Assembly (NCBI GenBank): GCA_963727625.1
Contig: CAVSHR010000006.1
Coordinates: forward strand, 192,001 to 256,000
Reading direction: 5' to 3'
Length of the DNA: 64,000 nt
Source of the DNA: an uncultured delta proteobacterium
GTDB taxonomy: Bacteria; Desulfobacterota; Binatia; UBA9968
Shown: piece by piece, positions 1 to 64,000 of the stretch
Position numbering within the stretch: position 1 is the first letter of the stretch
Layout of the letters: every line of letters begins with the position of its first letter
Program-made: the position numbers and the translations under genes
Notes under the pieces: generated by a model
Seen by the model: only the letters and a program-made list of their open reading frames with translations
Told to the model about the DNA's origin: nothing
Databases searched by the model: none

Positions 1-1739
1 AATTCGTTGCAATCGCAGATGATCGGCACGCCGTTCTGATCGCCGGTAATAACGTACATCGCGGGCGCAGCATCGAAGAGCGCCCGGTAATGGATCTCGG
101 CCTGTTGCATCTGGGCCAAGGCCTGATCGCGCATCTTCAAATAAACGATAAGCGCCGCGGTGATCAAAACGCCGATCAACAGGATCCCGACCACGTCCCA
201 AATCCTGCTGAAGCCGTTTTGCCCCGCGCCCGGCCGCACCAAAAAGAGTAACTGATGACCGCCGAGCTCGACCTGCGCGGTTTGGTGTACTCCGCCCTGA
301 AGTTCGGCTAACTTATGGGCGCCGGCGGCTGCCGCTTCTTCGCTCGAGGCGACCGACGAACCGGAAAAACCGACGAACAATGGGTCTTCTTCATCGCTGA
401 CGTCAAACAAGTAGATTTCGCGCTGGCGCGAGTTTTCGGCGATGTTGGGGGGGTTAACTAATTCGGCGATTGGAATTTCCACGCGGACAAAACCGAGCAA
501 ACTTTCTCTCTGTGTCTGTACCGAGCCGTCATTGTCGACTTGATTCAAATAGACTGGCTTATAGAGGAAGGCGCGCCCATCTTGGATATTCTTCGCCGGC
601 CAAGAACTGGCGAGCGCCAGAGTGATTCGACCGCTGTCGCGCGCCCTATTGAGCACCGGTAAAATATTGGGATTGGCCGCGATGTCGAGTCCTAACTCGG
701 ATTGATCACGCCGACTCGGCTCGGAGTAGAGAATCGGAAAATACTCGGCGCGATTGCCGGCCGGGATTTTTTCGCCGAGCGCCGACCATTCGAAAATAGC
801 ATAGCCGGGAACTCCGTCCTGCCGCGCTCCGGTCTCAAATTCCTGCCGATCGGCGAGCGAAAGGCGAGGCATCCATTGGATCAAACGAGGCGTCTGATCG
901 TTTTCAGCGAGCCGAATAATAAATTTGCGGAAATCGTCGCGGCGTACTTTTTGCGCCGCGAGTAATAAACCTTCGACCGCCTGCACTCGTTCCACCGCGC
1001 GTTCACTGCTTCGTTGAAATTGACGCGCGATCTCGTGGGTGTCCTGGAGTAACCTTTGATTCGCCGCGAAGTTTTGGTTCTGCCAAACGACGTACGAAAC
1101 GACTAACGAAAGACCTAACCAAACCGTGGTGATCGGGAAGACAGTCGGTTCCAGAACATTTTTCTGCCGCCATGCCAGTATGATCATCATCAGCAGCGGC
1201 GTCAGGATCAAAATCCCGGCGTAATCACCTACCCACCAAGTCAGCCAAAGGGACGTCATGCTCTTCCAAGGTATCGACTCCGTGAGTCGCAAACTTGTTA
1301 CGGCGATGCTCGGTGATATCAGGGAGCTGAATCCGGTCAGACTGATGAAGTATAGAATGTCGCGCCCGGTGCTGGGCGATCGCCGATAACCACGGGATTG
1401 CGACCAGACACAAAGATCCGGGATGAATTGATGTACAAGGAACGTCCCCACCAGCATCGCGAGAGCGTCTCCGGTAGCCAACGCTGGCGCGCCGATATTC
1501 GCGGCCGGCCCGTAAAGCGATTGAAAGTTGACAAGCAACGCCCCCAACCAGGCGCCGATGACTCCCCGGTAACCGACAACCAACCCTGCGGCCAAGGCGA
1601 TAGCCGCCGGTGGCCACAAAGGCGACGCGCTCGCTTGGGCGATGGAAAAATGCGGCGTGATCTGCGCGCTCAACGCGTAGAGGCCGGCGACTGCAAAGCA
1701 CTCGATGGCGCGTTTAATCAAAAGTTTAAGTGAGACCAT
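1..1739 (-). CDS. Membrane sensor protein, MASE1-CHASE-PAS (probable histidine kinase), 3' end runs off the window
   Basis: Not in the ORF track. Manual translation from ATG 1739 gives MVSLKLLIKR..SPLWPPAAIALA..WLTWWVGDYAGILILTPLL (MASE1 motifs), then ..EYFPILYSEP..LGLDIAANP..ARDSG (CHASE-like), then YRALFDAAPAMYVI (PAS start). Confidence 0.8.
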   Translation of the reverse strand, partial: MVSLKLLIKRAIECFAVAGLYALSAQITPHFSIAQASASPLWPPAAIALAAGLVVGYRGVIGAWLGALLVNFQSLYGPAANIGAPALATGDALAMLVGTFLVHQFIPDLCVWSQSRGYRRSPSTGRDILYFISLTGFSSLISPSIAVTSLRLTESIPWKSMTSLWLTWWVGDYAGILILTPLLMMIILAWRQKNVLEPTVFPITTVWLGLSLVVSYVVWQNQNFAANQRLLQDTHEIARQFQRSSERAVERVQAVEGLLLAAQKVRRDDFRKFIIRLAENDQTPRLIQWMPRLSLADRQEFETGARQDGVPGYAIFEWSALGEKIPAGNRAEYFPILYSEPSRRDQSELGLDIAANPNILPVLNRARDSGRITLALASSWPAKNIQDGRAFLYKPVYLNQVDNDGSVQTQRESLLGFVRVEIPIAELVNPPNIAENSRQREIYLFDVSDEEDPLFVGFSGSSVASSEEAAAAGAHKLAELQGGVHQTAQVELGGHQLLFLVRPGAGQNGFSRIWDVVGILLIGVLITAALIVYLKMRDQALAQMQQAEIHYRALFDAAPAMYVITGDQNGVPIICDCNE

Positions 1740-2110
1740 TCGCAATCGGTCGAAATTTTACCAAGCCGTCAAAATTTTTTCTGACCTTGATCCCTTTCAG
1801 CTCCTTTCTCCGACAAGCGATTTTCCCTCGGGCGCGCGCCAACCTCATCGTGTACCGGAGTTAAGCGCAGACCCTTCGCGCGTGGTAACGATAAATCACC
1901 ACGCTGCCTGCATATTGATTTTCAACCGTCGTCCCAAGCATAAGAGATAGGGGTTACGACATCACTCACCCACAGTTCGGATTGACGGTTTAAAACTCTT
2001 GACTCCTTGGGGCCATCGGGTGTTAGGAGATATTTTAGTTGATCGCCAAAACCACACAACGTGATTAATCATGACAACTATGCGAAATTTCGGCACTTTT
2101 GAGGCAAAAT

Positions 2111-3055
2111 ATGGTGGAACTAATAAATCTTAACGCCGGCTTCGCCACCATCGGCCAAGGCGCCGGTCCGATGATGGTGACCTGGAAAGCTGGATTGTTT
2201 GAGAAACACGGCCTGGCCATCGACCGGCCGCGCATCATGGGCGGCGCCAAAGGCGTTGTCCGCGGATTGATGTCGGGCAAGATTCACTTCGGCAACATGG
2301 CCGCGCCGGCACCACTGCGAGCGAATCTCAAGGGTGAAGCGGATCTGGTTTTTTTGACCGGCGGCATCAACCAGCAATTCATCATGGGCCGGCCCGGCAT
2401 CAACAGCCGCGAGGAATTGGCGGGCAAAAAGATCGGCCTCGTCGGCGATGGCGGGCTTAACGACGCGCTGGTGAAATTCGCCATTGAAAAGTTGCGCGCC
2501 GCGGGCATCGAAGGATTGCGCCCGGAAGCGGTCGAAGCTGGCGGCGCCAAAGAGCTTAAAGCTCTATTGCACGGCAGATGCGACGCGATCGTCAGCACGC
2601 CGCCGGAGTGCATCGAGGCGCATCGAAAGGGCGGCAAATATTTGATCGATTTTGCCGAGTTCGGCCTTAACTATGCTCTCGGCGGCATCGCGGCGCGGCG
2701 CGACTACGTTGAAAAGAATCCCGAAATCACGCGGAAGTTCATCAGGGCCTACGTCGAGGGCATGCATCGCTATCGCACCGACCGCGAGTTTACCGTCGGT
2801 GTTCAGGCCGAATACAGCGGCATCGACGACCGAACCATCGCCGAGGAAACCTACGACCTCACCCAGCCCGGCATGCCGCCTGTGCCCTATCCCGTGGTTG
2901 CCTCGCTGCAAACCCTGCTCGATTTTATGGCCGCGGAGCTTCCCGAGGCGCAAAACGCCGACGCAAAAACATTTGTCGATGACCGTTTTATCCGCGAGCT
3001 TGAGGCGAACGGATTTATTGCCTCGCTGTCGGAAAAGGGAAGATCGGAAGCATGA
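2111..3055 (+). CDS. NitT/TauT (NMT1/SsuA-like) substrate-binding protein
   Basis: GLFEKHGL, LAGKKIG and NPEITRKFIRAYVEG motifs; no obvious signal peptide. Confidence 0.8.
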   Translation: MVELINLNAGFATIGQGAGPMMVTWKAGLFEKHGLAIDRPRIMGGAKGVVRGLMSGKIHFGNMAAPAPLRANLKGEADLVFLTGGINQQFIMGRPGINSREELAGKKIGLVGDGGLNDALVKFAIEKLRAAGIEGLRPEAVEAGGAKELKALLHGRCDAIVSTPPECIEAHRKGGKYLIDFAEFGLNYALGGIAARRDYVEKNPEITRKFIRAYVEGMHRYRTDREFTVGVQAEYSGIDDRTIAEETYDLTQPGMPPVPYPVVASLQTLLDFMAAELPEAQNADAKTFVDDRFIRELEANGFIASLSEKGRSEA

Positions 3056-4071
3056 AGATCATGGCAAACCGCGGAGCGCTATGCGGCTGGGTGTCGCTGG
3101 CAGCGATCCTGGTCTTTTTCACTGCCGCCTCAGCCGCTACCAACGAGTCGCTCATCGAGGGCGCTAAACGGGAAGGCGAGTTGGTTTATTACGCATCGAT
3201 GAATTTGACCGAAGCCAACGGGGTGATCGGCGCCTTCGAAAAACGCTACCCCTTCGTCAAGGTGAAACTGCACCGCACCGGCAGCGAAAAGCTATTGACG
3301 CGAGTCTTGACCGAAGCGCGCGCCAAGAAAAACCTCGCCGACGTGATTCAGACCGTCGAGTTCAGCATGCATATATTCAATCGCAGCGGCATCCTGGCGC
3401 GCTACCTGCCGCAGGCCAACACGCTCTATCCTAAGGAGTTTAAGGAAGAAGGATTCTGGACGACGGTTTACTACAACGCTTACGTGACCGCATACAACAC
3501 CGGGCTCGTGCCGCCTCGCTCCCTGCCCAAAACCTACGACGATCTGCTGGATCCCAAGTGGAAAATCCAGTTGATGATGGAGGGGACCAAGGCCGATTGG
3601 TTCGCCGGCATGTTGCAGATCATGGGTCAGGAGCGCGGGCTCAATTACATGCGCGCGCTGGCCAAGCAACAGCCGAGCCCGCGCGAAGGCCATGAGCTCT
3701 TGGCGCAGTTGGTCGCCGCCGGCGAGGGGCTTTTCGATATCAATATTCCGGCGGCTTCGGTGGAGCGCATGAAAGAGCGCGGCGCGCCCATCGATTGGAC
3801 AGCGCTCGGACCGGTGCCGGCGATCATGGTCGGCATCGGCTTATCCGGTCAGGCGGCGCACCCCAATGCGGCGAAATTATTCTTGGAATTTGTCCTATCG
3901 CGCGACGGGCAGAAGCTCATGCAGACTCCCGGCAGGCTGGTCGCGCGTAGTGATCTCGACAACGAGCAAGCGGCCATGTTGAAACAGCTTAAGGTTGTCC
4001 CGGTCAATCCGGCGCTGGCCGAAAAGCTCAAAGAATATGCCAGGCGACTGAGGTCGATCTTTGGGAGCTGA
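3052..4071 (+). CDS. ABC substrate-binding protein, Fe3+/thiamine/polyamine class
   Basis: Signal peptide, GAKREGELVYY, PKTYDDLLDPKWK, HPNAAKLFLEFVLS; ATGA overlap with upstream gene. Confidence 0.85.
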   Translation: MKIMANRGALCGWVSLAAILVFFTAASAATNESLIEGAKREGELVYYASMNLTEANGVIGAFEKRYPFVKVKLHRTGSEKLLTRVLTEARAKKNLADVIQTVEFSMHIFNRSGILARYLPQANTLYPKEFKEEGFWTTVYYNAYVTAYNTGLVPPRSLPKTYDDLLDPKWKIQLMMEGTKADWFAGMLQIMGQERGLNYMRALAKQQPSPREGHELLAQLVAAGEGLFDINIPAASVERMKERGAPIDWTALGPVPAIMVGIGLSGQAAHPNAAKLFLEFVLSRDGQKLMQTPGRLVARSDLDNEQAAMLKQLKVVPVNPALAEKLKEYARRLRSIFGS

Positions 4072-4119
4072 GTCAATGATCAAACGCGAGACCGAGATGC
4101 CGGACAAAAGGAGACCATC

Positions 4120-4893
4120 ATGCGATTCATGTTTTTAAATCATTCGTACAAACGCCATTCCTCAGAGCTCGAAGCTCATATTCTTAAGTTGCTCAAGAGC
4201 TACTCCTCACCGGACACGACTTTTGAGCTCGCCTATCCCGAAGACCTCGGCGGCGGCGAAGTTTTAAGCTTGCTCGAAGAACGCAAGGCGCTTTCCGGAT
4301 TGCATCATATTCTGGAAACCCCGGCGCTGGTCAAAAAAGCCATCGAAGCGGAGCATCGAGGATTCGACGCGGTGATCCAGAGCAACACCTTCGATCCCGG
4401 CGTTGAGGCGAGCCGCTTGGCCGTGCGCATTCCGGTGATCGGCCTGCTGCGCGCGTCGCTCCATTTTACCGCGAGCATCTGTGACAAATTCGCTCTGATT
4501 GTGCCGCTCGAAACTCACATGCCCCACACCATGCGCATGGTGCAGACCTATGGCATGGCGAATTTTGTCTGCGGTATTCGCACCGTCGGCCTCTACGATA
4601 CCGGCGACTTGTCCGGCTACCACGACGCCGTCATCGAGCGCACGCTCGCCGTCGGCAAAGAATTGGTGCAGCAGGGCGCTCAGGCGATCATTCCGCTCGG
4701 CGGCAAGATTTATCCGTACGTCGTCACGCCTGAAGAGTTGGAACCCCATCTCGGTGTGCCCGTAATCAACACCAAAGCCGTCGGCGTGAGCTACGCCGAG
4801 CTGATGGCGCGCAACAAGATCAGCCACAGTATCAAGGCCTATCCTTGTCCCACCGGGCTCAATCCCGAGGCGGTTTCCCAGCGTTCAAAGTAG
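4120..4893 (+). CDS. Asp/Glu/hydantoin racemase family protein
   Basis: AEHRGFDAVI..FDPGVEASR..VRIPVIG and LGVPVIN; RBS AAGGAG upstream. Confidence 0.75.
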   Translation: MRFMFLNHSYKRHSSELEAHILKLLKSYSSPDTTFELAYPEDLGGGEVLSLLEERKALSGLHHILETPALVKKAIEAEHRGFDAVIQSNTFDPGVEASRLAVRIPVIGLLRASLHFTASICDKFALIVPLETHMPHTMRMVQTYGMANFVCGIRTVGLYDTGDLSGYHDAVIERTLAVGKELVQQGAQAIIPLGGKIYPYVVTPEELEPHLGVPVINTKAVGVSYAELMARNKISHSIKAYPCPTGLNPEAVSQRSK

Positions 4894-5006
4894 TCGCCGA
4901 CGAATTGGCGAATTTGCAACGGGCTAAAAAACCGGTGAATGTACGAGCGTATGGCAGACGTCCCTGATTTGTCATCACAGAATAATTTTCCCGCGAGGCA
5001 GCAGTC

Positions 5007-6101
5007 ATGATCATCGACGGTGACGGACACTTTTTTGAGACCGAGGAGATATTTGAAAAGCACATGGAGCCGAATCTGCGAAACTTTCGGCCGCGGCTCT
5101 TGACCGACGAAGAGGGTCACAACTTCTGGATCGTCGACGGTCAAACCTCGTACAAAAGGCCGACGATCAAGGGTGCAGGCGCGCCGGGGACAGCCGCCCC
5201 ACCAGGCAAAGCGCTCCAATCGGCTCGGCGCGCATCACCGGGCAGCCAGACACTGACCAATCTCAAAGAACGGCTGGAGGATCTCGATCGCGAGATGATC
5301 GACGTTCAGTTTATCTACCCGAGCTTTCTCTTGCACGTCAATTCATGGCCCGACGGCATCTTGGCCATGGGTGTCTGCCGCGCTTACAACACCTGGCTCG
5401 CCGAGGCTTGCAACCAGGCCGCCGACCGCCTCAAGGCCGTCGGTGTAGTCTCGTTGCAAGACGCGCAAGGCGCGGCCAAGGAACTCTCCCGGCTGCGCGA
5501 TATGGGCGTGATGGCGGTGATGATTAACGGCACCACGGGGGCGAAACGGCTGGATCATCCGGACCACGAGGTGTTTTTCGCCGAGGCGGATCGATTAAAG
5601 ATGCCCGTCGCCGTCCACTTCAGCTTGCAATTCCCGGTCGTCGACAAACTCTTCGAGCACCATTTTCCCAACCGGGTGTTGGCCGGCATCCTGCCGATCA
5701 TGGCCGGGCTTACCAGCGTGCTTTGTTCAGGCCTGCTCGATCGCTATAAAAATCTTAAATTTGCCTTTCTCGAAGGCGGCATCAGCTGGGTGCCGGCCCA
5801 TGTCGAGCGCATGGACGACCACTTTGAAAATCCGCGCTATGGGGCGAAAGATCTGATCAGTCATCCGCCCAGCGATTACCTCAAGACGGGGCGGATTTTC
5901 TTTGGTTGCGAAGGCAACGAACCGTTTCTCGGCCGCGTCCTCGAAGAAGTTGGCGAAGATTTATTCATGTTTTCTTCGGACTATCCCCACGCCGACCGAA
6001 CAGAAGGGACCGCCCGGACCCTCCGCGATCGCAACGATATCCCGGCCCCCATCCGCAAAAAGCTCTTGGAGGAAAATGCCCGGCATTTTTATGGTCTGTG
6101 A
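5007..6101 (+). CDS. Amidohydrolase family protein (amidohydro_2)
   Basis: IIDGDGH, AYNTWLAE, PVAVH, FLEGGISW, FSSDYPH. Confidence 0.85.
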   Translation: MIIDGDGHFFETEEIFEKHMEPNLRNFRPRLLTDEEGHNFWIVDGQTSYKRPTIKGAGAPGTAAPPGKALQSARRASPGSQTLTNLKERLEDLDREMIDVQFIYPSFLLHVNSWPDGILAMGVCRAYNTWLAEACNQAADRLKAVGVVSLQDAQGAAKELSRLRDMGVMAVMINGTTGAKRLDHPDHEVFFAEADRLKMPVAVHFSLQFPVVDKLFEHHFPNRVLAGILPIMAGLTSVLCSGLLDRYKNLKFAFLEGGISWVPAHVERMDDHFENPRYGAKDLISHPPSDYLKTGRIFFGCEGNEPFLGRVLEEVGEDLFMFSSDYPHADRTEGTARTLRDRNDIPAPIRKKLLEENARHFYGL

Positions 6102-6210
6102 TCACTCGTGACCCATTGACGGTATAGTTGGCCTTGTGTTTCAGCATTTTCCATGTTGATTTGAATTGACGCGGGGAAACCGCGTCTAACTGTTGAAAGG
6201 AGGTGATACT

Positions 6211-6492
6211 ATGAAAAACGCAATCAGAATTTTCGTTGTTGCATTGACCACTCTGGTATTTAGCGGCGTGAGCTTCGCTCAGGCGACGCCGGCTACCCCC
6301 GCGACACCGGCCGCGCCGGCGATGGAAAAGAAGGCGGAGAAAGCCGCAGACGCCACTAAGGGCAAGGCGAAGGCCAAAGGCAAATCCAAGGCGAAGAAAT
6401 CTACCAAGAAAGCCGCCGAGAAAATGTCTAACACGGCCAAAGAGAAAATGTCGGACAAGGCCGGCGATGTGATGGAAAAGAAAGGCAAATAG
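6211..6492 (+). CDS. Small secreted Ala/Lys-rich protein
   Basis: Perfect SD AAAGGAGGTG, signal peptide ending SFA-Q, (ATP)3 repeat, basic low-complexity tail. Confidence 0.8.
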   Translation: MKNAIRIFVVALTTLVFSGVSFAQATPATPATPAAPAMEKKAEKAADATKGKAKAKGKSKAKKSTKKAAEKMSNTAKEKMSDKAGDVMEKKGK

Positions 6493-6513
6493 TCCCGACC
6501 CAGCCTCGCTTTT

Positions 6514-6552
6514 ATTCAGGGTAACCGAAGCTCTCGGTTACCCTGAATTTTT
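6514..6552 (+). terminator. Rho-independent terminator
   Basis: 15-bp perfect stem ATTCAGGGTAACCGA/TCGGTTACCCTGAAT, 5-nt loop, T-tract. Confidence 0.85.
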
Positions 6553-6693
6553 AATGCAGCGGAAGCCTTACCGACGCCAACAGGTCGACTGCGCAATTCA
6601 GGCCCGTTGGTTGATTTCACCTACCCACTTGATTAAACTTTTGTTAGCTGCCGCCCGGGGTGAGTCTTGGGTTTTTGCGAAGGAGGTGTGGCG

Positions 6694-6876
6694 ATGGACC
6701 TGCCGAAATGCCAGAAATGTAATGACGGGCTGTTGATCCCGCTATCAGATTACGGCCAAGATGGCGCATCGGTCATGTATAAAGCCTGGGCTTGTACCAA
6801 TCCCGACTGTGGTTTTTCGATCCGCATCGATAAAGGCGAGGTAACCTACGGCAAACGGATCGAACCGAAGCACTGA
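6694..6876 (+). CDS. Small Zn-ribbon-like protein (60 aa)
   Basis: SD AAGGAGGTG; CQKC and CTNPDC pairs. Confidence 0.75.
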   Translation: MDLPKCQKCNDGLLIPLSDYGQDGASVMYKAWACTNPDCGFSIRIDKGEVTYGKRIEPKH

Positions 6877-6947
6877 AATTTAACTTTGCTTATCCTGGGC
6901 TTGATTGCAGCCCCTCAGAAATCCATCACTCCAGTACTCCATATTTC

Positions 6948-7604
6948 CTACGCCGGCATGCTCCGGTTAAAACTCTGAATCGCCCGCCCGAATAGCTCGC
7001 AGCCCTGCTTTAACGCGGCCAGACATTTTTGCTGCGTCGCGCCATCCTTGGCGTAGCGCCGCAGTATTTCCGGCGCGATCCACTCATGCCCCTCTTCATC
7101 GGCGAGCAAAGTATCACGATAAATCGACGCGGTTTGCGGATCGATGGAAGCGACCCGCTCGATAAAGGATTTGGACGTGCGCGGGAAAAACTCCTCGTGG
7201 CCGAACTGCACGCTGGCGATCAATTCGCAGAGCGAGCCGAGGTTCGCATGAAAGTCCCAGAGCTGCTTGAGCTCGGGCAACGGGCTATTCCACAGCGCAT
7301 CCGGGTCGCCGTTAAGCTCGCTGATTCGCCTGCGCAAGATCGACGCATGCTTGAGCTCGTTGACGACGTACTCCGACATAGGCTGCTGCAGTTCGAGGTC
7401 GGGAATTTTTCCAACCCACGGCGCAGTAACCTCAGCGGCCTTGCGTTCCATGACCACGCCGAATTGCAGCCGGCGTAAAACCACCGCGCTCGCGAGCGGC
7501 TTCTCCGCGCCGTAGCTTTTACGTTCGGCGTTCATTTTCTCCCAGAACGCCTCCCGCGTCGTGATCAGTTGATCGAGAAACTCTTCCGATTTCAGAGCTT
7601 CCAT
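6948..7604 (-). CDS. Ferritin-like di-iron protein
   Basis: Two E..ExxH sets: ERKAAE..NELKH and HEE..DEEGH; RBS GGGAGG. Confidence 0.65.
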   Translation of the reverse strand: MEALKSEEFLDQLITTREAFWEKMNAERKSYGAEKPLASAVVLRRLQFGVVMERKAAEVTAPWVGKIPDLELQQPMSEYVVNELKHASILRRRISELNGDPDALWNSPLPELKQLWDFHANLGSLCELIASVQFGHEEFFPRTSKSFIERVASIDPQTASIYRDTLLADEEGHEWIAPEILRRYAKDGATQQKCLAALKQGCELFGRAIQSFNRSMPA

Positions 7605-7739
7605 GGATTCCTCCCGAAGATCGCCGCGCGACGATTGACACGCAGATTATTTAAGGTATTAACAATACAGGAAATTCACTCCGTGTAAAGCCTAGGTTTC
7701 CGGCCCTAATCGCGAGTGATTCAGGCACTCGAAGCCCCC

Positions 7740-8483
7740 ATGAAATCCGCCGATGCCAAAACATTCGTCGACAATCTTTATAAAGATGTCTACGCTCACT
7801 GGGATAAGAAAATCAATCACGGTGCCTTTATGACCCAACTGCGCGCCGGGACCCTGCCGCTGCCCTGCCTGCGCCGTTTTTTCAAGGACTGGAGCCTTTT
7901 TTCCATCGAAGTCGTGGCGCTCAACGCCGTGTCCTATTACGTCCACCTGCCGTTCTTCGTCGAGAATTACGATCTCTTACCGGCTTTTTCCGACAAGATC
8001 GCAGAAGAGCTTATCGCACCCAAGCCGCCGGGCCATATTCTAATCCTGCTCGAGACCGCCAACGCACTGGGGTTGTCGAAAGAAGAGATGTTCGAGCAGC
8101 CGGCCTCCGCTCCCGGCCGGGCGATCAGCGACTACTGCCGGCGGGTCTTTCAAGACGGCTCGATCATTGAGCTGTGGGGCGCCCACGCCTATGAAGAAAC
8201 CCTCGCCCACTGGTCGCAGCAATGGGGCAGGTCTCTTGTTGACCATTACGGTCTGAGCAAACGCCAGGCTATTTACTTTACCGCCCATGCCGAAGCCGAC
8301 CTGGTGCAGCATGAAGAGCGCATGGGCCATGGGCCGATGAACCGCATGATCCTCCAGCGCATCGTCGAACAGGGAAAGACCGCTCAAAAACTCGGCTACG
8401 ATCCCAAGTACTGCGCCTTCACCATGGTCGATCTGCACGCCCTCATGGAACAGCACGCCCTGGAAAATCCTTATCCCGCGTAA
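7740..8483 (+). CDS. Heme-oxygenase-like di-iron protein (PqqC/TenA/CADD family)
   Basis: IAEEL..PPGH, AYEE, YFTAHAEADL..H motif. Confidence 0.7.
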   Translation: MKSADAKTFVDNLYKDVYAHWDKKINHGAFMTQLRAGTLPLPCLRRFFKDWSLFSIEVVALNAVSYYVHLPFFVENYDLLPAFSDKIAEELIAPKPPGHILILLETANALGLSKEEMFEQPASAPGRAISDYCRRVFQDGSIIELWGAHAYEETLAHWSQQWGRSLVDHYGLSKRQAIYFTAHAEADLVQHEERMGHGPMNRMILQRIVEQGKTAQKLGYDPKYCAFTMVDLHALMEQHALENPYPA

Positions 8484-8493
8484 GTGAATCGGC

Positions 8494-9513
8494 GTGCCTG
8501 ATTCATTCAACGCGGCTTCGTTGCACCGCTCAGAGTTCAAGACACAACTTTCTCAATTGCGAGATTGGGCCCTGCGCCTTGTTCGCCTCATCGCGGCCGT
8601 CACTTGCCTGGTGGTTTTTATTTGTTTACCCGAGGGCACGGCCGCGCCGTTGCCGGGAAGTTGGCAGGCTCGCGCCGCCATGCCCTCGGCGCGCACTGAA
8701 GTCGCCGCCGCAGAACTGGCAGGCAAAGTCTACATTATCGGCGGTTACGAAAAGGGCCGCGGTCTCGTCGAAGCCTACGATCCAAGCAAAGACACCTGGC
8801 AGCGCCGCGCTTCCCTGCCTAAACCTTTACACCATGTCGGTGCTACTGCGATAAATGGAAAGATTTACGTCATCGGCGGCTTCATGACCGGTGTCGGGAC
8901 GGTCGATACGGTTTACCAATATGATCCCGACCATGACCGCTGGAGCGTCAAGCAACCCATGCCCACCGCGCGAAGCGCGCTTGCCGTGAGCAGCATTGGC
9001 GGCAAGATCTACGCGGTGGGCGGGATCGGCGCCAATGGGAAGGATACCCGCGCCAACGAAGAGTATGATCCGGCACAAGATCGTTGGTCTAAAAGAGCCG
9101 GCCTGCCGACGCCGCGGGATCATTTGGCGATCGGCGTCGTCGCAGGCAAACTCTACGCGATCGGCGGGCGTCTCAACGGCCGCCACGACCGCAACCTAAC
9201 CGCTAATGAGGAATACGACCCGGTCGCGAATCTTTGGAAGACCCTACCGCCTATGCCCACGGTGCGCAGCGGCATCGGCGCCGCCGTGCTCGATGGCAAA
9301 GTGTTTATTTTCGGCGGCGAATCGACACGAGGAACGCACGATCAAGTCGAATCATACGACCCGCAGAAACGCCGCTGGCAGCGCTGGGCGCCGATGCCCA
9401 CCGCGCGCCACGGCTTCGGCGTAGCCGTTCTCGGCCGATCGATCTACGTCATCGCCGGCGGCCCGAAGCCGGGCGCGAGCTTTTCATCGGTGAACGAAGT
9501 CTTCACGCCGTAA
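8494..9513 (+). CDS. Kelch-repeat beta-propeller protein, probably exported
   Basis: Six repeats of GKxYxIGG..E/YDP..W..MPTxR; hydrophobic leader; start codon uncertain. Confidence 0.9.
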   Translation: MPDSFNAASLHRSEFKTQLSQLRDWALRLVRLIAAVTCLVVFICLPEGTAAPLPGSWQARAAMPSARTEVAAAELAGKVYIIGGYEKGRGLVEAYDPSKDTWQRRASLPKPLHHVGATAINGKIYVIGGFMTGVGTVDTVYQYDPDHDRWSVKQPMPTARSALAVSSIGGKIYAVGGIGANGKDTRANEEYDPAQDRWSKRAGLPTPRDHLAIGVVAGKLYAIGGRLNGRHDRNLTANEEYDPVANLWKTLPPMPTVRSGIGAAVLDGKVFIFGGESTRGTHDQVESYDPQKRRWQRWAPMPTARHGFGVAVLGRSIYVIAGGPKPGASFSSVNEVFTP

Positions 9514-10515
9514 TTAGCGTTCGTCGAGGAACGATAAAATTCTCCTCGGCAGCCATTCAAGGCTTCCTGGAATCTTGCCCGTAACAAATCCGACATGGCC
9601 GCCCCGTTCGGGAAACTCCAAAGATACCGCGGCTGAAACTTCGCCATGGTCTGGCAACGCGGACTCCGGTAAAAATGGATCGTTGCGCGCGTTGATGAGC
9701 AAAGTCGGCACCTTGATTTCCTTCAGCCAGGGTTTGCTGCTCGACCGCGTCCAGTAATCGTCGGCGTCTTTGAAACCGTGGATCGGCGCGGTGAACAGGT
9801 CGTCGAACTGGCGAAAGGTCGAACTGGAGCGAAGCGCGCAGGCATCGATCGGCAGCTCGTGGGCGGCAATTTTTGCTAGTGCCCTCTGCCGCAAATATTT
9901 GAGGAAATATCGGGTGTAAATGAACCTATGGAGACCGCGGTCGAGCTGGTCCGCCGCGGCGACGAGATCCAGCGGCGTCGACACGGCGACAGCGCGATCG
10001 ATAACCGGCAGCGCTGCCGCGCCTTGTTCGCCGAGCCATTTCAAGAGCATATTGCCGCCGAGCGACACGCCGACGACGTCAATCTCGCTTCGCGGATTTT
10101 CGCTCTTGAGCCGTCGCAGAATCCAATCGATTTCGCGCGAGTCGCCGGAATGATAGGTGCGCGCCAAACGGTTCGGCTCGCCGCTGCAGCCGCGAAAGTG
10201 CGGCACCACACCTCGCCAGCCTCGCTTGCGAACCTCAGCCAGCAAGCTCAGCGCGTAGTGGCTGCGCGAACAACCTTCCAGGCCGTGAAACAGGACTAAT
10301 AATTTTTCACCGTCCAGCGGCGTGCCATCGAGCCAATCGAGATCGATGAAATCGCCGTCGGGCGTCTCCCAGCGCTCGCGCTTGTACAGGACCGAATAAT
10401 TGCGCCTTAGCCAACGCGCGTAAATCGTTTGCAAGTGTCGGCCCGGCAACCACCACGGCGCGCGGTAGCTCGACTGCACAGTTACGCCGGCGGCAGCTGT
10501 CCATTCGCGATACAT
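9514..10515 (-). CDS. YheT-like alpha/beta hydrolase
   Basis: HLQTI, DGDFIDLDW, HGLEG, GVSLGGN, NARNDPF, GGHVGF; the ORF-track N-terminal extension overlapping putA is discarded. Confidence 0.85.
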   Translation of the reverse strand: MYREWTAAAGVTVQSSYRAPWWLPGRHLQTIYARWLRRNYSVLYKRERWETPDGDFIDLDWLDGTPLDGEKLLVLFHGLEGCSRSHYALSLLAEVRKRGWRGVVPHFRGCSGEPNRLARTYHSGDSREIDWILRRLKSENPRSEIDVVGVSLGGNMLLKWLGEQGAAALPVIDRAVAVSTPLDLVAAADQLDRGLHRFIYTRYFLKYLRQRALAKIAAHELPIDACALRSSSTFRQFDDLFTAPIHGFKDADDYWTRSSSKPWLKEIKVPTLLINARNDPFLPESALPDHGEVSAAVSLEFPERGGHVGFVTGKIPGSLEWLPRRILSFLDER

Positions 10516-10542
10516 CGTTTTGAACGGCTTGAACGTTTTGAA
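10516..10542. repeat. 9-nt tandem repeat x3 (CGTTTTGAA/CGGCTTGAA)
   Basis: Read directly; fills the putA-hydrolase junction. Confidence 0.7.
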
Positions 10543-10544
10543 CT

Positions 10545-13508
10545 CTATTTTCCCAGCCTCTCCGGCGGCACAAACCCATGGCGCAGGGTATTTTCCGAAA
10601 TCGTTCTCGGTTCGAGAAACTGCAGGAGATAATCCGGACCGCCGGCCTTGGAGCCGATGCCCGAGAGCTTGAGCCCGCCGAAGGGCTGGCGCTCGACGAC
10701 GGCGCCGGTGATGCCGCGGTTGATGTACAAGTTGCCGACACGAAATTCTTGGCGGGCGATTTCGATATGCGCCGGCGAACGGGAAAAAATCCCGCCGGTC
10801 AAGGCAAAGGCTGAGGTGTTGGCAATCTCCAGCGCCTGGTCGAAATCCCGCGCTTTGATCACCGACAGCACCGGACCGAAAATTTCTTCCTGCGCGAGCC
10901 GGCTGCGCGGGTCGACATCGGCGAAAATCGCCGGACCGACGAAAAAACCTTCTTTCGGCGCGTTCATTTCGACGACGCATTTCGCTTCTCTCTTGCCCAG
11001 ACGGATATACTCGGCGATGCGCTCGCGAGCCGCGCTCTCGATCACCGGGCCGACGGCGTTTCCCGGATCCTCCGGCGGACCGATCTTGAGACTGCGCGCC
11101 GCTTCGGCAAGGCGGGACAACAGCCGATCATGGACCTGGTCGAGAAGAATAATCCGCGACGCCGCGGAGCATTTCTGCCCCTGGTAACCGAACGCCGAAT
11201 CGATGATGTGCAGCACCGCTTCGTCGAGATCGGCGTCGTCGTCGACGATCACCGCGTTCTTGCCGCCCATTTCGCACACCACTCGCTTCACATGCTGTTG
11301 CCCAGGCCGCTGGGTGTAGGCCTCGCGGAGAATTTCCAGACCCACTTCGCGCGAGCCGGTAAAGGCAATCAAGTGAATCTTCGGCGAGCGCACCAAATGA
11401 GCGCCGATCTCGCCGCCGCCCTGGAGCAGCTGGCATGCGTCTTCGGGCACTCCCGCTGCACGTAAGATATTGAGCAATCGCACCGCCATGATCGGCGACT
11501 GCTCGGCCGGTTTCATCAGCGCGCAGTTGCCGGTGACCAGTGCCGCCGCGGTCATGCCGGTCAGAATCGCCAAAGGAAAATTCCACGGCGCGATGATCGC
11601 GGCCACACCGCGCGGCTCGTAAAAATAGATATTGGTTTCGCCGGGAAGTTCTTGGGTCCGGCGCGGTGGCGCAAGACGGAGCATTTCGCGTGCGTAATAT
11701 TCCAAGTAATCGATCGCTTCACAGACATCGGCATCCGCTTCACGCCACCCTTTGCCGACTTCGAAAAGCTCCCACGCCGCCAACTCCCAGCGCTGCTTGC
11801 GCATGATGCCGGCGGCTTTGAAAAGGATTTGCGCGCGTTCGGCGGCCGGCGTGGCGCGCCATTTAGCAAAATACCGCGCCGCGCTGTCAACTGCCGCTTC
11901 CGCTTCATCGATGGAAGTAACCCGAACCCGGCCGACTATCTCTTTGGGATTGGCCGGGTTCACCGACTCGAGCCATTTGCCGCTGCTGCGCCGGCGGAGC
12001 GATCTTTTGAATTCGCCGCGAATCTCGTTAATCGCTTCACCGAAACGCTCGCGTTTCTCCCGCCGTGAAAAATCGGCGGGCGGCTCATTGCGAAACGGGC
12101 TCAAGGCATCGTTCGCTTTGGCGAACGGTGTGATCCTGTCTTCATCCGGGTTCGCTGGCCGTGCCGGCGCTTTGATCAAAGCGGCGATGTCTTTACGATC
12201 GGCGTAGGTCTGGCGCAAAAACGAGGTGTTTGAAGTGTTCTCCATTAAACGGCGAATCAGATAGGAAATCCCGGGCAGCAGTTCGCCCACCGGTAGATAA
12301 ACGCGCAATCTCTGGCCATTTTGAATGATCGCCCGGCGCACCGGCTCGGCCATGCCGTAGAGCATTTGGATTTCATAGCCGTTGGCCGGAACGCCCGACT
12401 CTTTGGCCGCTACAATAGCGTGGGCCAGGCTGCGCAGGTTGTGACTGCCGAATGCGGCGTCGATCATGTCGTGGTTTTCAAGAAGCAACCGACTGAGCCG
12501 CTCGTAGCTTGAGTCGGTCTCCGTTTTGTCGAGATAAACGGGAATCGGCCAGCCTTTCTGCTTGGCCCAGGCGATCTCGCTGTCCCAGTACGCGCCTTTC
12601 ACCAGGCGCACACCGATGCGCCGCTGGCGGCGGCGCGCCCAATCGATCAGTCCGCGCACGTCGGCTTCCGCATCGCGAAGATAGGCTTGCAGCGCAATCG
12701 CGGCGTGCGGTCCGTCGTGAAATTCCTCTTCCGCCAGCACGCCGCAAAAAATTTCCAGGGTTAGATCCTTGAAGGCGTATTGCTCCATGTCGACGGTGAT
12801 CGCCGCGCCCGATTGTGCCGCTTCACGCAACAGCTCGCGCAGCCGTTCACGCACGGTCTTTTCGCTATGGGGATCGAGCGGATCGAAGCGCGCGCACAGA
12901 GAAGACAACTTGACCGACAAGTTAACCCGAGGAATTTTTTCCAGGGGCGAATCATCGATTTGCGCGATGTCCGGCCATGTCACACTGACGTTGGCCAAGC
13001 GCCGTAACAGATCGAGATAGCGCCGCTGCATGGCGCTTGCTTCCGCGTCGCTGACGGTGGCCTCGCCGACGACGTCCAAGGTGAACGACGCGGGCTCCCG
13101 TCTCAGGCCGGTCAGCACTTTGATCAAAGGTTCGCCGCTCTCCTCGGCGATGAAGCGGCGCGCCAGCTTGATCACGTTGCGGCGCACGACGGGAGCAACC
13201 CAAGTTCCTGCGTGCAGCGCTTGGGCGAGGTAGGCCAGACCGCCGAGCGCGTGATCGACGCGGGTGAAATATTCTTGGAGATGGCGGCCGATCTCCGACG
13301 AAGATTCCAGGCTCGGCAGCACGTCGACAAAACGAAACAGGGCAACCCGCAGCGACTCGTCTTCGAGCGACCAGTCGATCATTCGTCCGAGTAGATCTTT
13401 GGCTTCGAAGAGCGACGGCTTATGCTGCGCCGCTTTCTGATAAAGCGCGCGCGCCAGCGTCTGCACCGCTTGCTCGGTTCGATCGTTACGCACAGTGTTG
13501 GCAGCCAT
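10545..13508 (-). CDS. putA: Bifunctional proline dehydrogenase / P5C dehydrogenase
   Basis: RLVKGAYWD, SHNLRS, YLIRRLMEN; ALDH motifs PWNFPLA, FTGS, EMGGKN, GQKCSA, EEIFGP. Confidence 0.93.
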   Translation of the reverse strand: MAANTVRNDRTEQAVQTLARALYQKAAQHKPSLFEAKDLLGRMIDWSLEDESLRVALFRFVDVLPSLESSSEIGRHLQEYFTRVDHALGGLAYLAQALHAGTWVAPVVRRNVIKLARRFIAEESGEPLIKVLTGLRREPASFTLDVVGEATVSDAEASAMQRRYLDLLRRLANVSVTWPDIAQIDDSPLEKIPRVNLSVKLSSLCARFDPLDPHSEKTVRERLRELLREAAQSGAAITVDMEQYAFKDLTLEIFCGVLAEEEFHDGPHAAIALQAYLRDAEADVRGLIDWARRRQRRIGVRLVKGAYWDSEIAWAKQKGWPIPVYLDKTETDSSYERLSRLLLENHDMIDAAFGSHNLRSLAHAIVAAKESGVPANGYEIQMLYGMAEPVRRAIIQNGQRLRVYLPVGELLPGISYLIRRLMENTSNTSFLRQTYADRKDIAALIKAPARPANPDEDRITPFAKANDALSPFRNEPPADFSRREKRERFGEAINEIRGEFKRSLRRRSSGKWLESVNPANPKEIVGRVRVTSIDEAEAAVDSAARYFAKWRATPAAERAQILFKAAGIMRKQRWELAAWELFEVGKGWREADADVCEAIDYLEYYAREMLRLAPPRRTQELPGETNIYFYEPRGVAAIIAPWNFPLAILTGMTAAALVTGNCALMKPAEQSPIMAVRLLNILRAAGVPEDACQLLQGGGEIGAHLVRSPKIHLIAFTGSREVGLEILREAYTQRPGQQHVKRVVCEMGGKNAVIVDDDADLDEAVLHIIDSAFGYQGQKCSAASRIILLDQVHDRLLSRLAEAARSLKIGPPEDPGNAVGPVIESAARERIAEYIRLGKREAKCVVEMNAPKEGFFVGPAIFADVDPRSRLAQEEIFGPVLSVIKARDFDQALEIANTSAFALTGGIFSRSPAHIEIARQEFRVGNLYINRGITGAVVERQPFGGLKLSGIGSKAGGPDYLLQFLEPRTISENTLRHGFVPPERLGK

Positions 13509-13633
13509 CGAGAGTCACGATCCGTTTGAATTAACCGCCTTCATCATAATACGATCGCAGCACTTGCTGAAGCCCTCGGCCGGAGGTAACCGCAGGATTC
13601 GCACCGCCGGGGCGGAGAGGTCGACAGCCGATC

Positions 13634-15337
13634 ATGAGTGAAGCCGCCGCTTTGAAACTCGCAACGCTTACCGGCGCCGAAGCCGCCGTGGAGATGCTCA
13701 AGGCCCATGGCGTAGAAATCCTTTTTGGCCTATGCGGCGACACCAGCCTGCCGTTTTACGACGCGCTGGCGCGCTTGCCGCACGGCATGCGCCACGTGCT
13801 GGCGCGCGACGAGCGCTCAGCCGCCTACATGGCCGACGGCTACGCCCGCGTGTCAGGAAAAGTCGGGGTATGCGAAGGGCCGAGCGGCGGCGGCGTGACC
13901 TATATCGTGCCTGGCCTTGCCGAAGCCAACGAATCATCGGTGCCGCTGCTTTGCATTAATTCCGATATCTCCGTCGCGGCGCGCGGCCGTTACACGCTCA
14001 CTGAATTGGACCAAGGCGCGCTCATGCGCCCGGTGACGAAATGGAACACCGTGCTCAACCGCAGCGAAGACTTGCCGCGAACCTTTCGCGCCGCGTTCAA
14101 ACAGATCACCACGGGGCGGCCCGGCGCCGCGCATATCGCCCTGCCCTTCGACGTCCAAAACGGCCGAGTCAATAAAGCCGACGTTTGGGGCGAGCAGCGC
14201 TTTGGCCGCTACCCGGCTGCGCGCGTGGCGCCCGATGGCGACTCGGTCGAGCGCGCCGCCGCCCTACTGCGCGAGGCCGCAAGTCCAATTTTTATCTGCG
14301 GCGGCGGCGTGATGATCGCCGCAGCCGAGCCCGAGCTCATCGAGCTCGCCGAGCGCCTGTCGGCGCCGGTGGCCACTACGATCAGCGGCAAAGGCTCCCT
14401 TGCCGAAGACCACCCGCTCGCCGTCGGTGTGGTCGGCTCCAACGGCGGCACGCCGGAAACCCGCGCCCTGGTCGATCAGGCAGACCTGATTGTTTTCATC
14501 GGCTGCCGCGCCGGGTCGGTCACCACTGAGCGCTGGCGTCATCCAGCGCCGGGAAAAAATAAAGTCGTTCATCTCGACGTTGACCCGGCCGTGCCCGGCG
14601 CCAATTATCCAGTGGACGTGGCTTTGATTGGCGATGCCAAGCTGGCGTTGCGGATGTTGAATGAAGCGCTGGCGAGCACGCGCCGTCCGCTCGACGCATC
14701 GCGCGTGGCGTTCGCCAAGGAACAGAAGTTCGCCAAATTTCAAGCCCTCGCCGAGTCCATCGATCGCCCGATCAAACCCGAGCGCGTGATCGCCGAGCTC
14801 AGCCGTGTCCTCGACGCCGATGCGATCGTCGTCGCCGACGCCGGTACGCCCTGTCCGTATTTTTCAGCCTATTACCCGGTGCGCGCTACCGGGCGGCGAG
14901 TTTTCTCCAACCGCGCCCACGGCGCCCTCGGCTACTCGATGGCGGCGGCGATGGGTGCTCACTTCGCACGCCCCGAAGTGAATTGCGTGTCGGTGATGGG
15001 CGACGGCAGCTTCGGCTTTACCTGCGGCGAGCTGGAAACCGCCGCGCGCTACCGTCTGCCGATTACATTTATCGTGATTGCCAATGGCAGCTACGGCTGG
15101 ATCAAAGCCGGGCAAAAATCGGGCTACGGCCAGCGCTATTTCTCGGTCGATTTCAGCGCCACCGATCACGCCGCGGTCGCCAGTGCCTTCGGTGTCAAAA
15201 GCCGGCGCGTCACCGACCCGAATGAACTGGGTCAAGCGCTCAAGGAAGCATTGGCGCACGGCGGGCCCAGTCTGGTCGACATCGTTTGCCAGCCGCTCCA
15301 GGACGCCAAAGCGCCGGTGTCGGAGTGGGTGGCGTAA
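13634..15337 (+). CDS. ThDP-binding protein, acetolactate synthase-like
   Basis: RDERSAAYMADGYAR; GDGSFG..N ThDP motif. Confidence 0.88.
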   Translation: MSEAAALKLATLTGAEAAVEMLKAHGVEILFGLCGDTSLPFYDALARLPHGMRHVLARDERSAAYMADGYARVSGKVGVCEGPSGGGVTYIVPGLAEANESSVPLLCINSDISVAARGRYTLTELDQGALMRPVTKWNTVLNRSEDLPRTFRAAFKQITTGRPGAAHIALPFDVQNGRVNKADVWGEQRFGRYPAARVAPDGDSVERAAALLREAASPIFICGGGVMIAAAEPELIELAERLSAPVATTISGKGSLAEDHPLAVGVVGSNGGTPETRALVDQADLIVFIGCRAGSVTTERWRHPAPGKNKVVHLDVDPAVPGANYPVDVALIGDAKLALRMLNEALASTRRPLDASRVAFAKEQKFAKFQALAESIDRPIKPERVIAELSRVLDADAIVVADAGTPCPYFSAYYPVRATGRRVFSNRAHGALGYSMAAAMGAHFARPEVNCVSVMGDGSFGFTCGELETAARYRLPITFIVIANGSYGWIKAGQKSGYGQRYFSVDFSATDHAAVASAFGVKSRRVTDPNELGQALKEALAHGGPSLVDIVCQPLQDAKAPVSEWVA

Positions 15338-15340
15338 AAA

Positions 15341-15422
15341 TAGGCACGAGGCTTGAGCCGTGAGTGAAGAATTTAGATTCTGGATTCTCTGACTCGCGCC
15401 TCGTGCCTCAAGACTCACGCCT
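15341..15422. repeat. 7-nt-period inverted repeat between convergent genes
   Basis: AGGCACG AGGCTTG AGCCGTG ... CCTCGTG CCTCAAG ACTCACG. Confidence 0.7.
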
Positions 15423-15884
15423 TCAGTTTTTCAGCCGCACTTTGGTTCCAAGGTTGGCGCAGTCCTCATCGGTCTTTAGGCCGGCGGCGCGGATGCCGTG
15501 AGCGGCGAGCTCTTCGTCGCGTTCCTGGGTATCGCCGGTGACGCCAACGGCGCCGAGCAACTCGCCGTTGGCGTTTCGGATCAGCATGCCGCCGCCTTCG
15601 GGAAAGAGCTGGTCATCAGAGGCGCGGATCAGATACTGCATGAAGAGCGGGCGCTCCTCTGTGCGCATGCGCACCAGCGATGATGAGCGTCCGAGCGAGA
15701 GAGCGGCGTAGGCTTTGCCGTAGGCCATCTCAAACCGCATCATCGCCGAATCGTCTTCTTTTTGAAACGCTTTGACTTTGGCGCCGGGCTCGACGACGAT
15801 GACGCTCATCGGACGGCAGTCGAGCTCGCGCCCGTGCGCCAGAATCGCCGCGATGATCCGATTCGCCTGTTCCAGTGTTATCAT
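15423..15884 (-). CDS. GlcG/HbpS family heme-binding protein
   Basis: AYGKAYAA, GGMLIR..LLGAVGVTG..DEELA. Confidence 0.85.
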   Translation of the reverse strand: MITLEQANRIIAAILAHGRELDCRPMSVIVVEPGAKVKAFQKEDDSAMMRFEMAYGKAYAALSLGRSSSLVRMRTEERPLFMQYLIRASDDQLFPEGGGMLIRNANGELLGAVGVTGDTQERDEELAAHGIRAAGLKTDEDCANLGTKVRLKN

Positions 15885-15963
15885 GATCGCGTTCCCTCGC
15901 CCGCTCCTGAAAAGCTCTCAAGAGTCACAGTTCGGCCTCACCACGAGCAATGCACAGAATATC

Positions 15964-16035
15964 TCCCGCTAAGACGCAAAGGCCGCAAAGGAAAACCCAA
16001 TTTCGAACTTGGCGTTCTTGGCGCCTTGGCGCGAG
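15964..16035. repeat. REP-like 9-nt-period inverted repeat
   Basis: CGCTAAGACGCAAAGGCCGCAAAG ... CTTGGCGTTCTTGGCGCCTTGGCG. Confidence 0.6.
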
Positions 16036-16047
16036 CAAATCCGTTTC

Positions 16048-16902
16048 TTAGCTAAACAGAACCTTGGCGAGCTCGGAGCGATATTTGTCCGTCAGCGGAT
16101 CGTCCGAACCCAGCACTTCGAAGATCTGCACCATCGCCTTGCGCGCGCCGTCCTCTTGAAACTCGCGATCCGCCTTGACGACGCCGAGAAATTCTTTGAG
16201 CGCTTCGTCGTACTTTTCCGCGCCCGCCAGCGCCTGGGCGAGCTCGAACTTCGCGGCAATGTTGTTAGGCTCGGCCTTGACCTTATCCCTGAGCACCGTA
16301 AGGTTTTCCGCCGCGCCGCTTTGGAGGTTTAAGCGTGCGATCAGCCGGTCGGCTTCCTTGCGCTCGTCGGCGACGATGGAAATTTTATCGAGATATTCCA
16401 GAGCCGCGTCCGACTCCCCTTCGTTCATCGTCAATTGACCGAGCCCGAGCAGCGCCTTGGGATGGTTCGGATCGGAATCGAGGATCTTTTGGTAGAGCGC
16501 CTTCGCCTCATCGCTTTTTCCCAGCTCTTCGAGGGCCCGCGCTGCCAGCGCTTGCTTGTCCGCCGCGGTAGGCAAGAATTTGGTTAGAAACTCGCGCAAC
16601 ATCGGCTCGGGCAACGCGCCGGTAAATTCCGAGGCGAGATCGCCGTCCTTGAAAAGCTTCACGGCCGGGATGCCCTGAATGCCGAACATGCCGGCGAGAT
16701 TGGGATTCTCATCGACGTTCAGCTTGGCGAGCAGGAAATCGCCGGCATATTCCTCGGCTAGTTTTTCCAACATTGGGCCGAGGGTTTTGCAAGGGCCGCA
16801 CCAGGGCGCCCAAAAGTCCACCAGAACCGGAACTTCGAGGGAGCGTCCCAGGACCTCCGCTTCGAAATTCTCTTCGCTAACGTCGATCGTCCACTGATTC
16901 AT
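16048..16902 (-). CDS. Thioredoxin-TPR co-chaperone (YbbN/CnoX-like)
   Basis: WAPWCGPC followed by TPR helices; C-terminus ARKAMVQIF..YRSELAKVLF. Confidence 0.88.
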   Translation of the reverse strand: MNQWTIDVSEENFEAEVLGRSLEVPVLVDFWAPWCGPCKTLGPMLEKLAEEYAGDFLLAKLNVDENPNLAGMFGIQGIPAVKLFKDGDLASEFTGALPEPMLREFLTKFLPTAADKQALAARALEELGKSDEAKALYQKILDSDPNHPKALLGLGQLTMNEGESDAALEYLDKISIVADERKEADRLIARLNLQSGAAENLTVLRDKVKAEPNNIAAKFELAQALAGAEKYDEALKEFLGVVKADREFQEDGARKAMVQIFEVLGSDDPLTDKYRSELAKVLFS

Positions 16903-16920
16903 TTCAGCTGTTTTCTCCCA

Positions 16921-16954
16921 CCTTGAATGTTTTGAACGGCTTGAATGAGTTGAA
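16921..16954. repeat. 9-nt tandem repeat (xGxxTTGAA)
   Basis: Same family as 10516 and 59918. Confidence 0.65.
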
Positions 16955-17165
16955 CAGGATTATTTCGCGATGATCGCCTTGGCAAAGTTGCGCACGTTGG
17001 CCGCCACCGGTCGCATGGCATCGACCACGCTTTCCCAAATTTTTAAATCCTAAAAATTATTGCGAGCCGCGAATCGGGTTTTTTTGAAATTTGACATTGT
17101 TTCGAGCTTCAGATTTCGTGCTTCGAATTTTTCTTGGCGAACTCTGCGCGCCCGCGGCGAAGAAT

Positions 17166-17657
17166 TTATTTCTTAAACGCCGCCGGGTCGAACGCCGTAC
17201 CATTGAGTGTGTATGCGCTCTTCACGGCCGTCGGATTGCGGATCGTTTGAATCACATAGCAGCCGGCTTCGGCGTTGCGCACCACCTTGGCGATTTTTTC
17301 CGGCGCTTCCTTGGAGGTAATCTCGCAGCGCGTCTCGACACCCAGCCCTTCTGCCTGCACGGTCTCGCGCAGCACCGAACCTTCGTTCTTGAAGCGCGCG
17401 GTGACGTAGACCTTGGCTTTTTCAATATGAGTCTTGAGCATTTCCCCGTACCGGGAAATTTGTGTGAGCAGTCAAAACCCGACCGAGAGGCCAAAGTAAG
17501 CCAATGGCGGCGGTGCGGTATTGTCGCCGCCGATACGTTCCCCTTCATCACAGAAAACCGTGAAGCCGCGGGCGTGCCCTTCCTTGCGCATGCGTTGCAG
17601 CGTCTCGGCGTCAGCCTCTAAAACAATCTCTCGCTTGATTTGCAGCTCTTCGGCCAT
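17166..17657 (-). CDS. OsmC/Ohr-family selenoprotein (Sec at UGA 17474-17472)
   Basis: Two track ORFs are in one frame joined by a single TGA: DEGERIGGDNTAPPPLAYFGLSVGF-U-LLTQISRY..AEAGCYV. UGA sits at the first catalytic Cys position; hairpin follows; RBS GGGAG. Confidence 0.85.
17440..17459 (-). promoter_or_regulatory. Putative bacterial SECIS hairpin
   Basis: ATTTCCC-GGTACG-GGGAAAT, 7-bp stem starting 13 nt after UGA, loop begins with G. Confidence 0.7.
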
Positions 17658-17742
17658 GAGTTCTCCCAATGGTGAAATTTATTCGCCCGGAGCCAATATA
17701 TTCAGAATCGGCCGCTATGCCAACCGCGCCGGTAAGTTTTCC

Positions 17743-18810
17743 CTAGCTCTGCTCGGGAGTCGAATACTCCTCGGAATAAAGGTCGAGCAACGCCCGCAAC
17801 AGGGCGAACAGGGCCGGACCGAGGACGATGCCCACCGCACCGAAGAGCGAGATACCGCCGAGGATGCCGAAGAATAGAAACAACACCGGCAGGCCGAGGC
17901 GATTACCGATGAGCAGCGGTTTCAGAATATTGTCGATCATGCCGACGACGCCCAGGCACCAAACGAGCAGGAGGATGCCGTTCACGGTTTCGCCCTGAAC
18001 GAATAGGTAGATCGACGCCGGAATCGACACGATGGTCGACCCGCCCACGGGCAGCAGCGCCACAAAGCCCGTCAGCACGCCCCACAACACCGCAAAGGGA
18101 ACACCCAATAACCAGTAAGCCAGTCCGGCGAGCAAACCCTGGAGCATCGCCACCACCAGCGAACCATGAACCACGGCGACCACGGTATCGACGATATTTT
18201 TAAACAAACGGGTTTGGTGCTCATGCCCCATCGGCAGCAGCCGTTGCACGCGAGTTACGAAACCCGCGCCGTCGCGAAGAAAGAAAAAAAGCGTTACCAG
18301 GGCGATCACAAAGTTGACCGCGAAGAGCAAAACATTTTGCGCGATGCCCTTGACCTGCCCCACCAAAAACGACGATGAAGATTGCGCGCCTTGAATCAGC
18401 AGGTCCTTCCAGTTGATTTTAAAATCGACCAGCTGAAAAGTCATTCGGTCCCACCAGCTCAACAGCACTTGAACCCACGGTAGGGATTGCCACGGGGTGC
18501 CATTCTCGTTGTTCAAAAGCGAGCGCACCGACTGCACCAGCAAAACCGCCTCGTCGGATAAGAACCAAGCCAGCTGGATTCCCGGCGCAATGACCAACAC
18601 CGTGATCAGAACGATGACGATCAGCGCCGCCAGAGTCTCCCGTCCGCGCAGGCGCCCGAGTAGCCAGGCGTAGAGCGGGTATACCAGAATGGCGAGAATC
18701 AGCGCCCAGGTGATCGCCTTTAGGAACGGGCTGAGAATCAAAAACGCGCCGTAGAGTATGAGCAGCAGCAGCGCGAAGAAAAACCCGGTCACGAGCCAAG
18801 TTTGGTTCAC
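17743..18810 (-). CDS. AI-2E family transporter
   Basis: Multi-TM; LFFFLRDG, IDNILKPLLIG, GIVLGP; GTG start after AAGGAG. Confidence 0.9.
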   Translation of the reverse strand: MNQTWLVTGFFFALLLLILYGAFLILSPFLKAITWALILAILVYPLYAWLLGRLRGRETLAALIVIVLITVLVIAPGIQLAWFLSDEAVLLVQSVRSLLNNENGTPWQSLPWVQVLLSWWDRMTFQLVDFKINWKDLLIQGAQSSSSFLVGQVKGIAQNVLLFAVNFVIALVTLFFFLRDGAGFVTRVQRLLPMGHEHQTRLFKNIVDTVVAVVHGSLVVAMLQGLLAGLAYWLLGVPFAVLWGVLTGFVALLPVGGSTIVSIPASIYLFVQGETVNGILLLVWCLGVVGMIDNILKPLLIGNRLGLPVLFLFFGILGGISLFGAVGIVLGPALFALLRALLDLYSEEYSTPEQS

Positions 18811-19033
18811 CGATTGAACTCCTTTTGCGGCTCGTTGAACTCTACGCACAAGGCTCGCGTCCTTCAAGCGCTGTACCACAGGCGGGCATTTCGGTCGCGA
18901 CGCAAGCTTGCTACAGGGTGTATCAAACCGACTACTACAAGGCCCAGCCAGCGGCACTGGCCGCTTCTGGCCTCGGTGGAAATTGTCATGCCAATTCAAC
19001 GGCTTACTTCAAAGGAAAAACTCAGTTAGCGCC

Positions 19034-19048
19034 TGGTACAACAGTTGC
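19034..19048 (+). promoter_or_regulatory. Putative sigma54 -24/-12 promoter for the SBP array
   Basis: TGGTAC-AACAG-TTGC versus consensus TGGCAC-N5-TTGC; IHF-like ATTCAA-N4-TTA at 18994-19006. Confidence 0.6.
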
Positions 19049-19166
19049 GCTATGACAGCTCCGACCGGGTATGCAGCGCCTAGCGGGCTACCAACGTTAC
19101 CCAAGATCAATCATTTCGGCTGGTGGATTTTTCCATGCAGTCCTGCCGGAAGGCTACGCAAATTTT

Positions 19167-20138
19167 ATGATGAACAAAGTTATTTTAGGCACGGCTCTAT
19201 TGTTGTTCAGTCTCACCTGTAGCGCCGCTGGACAGCCGGCGAAACCCTATCGGATCGGGGTTCTTCTTCCCGGCGGCCCTCAGTACGAAACCCTCGACGG
19301 ACTGCGCCAGGGCTTGAAAGAGCTAGGGCTCCGGGAAGGCAACCAGTACACTCTGGAGATCAGAGATGTCGAAGGAGATGCAACCGTCGCTCATGAAGGG
19401 GCCAGGGTCATGGAAAGAGCCAAAGTCAGTCTTATCTATGCGCTGACGACACCAGTCATTACGCAAGCCAAGGCGGCGACAGGTCACACTCCGATTGTCT
19501 TTTCGATCGGCAGCGATCCCGTCACCGGCGGGCTGGTCGAGAGTTTCGCCAAGCCAGGCGGCCGGCTCACCGGAGTCCATTATCTCGTCCGCGATCTCAC
19601 CGCCAAGCGCCTCGAAGTTTTGAAGGAGATCCTTCCCAAGATCGACCGAGTTCTTACCTATTACGATCCCGCCAATCGGGTTGCCGCCGAGGGCGCGACC
19701 CTGGCGCGCAACGAGGCGAAACGAATCGGCATCAAGCTCATCGAACGGCACGTTAGCTCCGTCGGCGAGCTGAAAAGCGAATTGCACAAGCTTAAGACCG
19801 GCGAAGCCGACGCCTTTTTCTTCACCGCGGACCTAATGGTGGGCAGTCAATCACAACTCATTATCGATAGCACCAAAGCAAAAAAGCTCCCGGCGATGTT
19901 TCAGGAGCGAACGCTAGTGGCCCAAGGCGCGCTCGCGAGCTACGGCCAGAACTACCGAGAGATCGGCCGGCTCTCGGCCAGGTACGTCCAGCAAGTTCTC
20001 ACCGGCACCCAGCCGAAGGATTTGAAAATCGAGACCGTCGACAGCGTCGAGCTGGCGATCAACTTGCAGACTGCCAGACAGCTCGGCATTACGATCCCGC
20101 CGCAAGTCCTGGCGCGCGCGCAGAAGGTGATCAAGTGA
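19167..20138 (+). CDS. ABC-type substrate-binding protein (ABC_sub_bind family), array copy 1
   Basis: Signal peptide, RIGVL, PIVF..DPV..GLVESFAKPGG.LTG, KRLEVLKE, INLQTARQLGITIPP. Confidence 0.9.
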   Translation: MMNKVILGTALLLFSLTCSAAGQPAKPYRIGVLLPGGPQYETLDGLRQGLKELGLREGNQYTLEIRDVEGDATVAHEGARVMERAKVSLIYALTTPVITQAKAATGHTPIVFSIGSDPVTGGLVESFAKPGGRLTGVHYLVRDLTAKRLEVLKEILPKIDRVLTYYDPANRVAAEGATLARNEAKRIGIKLIERHVSSVGELKSELHKLKTGEADAFFFTADLMVGSQSQLIIDSTKAKKLPAMFQERTLVAQGALASYGQNYREIGRLSARYVQQVLTGTQPKDLKIETVDSVELAINLQTARQLGITIPPQVLARAQKVIK

Positions 20139-20162
20139 AGATGGGCAACAGGCAACAGCGAT

Positions 20163-21143
20163 AAAGCGAAATTCGTTGCTCTCGCGCTCTGCGCTACGCT
20201 CTTTGCGCTATTGGGATCTGCTGAGGCGCAGCAGCCGAAGAAAGTCGAACGCATAGGGTATCTGGTATCAGTTCGTGGTGGGCTCGCGTCGACCGAAGAC
20301 GCGCTGCGAGCCGGTCTGCGCGAGCTAGACTACATCGAAGGACAGAATTTTGTCGTCGAGTCGCGATCTGCCGAAGGGAAGGTCGAGCGGTTACCGGGGC
20401 TTGCAGAGGATTTGATACGCCTGAAAGTTGACGTCATCGTTGTCACAAGCGTGCAGGGCGCTCTGGCTGCCAAAAAGGCTACTCAATCCATCCCCATTGT
20501 CTTTGCCGTCGCTCAAGATCCCGCAGGAAGCGGTCTGGTTGCCAGCCTTGCGCACCCAGGTGGAAATGTTACCGGAGTGACGGACTTCGCCCGAGAGTTA
20601 GCCGACAAGCGGCTGGAACTACTCAAGGAGACCGTTCCCAAGATCTCACGCCTAGCGCTCCTTTTGTGGAAACCGGCCGGACCGGACTATATGGCCGAGA
20701 GAAATGATATCGAGATGGCCGCCACAACCTTGCGAATCAAGATTCGGCCGGTCGAAGTGGGAAGCGCCAACGAGCTGGAGAGCGCCTTCGTGCGCATGGC
20801 CCAGGAGGGCGCCGATGCTTTTATGGGGCTGACGGACACGAGATTCGCCACCAATCGAAAACGGATCATCGAGCTGGTTGTGAAGAACCGTCTGCCGGCA
20901 GTGTATCAGGACTGGGTGTTCGTTCAGACCGGCGGTCTGATGTCTTACGGGACAAACCGTGTTCAGTGGCGGCGGCGCATAGCGTGGTACGTCGACAAAA
21001 TCCTTAAAGGCACGAAGCCGGCTGATCTTCCGGTCGAACGACCAACGAAATTCGAATTCGTTGTAAATCTCAAAGCCGCCAAGCGGATCGGCCTGTCGAT
21101 CCCGCCCAACGTGCTGGTGCGAGCGGATAGGGTGATTCAATGA
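20163..21143 (+). CDS. SBP array copy 2; signal peptide in frame but the start codon is out of frame
   Basis: Family motifs intact; KAKFVALALCATLFALLGSAEAQQ has no in-frame ATG (see findings). Confidence 0.8.
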   Translation, partial: KAKFVALALCATLFALLGSAEAQQPKKVERIGYLVSVRGGLASTEDALRAGLRELDYIEGQNFVVESRSAEGKVERLPGLAEDLIRLKVDVIVVTSVQGALAAKKATQSIPIVFAVAQDPAGSGLVASLAHPGGNVTGVTDFARELADKRLELLKETVPKISRLALLLWKPAGPDYMAERNDIEMAATTLRIKIRPVEVGSANELESAFVRMAQEGADAFMGLTDTRFATNRKRIIELVVKNRLPAVYQDWVFVQTGGLMSYGTNRVQWRRRIAWYVDKILKGTKPADLPVERPTKFEFVVNLKAAKRIGLSIPPNVLVRADRVIQ

Positions 21144-22144
21144 AAACAAGCCATAGCAAAAAAGCCAGCGTCATTGGCCTTACGCTTTTCGCCATGCTCT
21201 TTGCGCTTTGCCGTCCAGCCGAGGCGCAGCAAGCGGAGAAAGTCCCCCGGATTGGATACCTAAGCGGTAGCCCGCCTTCCGCTATCGCGGAACACAACGA
21301 GGCCTTCCGCCAAGGTCTGCGCGAGCTTGGATATATGGAGGGTAAAAATATTGTGATTGAGTGGCGATCTGCAGAGGGAAAACGTGACCGCCTACCGGCG
21401 CTTGCTACCGAGCTAGTGCACCTCAAGGTCGACGTCATCGTGACGGCTGGACCGTTAGTAACCCGTTCTGCCAAACAAGCAACTTCCACAATTCCGATTG
21501 TCATGGCGCAGGATCCCGATCCGGTCCGCAACGGGTTCGTTGCCAGCTTGGCACGGCCGGGCGGTAACATAACTGGACTTTCCAGAATTGCCCCGGAGCT
21601 AAGCGGAAAACAAATGGAGCTTTTGAAGGAGATCGTTCCCATGCTATCCCGCGTGGCCGTCTTCGGGACTTCAACCAGGCCGGGAAACGCACAAACGTTA
21701 AAAGAAGTGGAACTTGCTGCGGAGGGGTTCGGGGTGAAACTTCAATACCTAGACATCCTAAGTCCCAAAGATATTGTGACTGCATTCCGAGCCGCAGTTA
21801 AGGAACGGGCCGACGGCGCACTCTGGATCGTAACGGGCTCGATTGGGAATCCTCACCGAAAAAAGATTGCGGACCTCGCGGTGAGCAGCCGGCTCCCGGT
21901 GATATACTTTCAGCGAGTAGATGTGGAAGCCGGGGGGCTTATGTCCTACGGGGTGAACGTGGTCGACTTGCACCGCCGCGCCGCGGTGTACGTGCACAAG
22001 ATCCTGAAGGGCGCCAAGCCGGCTGATTTACCCGTTGAGCAGCCCACAAGGTTTGAGTTCGTAGTCAATCTCAAGACCGCGAACCAGATCGGCGTGACGA
22101 TTCCGCAGAACGTGCTGATGCGGGCGGATCGAGTTATTAGGTGA
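21140..22144 (+). CDS. SBP array copy 3
   Basis: ATGA overlap; SLARPGGNITG, KPADLPVEQPTRFEFVVNLKTA. Confidence 0.92.
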   Translation: MKTSHSKKASVIGLTLFAMLFALCRPAEAQQAEKVPRIGYLSGSPPSAIAEHNEAFRQGLRELGYMEGKNIVIEWRSAEGKRDRLPALATELVHLKVDVIVTAGPLVTRSAKQATSTIPIVMAQDPDPVRNGFVASLARPGGNITGLSRIAPELSGKQMELLKEIVPMLSRVAVFGTSTRPGNAQTLKEVELAAEGFGVKLQYLDILSPKDIVTAFRAAVKERADGALWIVTGSIGNPHRKKIADLAVSSRLPVIYFQRVDVEAGGLMSYGVNVVDLHRRAAVYVHKILKGAKPADLPVEQPTRFEFVVNLKTANQIGVTIPQNVLMRADRVIR

Positions 22145-22193
22145 AGAAGTTCGACCCGGAAACCAAATCGGGAGGCGGTTTGCCTATCTGGCG

Positions 22194-22544
22194 CTACCCG
22201 ACAAACCCATCTACGGGAATTAATCGCTTGGCGACAGGATCGACGCCGAGAAATAGGCTCTCAAGCGCTACGGCGCCGAGCAGCGGCGGACCGTCGGGCG
22301 CGATAAAACACGGAGTCGTGATCTCAGTGCCGTTCAGCGACAAACGTGCTTCGGCTACCGGCCAGACGTCTCGCTGTCCGCCGGCGATCACAACGCGTTG
22401 CGAGCGAGTGGATTTCAGCTCAAGCCTTTCCGCCAGGGACCGTGGCACTACGCTAAGAGTCGCACCGGTGTCCACCAAAAGCTCGACTTCTTCGCCACGC
22501 CCCGTGGGGCCAGTCAGATGCCCTTTTACGTGGAACAATCCCAT
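22194..22544 (-). CDS. Retropepsin-like (clan AA) aspartyl protease, cargo 1
   Basis: LLVDTGAT catalytic motif, PLLGAVALE; antisense to the array. Confidence 0.85.
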   Translation of the reverse strand: MGLFHVKGHLTGPTGRGEEVELLVDTGATLSVVPRSLAERLELKSTRSQRVVIAGGQRDVWPVAEARLSLNGTEITTPCFIAPDGPPLLGAVALESLFLGVDPVAKRLIPVDGFVG

Positions 22545-22625
22545 ATCAAAGGTCTTCCGAAAAACATGGTCATTGTAGCGCAGCTAGACAACAAAGCAAC
22601 AAAACTGGTTAGTCTATACAGGTTT

Positions 22626-22755
22626 GCCAACCCACAGATCTCCCGTCGAGCATCCGACCAAGTTCGAATCCGTGATCAATCTTAAAACCGCCCAGCAGAT
22701 CGGCATGACGATCGCGCCGAACGTCCTGGCGCGGGCGGATCGGGTCATAAGATGA
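22626..22755 (+). repeat. Orphan SBP 3'-tail A
   Basis: Translates [37 protein letters not shown], with 1-nt deletions at its 5' edge and no start. Confidence 0.9.
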
Positions 22756-22758
22756 CAG

Positions 22759-22831
22759 CACTGAGTTACGAGTGCTGAGGACTGAGGTGGTGATCTGTAA
22801 AGACCGGCACTCATGGCTCAGCACGCAGCAC
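22759..22831. repeat. Heptamer inverted-repeat leader
   Basis: CACTGAG TTACGAG TGCTGAG GACTGAG ... CTCATGG CTCAGCA CGCAGCA. Confidence 0.75.
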
Positions 22832-22846
22832 GTTTAGGGAGGAGAG

Positions 22847-23812
22847 ATGAGAAATAGTCTATTGCTTCTATTGGTCATAGTGGCCCTGGCCGTTGTCACC
22901 GCGGCTCAGGCGCAACAACCAGGGCGGATGCCGCGGATAGGTTATTTAAACATCGGGTCCAAAGTCGAGCGGCCATCTGAAGCATTCCTCCAAGGGCTGC
23001 GCGATCTCGGCTATGTCGAGGGAAAGAACATCATCATCGAGTACCGAGGGGATCCCCAAAGAAGGGAAGATCGACTGCCGGAGTTGGCGGCGGATCTGGT
23101 CCGTCTCAAAGTAGCCGTTATCGTTGCCCTGAGCCCACCGGCGGCGCGCGCCGCAAAGAACGCCACTCAGACAATCCCCATCGTCATTAGGACCACGGGA
23201 GACCCGGTTCGGGCAGGATTTGTTCAAAGTCTTGCTCGGCCGGGCGGAAATATCACGGGCGTTACCTCCATCTCATCGGAGTTATATGGCAAGCGGTTGG
23301 GGCTGCTCAAAGAGGTGATCCCGGGACTTTCCCGCGTGGGCGTTTTGCACAATCCGGACCGCAGCAACTTCAAGAAAATGCAGAGTGCGGCCAGGCCGCT
23401 AGCGTTGGAGCTTCGATCCTTAGAGGTCCGAACTTCGAATGATTTTGCCCCTGCGTTCACAACCGCAACCCGAGCCCACGCTCAAGCGCTCATCACCATA
23501 AGGACTCCACTTTTGAATAATCACCGAAAACAGATTGCCGAGTTGGCGATAAAGAGGCGGCTGCCGTCGATTTACGATGAAGTGCAATATGTCGATGTTG
23601 GCGGCCTGATGTCTTATGGGACGCACTTGGGTGACCTGCACCGGCGCGCCGCGGTTTTCGTCGACAAGATCCTCAAAGGAACTAAGCCGGCCGACATCCC
23701 AGTGGAGCAGCCAACGAAATTCGAGTTCGTGATCAATCTTAAAACCGCCAAGCAGATCGGTCTGACGATCCCGCCGAATGTGCTGGCGCGGGCGGACAGA
23801 GTAATTAGGTAA
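22847..23812 (+). CDS. SBP array copy 4
   Basis: RBS GGAGGAG, signal peptide, family motifs, ends [14 protein letters not shown]. Confidence 0.92.
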   Translation: MRNSLLLLLVIVALAVVTAAQAQQPGRMPRIGYLNIGSKVERPSEAFLQGLRDLGYVEGKNIIIEYRGDPQRREDRLPELAADLVRLKVAVIVALSPPAARAAKNATQTIPIVIRTTGDPVRAGFVQSLARPGGNITGVTSISSELYGKRLGLLKEVIPGLSRVGVLHNPDRSNFKKMQSAARPLALELRSLEVRTSNDFAPAFTTATRAHAQALITIRTPLLNNHRKQIAELAIKRRLPSIYDEVQYVDVGGLMSYGTHLGDLHRRAAVFVDKILKGTKPADIPVEQPTKFEFVINLKTAKQIGLTIPPNVLARADRVIR

Positions 23813-23859
23813 GTCCTGATCGGCGGACCGGTAATTTTCAAGAAAAGGAGGTGCAAGGC

Positions 23860-24834
23860 ATGATCACAAGGTCTCTCACCGTCCTGTTCGCTTGTGCGAT
23901 TCTGTTGTTTCACGAACCCAGCCAAGCGCAACAGCCGAAGCGAATCTGGCAGATCGGTTTGTTCCATGTGGGGTTGGACCATGTTCCGCCGTCATTTCCC
24001 GCGCTAAGGGAAGCAATCAAAGAACTGGGCTACGAAGAGGGAAAAAACAGCCATTTGGACTGGCGCAACCTGCCCGACGATGCGGCGGCCCTTGCTACCG
24101 CCCAAGAATTTACCCGCCAACCGGTCGATTTGATCGTGGCCTTTGAGGACCAGACGATTCGCGCTGCCAAGGCAGCCACCTCTGAAGTGCCAGTTTTATT
24201 CCTGCACGCGAATGCTCCTGTGAAGGATGGGTTTGTGAAAAGTTTTGCCCACCCTGGCGGTAATATGACCGGCTTCGTCACATGGCCCGTGTCCTATGGC
24301 AAGCGTGTCGAATTGTTCAAAGAGTTGATTCCTGATCTCCGCAGTCTGCTCCTGATCGCTCATCCGGACGATCCCGTCGGGCATCGCTGGCTGCAAGAAA
24401 TGCGCAGCGCCGGCGCCGCGCTGAAGCTTCGTTTGATCGAGCGCGAAGTCAGCAATCAAGCGGAAATCGAACGGGTGATGCGGTCCGTAAGGCGAGATGA
24501 AGTCGGCGGAGTCTTGGTAGCGTCTCTGATTCTCCGCAACAGTTACAGTTCGCTGATCGTCGATATTGCCTCGGAGCGGCGTCTACCCTTGGGGATGCAT
24601 CGCAAAGAATGGGTCGAGCGGGGCGCGTTGTTTTCCTATGCGGCGGACCTCGCCTCCGTCGGCCGGGCCGCCGCCCCCTATGTCGACAGGATTCTCAAAG
24701 GTACCAAGCCGGCGGATCTGCCGGTCGATCAGGTATCGCGATTCGAGCTGGTGATCAATCTGAAATCAGCCCAGAAACTTGGCCTGACGATTCCCCAATC
24801 GGTTCTGTTTCGCGCAACCAAGGTGATCAAATGA
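23860..24834 (+). CDS. SBP array copy 5 (divergent)
   Basis: SD AAGGAGGTG; SFAHPGGNMTG, ILKGTKPADLPV. Confidence 0.9.
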   Translation: MITRSLTVLFACAILLFHEPSQAQQPKRIWQIGLFHVGLDHVPPSFPALREAIKELGYEEGKNSHLDWRNLPDDAAALATAQEFTRQPVDLIVAFEDQTIRAAKAATSEVPVLFLHANAPVKDGFVKSFAHPGGNMTGFVTWPVSYGKRVELFKELIPDLRSLLLIAHPDDPVGHRWLQEMRSAGAALKLRLIEREVSNQAEIERVMRSVRRDEVGGVLVASLILRNSYSSLIVDIASERRLPLGMHRKEWVERGALFSYAADLASVGRAAAPYVDRILKGTKPADLPVDQVSRFELVINLKSAQKLGLTIPQSVLFRATKVIK

Positions 24835-24931
24835 TCGAGCCGAAGTCGCAAGTCGCGGAGGGCGAAACACGGCCCCTAGGAAACCTCGCAAGCGATAGCC
24901 CAATTAATTAAATCCTTCAAGGAGGTGGGTT

Positions 24932-25523
24932 ATGACGCGCAACAAAATGATTTTGTCCGTGCTGCTGGCGGCCATCGTCCACGCGGGCGGAGCATGGGCA
25001 CAACAATAGTTCACCATCAAGAATCTTGTCGAGAAAAAGGTGTAAGAGTCACCGGCAGGGTCGCTTTACTGGCGGATCGAGAACTTTGCCGGCCTCGCCG
25101 AGGCGCAGGCCGCCGCCGGTCCTACGGCACTGGCAGCTCCATCGATGGGCAAGGTTTGGCTCTTTACGCTCGGCGGCACCGGTGGATCAACACCGGGAGG
25201 CATCAAGGTCCTGAGGTCGGACCCATTCCCCTGTTCGTTGCGCCGGACTATCTCCTGCGTATCAACGAGGCGAGCGGCCCTCCTGGCAGCGTAACGTCCC
25301 AGCACACTCATCCGGGCTTCGAGACCTTCTACGTGCTCGCTGGGGAGCAAACCATTCGTACGCCTCAAGGCGTGCTCCGTGTTCGGGCTGGCCAACCCGC
25401 GACCGACCGTGACGCAGACAATCCGATGCGTTCTCGAGCAGCGGCTCGACAGATCTTCACTCCTTGGCGATGTTCGTGGTAGATGCCACCAGGCCTTTTT
25501 CATATCCGGCCACGCTGCCCTAG
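24932..25523 (+). pseudogene. Exported cupin-domain pseudogene, cargo 2
   Basis: SD AAGGAGGTG; MTRNKMILSVLLAAIVHAGGAWAQQ*FTIKNLVEKKV*..LYWRIENF../..HTHPGFETFYVLAGEQ../..MFVVDATRPFS; two stops and two frameshifts. Confidence 0.8.
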
Positions 25524-25543
25524 GCTGGCTGCGGTCCCGCATA

Positions 25544-25594
25544 CTCTCGATTCCTCCGAACGTGCTGGCGCGGGCGGATCGGGTGATCAAATGA
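25544..25594 (+). repeat. Orphan SBP 3'-tail B
   Basis: [16 protein letters not shown], 20 nt after the cupin stop. Confidence 0.9.
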
Positions 25595-25787
25595 CCTACG
25601 GGAATGCTCGGATCGAACTTTGTTCTCCATCAACTAAGTGTCGCATGAAGCCAAACTGAAGCGTAGTTCAGTTCAATCGGACGTTGAATGAGCATCTTCC
25701 CCCGAAGCACCGGTTCCCTTTCCACTATAATTCTTATTATTCTCAGCTTCCGTCTTTATCTTACATACGCTCGCGAACGAGGTGGAT

Positions 25788-26771
25788 ATGAAAAGACTTG
25801 GTTCACTATCAATCCTGGTTGCAGTGAGTTTGCTTACTGTTGCGATTCCGGCCGAGGCGCAGCAGGCAGTTCAACCGGCGCGTATCTGTTGGCTTTCCGC
25901 CGGTGGGGGCGGTGATCATTTGGCTCTCAATGCATTCCGCGACGGCATGCGTGACCTAGGGTACGTTGAAGGCCGCAATCTAGTGATCGATGCACGTTGG
26001 GGCGATGGATCTAAAAAGCTCCTCGACCAGTACGCGGTCGAGCTAGTACGCTCAAGCCCCCGGGTGCTCGTGACGCAAGCAGGACAGGCGATCTTTGCCG
26101 TACGTCGGACAAAGCCGACGATCCCGATCGTGTTCGGGCTCAGCGGCGATCCGGTGGAAGCTGGATTAGTCGACAGCTTCGCGCATCCCGGCGGTAATTT
26201 TACCGGCGTGTCTTTTCTTTCCCTTGACCTTGTCGGCAAGCGCATGGTGCTGCTGAAGGAAACCATTGTCTCGCTCAAGCGCGTCGCCGTGCTCGCTAAT
26301 CCGAGTCATCCAGGCGAGAAAAGCGAGCAGAGCGCAACCCGCGCTGCGGCAAAAGCGCTCGGTCTCGATTTTGAGTATTTTCCGGCACGGCCAGGACAGG
26401 ATTACGACCGCGTCCTTCCCGCCGTCGCCAAATCTCGTAGCCAAGCGTTATTTGTTTTTCCCGATGCTGGAGTAATCGGAAACAGTGAAAAGATCGCCGC
26501 CTTCTCAGTGAAGAATCGCATCCCGGCGATGTCCGGTTGGGCCGAATTTGCCGAGCGAGGAAATCTTATGACCTACGGTCCAATTTTGAATGAAGGTTAC
26601 CGGCGGCTGGCAACGTACGTCGATAAAATTCTTAAGAGAGCCAAGCCGATGGATCTGCCGGTCGAGCTGCCGAAGAAGTTCGAGCTAGTGATCAATCTGA
26701 AAACCGCCAAGCAGATCGGCCTGACGATTCCGCCGAACGTGCTGGCAAGGGCAGACAGGGTCATTCGATGA
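25788..26771 (+). CDS. SBP array copy 6
   Basis: Signal peptide, SFAHPGGNFTG, ends [14 protein letters not shown]. Confidence 0.92.
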   Translation: MKRLGSLSILVAVSLLTVAIPAEAQQAVQPARICWLSAGGGGDHLALNAFRDGMRDLGYVEGRNLVIDARWGDGSKKLLDQYAVELVRSSPRVLVTQAGQAIFAVRRTKPTIPIVFGLSGDPVEAGLVDSFAHPGGNFTGVSFLSLDLVGKRMVLLKETIVSLKRVAVLANPSHPGEKSEQSATRAAAKALGLDFEYFPARPGQDYDRVLPAVAKSRSQALFVFPDAGVIGNSEKIAAFSVKNRIPAMSGWAEFAERGNLMTYGPILNEGYRRLATYVDKILKRAKPMDLPVELPKKFELVINLKTAKQIGLTIPPNVLARADRVIR

Positions 26772-26797
26772 ATGGTCAGGCGAAAAGCTTGAGTTTC

Positions 26798-27262
26798 TCA
26801 GCTCTGAAGAAAATCGCACAGGACCAGTATTTCGATGGCGTTAACTTTCTTCACGCGCTTATCGTTGGTCAAAAACAGAGTGGCCTCCTGTTGAATGGCC
26901 GCAGCGATTTGCAGGGCATCGGGCAGCCGGAGCGTGTAGCGCGCCCGAATGAGCGCCGCGGCTTCAGCCAGTTTCTCGTCGATTGTTACGACGGAGAGCG
27001 AAGCGAAAGACTTCAGGCTGAATTTGATTTCATCGGCCAGAGAAAAGTTCTTATCGGCAAACGGTTTTGCGAGGATCTCGGCCAGTGTCACGGCCGAGGT
27101 GACGGCACGCAGAGCATGATTCTCCAAAAGACTAAATACCGGATCGAGAAGATCGGCATACGGAGTAACTTCCTCGATATAATAAATGAAGGGCGCGGTA
27201 TCGAGACCAACGACCTTGTGCTTTTCGATGACCCGTCGCAGTCTATGCGCGTTGCCATTCAT
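26798..27262 (-). CDS. vapC: PIN-domain toxin (VapC family), cargo 3
   Basis: VGLDTAPFIY, SAVTLAEIL, LRLPDALQIAAA, FLTND. Confidence 0.88.
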   Translation of the reverse strand: MNGNAHRLRRVIEKHKVVGLDTAPFIYYIEEVTPYADLLDPVFSLLENHALRAVTSAVTLAEILAKPFADKNFSLADEIKFSLKSFASLSVVTIDEKLAEAAALIRARYTLRLPDALQIAAAIQQEATLFLTNDKRVKKVNAIEILVLCDFLQS

Positions 27263-27488
27263 CCCGCAGCTTCTCTAGATAGGCATCAATCTTGGCGCGA
27301 CTGCCCCAGGTGCCTTTGCCGAGACCGCGCAGACGCCCGGCAGAACTTTTCGGTTTAGGCCGGAGGATAATTTTGTTGCCCTCAACGACAGCGGCCAACT
27401 GGTCGCCGGGCTTTAAGTCCAAGCTCTTGCGGATCTCTTTGGAAATGACGATTTGCGACTTTTGATTAAGAGTTAGCACCGATTCCAT
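27243..27488 (-). CDS. AbrB/MazE-like antitoxin
   Basis: KSQIVISKEIRKSLDLKPGD..IILRP; upstream of and overlapping the toxin. Confidence 0.88.
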   Translation of the reverse strand: MESVLTLNQKSQIVISKEIRKSLDLKPGDQLAAVVEGNKIILRPKPKSSAGRLRGLGKGTWGSRAKIDAYLEKLRDEWQRA

Positions 27489-27514
27489 AATTATACTCCA
27501 AATGATCGATTTGG

Positions 27515-27547
27515 GATAAATTTATCAGACTTGGGTTACTGAATCAA
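27515..27547 (-). promoter_or_regulatory. TA promoter with palindromic operator
   Basis: TTGATT-N17-TAAATT on the minus strand; perfect palindrome GATAAATTTATC (27515-27526) over the -10. Confidence 0.65.
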
Positions 27548-27555
27548 CTGACACA

Positions 27556-27624
27556 ACCGCGAAACAAATCGGCCTGACGATCCCGCCGAATGTGTTGGCG
27601 CGGGCGGACCGGGTCATCAGATGA
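27556..27624 (+). repeat. Orphan SBP 3'-tail C
   Basis: [22 protein letters not shown]. Confidence 0.9.
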
Positions 27625-27627
27625 CAC

Positions 27628-27686
27628 TGCTGAGGACTGAGTTGAAAATCAGGAAAAACTCAGTACTCATGGCCCAGCACTCAGGA
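27628..27686. repeat. Heptamer inverted-repeat leader
   Basis: TGCTGAG GACTGAG ... CTCAGTA CTCATGG CCCAGCA CTCAGGA. Confidence 0.75.
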
Positions 27687-27704
27687 CTTCCGTGGGGCGG
27701 AGCG

Positions 27705-28685
27705 ATGAAAAATATTTATTGTTTTCTTTTAATCGTCGCGTACTTGGGCGGCGGTGCAATCGCCGAGGCGGAGCAGCCGAAGAAGGTCTCTCGGATAGGG
27801 TATCTATCGGCGCTCTCACAACCCGCTGACTCTTACCGCAGCGAGGCATTCCGCCGAGGGCTGCGCGAGCTCGGCTATGTCGAGAAAAAAAACGTCACCA
27901 TCGAATACCGATATGCGAAAGGTAAGGTCAATGTCCTCTCCGAGCTTGCGGCCGAGCTTGTTCGTCTCAAAGTAGACATCATTGTTACGCAGAGCACGCT
28001 CGATGCCTATGCTGCCAGGCAATCGACAAGCGCAATTCCCATCGTCATGATCGCCAGCGACGATCCGGTGGGCACCGGGCTCGTCGCCAGCCTGGCGCGG
28101 CCTGGTGGTAACATCACCGGGCTGACATCTCTTTCCCGGGAGCTAAGCGGTAAGCGGCTGGAGCTGCTCAAGGAGGCGGTACGCGGACTCGCGCGCGTGG
28201 CGGTCCTCTGGAATGCGGCTAACCCAGACAAGGCCCGCGATGTCGAAGCGACGCAGGTCCAGGCAAGAACGTTAGGTCTAGAGCTTCAATCCCTAGAGGT
28301 GCGGGGTCCCGATGATTTTGACGGCGCATTCCAAACCGCCACCAGAAAGCGTGCTGGCGCGCTCCTCATGTTAGCAGACCCCTTGACCATTACTTATCAA
28401 TCACGGATCGTAAACCTGGCGACAAAAAGCCGGCTGCCGTCGATGCATGAGCAGAGGGAGTTTGTGGATGCTGGAGGCCTGATGGCCTATGGGCCCAGCC
28501 TTCTCGGTCTGTTCCGGCACGTCGCTACCTATGTGGACAAGATTCTCAAAGGCGCCAAGCCTGCCGACCTCCCTGTGGAGCAGCCGACGCAGTTTGAGCT
28601 GGTCATCAACCTGAAGACCGCTAAGAACATCGGCCTTACCCTCCCGCCTGAACTGCTTGCCCGGGCAAACAAAGTTATTAAATGA
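27705..28685 (+). CDS. SBP array copy 7
   Basis: Start after GGAG; signal peptide; family motifs. Confidence 0.92.
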   Translation: MKNIYCFLLIVAYLGGGAIAEAEQPKKVSRIGYLSALSQPADSYRSEAFRRGLRELGYVEKKNVTIEYRYAKGKVNVLSELAAELVRLKVDIIVTQSTLDAYAARQSTSAIPIVMIASDDPVGTGLVASLARPGGNITGLTSLSRELSGKRLELLKEAVRGLARVAVLWNAANPDKARDVEATQVQARTLGLELQSLEVRGPDDFDGAFQTATRKRAGALLMLADPLTITYQSRIVNLATKSRLPSMHEQREFVDAGGLMAYGPSLLGLFRHVATYVDKILKGAKPADLPVEQPTQFELVINLKTAKNIGLTLPPELLARANKVIK

Positions 28686-28795
28686 TAGCGCGCCTTGCAT
28701 GTGGAATCTTTTGCCTCTCGAAGAGAAGGATCTTTCAGCACTCGGCCAGATAAATGCGCCATGGACAACCTGGGCTCCTAAGAAGGGATAGAACG

Positions 28796-29338
28796 ATGAA
28801 GAGAAAAAAGCCTCTCATGGCAATCTTTCTAGGCGGCCTGCTTCTCCTGCTATCGACGCCGCTTCTTGCGGTGAACGTCGGGGATAAGGCACCGGACTTT
28901 GAACTTCCCAGCACGAGAGGAGGAAAACTCAAGCTGAGCAGCCTTCGGGGGAGAAATGTGCTGATTAACTTTTACCTCACTGATTACAGCCCCACGTGAA
29001 CCAAGCATATTCTCTCGTCCGGTGCGGACAATTACGCAAAGTTCAAGGCAGAGAATACCGAGGTTTTGGGCATAAGCGCCAATGCGCCCTTTTCTCAAAA
29101 GGCCTTCGCGGAGTTTCTGAAATTGAATTATCCCCTTCTCAGTGATTCTCAGGACCAAAAGGTCATGAAGTCCTACGGCGTATTCGACAAAGCGAGCGGC
29201 GGTGTCAAGCGTTCGTATTTTCTTATCGACAAGAAGGGCATTGTCCGTTTCAAGAGCGTCAGGCCCAGCGCCCTGGAACAAGACCTTCTCTCCACCGACG
29301 AGCTACTGAAAGAGGTCAAGAAAATCAACAAAGGTTAG
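28796..29338 (+). CDS. Exported peroxiredoxin-like (AhpC/TSA) selenoprotein, Sec at UGA 28997-28999, cargo 4
   Basis: [51 protein letters not shown] in one frame; no Cys anywhere in the protein. Confidence 0.88.
29017..29029 (+). promoter_or_regulatory. Putative SECIS hairpin
   Basis: GTCC-GGTGC-GGAC; loop starts 22 nt after UGA with G. Confidence 0.6.
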
Positions 29339-29340
29339 GG

Positions 29341-29448
29341 AAGCAGCCGACCAAATTCGAGCGGGTAATTAATATCAAGGCCGCCAAGCAGATCGGTCTG
29401 ACGATCCCGCCGAATGTGCTGGCGCGGGCGGACAAAGTGATTCGATAG
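29341..29448 (+). repeat. Orphan SBP 3'-tail D
   Basis: [35 protein letters not shown]; begins 2 nt after the Prx stop. Confidence 0.92.
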
Positions 29449-29449
29449 C

Positions 29450-29564
29450 ATTTTCGGCTTTGGATTTTCGATTTGAGGGAAACGAACGATGAATGTAGTT
29501 TCTTTGAAGAGAATTTCCGAGCCTTACTCCGACAATCTAAAATCGGCAATCCAAAATCCAAAAT
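29450..29564. repeat. Heptamer inverted repeat straddling the start of SBP copy 8
   Basis: ATTTTCG GCTTTGG ATTTTCG ATTTGAG ... CAATCTA AAATCGG CAATCCA AAATCCA. Confidence 0.75.
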
Positions 29565-30538
29565 GGTGGGGAATCTTTGCATTCTCGCTCGCATTGGTCT
29601 TCGGTGGGTTTGAGGCACGGGCGCAGGAGCAACGCAAAATCCCCCGGATCGGCTATTTGTCCAACACCGATCCAGATCGAGATTCCGCCCGTGCCACGGC
29701 CTTTAAGCTTGCACTGCGCGACCTGGGGTACATCGAAGGAAAAAGCGTCGCCATCGAGTACCGAGACGCTAGGGGCGGGCGCGATCGGCAACGGAAATAC
29801 GCTGCCGAGCTGGCGAGTTTGCCCGTCAATTTAATCTTTGCAACGTCAACAACAATGGCCCTGGCTGCCAAAAGTTTCACCAAAGCGATTCCAATCATCT
29901 TTCTTAGTGCCACAGAGCCTGTGACATCGGGACTCGTAAAGAGCCTGGCACGCCCCAGCGGAAATCTTACAGGGTTTGCCACGATCGCAGCGGCATTAGC
30001 TGGCAAACGCTTGGAGTTGCTCAAGGAGACCCTTCCCAACCTTACGCGACTCGCCATCTTGTGGCAGCCGCAAAATAAAGGATCTGAAGAATCGTGGAAG
30101 GAAAGCCAACTGGCGGCTCGACAGCTCGGCTTGAAGATCCATTCCATGGAGGTCAGCAGCCCTGACAAGTTCGAGAGCGCTTTCGGTCTTGCGAGCAAGG
30201 CGAACAGCGATGCGCTAGCCGTGACGTTGAGTAGTTTATTCAGTTTAAATCGAAAATTGATTGTTTCCCTAGCAGCCAAACATCGGCTACCCGCGATCTA
30301 CACGCGCGATGAATTCGCCGATAGGGGTGGTTTGATGTCCTATGGTGCAGATGAAGGTGAGCCATTCAAGCGCATCGGCGTGATGATCGACAAGATTCTG
30401 AAAGGCGCGAAGCCTGCCGACCTACCAGTAGAGCAGCCGACGAAGTTCGAGTTGGTCATCAATTTAAGAACGGCCAAACAGATCGGCCTCACTATCCCGC
30501 CCAACGTGCTGGAAAGGGCGGATCGGGTGATCAGATGA
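29489..30538 (+). CDS. SBP array copy 8
   Basis: Family motifs; N-terminus contains repeat-encoded NLKSAIQNPK. Confidence 0.9.
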   Translation: MNVVSLKRISEPYSDNLKSAIQNPKWWGIFAFSLALVFGGFEARAQEQRKIPRIGYLSNTDPDRDSARATAFKLALRDLGYIEGKSVAIEYRDARGGRDRQRKYAAELASLPVNLIFATSTTMALAAKSFTKAIPIIFLSATEPVTSGLVKSLARPSGNLTGFATIAAALAGKRLELLKETLPNLTRLAILWQPQNKGSEESWKESQLAARQLGLKIHSMEVSSPDKFESAFGLASKANSDALAVTLSSLFSLNRKLIVSLAAKHRLPAIYTRDEFADRGGLMSYGADEGEPFKRIGVMIDKILKGAKPADLPVEQPTKFELVINLRTAKQIGLTIPPNVLERADRVIR

Positions 30539-30541
30539 CAG

Positions 30542-30614
30542 GACTGAGGGCTGAGCAATGAGTGCGAGTCTCCGGGCCTCTCCAACTCAGTACTCAGTCT
30601 TCGCTGGTCAGTCC
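30542..30614. repeat. Heptamer inverted-repeat leader
   Basis: GACTGAG GGCTGAG CAATGAG ... CTCAGTA CTCAGTC .. GTCAGTC. Confidence 0.75.
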
Positions 30615-30631
30615 TTTGCTGAAGAGGAGCG

Positions 30632-31612
30632 ATGAAAACCATTCCATGCCTAATCCTAATCATCGGGTTGATGGGCGGTGGCGCAATCGCCCAGGCGCAG
30701 CAGCCAAAGAAAATCCCGCGGATAGGATTCCTCTATAGCGTTACCTCTTCCTCGGTGGCGGCCCGCGCCGAGGCATTCCGGCAAGGTCTGCGCGAGCTTG
30801 GCTACATTGAAGGGAAGAACATTGTTATTGAGTGGCGATTTGCAGAGGGAAAACTAGATCGCCTCCCCGCGCTTGTGTCGGAGCTGGTGCGTCTTAAGGT
30901 AGACGTGATCGTCACGAGTGGCTCGTCACCAACCCGCTCTGCCAGGAAAGCAACTGTTTCGATTCCCATTGTGATGGCGCGCGAAACCGATCCTGTTGGG
31001 AATGGATTCGTCGCCAGCTTGGCGCGGCCTGGCGGGAACATCACTGGATTGTCAATTCTCGCCCCGGAGATAAGCGGGAAACAGGTGGGGCTTTTGAAGG
31101 AGATTGTTCCCAGGCTCTCACGCGTGGCCGTCCTCGGGACTTCGACCACTCTAGGTTGGGCACACTCGTTAAACGAGATGGAGATCGCTGCGGGGGCATT
31201 GGGAGTGAAGCTTCAGTACCTAGATGTGCTAAATGTCAAAGACATTGTGACTGTATTCCGAGCCGCAATTGAGGAGCGTGCTGACGCAGTCCTCGTGCTA
31301 GGGAGCCCAATTTACGCTTCTCATCGAAATCAGATTGCGGGCATCGCGGTAAAAAGCCGGCTTCCGACGATATACCGCAATTCACAATATGTGGAAGCCG
31401 GGGGACTTATGTCCTACGGGGTGAACCTGCCCGACTTGGACCGGCGCGCCGCTATTTATGTGGACAAAATTCTGAAAGGCAGGAAACCCGCAGACCTTCC
31501 CGTAGAGCAACCGGTCAAGTTCGAGTTTGTCATCAACCTGAAAACAGCAAAGCAAATCGGACTCACGATTCCGCCCAATGTACTTGCGCGGGCGAATAAA
31601 GTAATAAGGTGA
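30632..31612 (+). CDS. SBP array copy 9 (close paralog of copy 3)
   Basis: RBS GAGGAG; family motifs. Confidence 0.92.
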   Translation: MKTIPCLILIIGLMGGGAIAQAQQPKKIPRIGFLYSVTSSSVAARAEAFRQGLRELGYIEGKNIVIEWRFAEGKLDRLPALVSELVRLKVDVIVTSGSSPTRSARKATVSIPIVMARETDPVGNGFVASLARPGGNITGLSILAPEISGKQVGLLKEIVPRLSRVAVLGTSTTLGWAHSLNEMEIAAGALGVKLQYLDVLNVKDIVTVFRAAIEERADAVLVLGSPIYASHRNQIAGIAVKSRLPTIYRNSQYVEAGGLMSYGVNLPDLDRRAAIYVDKILKGRKPADLPVEQPVKFEFVINLKTAKQIGLTIPPNVLARANKVIR

Positions 31613-34038
31613 ATACACCGCCCATGAGCCACTGGACCGCAAAGCTTCGGCAAATGCCTTTCTTAAGAATCTTTGGAGCGCCGCGCCGAGGGCGGTTAGT
31701 GCGCGACTACTTTCTGATCTCGGTCATCTTAATTGGCGGCGGGCTGATCACCAGCGGCCTCGTCGAAATCTATTTTCGCTATCACGAAAGCCGCGATCAG
31801 TTGGGCCGCTTGCAGAAAGAGATCGCCGCCGGCGCCGCCTTCAAGATCGAGAGCTTCGTTCAGGAGATTCACAATACCCTCAAGGGCGCGACTAAAAGCC
31901 GCGACATCGCGCCCAAGGGACTCACTCCGGACTTTCGCTTCGAGCTCGAAAAACTTTTGCTGATCGCGCCGGCAGTGACCGAAGCCGTAGCGCTCAATGA
32001 GAAAGGCCGGATCCAAGTCCAGGCGTCGCGCCTGCGCACCGTGCTGCCCGACGCCAGAAAGGATCTTTCCGGCTCGGAACCGTTCAAACAAGCGCGCGAG
32101 GGAAAGTCCTATTTCGGCCGGGTCTACTTCGTGCGCGGCTCCGAGCCCTATATGACGATCGCGGTCCCGATCGAGCGCTTCGCCGGCGACGTCATCGGCG
32201 TGCTGCAAGCGGAAGTCAACCTTAAATACATCGGCGATGTCGTTTCGAGTATCACCATCGGCAAAGCGGGTTATGCCTACGCTGTGAGCCGATCCGGCGA
32301 ACTGATCGCCCACCCCGACATCAGTTTGGTCTTGCAACGCCGCAACGTGCGCCAATTGGCTGCCGTCAAAGCCGCCTTCGAGAGCCAGCCCGGAGTGGCG
32401 CCACTAGACGCACTCGTCACAAAAAATATTCAGGGAAAGGAAGTGCTGAGTTCGTTTGCGATCATTCCCGATTTCGGCTGGGCGGTGATCGTCGACCGGC
32501 CCTTGGCCGAGGCCTACGAAGCGCTCTATGCCTCGATGCTGCGCACCGCCGCTCTGTTCCTGATCGGTCTCAGCATGGCGCTATTCGCCAGTTATTTTCT
32601 CGCCCGCCGCGTCGTGCAACCGGTGCGGATACTGCGCGAAGGCGTGGAGCGCATCGGTACCGGCGATCTCGGCTATCGGTTGAATCTCAAGACCGGCGAC
32701 GAAATAGAAGTGCTCGCCGATGAATTCAACAAAATGACTTCCCAGCTCGAGGAATCTTACGCCAACTTGGAGCAGAAGGTCGAAGACCGCACGAGGGAGC
32801 TGACGGAGTCGCTGGAGCAGCAGACGGCGACCAGCGAAGTCCTGCGCGTCATCGCGGGATCGCCGAAAGATGTCCAACCGGTGCTTGACGTCGTGGCGGA
32901 GCGGGCAGCAAAGCTCTGCGACGCCGAGGACGCGATCATCTTTCGCGCCTTTGGCGATTACCATCAGAGAGTCGCCAAGTTTGGCTCGATTCCAGCCCCG
33001 GATTTTCCGGTGTCGATCACGCGCGGTTTTCCCGGCGGCCGAGCCATTCTCGACCGGAAGACCGTTCACATCCATGATATCGAGGAGGTGCTCGAGACCG
33101 AATATACGGACGTCCGGTCGATTCAAAAAGAGATCGGGCAGCGCACCGTGCTCGCCACGCCACTCTTGCGCGAGGGCGTCGCGATCGGCGCCATCGTCAT
33201 TCGCCGCCTGCAAGTACGGCCGTTTACCGACAAGCAGATTGCGCTGCTCAAAACCTTCGCCGATCAGGCCGTGATCGCCATCGAAAACGTCCGTCTGTTC
33301 CAGGAGATTCAGGAGAAGAACGAACAGCTCGAGGCTGCCAGCCGACACAAATCTCAATTTCTCGCCAACGTCAGCCACGAGCTGCGCACGCCGCTCAATT
33401 CGATCATCGGCTTTACAAGAATAGTTTTGCGCCGCACGGAGGGCAAGATCGAAAGCCTGCAAAAAGAAAATCTGAAAAAAGTTTTGATCAGCGCAGATCA
33501 TTTGCTGAGCCTGATCAACGAGCTGCTCGACCTGGCAAAGATCGAGGCGGGGCGGATGGAAGCCTACGCGGAAACGTTTAAAGTCGACGAGATCATCCGC
33601 ATGGCCATGTCCACGGTCGAACCGATGCTTAGGAACGGCCGGGTAAATCTGGTCACGGACATCGCTCCGGACATTCCGCCGCTGAAAACCGATCGAGACA
33701 AGCTCAAACAGTCCGTCCTCAATCTTCTCAGCAACGCCGTCAAGTTCACCGAGAGCGGCGAGATCAAGGTCACAGCGTGGCGAGACAATGGTTCTTTGAA
33801 GCTCACCGTATCCGATACCGGCATAGGCATGAACCCGGAAGCGCTCCGATACATCTTCGACGAGTTCCGCCAGGCTGACATGTCGAGCACGCGCAAATAC
33901 GGCGGCACGGGCCTTGGCTTGGCCATTGTGAAAAAGTTCATCAATCTTATGGGCGGCGATATCGTCGTCGCAAGCGAAGAAGGCAAAGGATCGACGTTCA
34001 CGATCACGATGCCGCTGGAACTGAAAATTCAAGGGTAA
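31609..34038 (+). CDS. Sensor histidine kinase: TM-Cache-TM-HAMP-GAF-HisKA-HATPase
   Basis: YAYAVSRSGELIAHPD (Cache), DEIEVLADEFNKM (HAMP), FADQAVIAIEN (GAF), SHELRTPL, NAVKF, DTGIG, GTGLGL; GTGA overlap with SBP copy 9. Confidence 0.93.
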   Translation: MNTPPMSHWTAKLRQMPFLRIFGAPRRGRLVRDYFLISVILIGGGLITSGLVEIYFRYHESRDQLGRLQKEIAAGAAFKIESFVQEIHNTLKGATKSRDIAPKGLTPDFRFELEKLLLIAPAVTEAVALNEKGRIQVQASRLRTVLPDARKDLSGSEPFKQAREGKSYFGRVYFVRGSEPYMTIAVPIERFAGDVIGVLQAEVNLKYIGDVVSSITIGKAGYAYAVSRSGELIAHPDISLVLQRRNVRQLAAVKAAFESQPGVAPLDALVTKNIQGKEVLSSFAIIPDFGWAVIVDRPLAEAYEALYASMLRTAALFLIGLSMALFASYFLARRVVQPVRILREGVERIGTGDLGYRLNLKTGDEIEVLADEFNKMTSQLEESYANLEQKVEDRTRELTESLEQQTATSEVLRVIAGSPKDVQPVLDVVAERAAKLCDAEDAIIFRAFGDYHQRVAKFGSIPAPDFPVSITRGFPGGRAILDRKTVHIHDIEEVLETEYTDVRSIQKEIGQRTVLATPLLREGVAIGAIVIRRLQVRPFTDKQIALLKTFADQAVIAIENVRLFQEIQEKNEQLEAASRHKSQFLANVSHELRTPLNSIIGFTRIVLRRTEGKIESLQKENLKKVLISADHLLSLINELLDLAKIEAGRMEAYAETFKVDEIIRMAMSTVEPMLRNGRVNLVTDIAPDIPPLKTDRDKLKQSVLNLLSNAVKFTESGEIKVTAWRDNGSLKLTVSDTGIGMNPEALRYIFDEFRQADMSSTRKYGGTGLGLAIVKKFINLMGGDIVVASEEGKGSTFTITMPLELKIQG

Positions 34039-34196
34039 GACGGCAAGAGTAAGAGACCGGGCGTAAGGCAAGTAATGCAGGATCTCTCGAGGAATTTAAT
34101 CCTGAGCCGATTCGACTTTGCGTCGGGTAAACTTCGCCGAAGGCCTCAAAAATGTTTTTGGCTTTGCCAGTGGAAGCACCCCGAAGGGAAAAAATA

Positions 34197-35171
34197 ATGC
34201 GACAGTGGTTCATCTTCTTCGTACTGCTCGCCGTTAGCGTTTCACGAACTTGCGATGTGATTGCAGCCGAGCGCGCCCTGCCGGTCAGGATCGGCGTGCT
34301 TACGGAGGGATTTGGGCCGACCACCGGTGCAGTAGGCCTGCGGGATGGGCTTAAGGGACTTGGTTACCGGGAGGATAAAGATTTCGTGATCGGCGTCCGA
34401 TTTACTCAGGGCGATGCCTTGGCGCTTCCCGAGGCGGTTAGGAAACTTATCCGGCAAGGAGTGGATATTCTGATCACAGAGGGACGGAGCGCAGCAAAGG
34501 CAGCTCAACTGGAAACCAAAGTATTGCCGATCGTCTTTGCCGGAGGTGGCGATCCGGTCGGGTTCGGTCTGATTCGGAGCTTTGCCCGTCCTGGAACTAA
34601 TATTACGGGTGTAAGCGATCTCGATATTGAGTTGGGCCCCAAGCGCCTTGAGATTTTTAAGGAGATGATCCCCGAGCTAAATCGTGTGTTATTCCCCTAC
34701 GATGCGACCGATGCCTACAGCGTTTCCGAGGCGAAGGCGTATCGCGATGCCGCGCGTCGGCTCAGAATCGCGCTGATTGAGAAAGAGCTGCGCACTGAGG
34801 ATGAGGCAAAATCGGTCCTGGGCAAGTTAAGAAAAGGCGACATCCACGGCATCCTGTCACCACGTCCGATGACAGCGAATATTCCTGGATACGTCCGCGA
34901 GGCGGGTTCCCGGTCTTCCATACCGACGATGTTTGCCGCGACTTTTTTTGCGGAGAATGGTGGCCTCGCAAGTTACACTCCCAATTCCTACGAATCCGGC
35001 CGAATGGCGGCGCGGCTGGTGGACAAGATTCTAAAAGGCGAGAGTCCCGGTAAAATCCCCGTGGAGGTGAACAACAAGATCGAACTGGTTATCAACCTGA
35101 AGGTTGCGAAGGCATTGGGGATCAAGATCGCCCCGCAGGCGTTGTATAAGGCAAACCGAGTCATCCGATGA
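34197..35171 (+). CDS. SBP paralog 10
   Basis: DPVGFGLIRSFARPGTNITG, ELVINLKVAKALG. Confidence 0.9.
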   Translation: MRQWFIFFVLLAVSVSRTCDVIAAERALPVRIGVLTEGFGPTTGAVGLRDGLKGLGYREDKDFVIGVRFTQGDALALPEAVRKLIRQGVDILITEGRSAAKAAQLETKVLPIVFAGGGDPVGFGLIRSFARPGTNITGVSDLDIELGPKRLEIFKEMIPELNRVLFPYDATDAYSVSEAKAYRDAARRLRIALIEKELRTEDEAKSVLGKLRKGDIHGILSPRPMTANIPGYVREAGSRSSIPTMFAATFFAENGGLASYTPNSYESGRMAARLVDKILKGESPGKIPVEVNNKIELVINLKVAKALGIKIAPQALYKANRVIR

Positions 35172-35237
35172 CTCACTGACATAGCGCAGAATGAAAATTG
35201 CAAAATGCAGACTGCCAAGCAGAGAGGAGACCAAGAG

Positions 35238-35795
35238 ATGAGTAATTCAATGGCGTATCGGAAGGTTTTGTTTTTCTTGATCCTGCTCCTGGCCGGCGGG
35301 CTAGGTATGGCCGGTGCCGCTTGGGCCATTGAGGTGGGCGACCGGGCGCCCGACTTCAAGCTGCCGGCGACCACCGGGGTGGATATTTCGCTGAGCGAGT
35401 TCCGAGGCAAGAAATGGGTGCTGGTCGAGTTCTATGGCGCGGATTTCCAGCCCACCTGAGCGGCGAACCTGACGGCCAGGAAGGCCGACTACAACCGGTT
35501 CCAGGCCCTGGGTGTCCAGAACCTTGGCATCAGCGCCAATGCGACCTTCTCGCAGCAGACCTTCGCCGACTCGCTAAAGCTGCCGTTTCCACTGCTCAGC
35601 GACTTTCAGGAGCGCAAGGTCATCCGCAGTTACGGTGTGCTTAACGACAAGCTTATGATCGCGAATAGGTCGTTTTTTCTTATCGACCCGCAAGGAATCA
35701 TCCGCAAGAAATGGATCATCAATAATCCAGCGGTGACGGTTGTCTATAGCCCCACTTTGCTCAAGGATATCGAGGAGATCGTCGGCAAGAAATAA
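35238..35795 (+). CDS. Exported peroxiredoxin-like selenoprotein, Sec at UGA 35457-35459
   Basis: RBS GAGGAG; VGDRAPDFKLP..FYGADFQPT-U-AANL..LGISANATFSQ..FPLLSD..RSFFLIDPQGIIR..GKK*; 111 open codons after UGA; no Cys. Confidence 0.88.
35473..35487 (+). promoter_or_regulatory. Putative SECIS hairpin
   Basis: CGGCC-AGGAA-GGCCG; loop starts 19 nt after UGA with G in position 2. Confidence 0.65.
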
Positions 35796-35887
35796 ATTGG
35801 CTCGCGGGCTATCGACGCGGGCTCGTCAGCACGTGCTGGCGCGTCCCTGGGATAGTGGGGCCCGATTCGACGATACGAAACGATAAA

Positions 35888-36451
35888 ATGAGCAATCGAA
35901 CGCGGCAGGAAATCGCAGGATTTCTAATTGTGATCGTGGCGATCCTCGGCACTCCGCCGGAGAATCACGCCGCGGCGCCGGATATGTTGGGGAAACTCCA
36001 TCTCTCCACCTACCCTCGCGTCACAAAACCGCCAAAGTTCAATGGCACCACTATCGATGGCCGGAAGGTATCTCTGGTTTCTCTGGTCGGCAAGGTTGTT
36101 GTCGTCAATTTCTGGGCGACCTGGTGCCAAGAATGCCGACTTGAGATGCCCATGTTCGAGCAGATGCACCGCGAGTTCGCGGTGCATGGACTCAGTGTTA
36201 TCGGGATCAATGCTCGCGAAGGGCCAGTGGCCATCCGTGCATACGCCAAAGAGCTCCGCTTAACTTTTCCCCTGTTGCTCGATCCAAAGGGAGAGATCAA
36301 TGCGGCTTACGGAGTCGTCGGTCTACCGGCTACTTTTCTCATTGGTCGCGACAGACGCGCGGTTGCGCGGGCCGTCGGACCGAGAGAGTGGACGAGCAAC
36401 CCCGCCATCGTCATTATCAGAACGCTCCTGAACGAGCCAATGGACCGATAA
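35888..36451 (+). CDS. TlpA/ResA-like thiol-disulfide oxidoreductase
   Basis: VVNFWATWCQECRLEMP, GLPATFLI. Confidence 0.88.
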   Translation: MSNRTRQEIAGFLIVIVAILGTPPENHAAAPDMLGKLHLSTYPRVTKPPKFNGTTIDGRKVSLVSLVGKVVVVNFWATWCQECRLEMPMFEQMHREFAVHGLSVIGINAREGPVAIRAYAKELRLTFPLLLDPKGEINAAYGVVGLPATFLIGRDRRAVARAVGPREWTSNPAIVIIRTLLNEPMDR

Positions 36452-36478
36452 GAGCCACCCACTCTGGAGGTAACCAAC

Positions 36479-36844
36479 ATGGAAATGAAAAAAATTCTCG
36501 TGGTCGATGACACGGATTGGAACCGCGACCTGCTGGTTCAGCTTCTGGAGGAAGACTACGAGATACTTCAGGCCGTTGACGGTGCCGAAGGCGTGAGAAT
36601 AACGGAGCAGAGCAAGCCCGATCTGATCCTCATGGATCTCGGCATGCCGGTCATGGATGGATGGGAAGCGAGCCGGAGAATCAAAGCCGACCCCGGGCTC
36701 AAGCATATTCCGATTATCGCGGTTACGTCCCACGCCATGGTCGGCGACGAGATCGAGGCCCGCAAGGCCGGCTGCGACGATTACCTGCCCAAGCCGATCG
36801 ATGAAGATTTGCTGCTGCAAAAGATCAAAAAATTTCTCGAATAA
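36479..36844 (+). CDS. Single-domain response regulator (DivK/CheY-like)
   Basis: ILVVDD, ILMDLGMPVMDG, AGCDDYLPKP. Confidence 0.92.
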   Translation: MEMKKILVVDDTDWNRDLLVQLLEEDYEILQAVDGAEGVRITEQSKPDLILMDLGMPVMDGWEASRRIKADPGLKHIPIIAVTSHAMVGDEIEARKAGCDDYLPKPIDEDLLLQKIKKFLE

Positions 36845-36887
36845 ATCAACGATGGCTTATTCGAGTTCAATCGCGCAAAGGTGAGAT

Positions 36888-37970
36888 ATGTTAAACAAGA
36901 TCCTCATCGTCGACGATGAGCCGTTTAATCTCGACCTCCTCGAGCAAGAGCTGGGCGACTACGACTACGTGATTGAAAGAGCGACTGATGGCACCGAGGC
37001 GCTGGAGAAAACCGCTAGTTTCGAGCCCGATGTCATATTGCTCGATTACATGATGCCGCGCATGAACGGGCTCGAAGTCGTCAAACGGCTGCGCGAAAAC
37101 CCGCAGCATAAGGGCATCCCGGTTATTCTGCTCACGGCCAAGGCAACGCAGGAAGACAAAGTGCGCGGCCTCGACGCCGGCGCCGATGACTACGTGACCA
37201 AACCTTTCGACTCGATCGAGCTATTGGCGCGGGTGCGCGCCATGTTGCGGCTCAAGGAAATGCACGACCAACTTGAAGAATGGAACCGAACCCTCGCCGA
37301 AAAGGTGCAGGAACAGGTGCACGAGATCGAACGCATGGCCCGCCTCAAGCGCTATCTCTCGCCGCAAATCGCCGAGACCATCCTTGGCTCGGACGACTCG
37401 CTGTTCAAGACCCACCGGCGTGAAATTACCATCGTGTTTCTCGATCTCAGGGGATTTACCGCCTTCTCCGACAGCGCCGAGCCCGAAGAGGTCATGGAAT
37501 TTTTGCGCCATTACCACGCCGAGATGGGCCAGTTAGTCTTCAAGTTCGAGGGCACATTGGAACGTTTCGTGGGCGACGGGATTGTGATAATTTTCAATGA
37601 TCCGATTCCCTGCGAAAATTACGCCGAGAAGGCGGCGCGAATGGCGCTGGAGATGCGCGACCGGGTGAAGGAGCTGCGTGCCGCCTGGCGCAAAAAGGGA
37701 TATGACCTGGATTTGGGCGTCGGCCTGGCGTGCGGTTACGCAACCCTGGGGACCATGGGCTTCGAAGGACGCATGGACTACGGCACGGTGGGTAATCTGC
37801 CGAATCTGGCGGCGCGCCTATGCGCCGAGGCCAAAGGCGGACAGATCCTTACCGACCAGAAAACCATGAGTCGATTGGAAGACGGGTTTGCAGCGGAATC
37901 GATCCAGGAGCTAAATCTCAAAGGCATCAACCGCCCGGTTACGGCTTTCAATATCACGGGCGCCAAATAG
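36888..37970 (+). CDS. REC-domain class III adenylate/guanylate cyclase
   Basis: Receiver domain plus TIVFLDLRGFT, RFVGDG, YGTVGNLPNLAARLC. Confidence 0.92.
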   Translation: MLNKILIVDDEPFNLDLLEQELGDYDYVIERATDGTEALEKTASFEPDVILLDYMMPRMNGLEVVKRLRENPQHKGIPVILLTAKATQEDKVRGLDAGADDYVTKPFDSIELLARVRAMLRLKEMHDQLEEWNRTLAEKVQEQVHEIERMARLKRYLSPQIAETILGSDDSLFKTHRREITIVFLDLRGFTAFSDSAEPEEVMEFLRHYHAEMGQLVFKFEGTLERFVGDGIVIIFNDPIPCENYAEKAARMALEMRDRVKELRAAWRKKGYDLDLGVGLACGYATLGTMGFEGRMDYGTVGNLPNLAARLCAEAKGGQILTDQKTMSRLEDGFAAESIQELNLKGINRPVTAFNITGAK

Positions 37971-37979
37971 CAGGCAGCG

Positions 37980-38912
37980 ATGCGCGGAAAACTTCAACGC
38001 GAAGCGAAAAACAAGCGGCCCTTTCGGGTAAAATTCTGGGGCGTGCGGGGAAGCTATCCGACGGTCGATCCCGATACACTCGCGGTCGGCGGAAACACTT
38101 CCTGCGTCGAAGTCGAAGTCGACGGCCGCCGCTTGATCTTCGATGCCGGCACCGGGATCATCCCGCTCGGCAAAGAGCTGTGCGACGGCGCGGTCGCGCC
38201 GCCGACGGCTTATATTTTTTTGAGCCACACCCATATCGATCATGTCATGGGACTGTGTTTTTTCGAGCCGCTGCTGACCCCGAAGGCGCATTCTTTCATA
38301 CTCGGTCCCGGCAATACCCGCGGCGCTCTGACGCGCAGTTTGCGGCACTTGACTCACAGCCATCTGTTTCCGGTTTCGCTCGACGAGCTTAAAGGAAAGA
38401 AAGAAATCTTTTCCCTCGCCGGCGGCGAATCGATTCGCTTCGGCACGACCGCGCGTCGACCGAAAATCGAGTCGGCGAAATCAGCGACTGTCGCCAACGG
38501 CGACGAGCTCGTCATCACCACCTGCAAAAGTCCGGCGCATCCACTCAACGGCGTCATGCTGTATCGGGTTCACTACCGCAACAAGAGTTTCGTCTACGCC
38601 ACCGATATTGAACAGAAGGAGGGCGGCTATCGAGAGATCATCGAGTTCGTCCGCGGCACAGACCTGCTGGTTCACGATGCCCAATATCTTTCTGAAGAAT
38701 ATTCGGGACGCGCTAAACCGCGCAAAGGCTGGGGCCACAGCACCATCGAAATGGCTGCCGAGGTTGCCCGAAAGGCCAAGGTCAAACGGCTCTTGCTGTT
38801 CCACCACGAGCCAACCCACGACGACAAGACCATGAAGAAGATCGAAAAGCAGACAAAACTGCTCTTTCGCTCGACCGAGGTCGCCCATGAAGGTATGGAA
38901 ATCACTCTTTAG
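37980..38912 (+). CDS. MBL-fold metallo-hydrolase (RNase Z / cNMP phosphodiesterase-like)
   Basis: FWGVRGS, GGNTSC, SHTHIDH, HDAQY, WGHS, FHHEP. Confidence 0.88.
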   Translation: MRGKLQREAKNKRPFRVKFWGVRGSYPTVDPDTLAVGGNTSCVEVEVDGRRLIFDAGTGIIPLGKELCDGAVAPPTAYIFLSHTHIDHVMGLCFFEPLLTPKAHSFILGPGNTRGALTRSLRHLTHSHLFPVSLDELKGKKEIFSLAGGESIRFGTTARRPKIESAKSATVANGDELVITTCKSPAHPLNGVMLYRVHYRNKSFVYATDIEQKEGGYREIIEFVRGTDLLVHDAQYLSEEYSGRAKPRKGWGHSTIEMAAEVARKAKVKRLLLFHHEPTHDDKTMKKIEKQTKLLFRSTEVAHEGMEITL

Positions 38913-39948
38913 TCGAACTACAACCGCACCCGATCCGCACAATCAATCGTCCGCTACGGGCCCCAGCCGCCGCCTAGACGGGCGTCTGCTCGCCACATCG
39001 TTCATGGCACTGTTTCTTCTGCAGCCGCTGTGCACCTTCGCCCAGGCGCCGGCCCGCGTGGGGATTTTAGTTCGGGAACTGGGCCGTGCTCAGTTCCAGG
39101 CGATCAAGGGCCTGACGGAGGAACTCAAACGGCTGGGCTATATAAACCGGGAAAATCTCGTTTTGGAAACTCGTAACGTCAAGGGCAGCCGGGCCGCGTT
39201 GCAACCCGCGGCCGCCGAGTTAATCGGCCAAAAGGTCGATCTGATTTTCACCACGGGGACCAGCGCCACCCGCGCGGCCGTGACCGCGACCCGGGAGATT
39301 CCAGTTGTGTTTGTTCACCCAGGCGACCCGGTTGCTTCCGGCTTGTTCAAAAGCGCCGAACTGCGGTCGGCAAACTTGACGGGCGTCGCGGCTTACGCCG
39401 GTGAAACCACCGAAAAGAGATTGGCGCTTTTCAATGAAATCTTTCCTGGGCTCCGAAAGGTCGTGGTCTTCTTTGATGGTAACAATGCCTCTTCGCGCGA
39501 TAAGTACAAGATGGTCGAAAACTTAGCAAAAAAATCTCATCTCGAAGCGGCCGCCTTTGCGGTTAAATCCGCCGACGAGTTGCGTACCACCATCGCTAAC
39601 TTGCACCCTGGAAACGGAATGGGCGTGTTTCAAGTGGCCGATGAGTTGGTTGAGAGCGAAGCGGAGTTTCTTTTTCAAAACGCTCGGGTGAAGAAAATCG
39701 CTACGATGTTCAACGAAGAATCGTGGGCGATTAACGGAGCGCTTGCCGCTTATGGGCCCAATTACTTTGAAATGGGTCGTCAAGCGGGCGGCCTCGCCGC
39801 GAAGATTATCAAAGGGAAGCGCCCGTCCTCCTTGCCGATCGAGCACGCAACCCAATTCGATCTGACGCTCAATTATCGCACCAGTCGATTTATCGGCGTG
39901 CCGCTTCCCAGGAAGCTGATTAAAAAAGCAAACAAAGTCATTCGCTAG
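38887..39948 (+). CDS. SBP paralog 11 (divergent; true start probably downstream)
   Basis: IPVVF..GDPVASGL..NLTGV, ends IKKANKVIR. Confidence 0.85.
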   Translation: MKVWKSLFSRTTTAPDPHNQSSATGPSRRLDGRLLATSFMALFLLQPLCTFAQAPARVGILVRELGRAQFQAIKGLTEELKRLGYINRENLVLETRNVKGSRAALQPAAAELIGQKVDLIFTTGTSATRAAVTATREIPVVFVHPGDPVASGLFKSAELRSANLTGVAAYAGETTEKRLALFNEIFPGLRKVVVFFDGNNASSRDKYKMVENLAKKSHLEAAAFAVKSADELRTTIANLHPGNGMGVFQVADELVESEAEFLFQNARVKKIATMFNEESWAINGALAAYGPNYFEMGRQAGGLAAKIIKGKRPSSLPIEHATQFDLTLNYRTSRFIGVPLPRKLIKKANKVIR

Positions 39949-39951
39949 GCT

Positions 39952-42612
39952 ATGGAAACCCTCGCCGATATCATTCGCAGCATTCCGATATTTTCCGGCG
40001 TTTCGCGCGAAGATATCGCCAAAATCCTGGGCAAAATGGAAGAGGAATCGTTCGGCGCCGGAGAGACGATTTTTTCCCAAGGCGACCAGGGTGACGCATT
40101 TTATTTGATTCAATCCGGTGCGGTGCAAGTCATTCTAGAAAGCGGCGCCGGTAAATCGGATGTCGTCGCTATTCTTGGGCCGCGCGATTGGTTCGGGGAA
40201 ATGGCTTTGCTTTCGGGCGAGCCTCGCTCGGCAACAATTGACACGGTCAAGAAAACCGTTCTTTGGCGGCTCCGACGCGAGGATTGGGACGAATTGATCG
40301 AAAAGCACCCGACTTGGTTGCTGCAATTTTGCGCCACCCTGAGCAAAAGGCTTTCTTACGTTGATCGCCAATACTCGACCGGACGCGAGGCGTTCAACTC
40401 CTTGGCCGAGGAGTTTTACGCGGCGCGCTCGCCCGACGATCAAGCATTTTTTCGCCAAGCGTCCTTGCTGCGCGCCATCGACAGGAAAACTTTGGCCGAG
40501 CTGCTTTCCGTCGCGGCGCCTGCCAATCTCTTAACCGAGCTCGCCGCGAGCCAATTCCCGCTGATCCGTCGTTTGGAACAAGACCGTTACGAGCTGCATA
40601 GTTTTTTTCGCGAATTCCTCCACGAGAAATTGTTCGCCACCGACGGCGCCGAAGCAAAAGAACGGCTCCATCGTCAATTTGCCGACCGGTACGAAGCCAT
40701 TGGCGATTGGCAGGAGGCGGCTCATCATGCCCTGCAAGTTCAGGATTGGTCCAAAGCGAGCAAGCTGCTGACGGCGGCAGATGAGCAATCCCTGGCCGGC
40801 GCGGCGCTATTCGTTAAAAACACTTTGGACGATTTCCCTCAAGAGCAATTCTTGGCCGATCCCCGCCTGGTCAACCTCAAGAGCAACGCTTTGATTCAAC
40901 TGGGCGATAGGGTCGGCGCCTATCGGGCCTATCGCGAAATCCTGGCCCGCAAGACATCCGGCGCGGCGGACAACGACGGCATCGCCGGCTACCGCCGCAT
41001 GGCCGAAACCCTGGCGCAGCGCAAAGAATACGGGCAGGCGATCCATCACCTGCGCAGCGCGCTCAACCTGATCAGCCAGGAAGCGACGGCGTCGGACAGT
41101 TACCAAGAAACTCTCCCGGAAATGACGTGGCCCGGGATGGCCCTCCCGCCGCTATCGGATAGCGGCGGGAGGACGCTGCGAATCGGCCTGCGTTCATGGA
41201 GTCCTTGGCTCCGCTCTTCGTCATTGAGTAAATGGTTCGGCGCGCTTCTGGGACTAGCAGTCGGTGGTTTTCTGTGGTTCGGTCAACCGGATATCGGCTT
41301 GGATCCGTCCGCCACGAAGCTCCTGGGCTTGATTTCTGCAACGCTGACCTTTTGGGTCTTCAGGTCCCTGCCGGACTACGGCGTCGCCTTGGCGTTTGCC
41401 ATGATCATCATTCTCACGCGCTTGGAATCGCCGCAAACGGTGATGGGCGGTTTCGCCAGCACGACCTGGTTTATGACGCTGGGTGTCCTCGGACTTGGCG
41501 CGGCGATTACCGGCTGCGGCCTATTCTATCGCCTCTCGCTGCATCTCGTGCGTCTGTTTCCGTTGAGCTATTACTGGCAAATCGTTGCCACCGGCATCAT
41601 GGGCGTCGTTGTCATGGCGCTGATTCCGCAGCAAACCGCGCGCACGGTGATCACCAGCCAGATGCTGGTCAATCTTTCCGAAAGCCTAGGCTACAAGACA
41701 CCGTCCAGAGCATCCACCGGCCTATTCGTGGCAAGTTTTCTCGGTCTCGGCCAACTAGGATTTTTGTTTTTGACCGGCTCGACGACGAGCTTGATCGCCT
41801 GGGGTCTTTTGCCCGCCGACGTGCGCGCGCAATTTACTTGGGGCTTTTGGTTCCTCGCCGCTTTGCCCCCTACCCTCGTGGTAATCGTTATCATTCTGCT
41901 TTGCACGATCTTGCTCTACCGCCCGGAGTCGCGACCGAAGATTTCCTACACGATGGTGCAAACCCAGCTCAGTATTCTCGGACCCCTGTCTCATAAAGAA
42001 TGGATCAGCTTCGCCGTGCTGATTTTCACGGTGACAGGCTGGCTCACGGCGCCCTATCACGGCGTCGACGGCGCGTGGATTGCGATCATCGCCTTTGCCA
42101 TTCTAGTCAACACCGGTACTCTCGATTGGAACATGATGCGCAAGGGCATCGACTGGGAATTGTTGATTTACATGGGCGTGACTTTAAGCATACCGACGCT
42201 CTTAAGGCAGGCGAAGATCGACCAGTGGCTGGTCGAGGTGATTTCGCCTTTGATTCTGCCGTTCATCAACAGCCCGGCCTGGTTTTTCGTGGTGATCGCG
42301 CTTTTGACTTACGCGCTCAAGCTGATCTTTACGAGTTTTCTCACCGTGGTCACTCTATGCGTCGCATTGTTGCCGTTATCCATCGACGTCGGTATGAGCC
42401 CGTGGATCATCACCATGATTATCTTGATCGCTTCCGAGGTGTGGTTTTTCCCCTATCAGATCGACTGGCATATGCTCGCCTACTCCACCACCGACGGCAA
42501 AGGTTTCTCTTATCCACTTATGTGCCGTATCAATATTTTTTACGCCATCGCGTACTTGACCGCGTTGATCGTCGCGATTCCCTACTGGCGCTACTTGGGT
42601 TTGATCAATTAG
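39952..42612 (+). CDS. cNMP-binding + helical/TPR + DASS (SLC13-like) transporter fusion
   Basis: FGEMALLSGEPRSAT (cNMP); YELHSFFREFL..EAAHHAL; multi-TM C-terminus with GFASTTWF, FLTGS, IDWELL. Confidence 0.8.
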   Translation: METLADIIRSIPIFSGVSREDIAKILGKMEEESFGAGETIFSQGDQGDAFYLIQSGAVQVILESGAGKSDVVAILGPRDWFGEMALLSGEPRSATIDTVKKTVLWRLRREDWDELIEKHPTWLLQFCATLSKRLSYVDRQYSTGREAFNSLAEEFYAARSPDDQAFFRQASLLRAIDRKTLAELLSVAAPANLLTELAASQFPLIRRLEQDRYELHSFFREFLHEKLFATDGAEAKERLHRQFADRYEAIGDWQEAAHHALQVQDWSKASKLLTAADEQSLAGAALFVKNTLDDFPQEQFLADPRLVNLKSNALIQLGDRVGAYRAYREILARKTSGAADNDGIAGYRRMAETLAQRKEYGQAIHHLRSALNLISQEATASDSYQETLPEMTWPGMALPPLSDSGGRTLRIGLRSWSPWLRSSSLSKWFGALLGLAVGGFLWFGQPDIGLDPSATKLLGLISATLTFWVFRSLPDYGVALAFAMIIILTRLESPQTVMGGFASTTWFMTLGVLGLGAAITGCGLFYRLSLHLVRLFPLSYYWQIVATGIMGVVVMALIPQQTARTVITSQMLVNLSESLGYKTPSRASTGLFVASFLGLGQLGFLFLTGSTTSLIAWGLLPADVRAQFTWGFWFLAALPPTLVVIVIILLCTILLYRPESRPKISYTMVQTQLSILGPLSHKEWISFAVLIFTVTGWLTAPYHGVDGAWIAIIAFAILVNTGTLDWNMMRKGIDWELLIYMGVTLSIPTLLRQAKIDQWLVEVISPLILPFINSPAWFFVVIALLTYALKLIFTSFLTVVTLCVALLPLSIDVGMSPWIITMIILIASEVWFFPYQIDWHMLAYSTTDGKGFSYPLMCRINIFYAIAYLTALIVAIPYWRYLGLIN

Positions 42613-42619
42613 CTCGGCC

Positions 42620-43963
42620 ATGAGCCAAACTATTCTCATCGTCGACGACGAACCGCTCAATCTCGATCTCTTGGAACAGGAGCTGTCCGATCTCGGTTAT
42701 CCAGTCGATAAGGCAGACGGCGGCCGCGCGGCTTTGGCGCAACTGGCCGCGAAACCCGCCGATCTCGTTCTACTCGACTACCAGATGCCCGGCTTGAACG
42801 GCATCGAGGTATTAGGCGAGATTAAGAAAAGAGAGCCTGGCCTGCCGGTCATCATCATCACGGCCTACGGCACCATCGAACGCGCCGTCGAAGCGATTAA
42901 AGCCGGCGCGGACGATTTCATCACCAAGCCCTTTGACCCAGAGCATCTTGCGGTCGTCGTCAACAAAGCCCTGGAAAAAGCCCGGCTTCGCTCCGAAGTG
43001 GAATTGCTCACGCGCGAGCTCGCCGGCCGTTATTATCTGGTTGCGGGAAATAGCATCGCGATGGCGGCGGCGCTGGCCGACGCGAAGAAAGCGGCGCGCA
43101 GCACGACTACTGTGTTACTGCTTGGCGAGAGCGGCACCGGCAAAGAGATTTTCGCCCGCTCGATTCACGAATGGAGCGATCGAGCGGCCCGGCCTTTCGT
43201 CGCGATCAACTGCGCCGGACTTTCCAAGGAGTTACTCGAAAGCGAGCTGTTCGGCCACGAACGCGGCGCCTTCACCGGCGCGCACCAGGCGAAGAAAGGC
43301 AAGATGGAAACGGCCGACGGCGGCACGGTCTTTCTCGATGAGGTTGGCGATATCGCGCCCGAGCTGCAAACCAAGCTGCTGCGCTTTCTCCAAGAGCGCG
43401 AATTCGAGCGGGTTGGCGGCATCCAGCCCATCCGCGTCGATATCAAAATCATCGCCGCGACCAACAAGAATCTCGAGGAAACGGTGCAACGCGGTTCGTT
43501 CCGCGAAGACTTGTACCACCGGCTGAACGTCATCGCGATCGCACTGCCGCCGTTGCGCGATCGAAAAGATGACATCCCCGCCTTGGCGGACTATTTTTTG
43601 CGCCGCTTTGCATCGGAGACGAAAAAACCCTTCACCGGCTTGAGTGAAGACGCCTTGGCTCGGTTGTGCGCCTACGCTTGGCCCGGCAATGTGCGGGAAT
43701 TGGCCAACGTCATTGAGCGCGGCGTTGTCTTGGGCGACGGCCCTCGATTTGCCGCTGATCATTTGCCGGCGCGGATGATCGGCACCGCAGCCGCATCGCC
43801 ACCGGAGGCAAGACAATTTCACGACGCTGTGAATAGCCACCGCCGCGCGTTGATCGTCGACGCCCTCGCGCGCGCCCAGGGCAACCGCGCGGCGGCGGCA
43901 AAAACCCTCGGCCTGCACCGTACCCACCTGCTCAAGCTGATGAAGGCGCTCGGGATCACCTGA
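42620..43963 (+). CDS. Sigma54-dependent response regulator (NtrC family)
   Basis: Receiver, GESGTGKE, GAFTGA, FREDLYHRLN, WPGNVREL, Fis-type HTH. Confidence 0.95.
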   Translation: MSQTILIVDDEPLNLDLLEQELSDLGYPVDKADGGRAALAQLAAKPADLVLLDYQMPGLNGIEVLGEIKKREPGLPVIIITAYGTIERAVEAIKAGADDFITKPFDPEHLAVVVNKALEKARLRSEVELLTRELAGRYYLVAGNSIAMAAALADAKKAARSTTTVLLLGESGTGKEIFARSIHEWSDRAARPFVAINCAGLSKELLESELFGHERGAFTGAHQAKKGKMETADGGTVFLDEVGDIAPELQTKLLRFLQEREFERVGGIQPIRVDIKIIAATNKNLEETVQRGSFREDLYHRLNVIAIALPPLRDRKDDIPALADYFLRRFASETKKPFTGLSEDALARLCAYAWPGNVRELANVIERGVVLGDGPRFAADHLPARMIGTAAASPPEARQFHDAVNSHRRALIVDALARAQGNRAAAAKTLGLHRTHLLKLMKALGIT

Positions 43964-44488
43964 TCGCTAAAGCGGATTGGCCAACTGTTCTAGCGCGCTG
44001 CGACCCCACGGCTCTGCCGATTCCCTCCGTCAATCACCCAAGTTATAGCCTTTGGTTGGCGCTTTCGCCGTTAAAATGTTTCACCCTTAAGTCCGATGAA
44101 TCGAGTTCAGCCGCTCAATGACCTATCGGCGATAGTCGGCCGATTGGGTGGGAAAGGAAATTACTTTTGGTCTCGGCGCTCCCCCGCCAGAAAAATCAGC
44201 CGCGCCCGCTAGGTCTAAACCCGGCACCGCAGCGAATTTCGATCTGGCATGGCAAGGATTGAGCCGCGATCGGCGCAGCCTGCGCGATGGCGCGCCGATC
44301 AAAAAACCCCTCGTTAACGCCTATCGAAGCGTGATTTTCTCCCCGCACAGCGGATCTCCCCGAATAAAACAATCTATTGATACCGCGTCGCCTCAATTTG
44401 CCGTTGTTACTTCTCATAACGCCCCTAATCGGTCTCGCCAGCGGTAGACGATTTTCGAAAGAAAAATTTCTAAAATGATATTTTTTTC

Positions 44489-44517
44489 TTGACATACAAC
44501 TCCTTGTGCCTTAATGT
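44489..44517 (+). promoter_or_regulatory. Strong sigma70 promoter
   Basis: TTGACA-N17-TAATGT with an AT-rich UP-like tract. Confidence 0.7.
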
Positions 44518-44633
44518 TCGTATCACCTACAAAATATGGGAGGGTTTTTAGTAACTGTCCGTCTTCGCCTGAGTTATGTTTTTACACCTGTCAACTGAAA
44601 AGCCCACCCTTGGAATCCTAAAAGGAGGTGCTT

Positions 44634-44684
44634 ATGGCTGCTAAGAAAAAAGCCAAGAAGAAAGCCAAAAAGAAAAAGAAGTAA
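44634..44684 (+). CDS. 16-aa Lys-rich peptide MAAKKKAKKKAKKKKK
   Basis: Perfect SD AAAGGAGGTG; own promoter and terminator. Confidence 0.7.
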   Translation: MAAKKKAKKKAKKKKK

Positions 44685-44767
44685 GCATGGAGTTGTGAGG
44701 TTGTGGTAGTGGTGGTTTGAACCCTCCTTACTCTCAGGCGACAAGGTAACCGTTCTGGTTGCCTAAT

Positions 44768-44811
44768 ACACAGAGCCCTCCGACATTACACTCGGGGGGC
44801 CTTGTGTTTTT
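44768..44811 (+). terminator. Rho-independent terminator
   Basis: ACACAGAGCCCTCCGA / TCGGGGGGCCTTGTGT imperfect stem plus T-tract. Confidence 0.7.
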
Positions 44812-44969
44812 AGCCTCGCGTCATTCGAGTTAATCTCAAAATCGCATCTGCAGCATTACGGTGTTCGATAGGCTGGCGTAACTTTCATTAGGAACTTTTT
44901 AAAGTCCTAACACGTTAGCCAAATTGGGAGGGTTGCGTAGCCCTATCCGGTTGGCTACTGTTAAGTCTC

Positions 44970-45533
44970 ATGACGATCCGATTCCTTTACCGCCTCCGGT
45001 ATGTGATTGTGCTTACTGCGAGTCTGTTGACGCTTGATGTTGCGCCGCTGGGGAGTCAGTCGAGAGTCGATTACAAAGCGGTACCGATTCTGCAGCCGAT
45101 GAAGGACCGGTCCCCCACGCCGGATTTTAGTTTGACCACGCCTGAGGAAAAAAAAATTTCACTCAAGGATTTCCGCGGTAAAGTTGTTTTGCTGAATTTC
45201 TGGGCGAGCTGGTGCGTGCCCTGTCGCGAAGAAATGCCGGCAATGGAAAAACTCTATCAGGAGTATAAAGGAAGCAATTTTGTCGTCTTGGCCGTGGCCG
45301 TAAAGGACCGTAAACAAGACGCCGTCGATTTCGTCAAGGAGCTTAAAATTACTTATCCCATTGCGCTCGATCCCGACGCCCAAGTGGGCAATCTGTACGG
45401 CGCTTGGGGATTACCCGCGACCTATTTGATCGGCGCAAAAGGCGAAGGCTTGGCGCGCGGCTGGGGACCGGCGGAGTGGTACAGCCAGGCGGCGCGCAAA
45501 TTGATTAAAGATCTGGTCGACGGCAAACGATGA
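44970..45533 (+). CDS. TlpA/ResA-like thiol-disulfide oxidoreductase
   Basis: [17 protein letters not shown]. Confidence 0.9.
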
Positions 45534-46267
45534 CGGACATCAACGTTTTTGTCGCCTTTGCCGCGGGCGTTTTTTCGTTTCTCTCGCCCTGTGTTTTGCC
45601 GCTAATTCCCTCCTATCTTTCTTTCGTCTCGGGCGTGTCGCTGGATGAAATGCGCAACGATCAAGCCCGCTCTCGGGTGCGCTGGCGGGTGGTTTTAAAC
45701 TCCATCGCGTTCATCATTGGCTTTTCTCTGGTGTTCGTGTCTCTCGGCGCTTCGGCAAGTTTTCTCGGCGGGCTTTTTTTGGGCTACCGCAACGTCATTC
45801 GCATTTTCGGCGGCGTGTTCATACTGCTCGTCGGCCTCTACCTCGTCGGACTTTTCAAGATCGCGGCGCTCGATCGCTATTTGCAATTTAATTTGAAGGA
45901 TAAGCCGGCCGGCTATTTCGGTTCGATCCTGGTCGGCATAACCTTCGCCGTGGCCTGGACTCCCTGCGTCGGGCCGATCCTCGGAGCCACGCTGGCGCTC
46001 GCCAGTACGGCGGGTGAAGTGGGCCGCGGTACGCTGCTGTTGTCCAGCTACGCGGCAGGGTTGGCGCTGCCGTTTTTCTTGAGCGCCTTGGCAATTAATT
46101 CCTTCTTCCAATTTTCGCAGAAACTGCGCCGCTACGTTCAAGCCATCCACGTCGTCGGTGGTCTGCTCTTGATCATCGTCGGCATTCTTTTGATTACCGA
46201 CTACATGACGCTGCTCAATGCTTACGCCTTGCGCTTTACGCCGCAATGGTTGCTGCAACGGCTTTAA
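45530..46267 (+). CDS. ccdA: Cytochrome c biogenesis protein CcdA
   Basis: SFLSPCVLPLIP, WTPCVGPIL. Confidence 0.92.
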   Translation: MTDINVFVAFAAGVFSFLSPCVLPLIPSYLSFVSGVSLDEMRNDQARSRVRWRVVLNSIAFIIGFSLVFVSLGASASFLGGLFLGYRNVIRIFGGVFILLVGLYLVGLFKIAALDRYLQFNLKDKPAGYFGSILVGITFAVAWTPCVGPILGATLALASTAGEVGRGTLLLSSYAAGLALPFFLSALAINSFFQFSQKLRRYVQAIHVVGGLLLIIVGILLITDYMTLLNAYALRFTPQWLLQRL

Positions 46268-46392
46268 GCACGCCGGTATTTTTCCACTGGTTTGACCCGT
46301 TACAGGCTAAATGTTAATTTTTTGAGACCTTTCTGAAAGACTCGTTGACGTTCCCGAGCAAGCCCAAACGTCAACATCCCGACGGAGCAACG

Positions 46393-46941
46393 ATGGAAGA
46401 GCATATCCGCGAAATTCTCAAAGCCATGGGTGAAGACCCCGATCGCGAAGGCCTGTTAAGAACTCCCCAGCGAGTCGCCCAAGCGCTGTCTTTCTTGACT
46501 CGCGGCTATGACATGGACCCGGCCAAGGTGATCAACGATGCACTTTTCAGCGAAGACTACGAAGAGATGATCGTGCAGAAAGACATCGACTTTTACTCTC
46601 TGTGCGAGCATCACCTGCTGCCGTTTTTCGGCAAGGCTCACGTGGCCTATATCCCGCATCATAAAATTGTCGGCATCTCCAAGCTGGCTCGGCTGGTCGA
46701 CATCTATGCGCGGCGTTTGCAGGTGCAGGAACGGATGACCAATCAGATCGCGACGATCATTATGGAGAAACTCGACGCCCTCGGTGTCGCCGTGGTGATC
46801 GAGGCGGAGCATTTGTGCATGCGCATGCGCGGCGTCGAGAAGCAAAACTCCTACGTTATCACCAGCAGCTTGCTCGGCGCTTTTCGCACGCGCCAGGAGA
46901 CGCGCAATGAATTTATGACGCTGATCCGGCAAAGGATTTAA
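46393..46941 (+). CDS. folE: GTP cyclohydrolase I
   Basis: [34 protein letters not shown]. Confidence 0.96.
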
Positions 46942-46952
46942 GCGAGGACTAG

Positions 46953-48431
46953 ATGGAAGTACGATTTCGCGATACCAACGCCGAACGAATCAGAACCGAT
47001 CTTCTGGCGATCCCGGTCGGTGAAAAAAACTTGGACGCGCCCGTGATTCGGCAGTTGGATCGCCGGCTCAAGGGCGATTTGCGCCGGCGCATCGTAAAAA
47101 GTAAATTTACCGGCGCCGCGGGCAGCACTTTGCTCTATCCCACTATCGCCGGCTTGCCGGCGGTCCATGTGCTTTTGATCGGCCTGGGTGCTCTGAACGA
47201 GATCGGCAGCGACATTTGGCTGAGAACCGGCGCGCGTGTGTGTAAGGAAGCCGCGAGCTTGGGCGCAGCGGAGTGCGCTATTTATTTTACGCCCGATAAG
47301 GATGCGGAGATTGCCTCGGGGGCGTTAGTCGAGGGCGCCCTGCTTTCAGCCTACCAATTTAATAAATATCGCTCCAACGCCAAGCCGGCGAACGAAATCA
47401 AATTTCTCACTTTGTTCCGGCCGGGGCTTAAGCCATCGGTGGCTTTGCAAAAGTCCGTGCAGACGGCGCAAGCGATTATCCCGGGAGTTTTTCTCGCGCG
47501 CGATCTGGTCAATGAGCCGCCCTCGGTCGCAAACGCGCGCTTCTTGGGCAACCAGGCGATGCGCTTTTGCCGCGGTCGCGGTCTCACCGTTGAAGTTTGG
47601 GGCAAAAACAAAATCGAAGCAATGAAATTGGCCGGACTTTTGGCCGTCAACCGCGGCAGCCATGAAGAGCCGCGCTTCATCAAGATTCATTACAAACCGG
47701 CCGGTAAGGCTAGAACAAAAGTAACGTTGATCGGCAAGGGCATCACTTTCGATTCCGGCGGCCTATCGCTCAAGCCGTCGAAGTCCATGGAAACCATGAA
47801 GCTCGACATGGCTGGCGGCGCCGCCGTGATCGCCGCCATGAGTTGCCTGCCCAAGCTTGGGCTCGATGTCGACGTGACCGGCTACGTCCCGACGACGGAC
47901 AATCTGCCCGGGCACAACGCTCAGAAACCCGGCGATGTGATTCGTTATTTGAACGGCAAGACCATTGAGGTGCTCAATACCGACGCCGAGGGCCGGCTGA
48001 TTTTAGCCGACGCCCTCGCCCTCGCGGCACAGCAAAAGCCGGACTGCATGATTAACCTAGCGACACTCACCGGCGCCTGCATGGTCGCCCTCGGCAATCA
48101 AGTCGCGGGGCTGTTCAGCAACCATCAACCCCTGGCGGAAAGCCTGTTGCACTGCTCGCAGGAAGCCGGCGAAAAACTTTGGCAGCTGCCGCTGGTCAAA
48201 GAATACAAGGAAATGATCAAGAGCAGCGTCGCCGACATGAAAAACATCGGCGGCGCCCACGCCGGCGCGATTACCGCGGCGTTGATCTTGCAGGAGTTCG
48301 TAGGCGAAGTTTCGTGGGCCCATCTCGACATCGCCGGGCCGGCGTTTGCCGAAAGCGACACCCCGCTTTGCCCCAAAGGCGGGACTGGATTCGGCGTGCG
48401 CACTCTGCTTAAATTTCTTTCGACACTATAA
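46953..48431 (+). CDS. pepA: Leucyl aminopeptidase (M17)
   Basis: GKGITFDSGG, MKLDMAG, NTDAEGRL, HLDIAG. Confidence 0.95.
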   Translation: MEVRFRDTNAERIRTDLLAIPVGEKNLDAPVIRQLDRRLKGDLRRRIVKSKFTGAAGSTLLYPTIAGLPAVHVLLIGLGALNEIGSDIWLRTGARVCKEAASLGAAECAIYFTPDKDAEIASGALVEGALLSAYQFNKYRSNAKPANEIKFLTLFRPGLKPSVALQKSVQTAQAIIPGVFLARDLVNEPPSVANARFLGNQAMRFCRGRGLTVEVWGKNKIEAMKLAGLLAVNRGSHEEPRFIKIHYKPAGKARTKVTLIGKGITFDSGGLSLKPSKSMETMKLDMAGGAAVIAAMSCLPKLGLDVDVTGYVPTTDNLPGHNAQKPGDVIRYLNGKTIEVLNTDAEGRLILADALALAAQQKPDCMINLATLTGACMVALGNQVAGLFSNHQPLAESLLHCSQEAGEKLWQLPLVKEYKEMIKSSVADMKNIGGAHAGAITAALILQEFVGEVSWAHLDIAGPAFAESDTPLCPKGGTGFGVRTLLKFLSTL

Positions 48432-48444
48432 GGAGGAAGCTCTA

Positions 48445-48771
48445 ATGGGCAAGATTACCGAGGTTGGAGACAACAATTTCGATGCCGAAGTATTAAAGTC
48501 GTCGGTGCCGGTGCTGGTCGATTTCTGGGCGCCCTGGTGCGGCCCGTGCAAATCCATCGCGCCGATCGTCGAAGAGATCGCCGGCGAATACGAAGGCAAG
48601 CTCAAAGTGACGAAGCTGAACGTCGACGATCACCCGGCCACCGCGTCGCGCTACGGCATCCGTGGCATTCCCAATTTGATTATTCTCAAAGGCGGCGCGG
48701 TCAAAGAGCAGATCGTCGGCGCCGTGGCGAAGGCGAAACTCGTCAGCGCCATCGAAAAAGCTTTGCAGTAA
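48445..48771 (+). CDS. trxA: Thioredoxin
   Basis: WAPWCGPCK; RBS AAGGAGG. Confidence 0.95.
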   Translation: MGKITEVGDNNFDAEVLKSSVPVLVDFWAPWCGPCKSIAPIVEEIAGEYEGKLKVTKLNVDDHPATASRYGIRGIPNLIILKGGAVKEQIVGAVAKAKLVSAIEKALQ

Positions 48772-49277
48772 ACCGTTCTCATCACCCGTCAAATCAAATC
48801 GGTCGCACGTATCGGCTGCGCTGGAGCTGAATCCCCGGTACCCGAAGCGGTGGCCGTTGTTTTTCCGGGTTCTTTAAGAGAGGCCCGCACGTTTATACTG
48901 TTCGATATGGGCATCAACAATAAACTTGTGACTCAGGTCAGGCTCGGTTCTGGAGCTCAAGTAATTCTGGCCCTGCTCATTCCGTTTCCCGCTTCTCCCT
49001 TTACTCATCCGCAGCATTCTACTCCAACGAATTGAGACGCGAATTTCTAGTGGCCTTCTAACGTCACCGCCGTACGGTTATGGATACCTGAGCCGGTTAC
49101 TTTGTACCTGGCCACGGAGATTTCGTCGATTTCAAATGTCCAACCCTGCATTTCAGACAATTCGAGCATCTTGATCTTAACGAGACACGGCGGGACTTAG
49201 TTAGCCTTGATTAATCCACGTCGAATCGTTGATGATTCATCGCTTGGACCAATGGGTCGAAACTCGATCAATAAAGT

Positions 49278-50381
49278 TCAGAACACGTACCGCCGCATGC
49301 TGACGTTCATGATCACGCCGACGGCAAACATCATCGAGGCAAGCGCGGAGCCGCCGTAGCTGACCATCGGCAGCGGCACACCGACCACGGGCATCAGGCC
49401 GGCGACCATGGCGATATTGATAAACACATGCCAGAAGACGATCGCGACCATGCCGAAGACCAGCAGGGCGCCGAAGCGGTCCTTGGCGCGCTGGACCAGG
49501 CCCAGGCAGTAAACGATCATGATGAAGTAAAGTAGCAGCAAGATCGCGCAGCCGACAAAGCCCCATTCCTCGGAGAAAACTGCGAAGATAAAGTCGGTGT
49601 GCTGCGCCGGCAGGAAGTCGAGCCGGTTCTGGGTGCCGTGCAGAAAACCTTTGCCGAACAGCCGCCCGGAGCCGATGGCAATTTGCGACTGAATCACGTG
49701 ATAGCCGGCGCCGAGGGGATCGCGGTCGGGATCGAGGAAAGTCAAAATGCGATTGCGCTGGTAGGATTTTAGAAAATGCCAACCGATTGGCAGGAATGCC
49801 ATGCCGGCGCCGACCAGGCAAGCAAGGGAGCGAATCCTGAGCCCGCCCATCAAAATCATGCTGATGAAAACGATACCGAGAATGATCGCGGTGCCGAGAT
49901 CAGGCTGGATGAGCGTCAGAATCACCAGCGGCGCGACGATTAAGAACGGCACCCATAGATCGCGCAGATAGTAGCCGCGCGCCGGTTCGTCGCTCTGAAA
50001 ATATTTTGCCATCACCAGCACGACGGCGAGCTTGGCCGGCTCTGACGGCTGGAGGCGGAATAAACCGAGATTGATCCAGCGCTGTGAGCCGCCGCCTGAA
50101 TGACCGACGACTATAACCAAGACCAGCAGTAAGACCATTGCGCCGTAGAACGGATAAGCGAGCCGGTCAATATAATGGTAGTCGAAGCTCAAAGCGACGA
50201 ACATGGCGATCAAACCGAGTCCGAACCAGGTGACTTGGCGTATCGGCAAAACGCCGGCATGCCCGGTCACGAGATCGAAGTTGGCGCTGTAGATTGTCGC
50301 TACTCCGACCGCGACAAACGCCAAAACGAGCAGCAACAAGGTCCAGTCAAAGTGGGAAATCAGGCGCCGGTCAATTTGCAC
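49278..50381 (-). CDS. rodA: Rod shape-determining protein RodA
   Basis: QPSEPAK, QPDLGT, GYHVIQS, HTDFIF, SYGGS. Confidence 0.95.
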   Translation of the reverse strand: MQIDRRLISHFDWTLLLLVLAFVAVGVATIYSANFDLVTGHAGVLPIRQVTWFGLGLIAMFVALSFDYHYIDRLAYPFYGAMVLLLVLVIVVGHSGGGSQRWINLGLFRLQPSEPAKLAVVLVMAKYFQSDEPARGYYLRDLWVPFLIVAPLVILTLIQPDLGTAIILGIVFISMILMGGLRIRSLACLVGAGMAFLPIGWHFLKSYQRNRILTFLDPDRDPLGAGYHVIQSQIAIGSGRLFGKGFLHGTQNRLDFLPAQHTDFIFAVFSEEWGFVGCAILLLLYFIMIVYCLGLVQRAKDRFGALLVFGMVAIVFWHVFINIAMVAGLMPVVGVPLPMVSYGGSALASMMFAVGVIMNVSMRRYVF

Positions 50382-52251
50382 GGGCCTCTCCCTCCAAGCG
50401 TACTTGCTGACTGCCCGCCGGCTGGTTCTGCAACTCGATATATTTCTCGAACACCTTTTTTGCCATCGGCGCGGCGGCGTCGCCGCCATGGCCGCCATGC
50501 TCGACCAGCACGGCGATGGCGACTTGCGGATTGCCTGCCGGCGCGTAAGAAACGAACCAAGCATGGTCGCGATTGAAATAAGCGAGCTGTTCGGTTTTTA
50601 GGTAGGCGCCTTTCATTTCAACAACCTGCGCCGTACCGGTCTTGCCGGCGATGGCGACGATCGGCGATCTGGCGGCGCCGCCGGTGCCGTGGGCGGCGCT
50701 CACGACGTCAGCCAAGGCTTTGTGCATGCGCTCCAAAGTATCCGGCTTGAGTGCGATAGTGCGAATCAGTTCGGGGCCATATTCGCGCACGGTGGTTCCG
50801 TCCACCGACTCCACCTTGCTTACCAAGTAGGGACGATAAAGTTTACCGCCGTTGGCCACCGCGGCCATCATGTTGGCGACTTGCAACGGCGTCACGGTCA
50901 CGTAACCCTGGCCAATCGCCACCGAAACCGTCTCGCCGGGGAACCACGGTTGGTGGTATCTTTTTCTTTTCCACTCGGTGTCGGGAATAACGCCGCTTCT
51001 TTCATCGTCCAGGCCCACGCCGGTTTTCTCGCCCAAGCCGAAAGCCCGGGCCCACTTGGCGATGCGGTCCACGCCCAGCTTTGGCCCCAGTTGATAGAAG
51101 TAAGTATCGCACGACTCGACGATCGCCTTGTACAGGTTCACCGAACCATGACCGCCTCTTTTCCAGTCGCGAAAGTTGCGCTTGCCGAAAGGGAAAAAAC
51201 CCGGATCTTGAATGAAACTGTCGGGCTGAATGACCCCTTCCTCCAGCCCGGCGATCGCCATAATGATTTTGAACGTGGAGCCCGGCGGATATTGCCCTTG
51301 GGTAGCGCGATTATTGAGCGGTCGCAGCCGATCTTTGATCAAGCTGCTCCATTCGTCGGTCTTGATGCCGCGGGCAAAAACATTGGGGTCGAAAGCCGGC
51401 GTGCTGGCCATCGCCAGGATCGCGCCACTGTTGACGTCGAGCGCGACGATGGTGCCTTGTTTGCCCTTGAGCGCTTCGTAAGCGGTTTCCTGGAGCTGGC
51501 GATCCAAGGTGAGATACATCGTGTGACCGGGGACGTCGTTGACCTCGTGGAGCACGCGAACCCGCCGGCCCAGAGCATCGACTTCCACCTGTTGGCCACC
51601 GCTTTGGCCGCGCAGCAGCTCTTCCCAACGCCGCTCCAGGCCGTATTGGCCGAGCTCGTCGCCGATCACGTACCCTTGCGTTTTGAGCAAGTTCAGTTGC
51701 TTCTGGTTGATCTCGCCCAGGTAGCCCAAGACGTGCGCCGCCACTGGCCCGTCCGCGTAGCTGCGCCGTGGCCGCGCGCGCAAGCTGATGCCCGGCAAAT
51801 CGATCTGGTGCGTTTCCACCGCCACCACCGTCGGCCAATCGACGTCTCGGCCTAAAATCATCTCGTCGAAGGCGGTGCGGTTTTTACCCTCTTCAAAGAT
51901 CGTCAGGAATTCTTTTTCATCTTGCTTTAGATATCGCGCCAACTGACGCAGTGTTTGCTCGGGGGCTGCGGAGTCTTCCGGAACAAAAATAAGATCGAAG
52001 GAGGGCCGGCTGTCGACGAGCAACTGGCCCCGACGGTCGAAGATCATGCCGCGACTCCCCGCCACCCGTTTGATGCGGATGCGGTTGTTCTCGGACAAAT
52101 ACGTATATCGCTCGCCGGAGATAATTTGCAGAAAGACCAGCCGGCTGACTAGCCCCAGGAATGCGATGGCGAGAACGAGGTAGAGCAGCGACGCGCGCCG
52201 GCGCAGCTCCGGAGCCCCGTCTTGTTTATTGATCTCTCCGAGTGCGGCCAT
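50371..52251 (-). CDS. mrdA: Penicillin-binding protein 2
   Basis: PGSTFK, SCD, KTGTAQ; operon context. Confidence 0.95.
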   Translation of the reverse strand: MAALGEINKQDGAPELRRRASLLYLVLAIAFLGLVSRLVFLQIISGERYTYLSENNRIRIKRVAGSRGMIFDRRGQLLVDSRPSFDLIFVPEDSAAPEQTLRQLARYLKQDEKEFLTIFEEGKNRTAFDEMILGRDVDWPTVVAVETHQIDLPGISLRARPRRSYADGPVAAHVLGYLGEINQKQLNLLKTQGYVIGDELGQYGLERRWEELLRGQSGGQQVEVDALGRRVRVLHEVNDVPGHTMYLTLDRQLQETAYEALKGKQGTIVALDVNSGAILAMASTPAFDPNVFARGIKTDEWSSLIKDRLRPLNNRATQGQYPPGSTFKIIMAIAGLEEGVIQPDSFIQDPGFFPFGKRNFRDWKRGGHGSVNLYKAIVESCDTYFYQLGPKLGVDRIAKWARAFGLGEKTGVGLDDERSGVIPDTEWKRKRYHQPWFPGETVSVAIGQGYVTVTPLQVANMMAAVANGGKLYRPYLVSKVESVDGTTVREYGPELIRTIALKPDTLERMHKALADVVSAAHGTGGAARSPIVAIAGKTGTAQVVEMKGAYLKTEQLAYFNRDHAWFVSYAPAGNPQVAIAVLVEHGGHGGDAAAPMAKKVFEKYIELQNQPAGSQQVRLEGEARAN

Positions 52252-52256
52252 AACCT

Positions 52257-52760
52257 TTATACCGTAACACTCAATTTCTTTACGTAATTTTCGCCGCGCC
52301 GCAAAAGCGCGAATAGCAACGGTGCAAGCGCAGCCGCCAGGAGCGCTTCGCTTATTATATACCGAGCGGCACCCAACCAAAATCTATCCAGGCTGAGAAA
52401 CACTGCCCAAACCAAGACCAACGCCGCTCCTTTGACCAAGGCGGCGAGCAATACGATAAATGAGCTCACTAGCGGGTTTTGGAGCCATATGGCACGCGAA
52501 CTGAAATAAACCGCCAAAAATACCAGGGTCATGGCGAAAGCGTTGAGGCCCAGCAGCCGGCTCGACATCACGTCGACGGAATAACCCAGAAGAAACGAAC
52601 CGACCGCGGCGCCCACCGTGGGATGATGCAAGCCCAGGTAAACGCACAGCACCAGCACGAGATCCGGCACGACCGGACCGAGCGGGAGCAGGTGCAGCAA
52701 CGTGGATTGCAGCAAAAGGAAAAATATCCCGACAAGAAAATATAGCAAGAAAAGCCTCAT
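52257..52760 (-). CDS. mreD: Rod shape-determining protein MreD
   Basis: Hydrophobic, PDLVLV; between mreC and mrdA. Confidence 0.88.
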   Translation of the reverse strand: MRLFLLYFLVGIFFLLLQSTLLHLLPLGPVVPDLVLVLCVYLGLHHPTVGAAVGSFLLGYSVDVMSSRLLGLNAFAMTLVFLAVYFSSRAIWLQNPLVSSFIVLLAALVKGAALVLVWAVFLSLDRFWLGAARYIISEALLAAALAPLLFALLRRGENYVKKLSVTV

Positions 52761-52792
52761 GGAAAAATTGCCGGCGGTTGCGGCCTTCGGGA

Positions 52793-53626
52793 TCACCGTT
52801 TTTCTGCGTTGCCCTCGGCAGCGACGACCAAGACCTCCTCGACGCGCGAGGACTGGACCGCGGGAAGGACTTCGATGAATTGAAACAAACCGAGATGCTG
52901 CTTGTGCACCTTGATCACCGTGCCGACCATCAAGCCCTTGGGAAACACCCCGTCGATGCCGGAGGTGATCAGCCGGTCGCCCTCTTGAATATCCTCGCTG
53001 CGTTTGACGTACTTGAGCACCGTGCCGCTGTCCAGTGATCCGGAAACGATGCCGCGCGCGCGGGTGCGCTGTACAAAGACGTCGAGGCCGCTATTGGGAT
53101 CGGTCAGCAACAAGACTTTGGCCGTGCGCGGCGTCACCGCGACCACTTGGCCGACCACGCCCAAGGGAGTCACCACTGCCATTCCTTTGCGCACACCGTC
53201 GGCGCTGCCCTTGTCGAGCAGGCAGCTTTGAAACCAACTGCTGGCGCTATTGGCGATGATCGAAGCGGTCACCGCAGCGCCGGATAAATGACTGCGAAAA
53301 TCGAGCAATTGTTTGAGCTGGAGGTTGGTGGCTTGGGCTTCTAGAAGTTTTTGTCTCTCCACCTCGAGGTTTTGAATGCGCTTTCTCAATCGTTCATTCT
53401 CGCTGCGGAAACCTGCCAGGGTATCGTAGTTATCTTGCAGGCTCTTGATCCAATTGGCGGTTCCCTGCGAGGCGATTTGCAAGGGTCGCATGAGCCACAT
53501 CAACAAAGTGCCCAGCGGTTCGTTTTTCAGTTGGCCGCGGGCGGAGACAGTGAGGATGTAAACCGATAGTAAGAGACAAAAAAAACAGCTTAACGGAACC
53601 TGATTCTTACGCAGAAAAGCGAGCAT
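52793..53626 (-). CDS. mreC: Rod shape-determining protein MreC
   Basis: Coiled coil, DKGSADGV, TSGIDGVFPKG. Confidence 0.93.
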   Translation of the reverse strand: MLAFLRKNQVPLSCFFCLLLSVYILTVSARGQLKNEPLGTLLMWLMRPLQIASQGTANWIKSLQDNYDTLAGFRSENERLRKRIQNLEVERQKLLEAQATNLQLKQLLDFRSHLSGAAVTASIIANSASSWFQSCLLDKGSADGVRKGMAVVTPLGVVGQVVAVTPRTAKVLLLTDPNSGLDVFVQRTRARGIVSGSLDSGTVLKYVKRSEDIQEGDRLITSGIDGVFPKGLMVGTVIKVHKQHLGLFQFIEVLPAVQSSRVEEVLVVAAEGNAEKR

Positions 53627-53673
53627 GAAAGGCTCGATTGGCTCCAACCATCAGGATGGATGCGGACCTCGGC

Positions 53674-54852
<1,179 letters not shown>

Positions 54853-54904
54853 TTATCATGAGAGGGCGGTTTTCAGCGTTTCCTACCGAAAGGTTTCGTC
54901 GCCA

Positions 54905-56818
54905 ATGCTCGATTTTTTGCGAAAAAGGAAGAGAAATTGGAGTATCACTATCCTCCTCGGTATTATCATCCTGGTCTTTATCGCGTTTTACGGTGGCAGC
55001 AACATCACGAACACAAGTTCCACCAATGATGTGGTTGAAGTTAACGGAGAGCCGGTCACCCAGCGCGAATTCGCGTTACAGTACGAGCGCGAAGTGCAGC
55101 GTTACCGCGATATTTTGAAAGGCTCTTTCACTCAGGAGATGCTCAAAGGCCTCAACATCAAGGGCAACCTGGTCGAAGCGTTGATTCAGAAAAAACTGGT
55201 GGTCCAAGAAGCGCGCAGGCTCGGTCTTACCGCGAGCGATGACGATCTCGCCCGCCACCTTGCCACAGCGCCTGAATTTCAACTTGGCGGGCGATTCAGC
55301 AAGGACCACTATCTGCGAGTTCTCGAGGCCAACCGAATTGTGCCGGTGCAGTTCGAGGAAGAACAACGCGACCAGCTGACGGTACAGAGGCTTTACAGCC
55401 TGATTCTCGATGCCGTGCATGTGACCGACGCCGAGGTGCGTGAACGCTATCGCATCGATCAGGAAAAAATAGATCTCTATTTTATCAAGCTGCCGATCAA
55501 CGATTTTGTCCCAGAGGTCAAGCTCACCGAGGCCGAAATCAAGTCATACTATGCGCGCAACAAGGAATCCCTCAAAGAGCCTTTGAAAATTCAAGTCGAG
55601 TATCTGTCCTATCCATACGATCGGTTCACCGGTTCGGTCCAAGTGAGTGAAAAGGAAATTGAAGAGTACTATACGGTCAATCTCAACAGCCAGTTTCGCA
55701 AACCCAAAGAAGTCAAAATTCGCTATATTTCGATCGCTGTCCCGCCCGGCGCCGACGCCGCGCAGAAGAAAGCTGTTCAGGACCATGCTGAAGCGGTCGT
55801 CAGAGAAGCCCGCGCCGGCAAAGACTTCGCTCAGTTAGCCAAAAAGGAATCCGGCGACGCCACGGCCGCCAAAGGCGGTGAAATCGGCTGGATCGCCGCA
55901 GGACAGATGCCGCCGCCGGTGGAAAAGGTCCTTTTTAATCTGGCCAAGGGCGCGGTCAGCGACGCGATTGAAACACCGGCGGGATTTCAAATCTTCAAAG
56001 TCGAAGACATCAAGGAAGCAAAGACCCTGACGCTCAAAGAAGCCAGCGCGGAAATCGCCAAGAATTTAAAAACCGAAAAAGCCAAACGCGATGCCGCCAA
56101 GGTCGCCGACCGGGACCGCGAGAAAGCGCTCTCCGGCGCCGGCTTCAACAAGCTGGCCCAAGAGAGCGGCGTCACGCTCAAAACTACGGGCTGGATCACC
56201 AACGGCCAAGTGGTGCCGGAAATCGGCGAAAATCAGGAATTTTACAAAAATGCATTTTCTTTAAGCGCTAAAGATATCGGTCCCATCGTCGAGGGCAAAG
56301 GGGCATACTATCTGATGCGCCTCAAGCAGCGCCAAGAACCCACCGTGCCGCCGCTCGAGAGCGTAAGCGGTCAGATCGAGAGGAATCTCAAAGAATCCAA
56401 AGCTTACGAGCTGGCCTTGCAGCGCGGTCATAGCCTGCTCGAGCAACTCAAAAAAGATAAGGACATGGTGAAACTGGCGCAGGCAAATCATTTAAAGCTC
56501 GACGAGACCGGCTGGTTCCTGCGCAGCGCGCCGCAGCTGCCGAAAATCGGCGAGCTGGCGGAAATGAAGGCGGGATCGCTTGCTTTAACGGCGCAGAAGC
56601 CGATCCCGGACCGCCTCTATACTCAAAAAGATGCCCTCTACGTCATCGCATTTAAAGATAGCCAGGGCGCCGATATGGAGCGGTTCGAGAAAGAAAAAGA
56701 GATGATCAAGAAACAAGCGCTGGCGGAAAGCCGCCAGCGCGCGCTGATAAAATTTATGGAAGGTCTGAAAAGCAAAGCGAAGATCAAGGTCAACACCGCT
56801 TTCCTTGAAGAGAGTTAA
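54905..56818 (+). CDS. ppiD: Periplasmic chaperone / peptidyl-prolyl isomerase PpiD (SurA N-terminal domain)
   Basis: N-terminal TM, VNGEPVT, DFAQLAKKES..GGEIGW parvulin domain. Confidence 0.85.
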   Translation: MLDFLRKRKRNWSITILLGIIILVFIAFYGGSNITNTSSTNDVVEVNGEPVTQREFALQYEREVQRYRDILKGSFTQEMLKGLNIKGNLVEALIQKKLVVQEARRLGLTASDDDLARHLATAPEFQLGGRFSKDHYLRVLEANRIVPVQFEEEQRDQLTVQRLYSLILDAVHVTDAEVRERYRIDQEKIDLYFIKLPINDFVPEVKLTEAEIKSYYARNKESLKEPLKIQVEYLSYPYDRFTGSVQVSEKEIEEYYTVNLNSQFRKPKEVKIRYISIAVPPGADAAQKKAVQDHAEAVVREARAGKDFAQLAKKESGDATAAKGGEIGWIAAGQMPPPVEKVLFNLAKGAVSDAIETPAGFQIFKVEDIKEAKTLTLKEASAEIAKNLKTEKAKRDAAKVADRDREKALSGAGFNKLAQESGVTLKTTGWITNGQVVPEIGENQEFYKNAFSLSAKDIGPIVEGKGAYYLMRLKQRQEPTVPPLESVSGQIERNLKESKAYELALQRGHSLLEQLKKDKDMVKLAQANHLKLDETGWFLRSAPQLPKIGELAEMKAGSLALTAQKPIPDRLYTQKDALYVIAFKDSQGADMERFEKEKEMIKKQALAESRQRALIKFMEGLKSKAKIKVNTAFLEES

Positions 56819-56922
56819 ATTTAACCGCCGGTTAGTAAAAAATGCCGGGCGGGCTTCGGCCCGCCAGTGCGCCAAAACCTGCCCGATTTTTCAAATGACT
56901 GTTTGCTCGTGAGAACTCGCCA

Positions 56923-57555
56923 GTGCAGATCGTTTTAGTGCGCCACGGCGCCACCGATTGGAATTTGCAGGGCCGCTGCCAGGGATCGACGGATCGTGAT
57001 CTCAGCGAGGTTGGCCTGCATCAAGCCGCACAAACCGCGGCACTACTCCGCAGGGAACAAATCCAGGCAATCTATTCGAGCAATCTGCGGCGCGCGCGCC
57101 AAACCGCCGAGGTCATCAGCCAGCCGCACAACTTGTCGGTCATGATCGAAGACGGAGTTCGCGAACTGGATCACGGCGAGCTCGAAGGACTGACCTTTAA
57201 TGAAATCAAAGACAACTACGCGGATTTTCTAACCCGTTGGCGCAGCGAACCCGCCGATATCCGGGTTCCAGGCGGCGAACGGCTCGCCGATGTCGCCGAG
57301 CGCGCGTGGAACGGCTTGAACGAAATCGTCCGGCGCCACCGTGAAGCGCCGGGTATTTTGGTGGTAAGCCACAACTTTCCAATTCTCGGAATCGTTTGCC
57401 GGATCACCGGCACGCCGCTCAACAACTACCGCACTTTTCACCTCGATCCGTGCAGCGTGACGCGCTTGAGCCATGACGGCGGTTGCGGCTGGCAAGTCAC
57501 CCATGTCAACAACCGCGAGTATTCCACCGAGCAAGCGACAACAGCGCGGCCGTAA
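56923..57555 (+). CDS. Histidine phosphatase family protein
   Basis: LVRHG, SSNLRRA, PGGE, VVSH. Confidence 0.9.
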   Translation: MQIVLVRHGATDWNLQGRCQGSTDRDLSEVGLHQAAQTAALLRREQIQAIYSSNLRRARQTAEVISQPHNLSVMIEDGVRELDHGELEGLTFNEIKDNYADFLTRWRSEPADIRVPGGERLADVAERAWNGLNEIVRRHREAPGILVVSHNFPILGIVCRITGTPLNNYRTFHLDPCSVTRLSHDGGCGWQVTHVNNREYSTEQATTARP

Positions 57556-57574
57556 GCGGCCACAGCAACGCTCT

Positions 57575-59122
<1,548 letters not shown>

Positions 59123-59244
59123 GAACTGGAAATACTCCGGGGAATTTCCGCCGAATGTAGCTGCCGGGGCGCTTTGCTGTCAAACAGTCCGTCGGAGTCT
59201 TCCGACTTGAATCGCTTGGCAATGGGCGATAGAAAATAGCCGGC

Positions 59245-59943
59245 ATGTTGCGTTACCAAAATCTCGGCCGAATGGAATATCCCGCCGCATGCGCATTGCA
59301 GGAAAAGCTCGTCGCACTCAAGCAGGACGAAACCGCCGATGACTTCCTGCTCTTCGTCGAGCATCCCCATGTCTTCACGCTGGGGCGCGGCGGCAAGGAG
59401 ACAAACGTGCTCGCGGCGCAGAACGTTCCGGTCATTCGCACCGGCCGCGGCGGCGACGTGACCTATCATGGGCCGGGCCAGTTGGTGGTCTATCCGATCA
59501 TCGATCTAAGATCGAAGCTGCGCAAAGATGTGCATCGCTACGTGAGGAATCTCGAATTATCCGCTGTTCGCACCCTGAAAGACTTCGGCCTCAGCGGTAT
59601 CCGCCGTCCGCCGTTCACGGGAATCTGGATCGGCGACCGAAAAATCGCCGCCATCGGAGTCGCCGTGCGCCGATGCATTACCTTTCACGGCTTGGCGCTC
59701 AACGTGAACACAGAGCTGAGCTATTTCAAGCGCATCGTCCCCTGCGGCCTTGCATGGGCTGATGTCACCTCGATGGCCAACGAACTTGGCAAAGTGCAAA
59801 GCGCAGAGCGGGTTCGAGACCGCTTTCTTCATAATTTCGCCGAGACTTTCGATTATGATGACCTCAAAGAAGGTATCGAAGCGCACGATTGGCATGCCAG
59901 GTCGACAAACTCTCCGACGGTTGGAACGACTGGAACGTTTTGA
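59245..59943 (+). CDS. lipB: Octanoyltransferase LipB
   Basis: EHPHVFTLG, RGGDVTYHGPGQ, KIAAIG, HGLALN, IVPCG. Confidence 0.95.
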   Translation: MLRYQNLGRMEYPAACALQEKLVALKQDETADDFLLFVEHPHVFTLGRGGKETNVLAAQNVPVIRTGRGGDVTYHGPGQLVVYPIIDLRSKLRKDVHRYVRNLELSAVRTLKDFGLSGIRRPPFTGIWIGDRKIAAIGVAVRRCITFHGLALNVNTELSYFKRIVPCGLAWADVTSMANELGKVQSAERVRDRFLHNFAETFDYDDLKEGIEAHDWHARSTNSPTVGTTGTF

Positions 59944-59953
59944 ACGACTGGAA
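59918..59953. repeat. 9-nt tandem repeat x4 at the lipB-lipA junction
   Basis: CGGTTGGAA CGACTGGAA CGTTTTGAA CGACTGGAA. Confidence 0.7.
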
Positions 59954-59957
59954 CCCC

Positions 59958-60806
59958 ATGGGTCGAAGACACCCCGACTGGATTAAAGTCAAAGCTCCCG
60001 GTAACCCGAACTATCTGCGCCTAAAGCGCATCCTGAGGGAGAAGAACCTGCACACGGTGTGTGAGGAGGCGCGCTGTCCGAACATCGGCGAGTGCTGGGG
60101 CAACAAAACCGCGACGTTTCTTATTCTCGGTGACACCTGCACGCGCGGCTGCCGCTTTTGCGCCATCGACAAAGGCAAACCGCTGGCGCTCGATCCCGCC
60201 GAGCCGCGTAATGTCGCGCTGGTCGTCAAAGATTTAGGCTTGGATCATATCGTTGTGACCTCGGTCAATCGCGACGATCTTCCTGACGGCGGCGCCGCGC
60301 ATTTCGCCAACACGGTGTTCTGGATCAAGAGTATGAACCCTGGAATCCGAGTCGAGTTGTTGATTCCCGATTTCGAGGGCGACTTGCAAGCAGTGGAGAC
60401 CGTCGTCAACTCGGGCATCGAGATTCTAAACCACAATATCGAAACCGTGCCGCGCCTCTACGGTAAGGTTCGCCCCGGCCACAGCTACGAATGCTCTTTG
60501 AATATTTTAAAAGAAGCGAAGAAACTGCGCGCAGACATGCTCACAAAGTCGGGCTTCATGCTCGGCGTCGGGGAGACCGGTGAGGAAGTGATGGCCACGC
60601 TCAACGACTTGCGCGAGAGGGACGTCGACATCGTCACCATCGGCCAGTACCTACAGCCCTCGAACCGCCAGTTGAAAGTCGAGCGCTACGTCGCCCCCGA
60701 AGAATTTAACGAATTCAAACTAGAGGCCGAAAAGCTCGGCTTTCGCCATGTCGAGTCGGGGCCGCTCGTGCGCAGCTCCTATCACGCCTGGAGCCATGTC
60801 GCTTGA
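59958..60806 (+). CDS. lipA: Lipoyl synthase
   Basis: CEEARCPNIGEC, CTRGCRFC, VRSSYHA. Confidence 0.96.
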   Translation: MGRRHPDWIKVKAPGNPNYLRLKRILREKNLHTVCEEARCPNIGECWGNKTATFLILGDTCTRGCRFCAIDKGKPLALDPAEPRNVALVVKDLGLDHIVVTSVNRDDLPDGGAAHFANTVFWIKSMNPGIRVELLIPDFEGDLQAVETVVNSGIEILNHNIETVPRLYGKVRPGHSYECSLNILKEAKKLRADMLTKSGFMLGVGETGEEVMATLNDLRERDVDIVTIGQYLQPSNRQLKVERYVAPEEFNEFKLEAEKLGFRHVESGPLVRSSYHAWSHVA

Positions 60807-60891
60807 GAGCGTGATCTCGCTCTCCGTTTCTACCGGTCTCCGTTCGACCGAATCACGATGCGGTTAGAGTCATATTTTTGAAATTGACTTC

Positions 60892-61648
60892 GTATTGGCT
60901 TGGCCCAGGAGCTCGAAACGGCGATGGCCATACGCACCGTAACGTACGCCTTCGGCGCCAGCGTGCAGGATGCCAACGCCTGTTTAGTGTTAAATTCCAA
61001 GAACACGCTCGAGGCGGTGAAGTTTATTAAGGCGCTGTTATCAAGAAGCCATGACGCCGGAAGTATTTACCTGGGACCCATCCTCGAACAATTGAGCCAT
61101 GCTCGCCGGCACGATCTCACTGGCGCTTAATGCGATTTCCATCACGCGAACCGGCGAAAAGGATAATCCGACGTTCACCGAAAAAATTCACCTTGCCAAA
61201 GCAGCCGCGGGCCCGGCGCGGCGCATCGGCGTCGAGCATGTGATGGGTGTCTGCGTCATCTGGAAATTCGCCGAAAACACCACCGGCGCGAAGAAATTTC
61301 TGGTCGACTACGTGGGCAATTTTCGCCAGGTATTCATCAATGGCGAATTTTATGATTTTCCGACCTTCCAACGCACCGGATCGGACTTGAACCACCTGCT
61401 CACCCAAGACGCTAAAGCCAAACCGGCTGACAAATACAAGGTTCTGGAGGACGTGCTGAACCGGGCCACCAACGTCGGCCGCCCCGGTTACGCCAACGAG
61501 GCTATCGACGAAGCCTACCAAAAATGGATCATCAACGCCATGTTGGCCAAAGTCGCGCAAGGAGTGCTAAGCCCCGAGGACGCAGTCAAAGAAGGAAATG
61601 GAATGCAAGCGCATCTGGGAGAAGTGGCGCGAGCGCAAGCTGCTTTAA
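60892..61648 (+). pseudogene. 5'-truncated, frameshifted carbohydrate-type ABC substrate-binding protein
   Basis: ..LNSKNTLEAVKFIKAL / YQEAMTPEVFTWDPSSNN*AMLAG..NAISITR..SPEDAVKE / ECKRIWEKWRERKLL*; two frameshifts, one stop, no 5' half. Confidence 0.7.
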
Positions 61649-62041
61649 ATCGGCAATCGAGCGCGATCACGTCATTCGCCGCCGCGCCAGCGTGCCGATC
61701 GCGATTCTGTAGAATTTTTTCGTCGATCGGTTTATCGCCGGCTTCACCCTGGGCGCGGTCAAGTAGTCGCCAATGCCCGGAGCCGCGCAACCCGGCAATG
61801 CGAGGTGGGTATGAAAGCATTACGACTGCGTTTATCGAACTTTCACGCGGAAAATTTAACGGCCATAACACGATTCTATCAACTCGTTGCGCTGCCGGCA
61901 CAGCGTTATCGCGGTGACTTGGCGCCTGCAATCCTAGCCGATACTGGCCACACTCAAGCGTTTTTACAATTCGAACGCCAATCCATTGCCAATCACGCTT
62001 TTGATTGACACCGGCTTCGTCGCTCAGTTACGCTCTTCATT

Positions 62042-63478
62042 ATGCAGAAAAGAGAGTTCATTCGCGGACTACGCGGCGTCCTCGGCGGCCCTTACGTGCT
62101 TGTCGAGAAAGAAGACGTCATCGTCTACGAACAGGATGGCTCGATCTTTCAAGTCATGCCGGAGATCGTCGTTTTGCCGGGCAATGTGGAGGAAATCGCC
62201 GCAGTCGTCAAGCTCGCCAAGCAGGCCGATGTCCCGATCGTGCCGCGCGGTTCGGGAACCGGACTCGCCGGAGGCGCGGTGCCCGCCGAGGGCGGCATCG
62301 TCCTATCACTGGCGCGGCTCAATCGCATCTTGAAAATCGATCTCGAAAACCAAATCGCCATCGTCGAGCCCGGAGTCATCAATATCGACATCTCCAAAGC
62401 AGTCGCCAAAGACGGTTTCTTTTATGCGCCGGACCCGAGCAGCCAAGCGGCTTGTTCGATCGGTGGCAACGTGGCGAACAATTCCGGCGGACCGCACACG
62501 CTGGCCTACGGCGTCACGACCAATCACGTCCTCGGCGTCGAGGTCGTGCTTGATGACGGTCAGATCGTTTGGCTCGGCGGCGAAACGCCCGATGCGCCCG
62601 GCTACGATCTCTGCGGCGTCTTCGTCGGCTCGGAAGGCACACTGGGTATCGTCACCAAAGTCATCGTGCGGCTGATGCGCGCGCGCGAGTCGGTGCGCAC
62701 GCTGCTGGCGATCTTCGACCAAATGGACAGCGCCACTCAAACCGTCGTCGACATCACCGCCGCGGGCATCATTCCAGCGGCGTTAGAAATGATGGACCGC
62801 ACGACGATCGAAGCCGTCGAGCGGGGCGCGCCGGCAGGCTTCCCGCGCGACGCCGAAGCGGTGCTGCTCGTCGAAGTCGAGGGATTAAACGAGCACACCG
62901 AGCGCTCCATTGTGTTGGCCGGAGCAATCTGCCGGCGCAACGGCGCGCGCGAAGTGAAACTCGCCAAGGATGAAGCCGAGCGCCAGCGCCTCTGGAAAGG
63001 CCGCAAAGGCGCCTTCGGCGCCATGGGCACTCTGGCGCCCAACTATTACGTCCAGGACGGCGTAGTGCCGCGCAGCCAATTGCCGGAAATGATGCGCCGT
63101 GTCGCCGCCATCAGTAAGCAATTCGATCTGCGCATCGCCAATGTATTTCACGCTGGCGACGGCAACCTGCATCCCAATATTTTGTTCGACATGCGCACAC
63201 CCGGCGAGCTCGATCGTGTCATCGAAGCCGGCGCCGCCACGTTGCGCGCCTGCATCGAGCTCGGCGGCAGCATCACCGGCGAGCACGGCGTCGGCCTGGA
63301 GAAAAAAGCGTACATCGGCTTGCAGTTCAATGCGGCCGATCTGGATGCGATGGCGCGGGTGCGGCGCGCGTTGGATCCCGACGGGCGCTTTAATCCGGCC
63401 AAGCTCTTTCCAACCCCGGTAGGCTGCGGCGAAATACGCTTGCAGCCGGCGGCAATCCCGGCGGGGTTGTGGGTCTAA
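62042..63478 (+). CDS. glcD: FAD-linked oxidase, glycolate oxidase subunit GlcD-like
   Basis: PRGSGTGLAGG, APDPSS, GSEGTLG, HAGDGNLH, GEHGVG. Confidence 0.9.
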   Translation: MQKREFIRGLRGVLGGPYVLVEKEDVIVYEQDGSIFQVMPEIVVLPGNVEEIAAVVKLAKQADVPIVPRGSGTGLAGGAVPAEGGIVLSLARLNRILKIDLENQIAIVEPGVINIDISKAVAKDGFFYAPDPSSQAACSIGGNVANNSGGPHTLAYGVTTNHVLGVEVVLDDGQIVWLGGETPDAPGYDLCGVFVGSEGTLGIVTKVIVRLMRARESVRTLLAIFDQMDSATQTVVDITAAGIIPAALEMMDRTTIEAVERGAPAGFPRDAEAVLLVEVEGLNEHTERSIVLAGAICRRNGAREVKLAKDEAERQRLWKGRKGAFGAMGTLAPNYYVQDGVVPRSQLPEMMRRVAAISKQFDLRIANVFHAGDGNLHPNILFDMRTPGELDRVIEAGAATLRACIELGGSITGEHGVGLEKKAYIGLQFNAADLDAMARVRRALDPDGRFNPAKLFPTPVGCGEIRLQPAAIPAGLWV

Positions 63479-63611
63479 AATACAGTTGCGAGTTTTGCGT
63501 CTCACGTCTTGCGTTCAATTTGAATCTCAATCCTCAAACTCCAACCCGAGACTCTGGACTCTAGACAAGATAGGCTAAAATCCGGTGCATGCAGAGAACG
63601 ACCAAGAAAAC

Positions 63612-64000
63612 GTGACACGACAGGAACCGGCGGCCCTCGATCTTCCCGAGCTCTACCAGTGCGTGCACTGCGGTCTCTGTTTAAATCAGTGTCCGACCTA
63701 TCGCGCCACGCGCCTCGAACCGGAGTCACCGCGCGGCCGGATCCATCTGGTCAAGGCTGTCGCCGACGGGCGGATCGAGCTCAACGAACGTTTCAAGGAG
63801 CACCTTTATCTCTGTCTTCTCTGCCGCGCCTGCGAGAGCGCTTGCCCGTCCGGCGTGCAGTACGGTCGCATCGCCGAGGCGGCGCGCGAGCAGCTCGGCC
63901 CGCCGGGCACGGAATTCGGCCGCGCGGTTTTGAGTTTCGTTTTTACCCAACTGCTTCCCTACCGGCGCCGCTTGCACTTTATCTTCGCGCTCCTGCGGGT
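63612..64000 (+). CDS. glcF: Glycolate oxidase Fe-S subunit GlcF-like (partial)
   Basis: CVHCGLCLNQCPTY..ESPRGRI..CLLCRACESACPSGV; runs off the window; alternative GTG start at 63585. Confidence 0.85.
   Translation, partial: MTRQEPAALDLPELYQCVHCGLCLNQCPTYRATRLEPESPRGRIHLVKAVADGRIELNERFKEHLYLCLLCRACESACPSGVQYGRIAEAAREQLGPPGTEFGRAVLSFVFTQLLPYRRRLHFIFALLR

Follow-up and report, generated by a model that had tools for sequence, protein, structure and literature searches.

Genomic islands and prophages that occupy tRNA genes or icd (as does e14) leave a characteristic order, i.e. an intact gene, the inserted DNA and an orphan copy of the 3' end of the gene. Three other systems bring together repeated conserved segments and changing content. 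Chromosomal integron arrays (superintegrons) are long and co-oriented, a repeat ends each unit, and toxin-antitoxin (TA) pairs and antisense cargo occur scattered among the cassettes; TA modules have been proposed to protect such arrays from losing large segments (PMC2654758). In Rhs and CDI loci, the orphan rhs-CT and cdiA-CT modules are start-less fragments that lie just downstream of a full-length gene and carry a piece of its conserved region; this piece precedes a variable toxin tip, and homologous recombination via the common piece rearranges the locus and allows toxin switching (PMC3967940). Lastly, replacement and additive flexible genomic islands of the Alteromonas pangenome are reported to be exchanged by homologous recombination in conserved flanks made of whole core genes (PMC4898812).

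The array of PF04392 (ABC_sub_bind) solute-binding protein (SBP) genes described here has traits of each. It shares with integron arrays its length, its single orientation, the same sequence closing every unit and its TA and antisense cargo. Unlike them, it has no IntI gene beside it, no attI and no structured attC-type hairpin; its repeat is formed by the final coding part of a gene, is of no defined extent and is absent behind half of the cargos, and in place of unrelated cassettes its main units are paralogs from a single family. On the basis of the PF00589 search, of RNAalifold and of the repeat borders, it was thus not classed as an integron. Its orphans are start-less like those of the rhs and cdi loci but consist solely of the conserved 3' end up to the family stop, lack a variable part and lie behind unrelated cargo, which separates them from Rhs/CDI orphan modules with their variable toxin domain and immunity gene. 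The order gene, insert, orphan 3' end is that found at tRNA genes and icd, except that the SBP inserts are without integrase and one or two genes long, and that the orphan shows no relationship to the tail of the gene before it. As in the Alteromonas islands, variable content appears to be swapped between conserved flanks without a dedicated recombinase, the flank being here a 130-nt tail repeated dozens of times in one genome.

Layout of the SBP array

The window, i.e. the whole stretch of 64,000 nt that was analysed, belongs to an uncultured delta proteobacterium; this host is described as a soil bacterium. As listed in Table 1, the window contains nine intact SBP ORFs, all co-oriented, between an AI-2E family transporter gene and a histidine kinase gene. 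SBP4 matches Pfam PF04392 with 160.7 bits (cut-off 25.9) over profile positions 19-292 of 293, and the other eight align with it end to end, which makes them members of the same family. All nine cover the HMM built from them from position 2-7 to 327, with E-values of 2e-128 to 2e-147 for SBP1-SBP3. The true start of SBP7 is probably internal, near 27705.

Table 1. Features of the SBP array and its flanks, with positions in the window
Feature	Position	Strand	Match or remark
AI-2E family transporter gene (left flank)	17743-18999	-	PF01594 E 2e-53
SBP1	19071-20138	+	PF04392 paralog; family HMM from 5-6 to 327
SBP2	20211-21143	+	PF04392 paralog; family HMM from 5-6 to 327
SBP3	21140-22144	+	PF04392 paralog; family HMM from 5-6 to 327
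Cargo 1: small retropepsin-like aspartyl protease	22194-22544	- (antisense to array)	Asp_protease_2 E 8e-13
Orphan tail 1	22626-22755	+	about 129 nt, ends TGA; HMM match 22642-22752 = 291-327, E 5e-16
SBP4	22847-23812	+	PF04392 E 6e-47; family HMM 3-327
SBP5	23851-24834	+	family HMM 3-327
Cargo 2: weak cupin-like ORF	24925-25482	+	Cupin_2 E 1.4e-4, 21.9 bits (cut-off 27.2 bits)
Orphan tail 2 (mini-tail)	25544-25594	+	about 48 nt + stop; match 25544-25591 = HMM 312-327
SBP6	25782-26771	+	family HMM 2-327, E 9e-138
Cargo 3: VapC (PIN)	26798-27262	-	PIN E 6e-15
Cargo 3: AbrB/MazE-type antitoxin	27243-27488	-	MazE_antitoxin E 2e-9
Orphan tail 3	27556-27624	+	about 66 nt + stop; match 27556-27621 = HMM 306-327, E 1e-8
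SBP7	27621-28685	+	family HMM 3-327, E 4e-149
Cargo 4: peroxiredoxin	28796-29338	+	AhpC-TSA E 2e-14 on C-terminal part; full reading frame
Orphan tail 4	29341-29448	+	about 105 nt + stop; match 29344-29445 = HMM 294-327, E 3e-14
SBP8	29489-30538	+	family HMM from 3-4 to 327, E 9e-143
SBP9	30632-31612	+	family HMM from 3-4 to 327, E 1e-149
dCache-HAMP-GAF histidine kinase (right flank)	31609-34038	+	Pfam domains; start overlaps SBP9 stop

Four cargo insertions lie between SBP genes, and behind each the 3' end of an SBP gene recurs without a start. HMM search and Pfam confirmed the nine paralogs, the four interruptions and the tail after every one of them, as first read from the sequence. Of the cargo identities proposed then, the protease and the VapC/AbrB pair were recovered; the cupin match is weak and under the cut-off, and that ORF is probably a remnant. 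The VapC and AbrB/MazE genes are adjacent, small, antisense to the array and overlap by 20 nt, and by gene layout and domains they form a predicted type II toxin-antitoxin (VapBC) pair. The peroxiredoxin, a candidate selenocysteine protein, is full length and has a signal peptide (predicted secreted); an in-frame TGA (about 28997-28999) stands where the peroxidatic Cys is expected (..SPT*TKH..), the AhpC/TSA frame being otherwise open.

The four orphan tails all finish with a stop codon at the family stop position. The left border of the first is sharp, and the match of the second is weak (E 0.047) but recognisable by eye. The fourth starts 2 nt past the peroxiredoxin stop, and its left end is exactly a 15-nt motif common to SBP N-termini and tails. 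Three junctions (22479-22649, 28380-29064 and 29364-29514) are bridged with 0-2 differences by short contigs from other public runs, which may include the source sample.

Tail bias and conservation of the tail block

The source genome holds two arrays, at C6:211-224 kb (the window array) and C2:163-173 kb, and about 20 SBP genes, full or broken. The HMM, searched against the 237,581 six-frame ORFs of this genome, found nine orphan tails, one isolated head and no isolated middle, in agreement with the expectation that tails, rather than heads or middles, are left behind. The bias has the same direction in relatives: five short tails, three long tails and four heads at kinase-anchored loci, and 11, two and three, respectively, at 80 loci anchored on full-length SBP4 relatives, counts which are blurred by broken SBP genes (about a third in some relatives) that are possibly assembly errors. 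In a detection control, 40-aa pieces of real SBPs were found across most of the protein; the tail bias is therefore real, and no search artefact, for orphans of at least 33 codons (23 of the 33 surveyed). Since 20-aa pieces were detectable only in the last 40 residues, there is no fair comparison for the mini-tails. The left borders are not fixed but range from 45 to 135 nt before the stop, and tail lengths cluster at or below the conserved block instead of spreading across 0-1000 nt.

This block, i.e. the last 130-150 nt of the SBP gene, is the only part alike at the DNA level among paralogs, as originally claimed: over the last 45 codons nucleotide identity amounts to 0.70-0.74, versus 0.42-0.63 elsewhere. 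Orphans carry a coding-like substitution pattern, with no excess of first- or second-position changes: mismatches to the consensus by codon position are 0.157/0.116/0.303 in 29 orphans versus 0.172/0.100/0.348 in 138 full genes, and the stop codon is kept in 28 of the 29. One orthologous orphan is about 80% identical between species G040 and G012, amid intergenic DNA that is unalignable on either side.

Orphans are not copies of the tail of the upstream gene. Among 200 tails, that of the upstream neighbour has a median rank of 113.5 in likeness to the orphan, and that of the downstream neighbour a median rank of 45, with six of 20 in the top 8. Likeness to the downstream but not the upstream tail fits a lost tandem paralog. 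Comparison of best-match identities with own-genome tails (0.84, with a span of 0.58-0.92) and with tails of other genomes (0.85) gave no sign of recent exchange of orphans with tails of their own genome.

Cargo blocks and unit order in relatives

VapBC followed by an orphan tail is found in five species (the source and four others). The SBP bodies upstream of it align only in the tail; the gene downstream is, depending on the species, an SBP, an amidohydrolase or another TA pair. The source-genome ortholog of that amidohydrolase is on another contig, without a PF04392 match, and by these neighbours the VapBC block is placed once at a different genomic locus. The left border of the orphan behind this VapBC is at HMM 301-306 in G017, G004 and G040; in G014 the orphan begins at HMM 316. 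It is intact in the source genome and in G017 but has degenerated in G040 and G014, which lack an SBP gene behind it.

Orthologs of the aspartyl protease (80-93% amino acid identity) occur in five relatives, in three of them between non-orthologous SBP genes; those at 90-93% are flanked by SBPs whose identity to SBP3 or SBP4 does not exceed 58%. At the orthologous place, G012 retains about 60+27 nt of orphan tail 1 in decayed form and G017 only 27 nt, while G018 has none of it. Kinase orthologs (62-84% identity) likewise lie behind SBP arrays of differing content. Close body pairs, which are not independent and of which the closest need not be orthologs, seldom have related neighbours (21 of 135 cases on the upstream side, 21 of 141 on the downstream side). 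High-identity blocks shared by G018 and G017 are out of order and end at the stop codon in six of eight cases, which is no proof of a breakpoint there because intergenic DNA may be too diverged to align. In short, the order of SBP units is scrambled between species, and cargo plus orphan tail is inherited as a block amid SBPs that differ by species, both in support of the original reading. Judged from sequence, turnover of SBPs around a fixed cargo and movement of the cargo would yield the same data.

A survey of relatives covered 35 cargo gaps, of 250-1200 nt by selection and mostly of 500-970 nt; 18 are without tail. TA cargo is present in about 10 of the 17 tail-flanked gaps: PIN in seven (plus one PIN_3), PemK in one and ParE in one, together with matching antitoxins. 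Nothing points to a recent spread of cargo, since 22 of 23 cargos have no relative among the others. One locus, L038, has two cargo-tail units in series with an identical left border.

Origin and maintenance of the orphan tails

General homologous recombination plus retention of relics fits the data better than site-specific capture. We propose, with a probability of roughly 0.5, that the PF04392 SBP genes in front of the sensor kinase form a tandem array under birth-and-death evolution, and that the orphan tails are 3' relics of lost units, kept tail-like by homologous recombination and held by TA cargo. An SBP unit would lose its body, its 3' relic would stay, and a small autonomous gene, most often a type II TA, would occupy the place of the body. 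Host homologous recombination would act only in the conserved tail block: the orphan would keep crossing over with the working tails of downstream units, which would renew its right-hand part up to the stop, so that it stays coding-like, and its left border could only erode. TA addiction would select against tail-to-tail deletions that remove cargo and orphan together, and the orphan would decay once no SBP gene follows. A dedicated recombinase would be unnecessary. Homologous recombination alone cannot create an orphan, and a prior illegitimate deletion or replacement with its right end in the last 45-135 nt is needed; some of the first body losses may go back to short direct repeats shared by the 5' end of the gene and the beginning of the tail block. 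In close pairs, the bodies are more alike (about 0.84) than the final 60 nt (0.75-0.77). No direct crossover was observed in four public runs, which hold only thin, short contigs.

Tentatively, small selfish cassettes (TA pairs, retropepsin-like proteases, other single genes) may each have picked up part of an SBP tail, which would serve them as a portable homology arm on the right. The upstream SBP gene, through its complete tail, would supply the other arm, and host RecA would move the cassette by double crossover into any SBP array, of the same or another genome, replacing an SBP body each time. The result would be a recombinase-free cassette system that uses the conserved end of a family of host genes as its 'site', with addiction protecting the cassette, and through it the array, from collapse.

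Ordinary pseudogene erosion by random deletions, the tail being seen last because it adjoins the leader needed by the next gene and is easiest to recognise, is rather improbable. It would account for the shrinking of the protease orphan from 129 nt to none across orthologous places, for the variable left borders, for the tail-less half of the cargo gaps and for the frequency of broken SBP genes, and the shortest pieces are indeed detected only near the C-terminus. However, heads and middles are few although larger pieces are detectable over most of the protein, tail lengths cluster at or below the conserved block, and neither the codon-position pattern with its retained stop nor the orphan conserved between G040 and G012 is that of decaying DNA.

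The same coding-like conservation and exact stop would be expected if the orphan were kept for a cis role on the next gene, as a leader, as a translated upstream frame coupling translation, or as a promoter or processing site. The distance from an orphan to the next start is mostly 41-194 nt, the VapBC orphan has stayed intact ahead of an SBP gene and decayed ahead of the amidohydrolase gene, and in the C2 array one orphan precedes an NMT1-type SBP gene. We nevertheless find such a role unlikely: of 33 orphans, 12 lack a start codon in frame at or ahead of the border and only eight have a Shine-Dalgarno-like sequence; sigma-70-like promoters are not systematically in the tails (eight sites versus 6.0 expected over the whole region); and RNAalifold, applied to 24 tails at lengths of 48, 66 and 130 nt, predicted no sense-strand structure and, for the antisense strand, only a 6-bp stem (-5.9 kcal/mol). 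There was no Rfam match. Besides, many SBP genes behind cargo have no orphan, and the protease orphan decays despite the SBP gene behind it.

The idea that the tail is the defined site of a dedicated gene-capture system, at which a recombinase acting in trans would insert, excise and shuffle cargo-plus-tail units as in integrons, was not supported and appears very unlikely. The common closing sequence, the TA and antisense cargo, the recurrence of the cargo-tail block in differing contexts and at another locus, and the serial units of L038 had spoken for it. Yet of 16 PF00589 (tyrosine recombinase) matches in the genome none is in or beside either array, and the two resolvase matches are both away from them; the nearest weak match is 3.3 kb from a degenerate solo tail. 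The lack of a conserved hairpin, the scattered borders (45-135 nt), the 18 tail-less gaps, the mutually unrelated cargos, the unrelated upstream tail and the decay of orphans in lineages where no SBP gene follows point the same way.

Most improbable of all are scars of integrative elements that brought a replacement tail to an SBP 3' end, displaced the original and later shrank to a TA pair, given the upstream tail ranks, the scattered left borders, the uniformly small gaps and the absence of integrase families among the Pfam matches of 117 cargo ORFs, even though the layout of gene, cargo and displaced 3' end suits them, TA pairs often outlast the decay of mobile elements, and a solo tail on contig C4 adjoins an IS transposase gene and a weak integrase match.

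The window array and its orphan tails

Between an AI-2E transporter gene and a histidine kinase gene, the window (C6:192001-256000) carries nine intact and co-oriented ORFs of the PF04392 ABC_sub_bind solute-binding-protein (SBP) family, numbered SBP1 to SBP9. This row is broken by four stretches of foreign sequence (cargo), each then followed by a start-less copy of an SBP 3' end, or orphan tail, which runs to the stop codon at the family position. That there are four cargo insertions, each with such a tail, was the starting point of the original prediction, and it was borne out when an HMM built from the nine genes was run against the 237,581 six-frame ORFs of the genome: three of the window orphans were matched at E-values of 1e-8 to 5e-16, and the shortest one, of 16 codons, at 0.047. 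The features of the window and of the other sites in the genome are listed in the table below.

Features of the SBP arrays and solitary tail sites (window positions unless a contig is named)
Feature	Position	Strand	Remarks
AI-2E transporter gene	17743-18999	minus	left flank of SBP row
Cargo 1: retropepsin-like protease gene, 116 aa		opposite to SBP row	
Cargo 2: weak cupin-like ORF (cupin remnant)			below Pfam cut-off
Cargo 3: PIN + AbrB/MazE toxin-antitoxin (TA) pair (VapBC)		opposite to SBP row	
Cargo 4: secreted peroxiredoxin gene, full length	28796-29338		in-frame TGA at catalytic Cys position
dCache-HAMP-GAF histidine kinase gene	31609-34038		right flank of SBP row
15-nt motif, N-terminal sites	20229, 27771, 30698		
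15-nt motif, tail sites	22648, 23705, 26664, 28578, 29341, 30431		
Second SBP array	C2:163500-172500		three broken genes, three orphan tails, cargo PemK + ribbon-helix-helix TA pair
Solitary degenerate SBP tail sites	C4:193535-198952 and C4:1302137-1302229		far from any SBP gene

No permease or ATPase gene lies within the window array. The kinase gene begins with a GTG that overlaps the SBP9 stop codon (31609-31612), an arrangement suggesting co-transcription of the array with the kinase gene and translational coupling of the two, in which case the SBPs may serve sensing, not transport. The TGA of the peroxiredoxin gene (about 28997-28999) falls exactly at the peroxidatic cysteine position of this AhpC/TSA family member, in the context ..YSPT*TKH..; the gene would either encode a selenoprotein or be a pseudogene. 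Paralogs of 47-65% identity adjoin other SBP genes (C6:227523 and C4:84821). Many leaders between SBP genes contain short tandem heptamer repeats (types ..CTGAG, GCGTGAG and AAAATCN), in the window after 22755, 27624, 29448 and 30538, which resemble the STRR repeats of cyanobacteria. In a strict scan of the genome, 26 period-7 stretches were counted versus 0 to 19 for periods 5, 6, 8, 9 and 10. These repeats were rejected as a mobile or recombining element because they occur genome-wide and show no tie to the tails.

In the second array, an NMT1-type SBP gene has one of the orphan tails immediately in front of it; behind it come an isolated SBP head and a GAF kinase gene. The NMT1/THI5-type binding proteins, with more than 100 tblastn matches in the genome, represent a far larger expansion than PF04392. 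One of the two solitary tails is located between a globin-like ORF and a BNR/sialidase-like ORF.

A conserved gene end and the excess of tails

Comparison of the 13 intact paralogs of the genome shows how sharply the tail differs from the rest of the gene. Over the last 45 codons, identity was 0.71-0.78 for amino acids and 0.70-0.74 for nucleotides, versus 0.15-0.65 and 0.37-0.63 elsewhere; identity at synonymous codons was mildly higher in the same 45 codons (0.52-0.56 versus 0.25-0.63, mostly 0.35-0.45, in the rest). No conserved fold of the tail was found, and the region gave no Rfam match at E-values up to 1. A sigma-70-like promoter in the tail was also rejected: a scan for sigma-70-like sites revealed no excess, and none that was systematic in the tails. 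The left borders of the orphans lie 45-135 nt before the stop codon, in two groups, one around the beginning of the conserved block and one around -48 to -70.

The HMM search found about 20 full or broken PF04392 genes in the genome, in the C6 (window) and C2 arrays and as scattered copies. Orphan tails numbered nine, of which the window has four, the C2 array three and contig C4 two, both solitary. Besides these there was one isolated head (C2:172223-172414, E 7e-6) and, among all six-frame ORFs, no isolated middle; three more partial matches come from an SBP cluster of divergent sequence (C2:230-234 kb). The relatives were censused by automatic classing in three samples of loci, with pieces at locus ends left out and short tails defined as 75 aa or less. 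On the maps, inspected by eye, many 'heads' turned out to come from broken genes whose 3' part lies alongside. Frameshifts affect about a third of the SBPs in some relatives (loci L022-L028, genomes G017 and G018), with 58 broken against 95 intact genes in the 20 array loci; they may be assembly indel errors, not true pseudogenes. Many of the relatives are fragmented or have frameshifts of this possible origin. No claim made here draws on genome G005, which is flagged as unpublished.

SBP genes and gene pieces in loci of relatives (the three samples share genomes and are not independent)
Sample	Full	Broken	Short tails	Long tails	Heads	Middles
11 kinase-anchored loci, picked regardless of tails	29	12	5	3	4	0
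20 array loci picked via tail matches	95	58	18	6	10	3
80 loci anchored on full-length SBP4 relatives	118	9	11	2	3	0

The ease with which each part of the gene is detected was measured with pieces cut from 119 real SBPs, E-values being scaled to the genome. Of the 40-aa pieces, 96% or more were detected when taken from the last 80 residues, 82% one step further in, 37-53% between 80 and 140 residues from the C-terminus, 94% or more between 140 and 260 residues from it, and 55-71% at the N-terminus; 20-aa pieces were reliably detected only within the last 40 residues. Since 40-aa pieces are detectable elsewhere in the gene, tails are truly in excess among orphans of at least 33 codons, a class that takes in 23 of the 33 listed. 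The expectation that tails outnumber heads and middles therefore holds for this class, the mini-tails (the shortest orphans) being beyond the reach of the control. Mini-tails are also found without cargo, 27-125 nt behind a full SBP gene, at C2:168134-168175 and in 6 of the 80 SBP4-anchored loci. Because of them, we can state that body loss sparing the last 45-57 nt recurs even when no cargo is present. Those of the relatives (L053, L065, L083, L094, L111 and L123) are 14-19 codons long, with a left border recurring near position 309-314 of the nine-gene profile, in which the SBP end is at 327.

Cargo in the relatives

In the relatives, 35 gaps of 250-1200 nt were located behind a complete tail; a short orphan tail then followed in 17 and was absent in 18. 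The ORFs of the tail-flanked gaps matched PIN (7), PIN_3 (1), PemK (1), ParE (1) and several antitoxin families, besides Asp_protease_2 (2), TENA (1) and His_Phos_1 (1). Those of the tail-less gaps matched PemK (2), Phd (2), ParE, HicA, PIN, Asp_protease (2) and other SBP families. On the basis of these Pfam matches, type II TA modules are the commonest cargo. Only one homologous pair was found among 23 cargo segments compared, and the idea that one cassette has spread to many places was rejected on this ground. Small retropepsin-like Asp_protease_2 genes (110-135 aa) recur as single-gene cargo in the relatives' arrays (L013-L017, L001, L026 and others), two of them in tail-flanked gaps and two in others; the copy of relative G014 lies beside a second, larger aspartic protease gene.

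Two of the window cargos could be followed across species. Orthologs of the protease (90-93% amino acid identity) again stand between two SBP genes in G017, G012 and G018; the SBPs around them are at most 58% identical to any paralog of the own genome, and match others of these paralogs better than SBP3 or SBP4. At the position of orphan 1, G012 retains some 60 nt that contain indels and a further 27-nt remnant, G017 retains 27 nt, and G018 has nothing recognisable. In G009 and G014, the protease gene is outside SBP arrays and homology ends at the gene ends. The VapBC pair (68-84% amino acid identity) is found in G017, G040, G004 and G014, always behind an SBP gene and always followed by an orphan tail, the left border of which is at profile position 301-306 in four of five species. 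The upstream SBP bodies align only in the tail, with the exception of G040 with G014 (66% identity). What lies downstream of the orphan differs. In the own genome and G017 it is an SBP gene, and the orphan is intact; in G040 and G014 it is an amidohydrolase gene, and the orphan is degenerate; G004, where the orphan is in an intermediate state, has a second TA pair and then that amidohydrolase gene. In the own genome, the amidohydrolase ortholog (81% identity) maps to contig C7, where PF04392 gave no match. For an orthologous TA cassette shared by G040 and G012, the orphan is about 80% identical and the intergenic DNA on either side is unalignable.

Proposed origin and upkeep of the orphan tails

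Reordering of units between relatives, looked for by comparing loci, was found. The arrays of G018 and G017 share eight blocks of at least 86% identity, beginning near the mature N-terminus and ending at the stop codon in six of the eight; the blocks are scrambled in order. Of 194 pairs of genes from different genomes whose bodies are at least 80% identical, pairs that are not independent of one another, the neighbour was also related in 21/135 cases upstream and 21/141 downstream. In 23 close pairs, body identity was about 0.82-0.88 versus 0.75-0.77 over the last 60 nt; tail identity barely follows that of the body, its mean being 0.76 where bodies are at 0.65-0.70 and 0.81 where they are at 0.80-0.90. 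Four public read runs (0.00-0.13 share of words, contigs of 150-685 nt) showed neither circles nor deletion variants, but are too thin for this to carry any weight; the read joints listed had short sides and derived from paralogs or other organisms.

The orphans evolve much as coding sequence. Over the last 60 nt, mismatch to the consensus at codon positions 1, 2 and 3 was 0.157, 0.116 and 0.303 for 29 orphans against 0.172, 0.100 and 0.348 for 138 intact genes, with amino acid identities of 0.834 and 0.832, respectively; the stop codon is kept in 28 of the 29. Independent translation is unlikely as a general feature, since in 12 of 33 orphans an in-frame start is missing both at the border and ahead of it, and a Shine-Dalgarno-like sequence is present in only 8. 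Tails of the same genome are no closer to the orphans than tails of other genomes are, so concerted evolution within a genome was not seen. They are unrelated to the tail of the upstream gene (median rank 113.5 of 200), on which ground duplication of a target site or tail at insertion was rejected, and somewhat related to that of the downstream gene (median rank 45; top 8 in 6/20). This pattern of likeness fits a lost tandem paralog.

The simplest account covering these facts has four parts. Orphans would be 3' relics of SBP units that have lost their bodies. Their left border would have been set by an old illegitimate event and inherited with the cargo, and their right part renewed repeatedly by homologous crossovers with working downstream tails, the only stretch permitting them. 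Lastly, addictive TA cargo would block the tail-to-tail deletions that remove cargo and orphan together. From relics and crossovers would follow a coding-like pattern without translation, an exact stop codon, erosion from the left, decay where no SBP gene follows, and changing neighbours. The account does not explain the founding event. Plain erosion of dead SBP genes is possible, yet agrees poorly with the distribution of orphan lengths and with their coding-like pattern. A function in cis for the next gene would suit the way in which orphans are conserved; it is contradicted by the missing starts, by the many SBP genes that have no orphan and by the decay of the protease orphan. As for the proposal that the tail is the site of a gene-capture system, the 16 tyrosine-recombinase and 2 resolvase matches of the own genome are all outside SBP arrays and none is beside one, the nearest, a weak tyrosine-recombinase match, being 3.3 kb from the solitary C4 tail that also adjoins an IS transposase gene; the tails lack the tested defining features of a dedicated recombinase system, and likewise those of an integrative-element scar.

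The systems most alike in working are chromosomal cassette arrays stabilised by TA modules (PMC2654758) and Rhs orphan modules, which recombine via a common conserved piece (PMC3967940); the SBP locus belongs to neither. Among the papers listed by a full-text literature search that covered few subscription journals, none described tail relics beside cargo in SBP arrays. If the relic and crossover account is true, the points at which a tandem array breaks and rejoins can be dictated by the conserved end of its gene family, and TA modules are fixed points in such arrays, interrupting as well as stabilising them, an integrase-free chromosomal counterpart of what superintegrons are proposed to do. 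The locus is then a case for studying the turnover of large sensor and binding-protein repertoires in big-genome soil bacteria, the spread of TA modules without transposases, and how non-coding relics keep a coding-like sequence. For annotation, a start-less PF04392 tail would then be read as a lost unit and not as a gene.

Each SBP unit also contains a short direct repeat, the 15-nt motif SAGCAGCCGAMSAAR, which translates as (A/E)QPKK at the mature N-terminus and as EQPTK where the tail block begins. In the window, 13 matches were counted versus 2.65 expected, and none of 100 shuffles gave as many. As the origin of cargo-abutting orphans the repeat is ruled out (tail 4, for example, abuts the peroxiredoxin stop codon); it can explain deletions of the body in which a remnant of the signal peptide stays behind, as at C2:166921.
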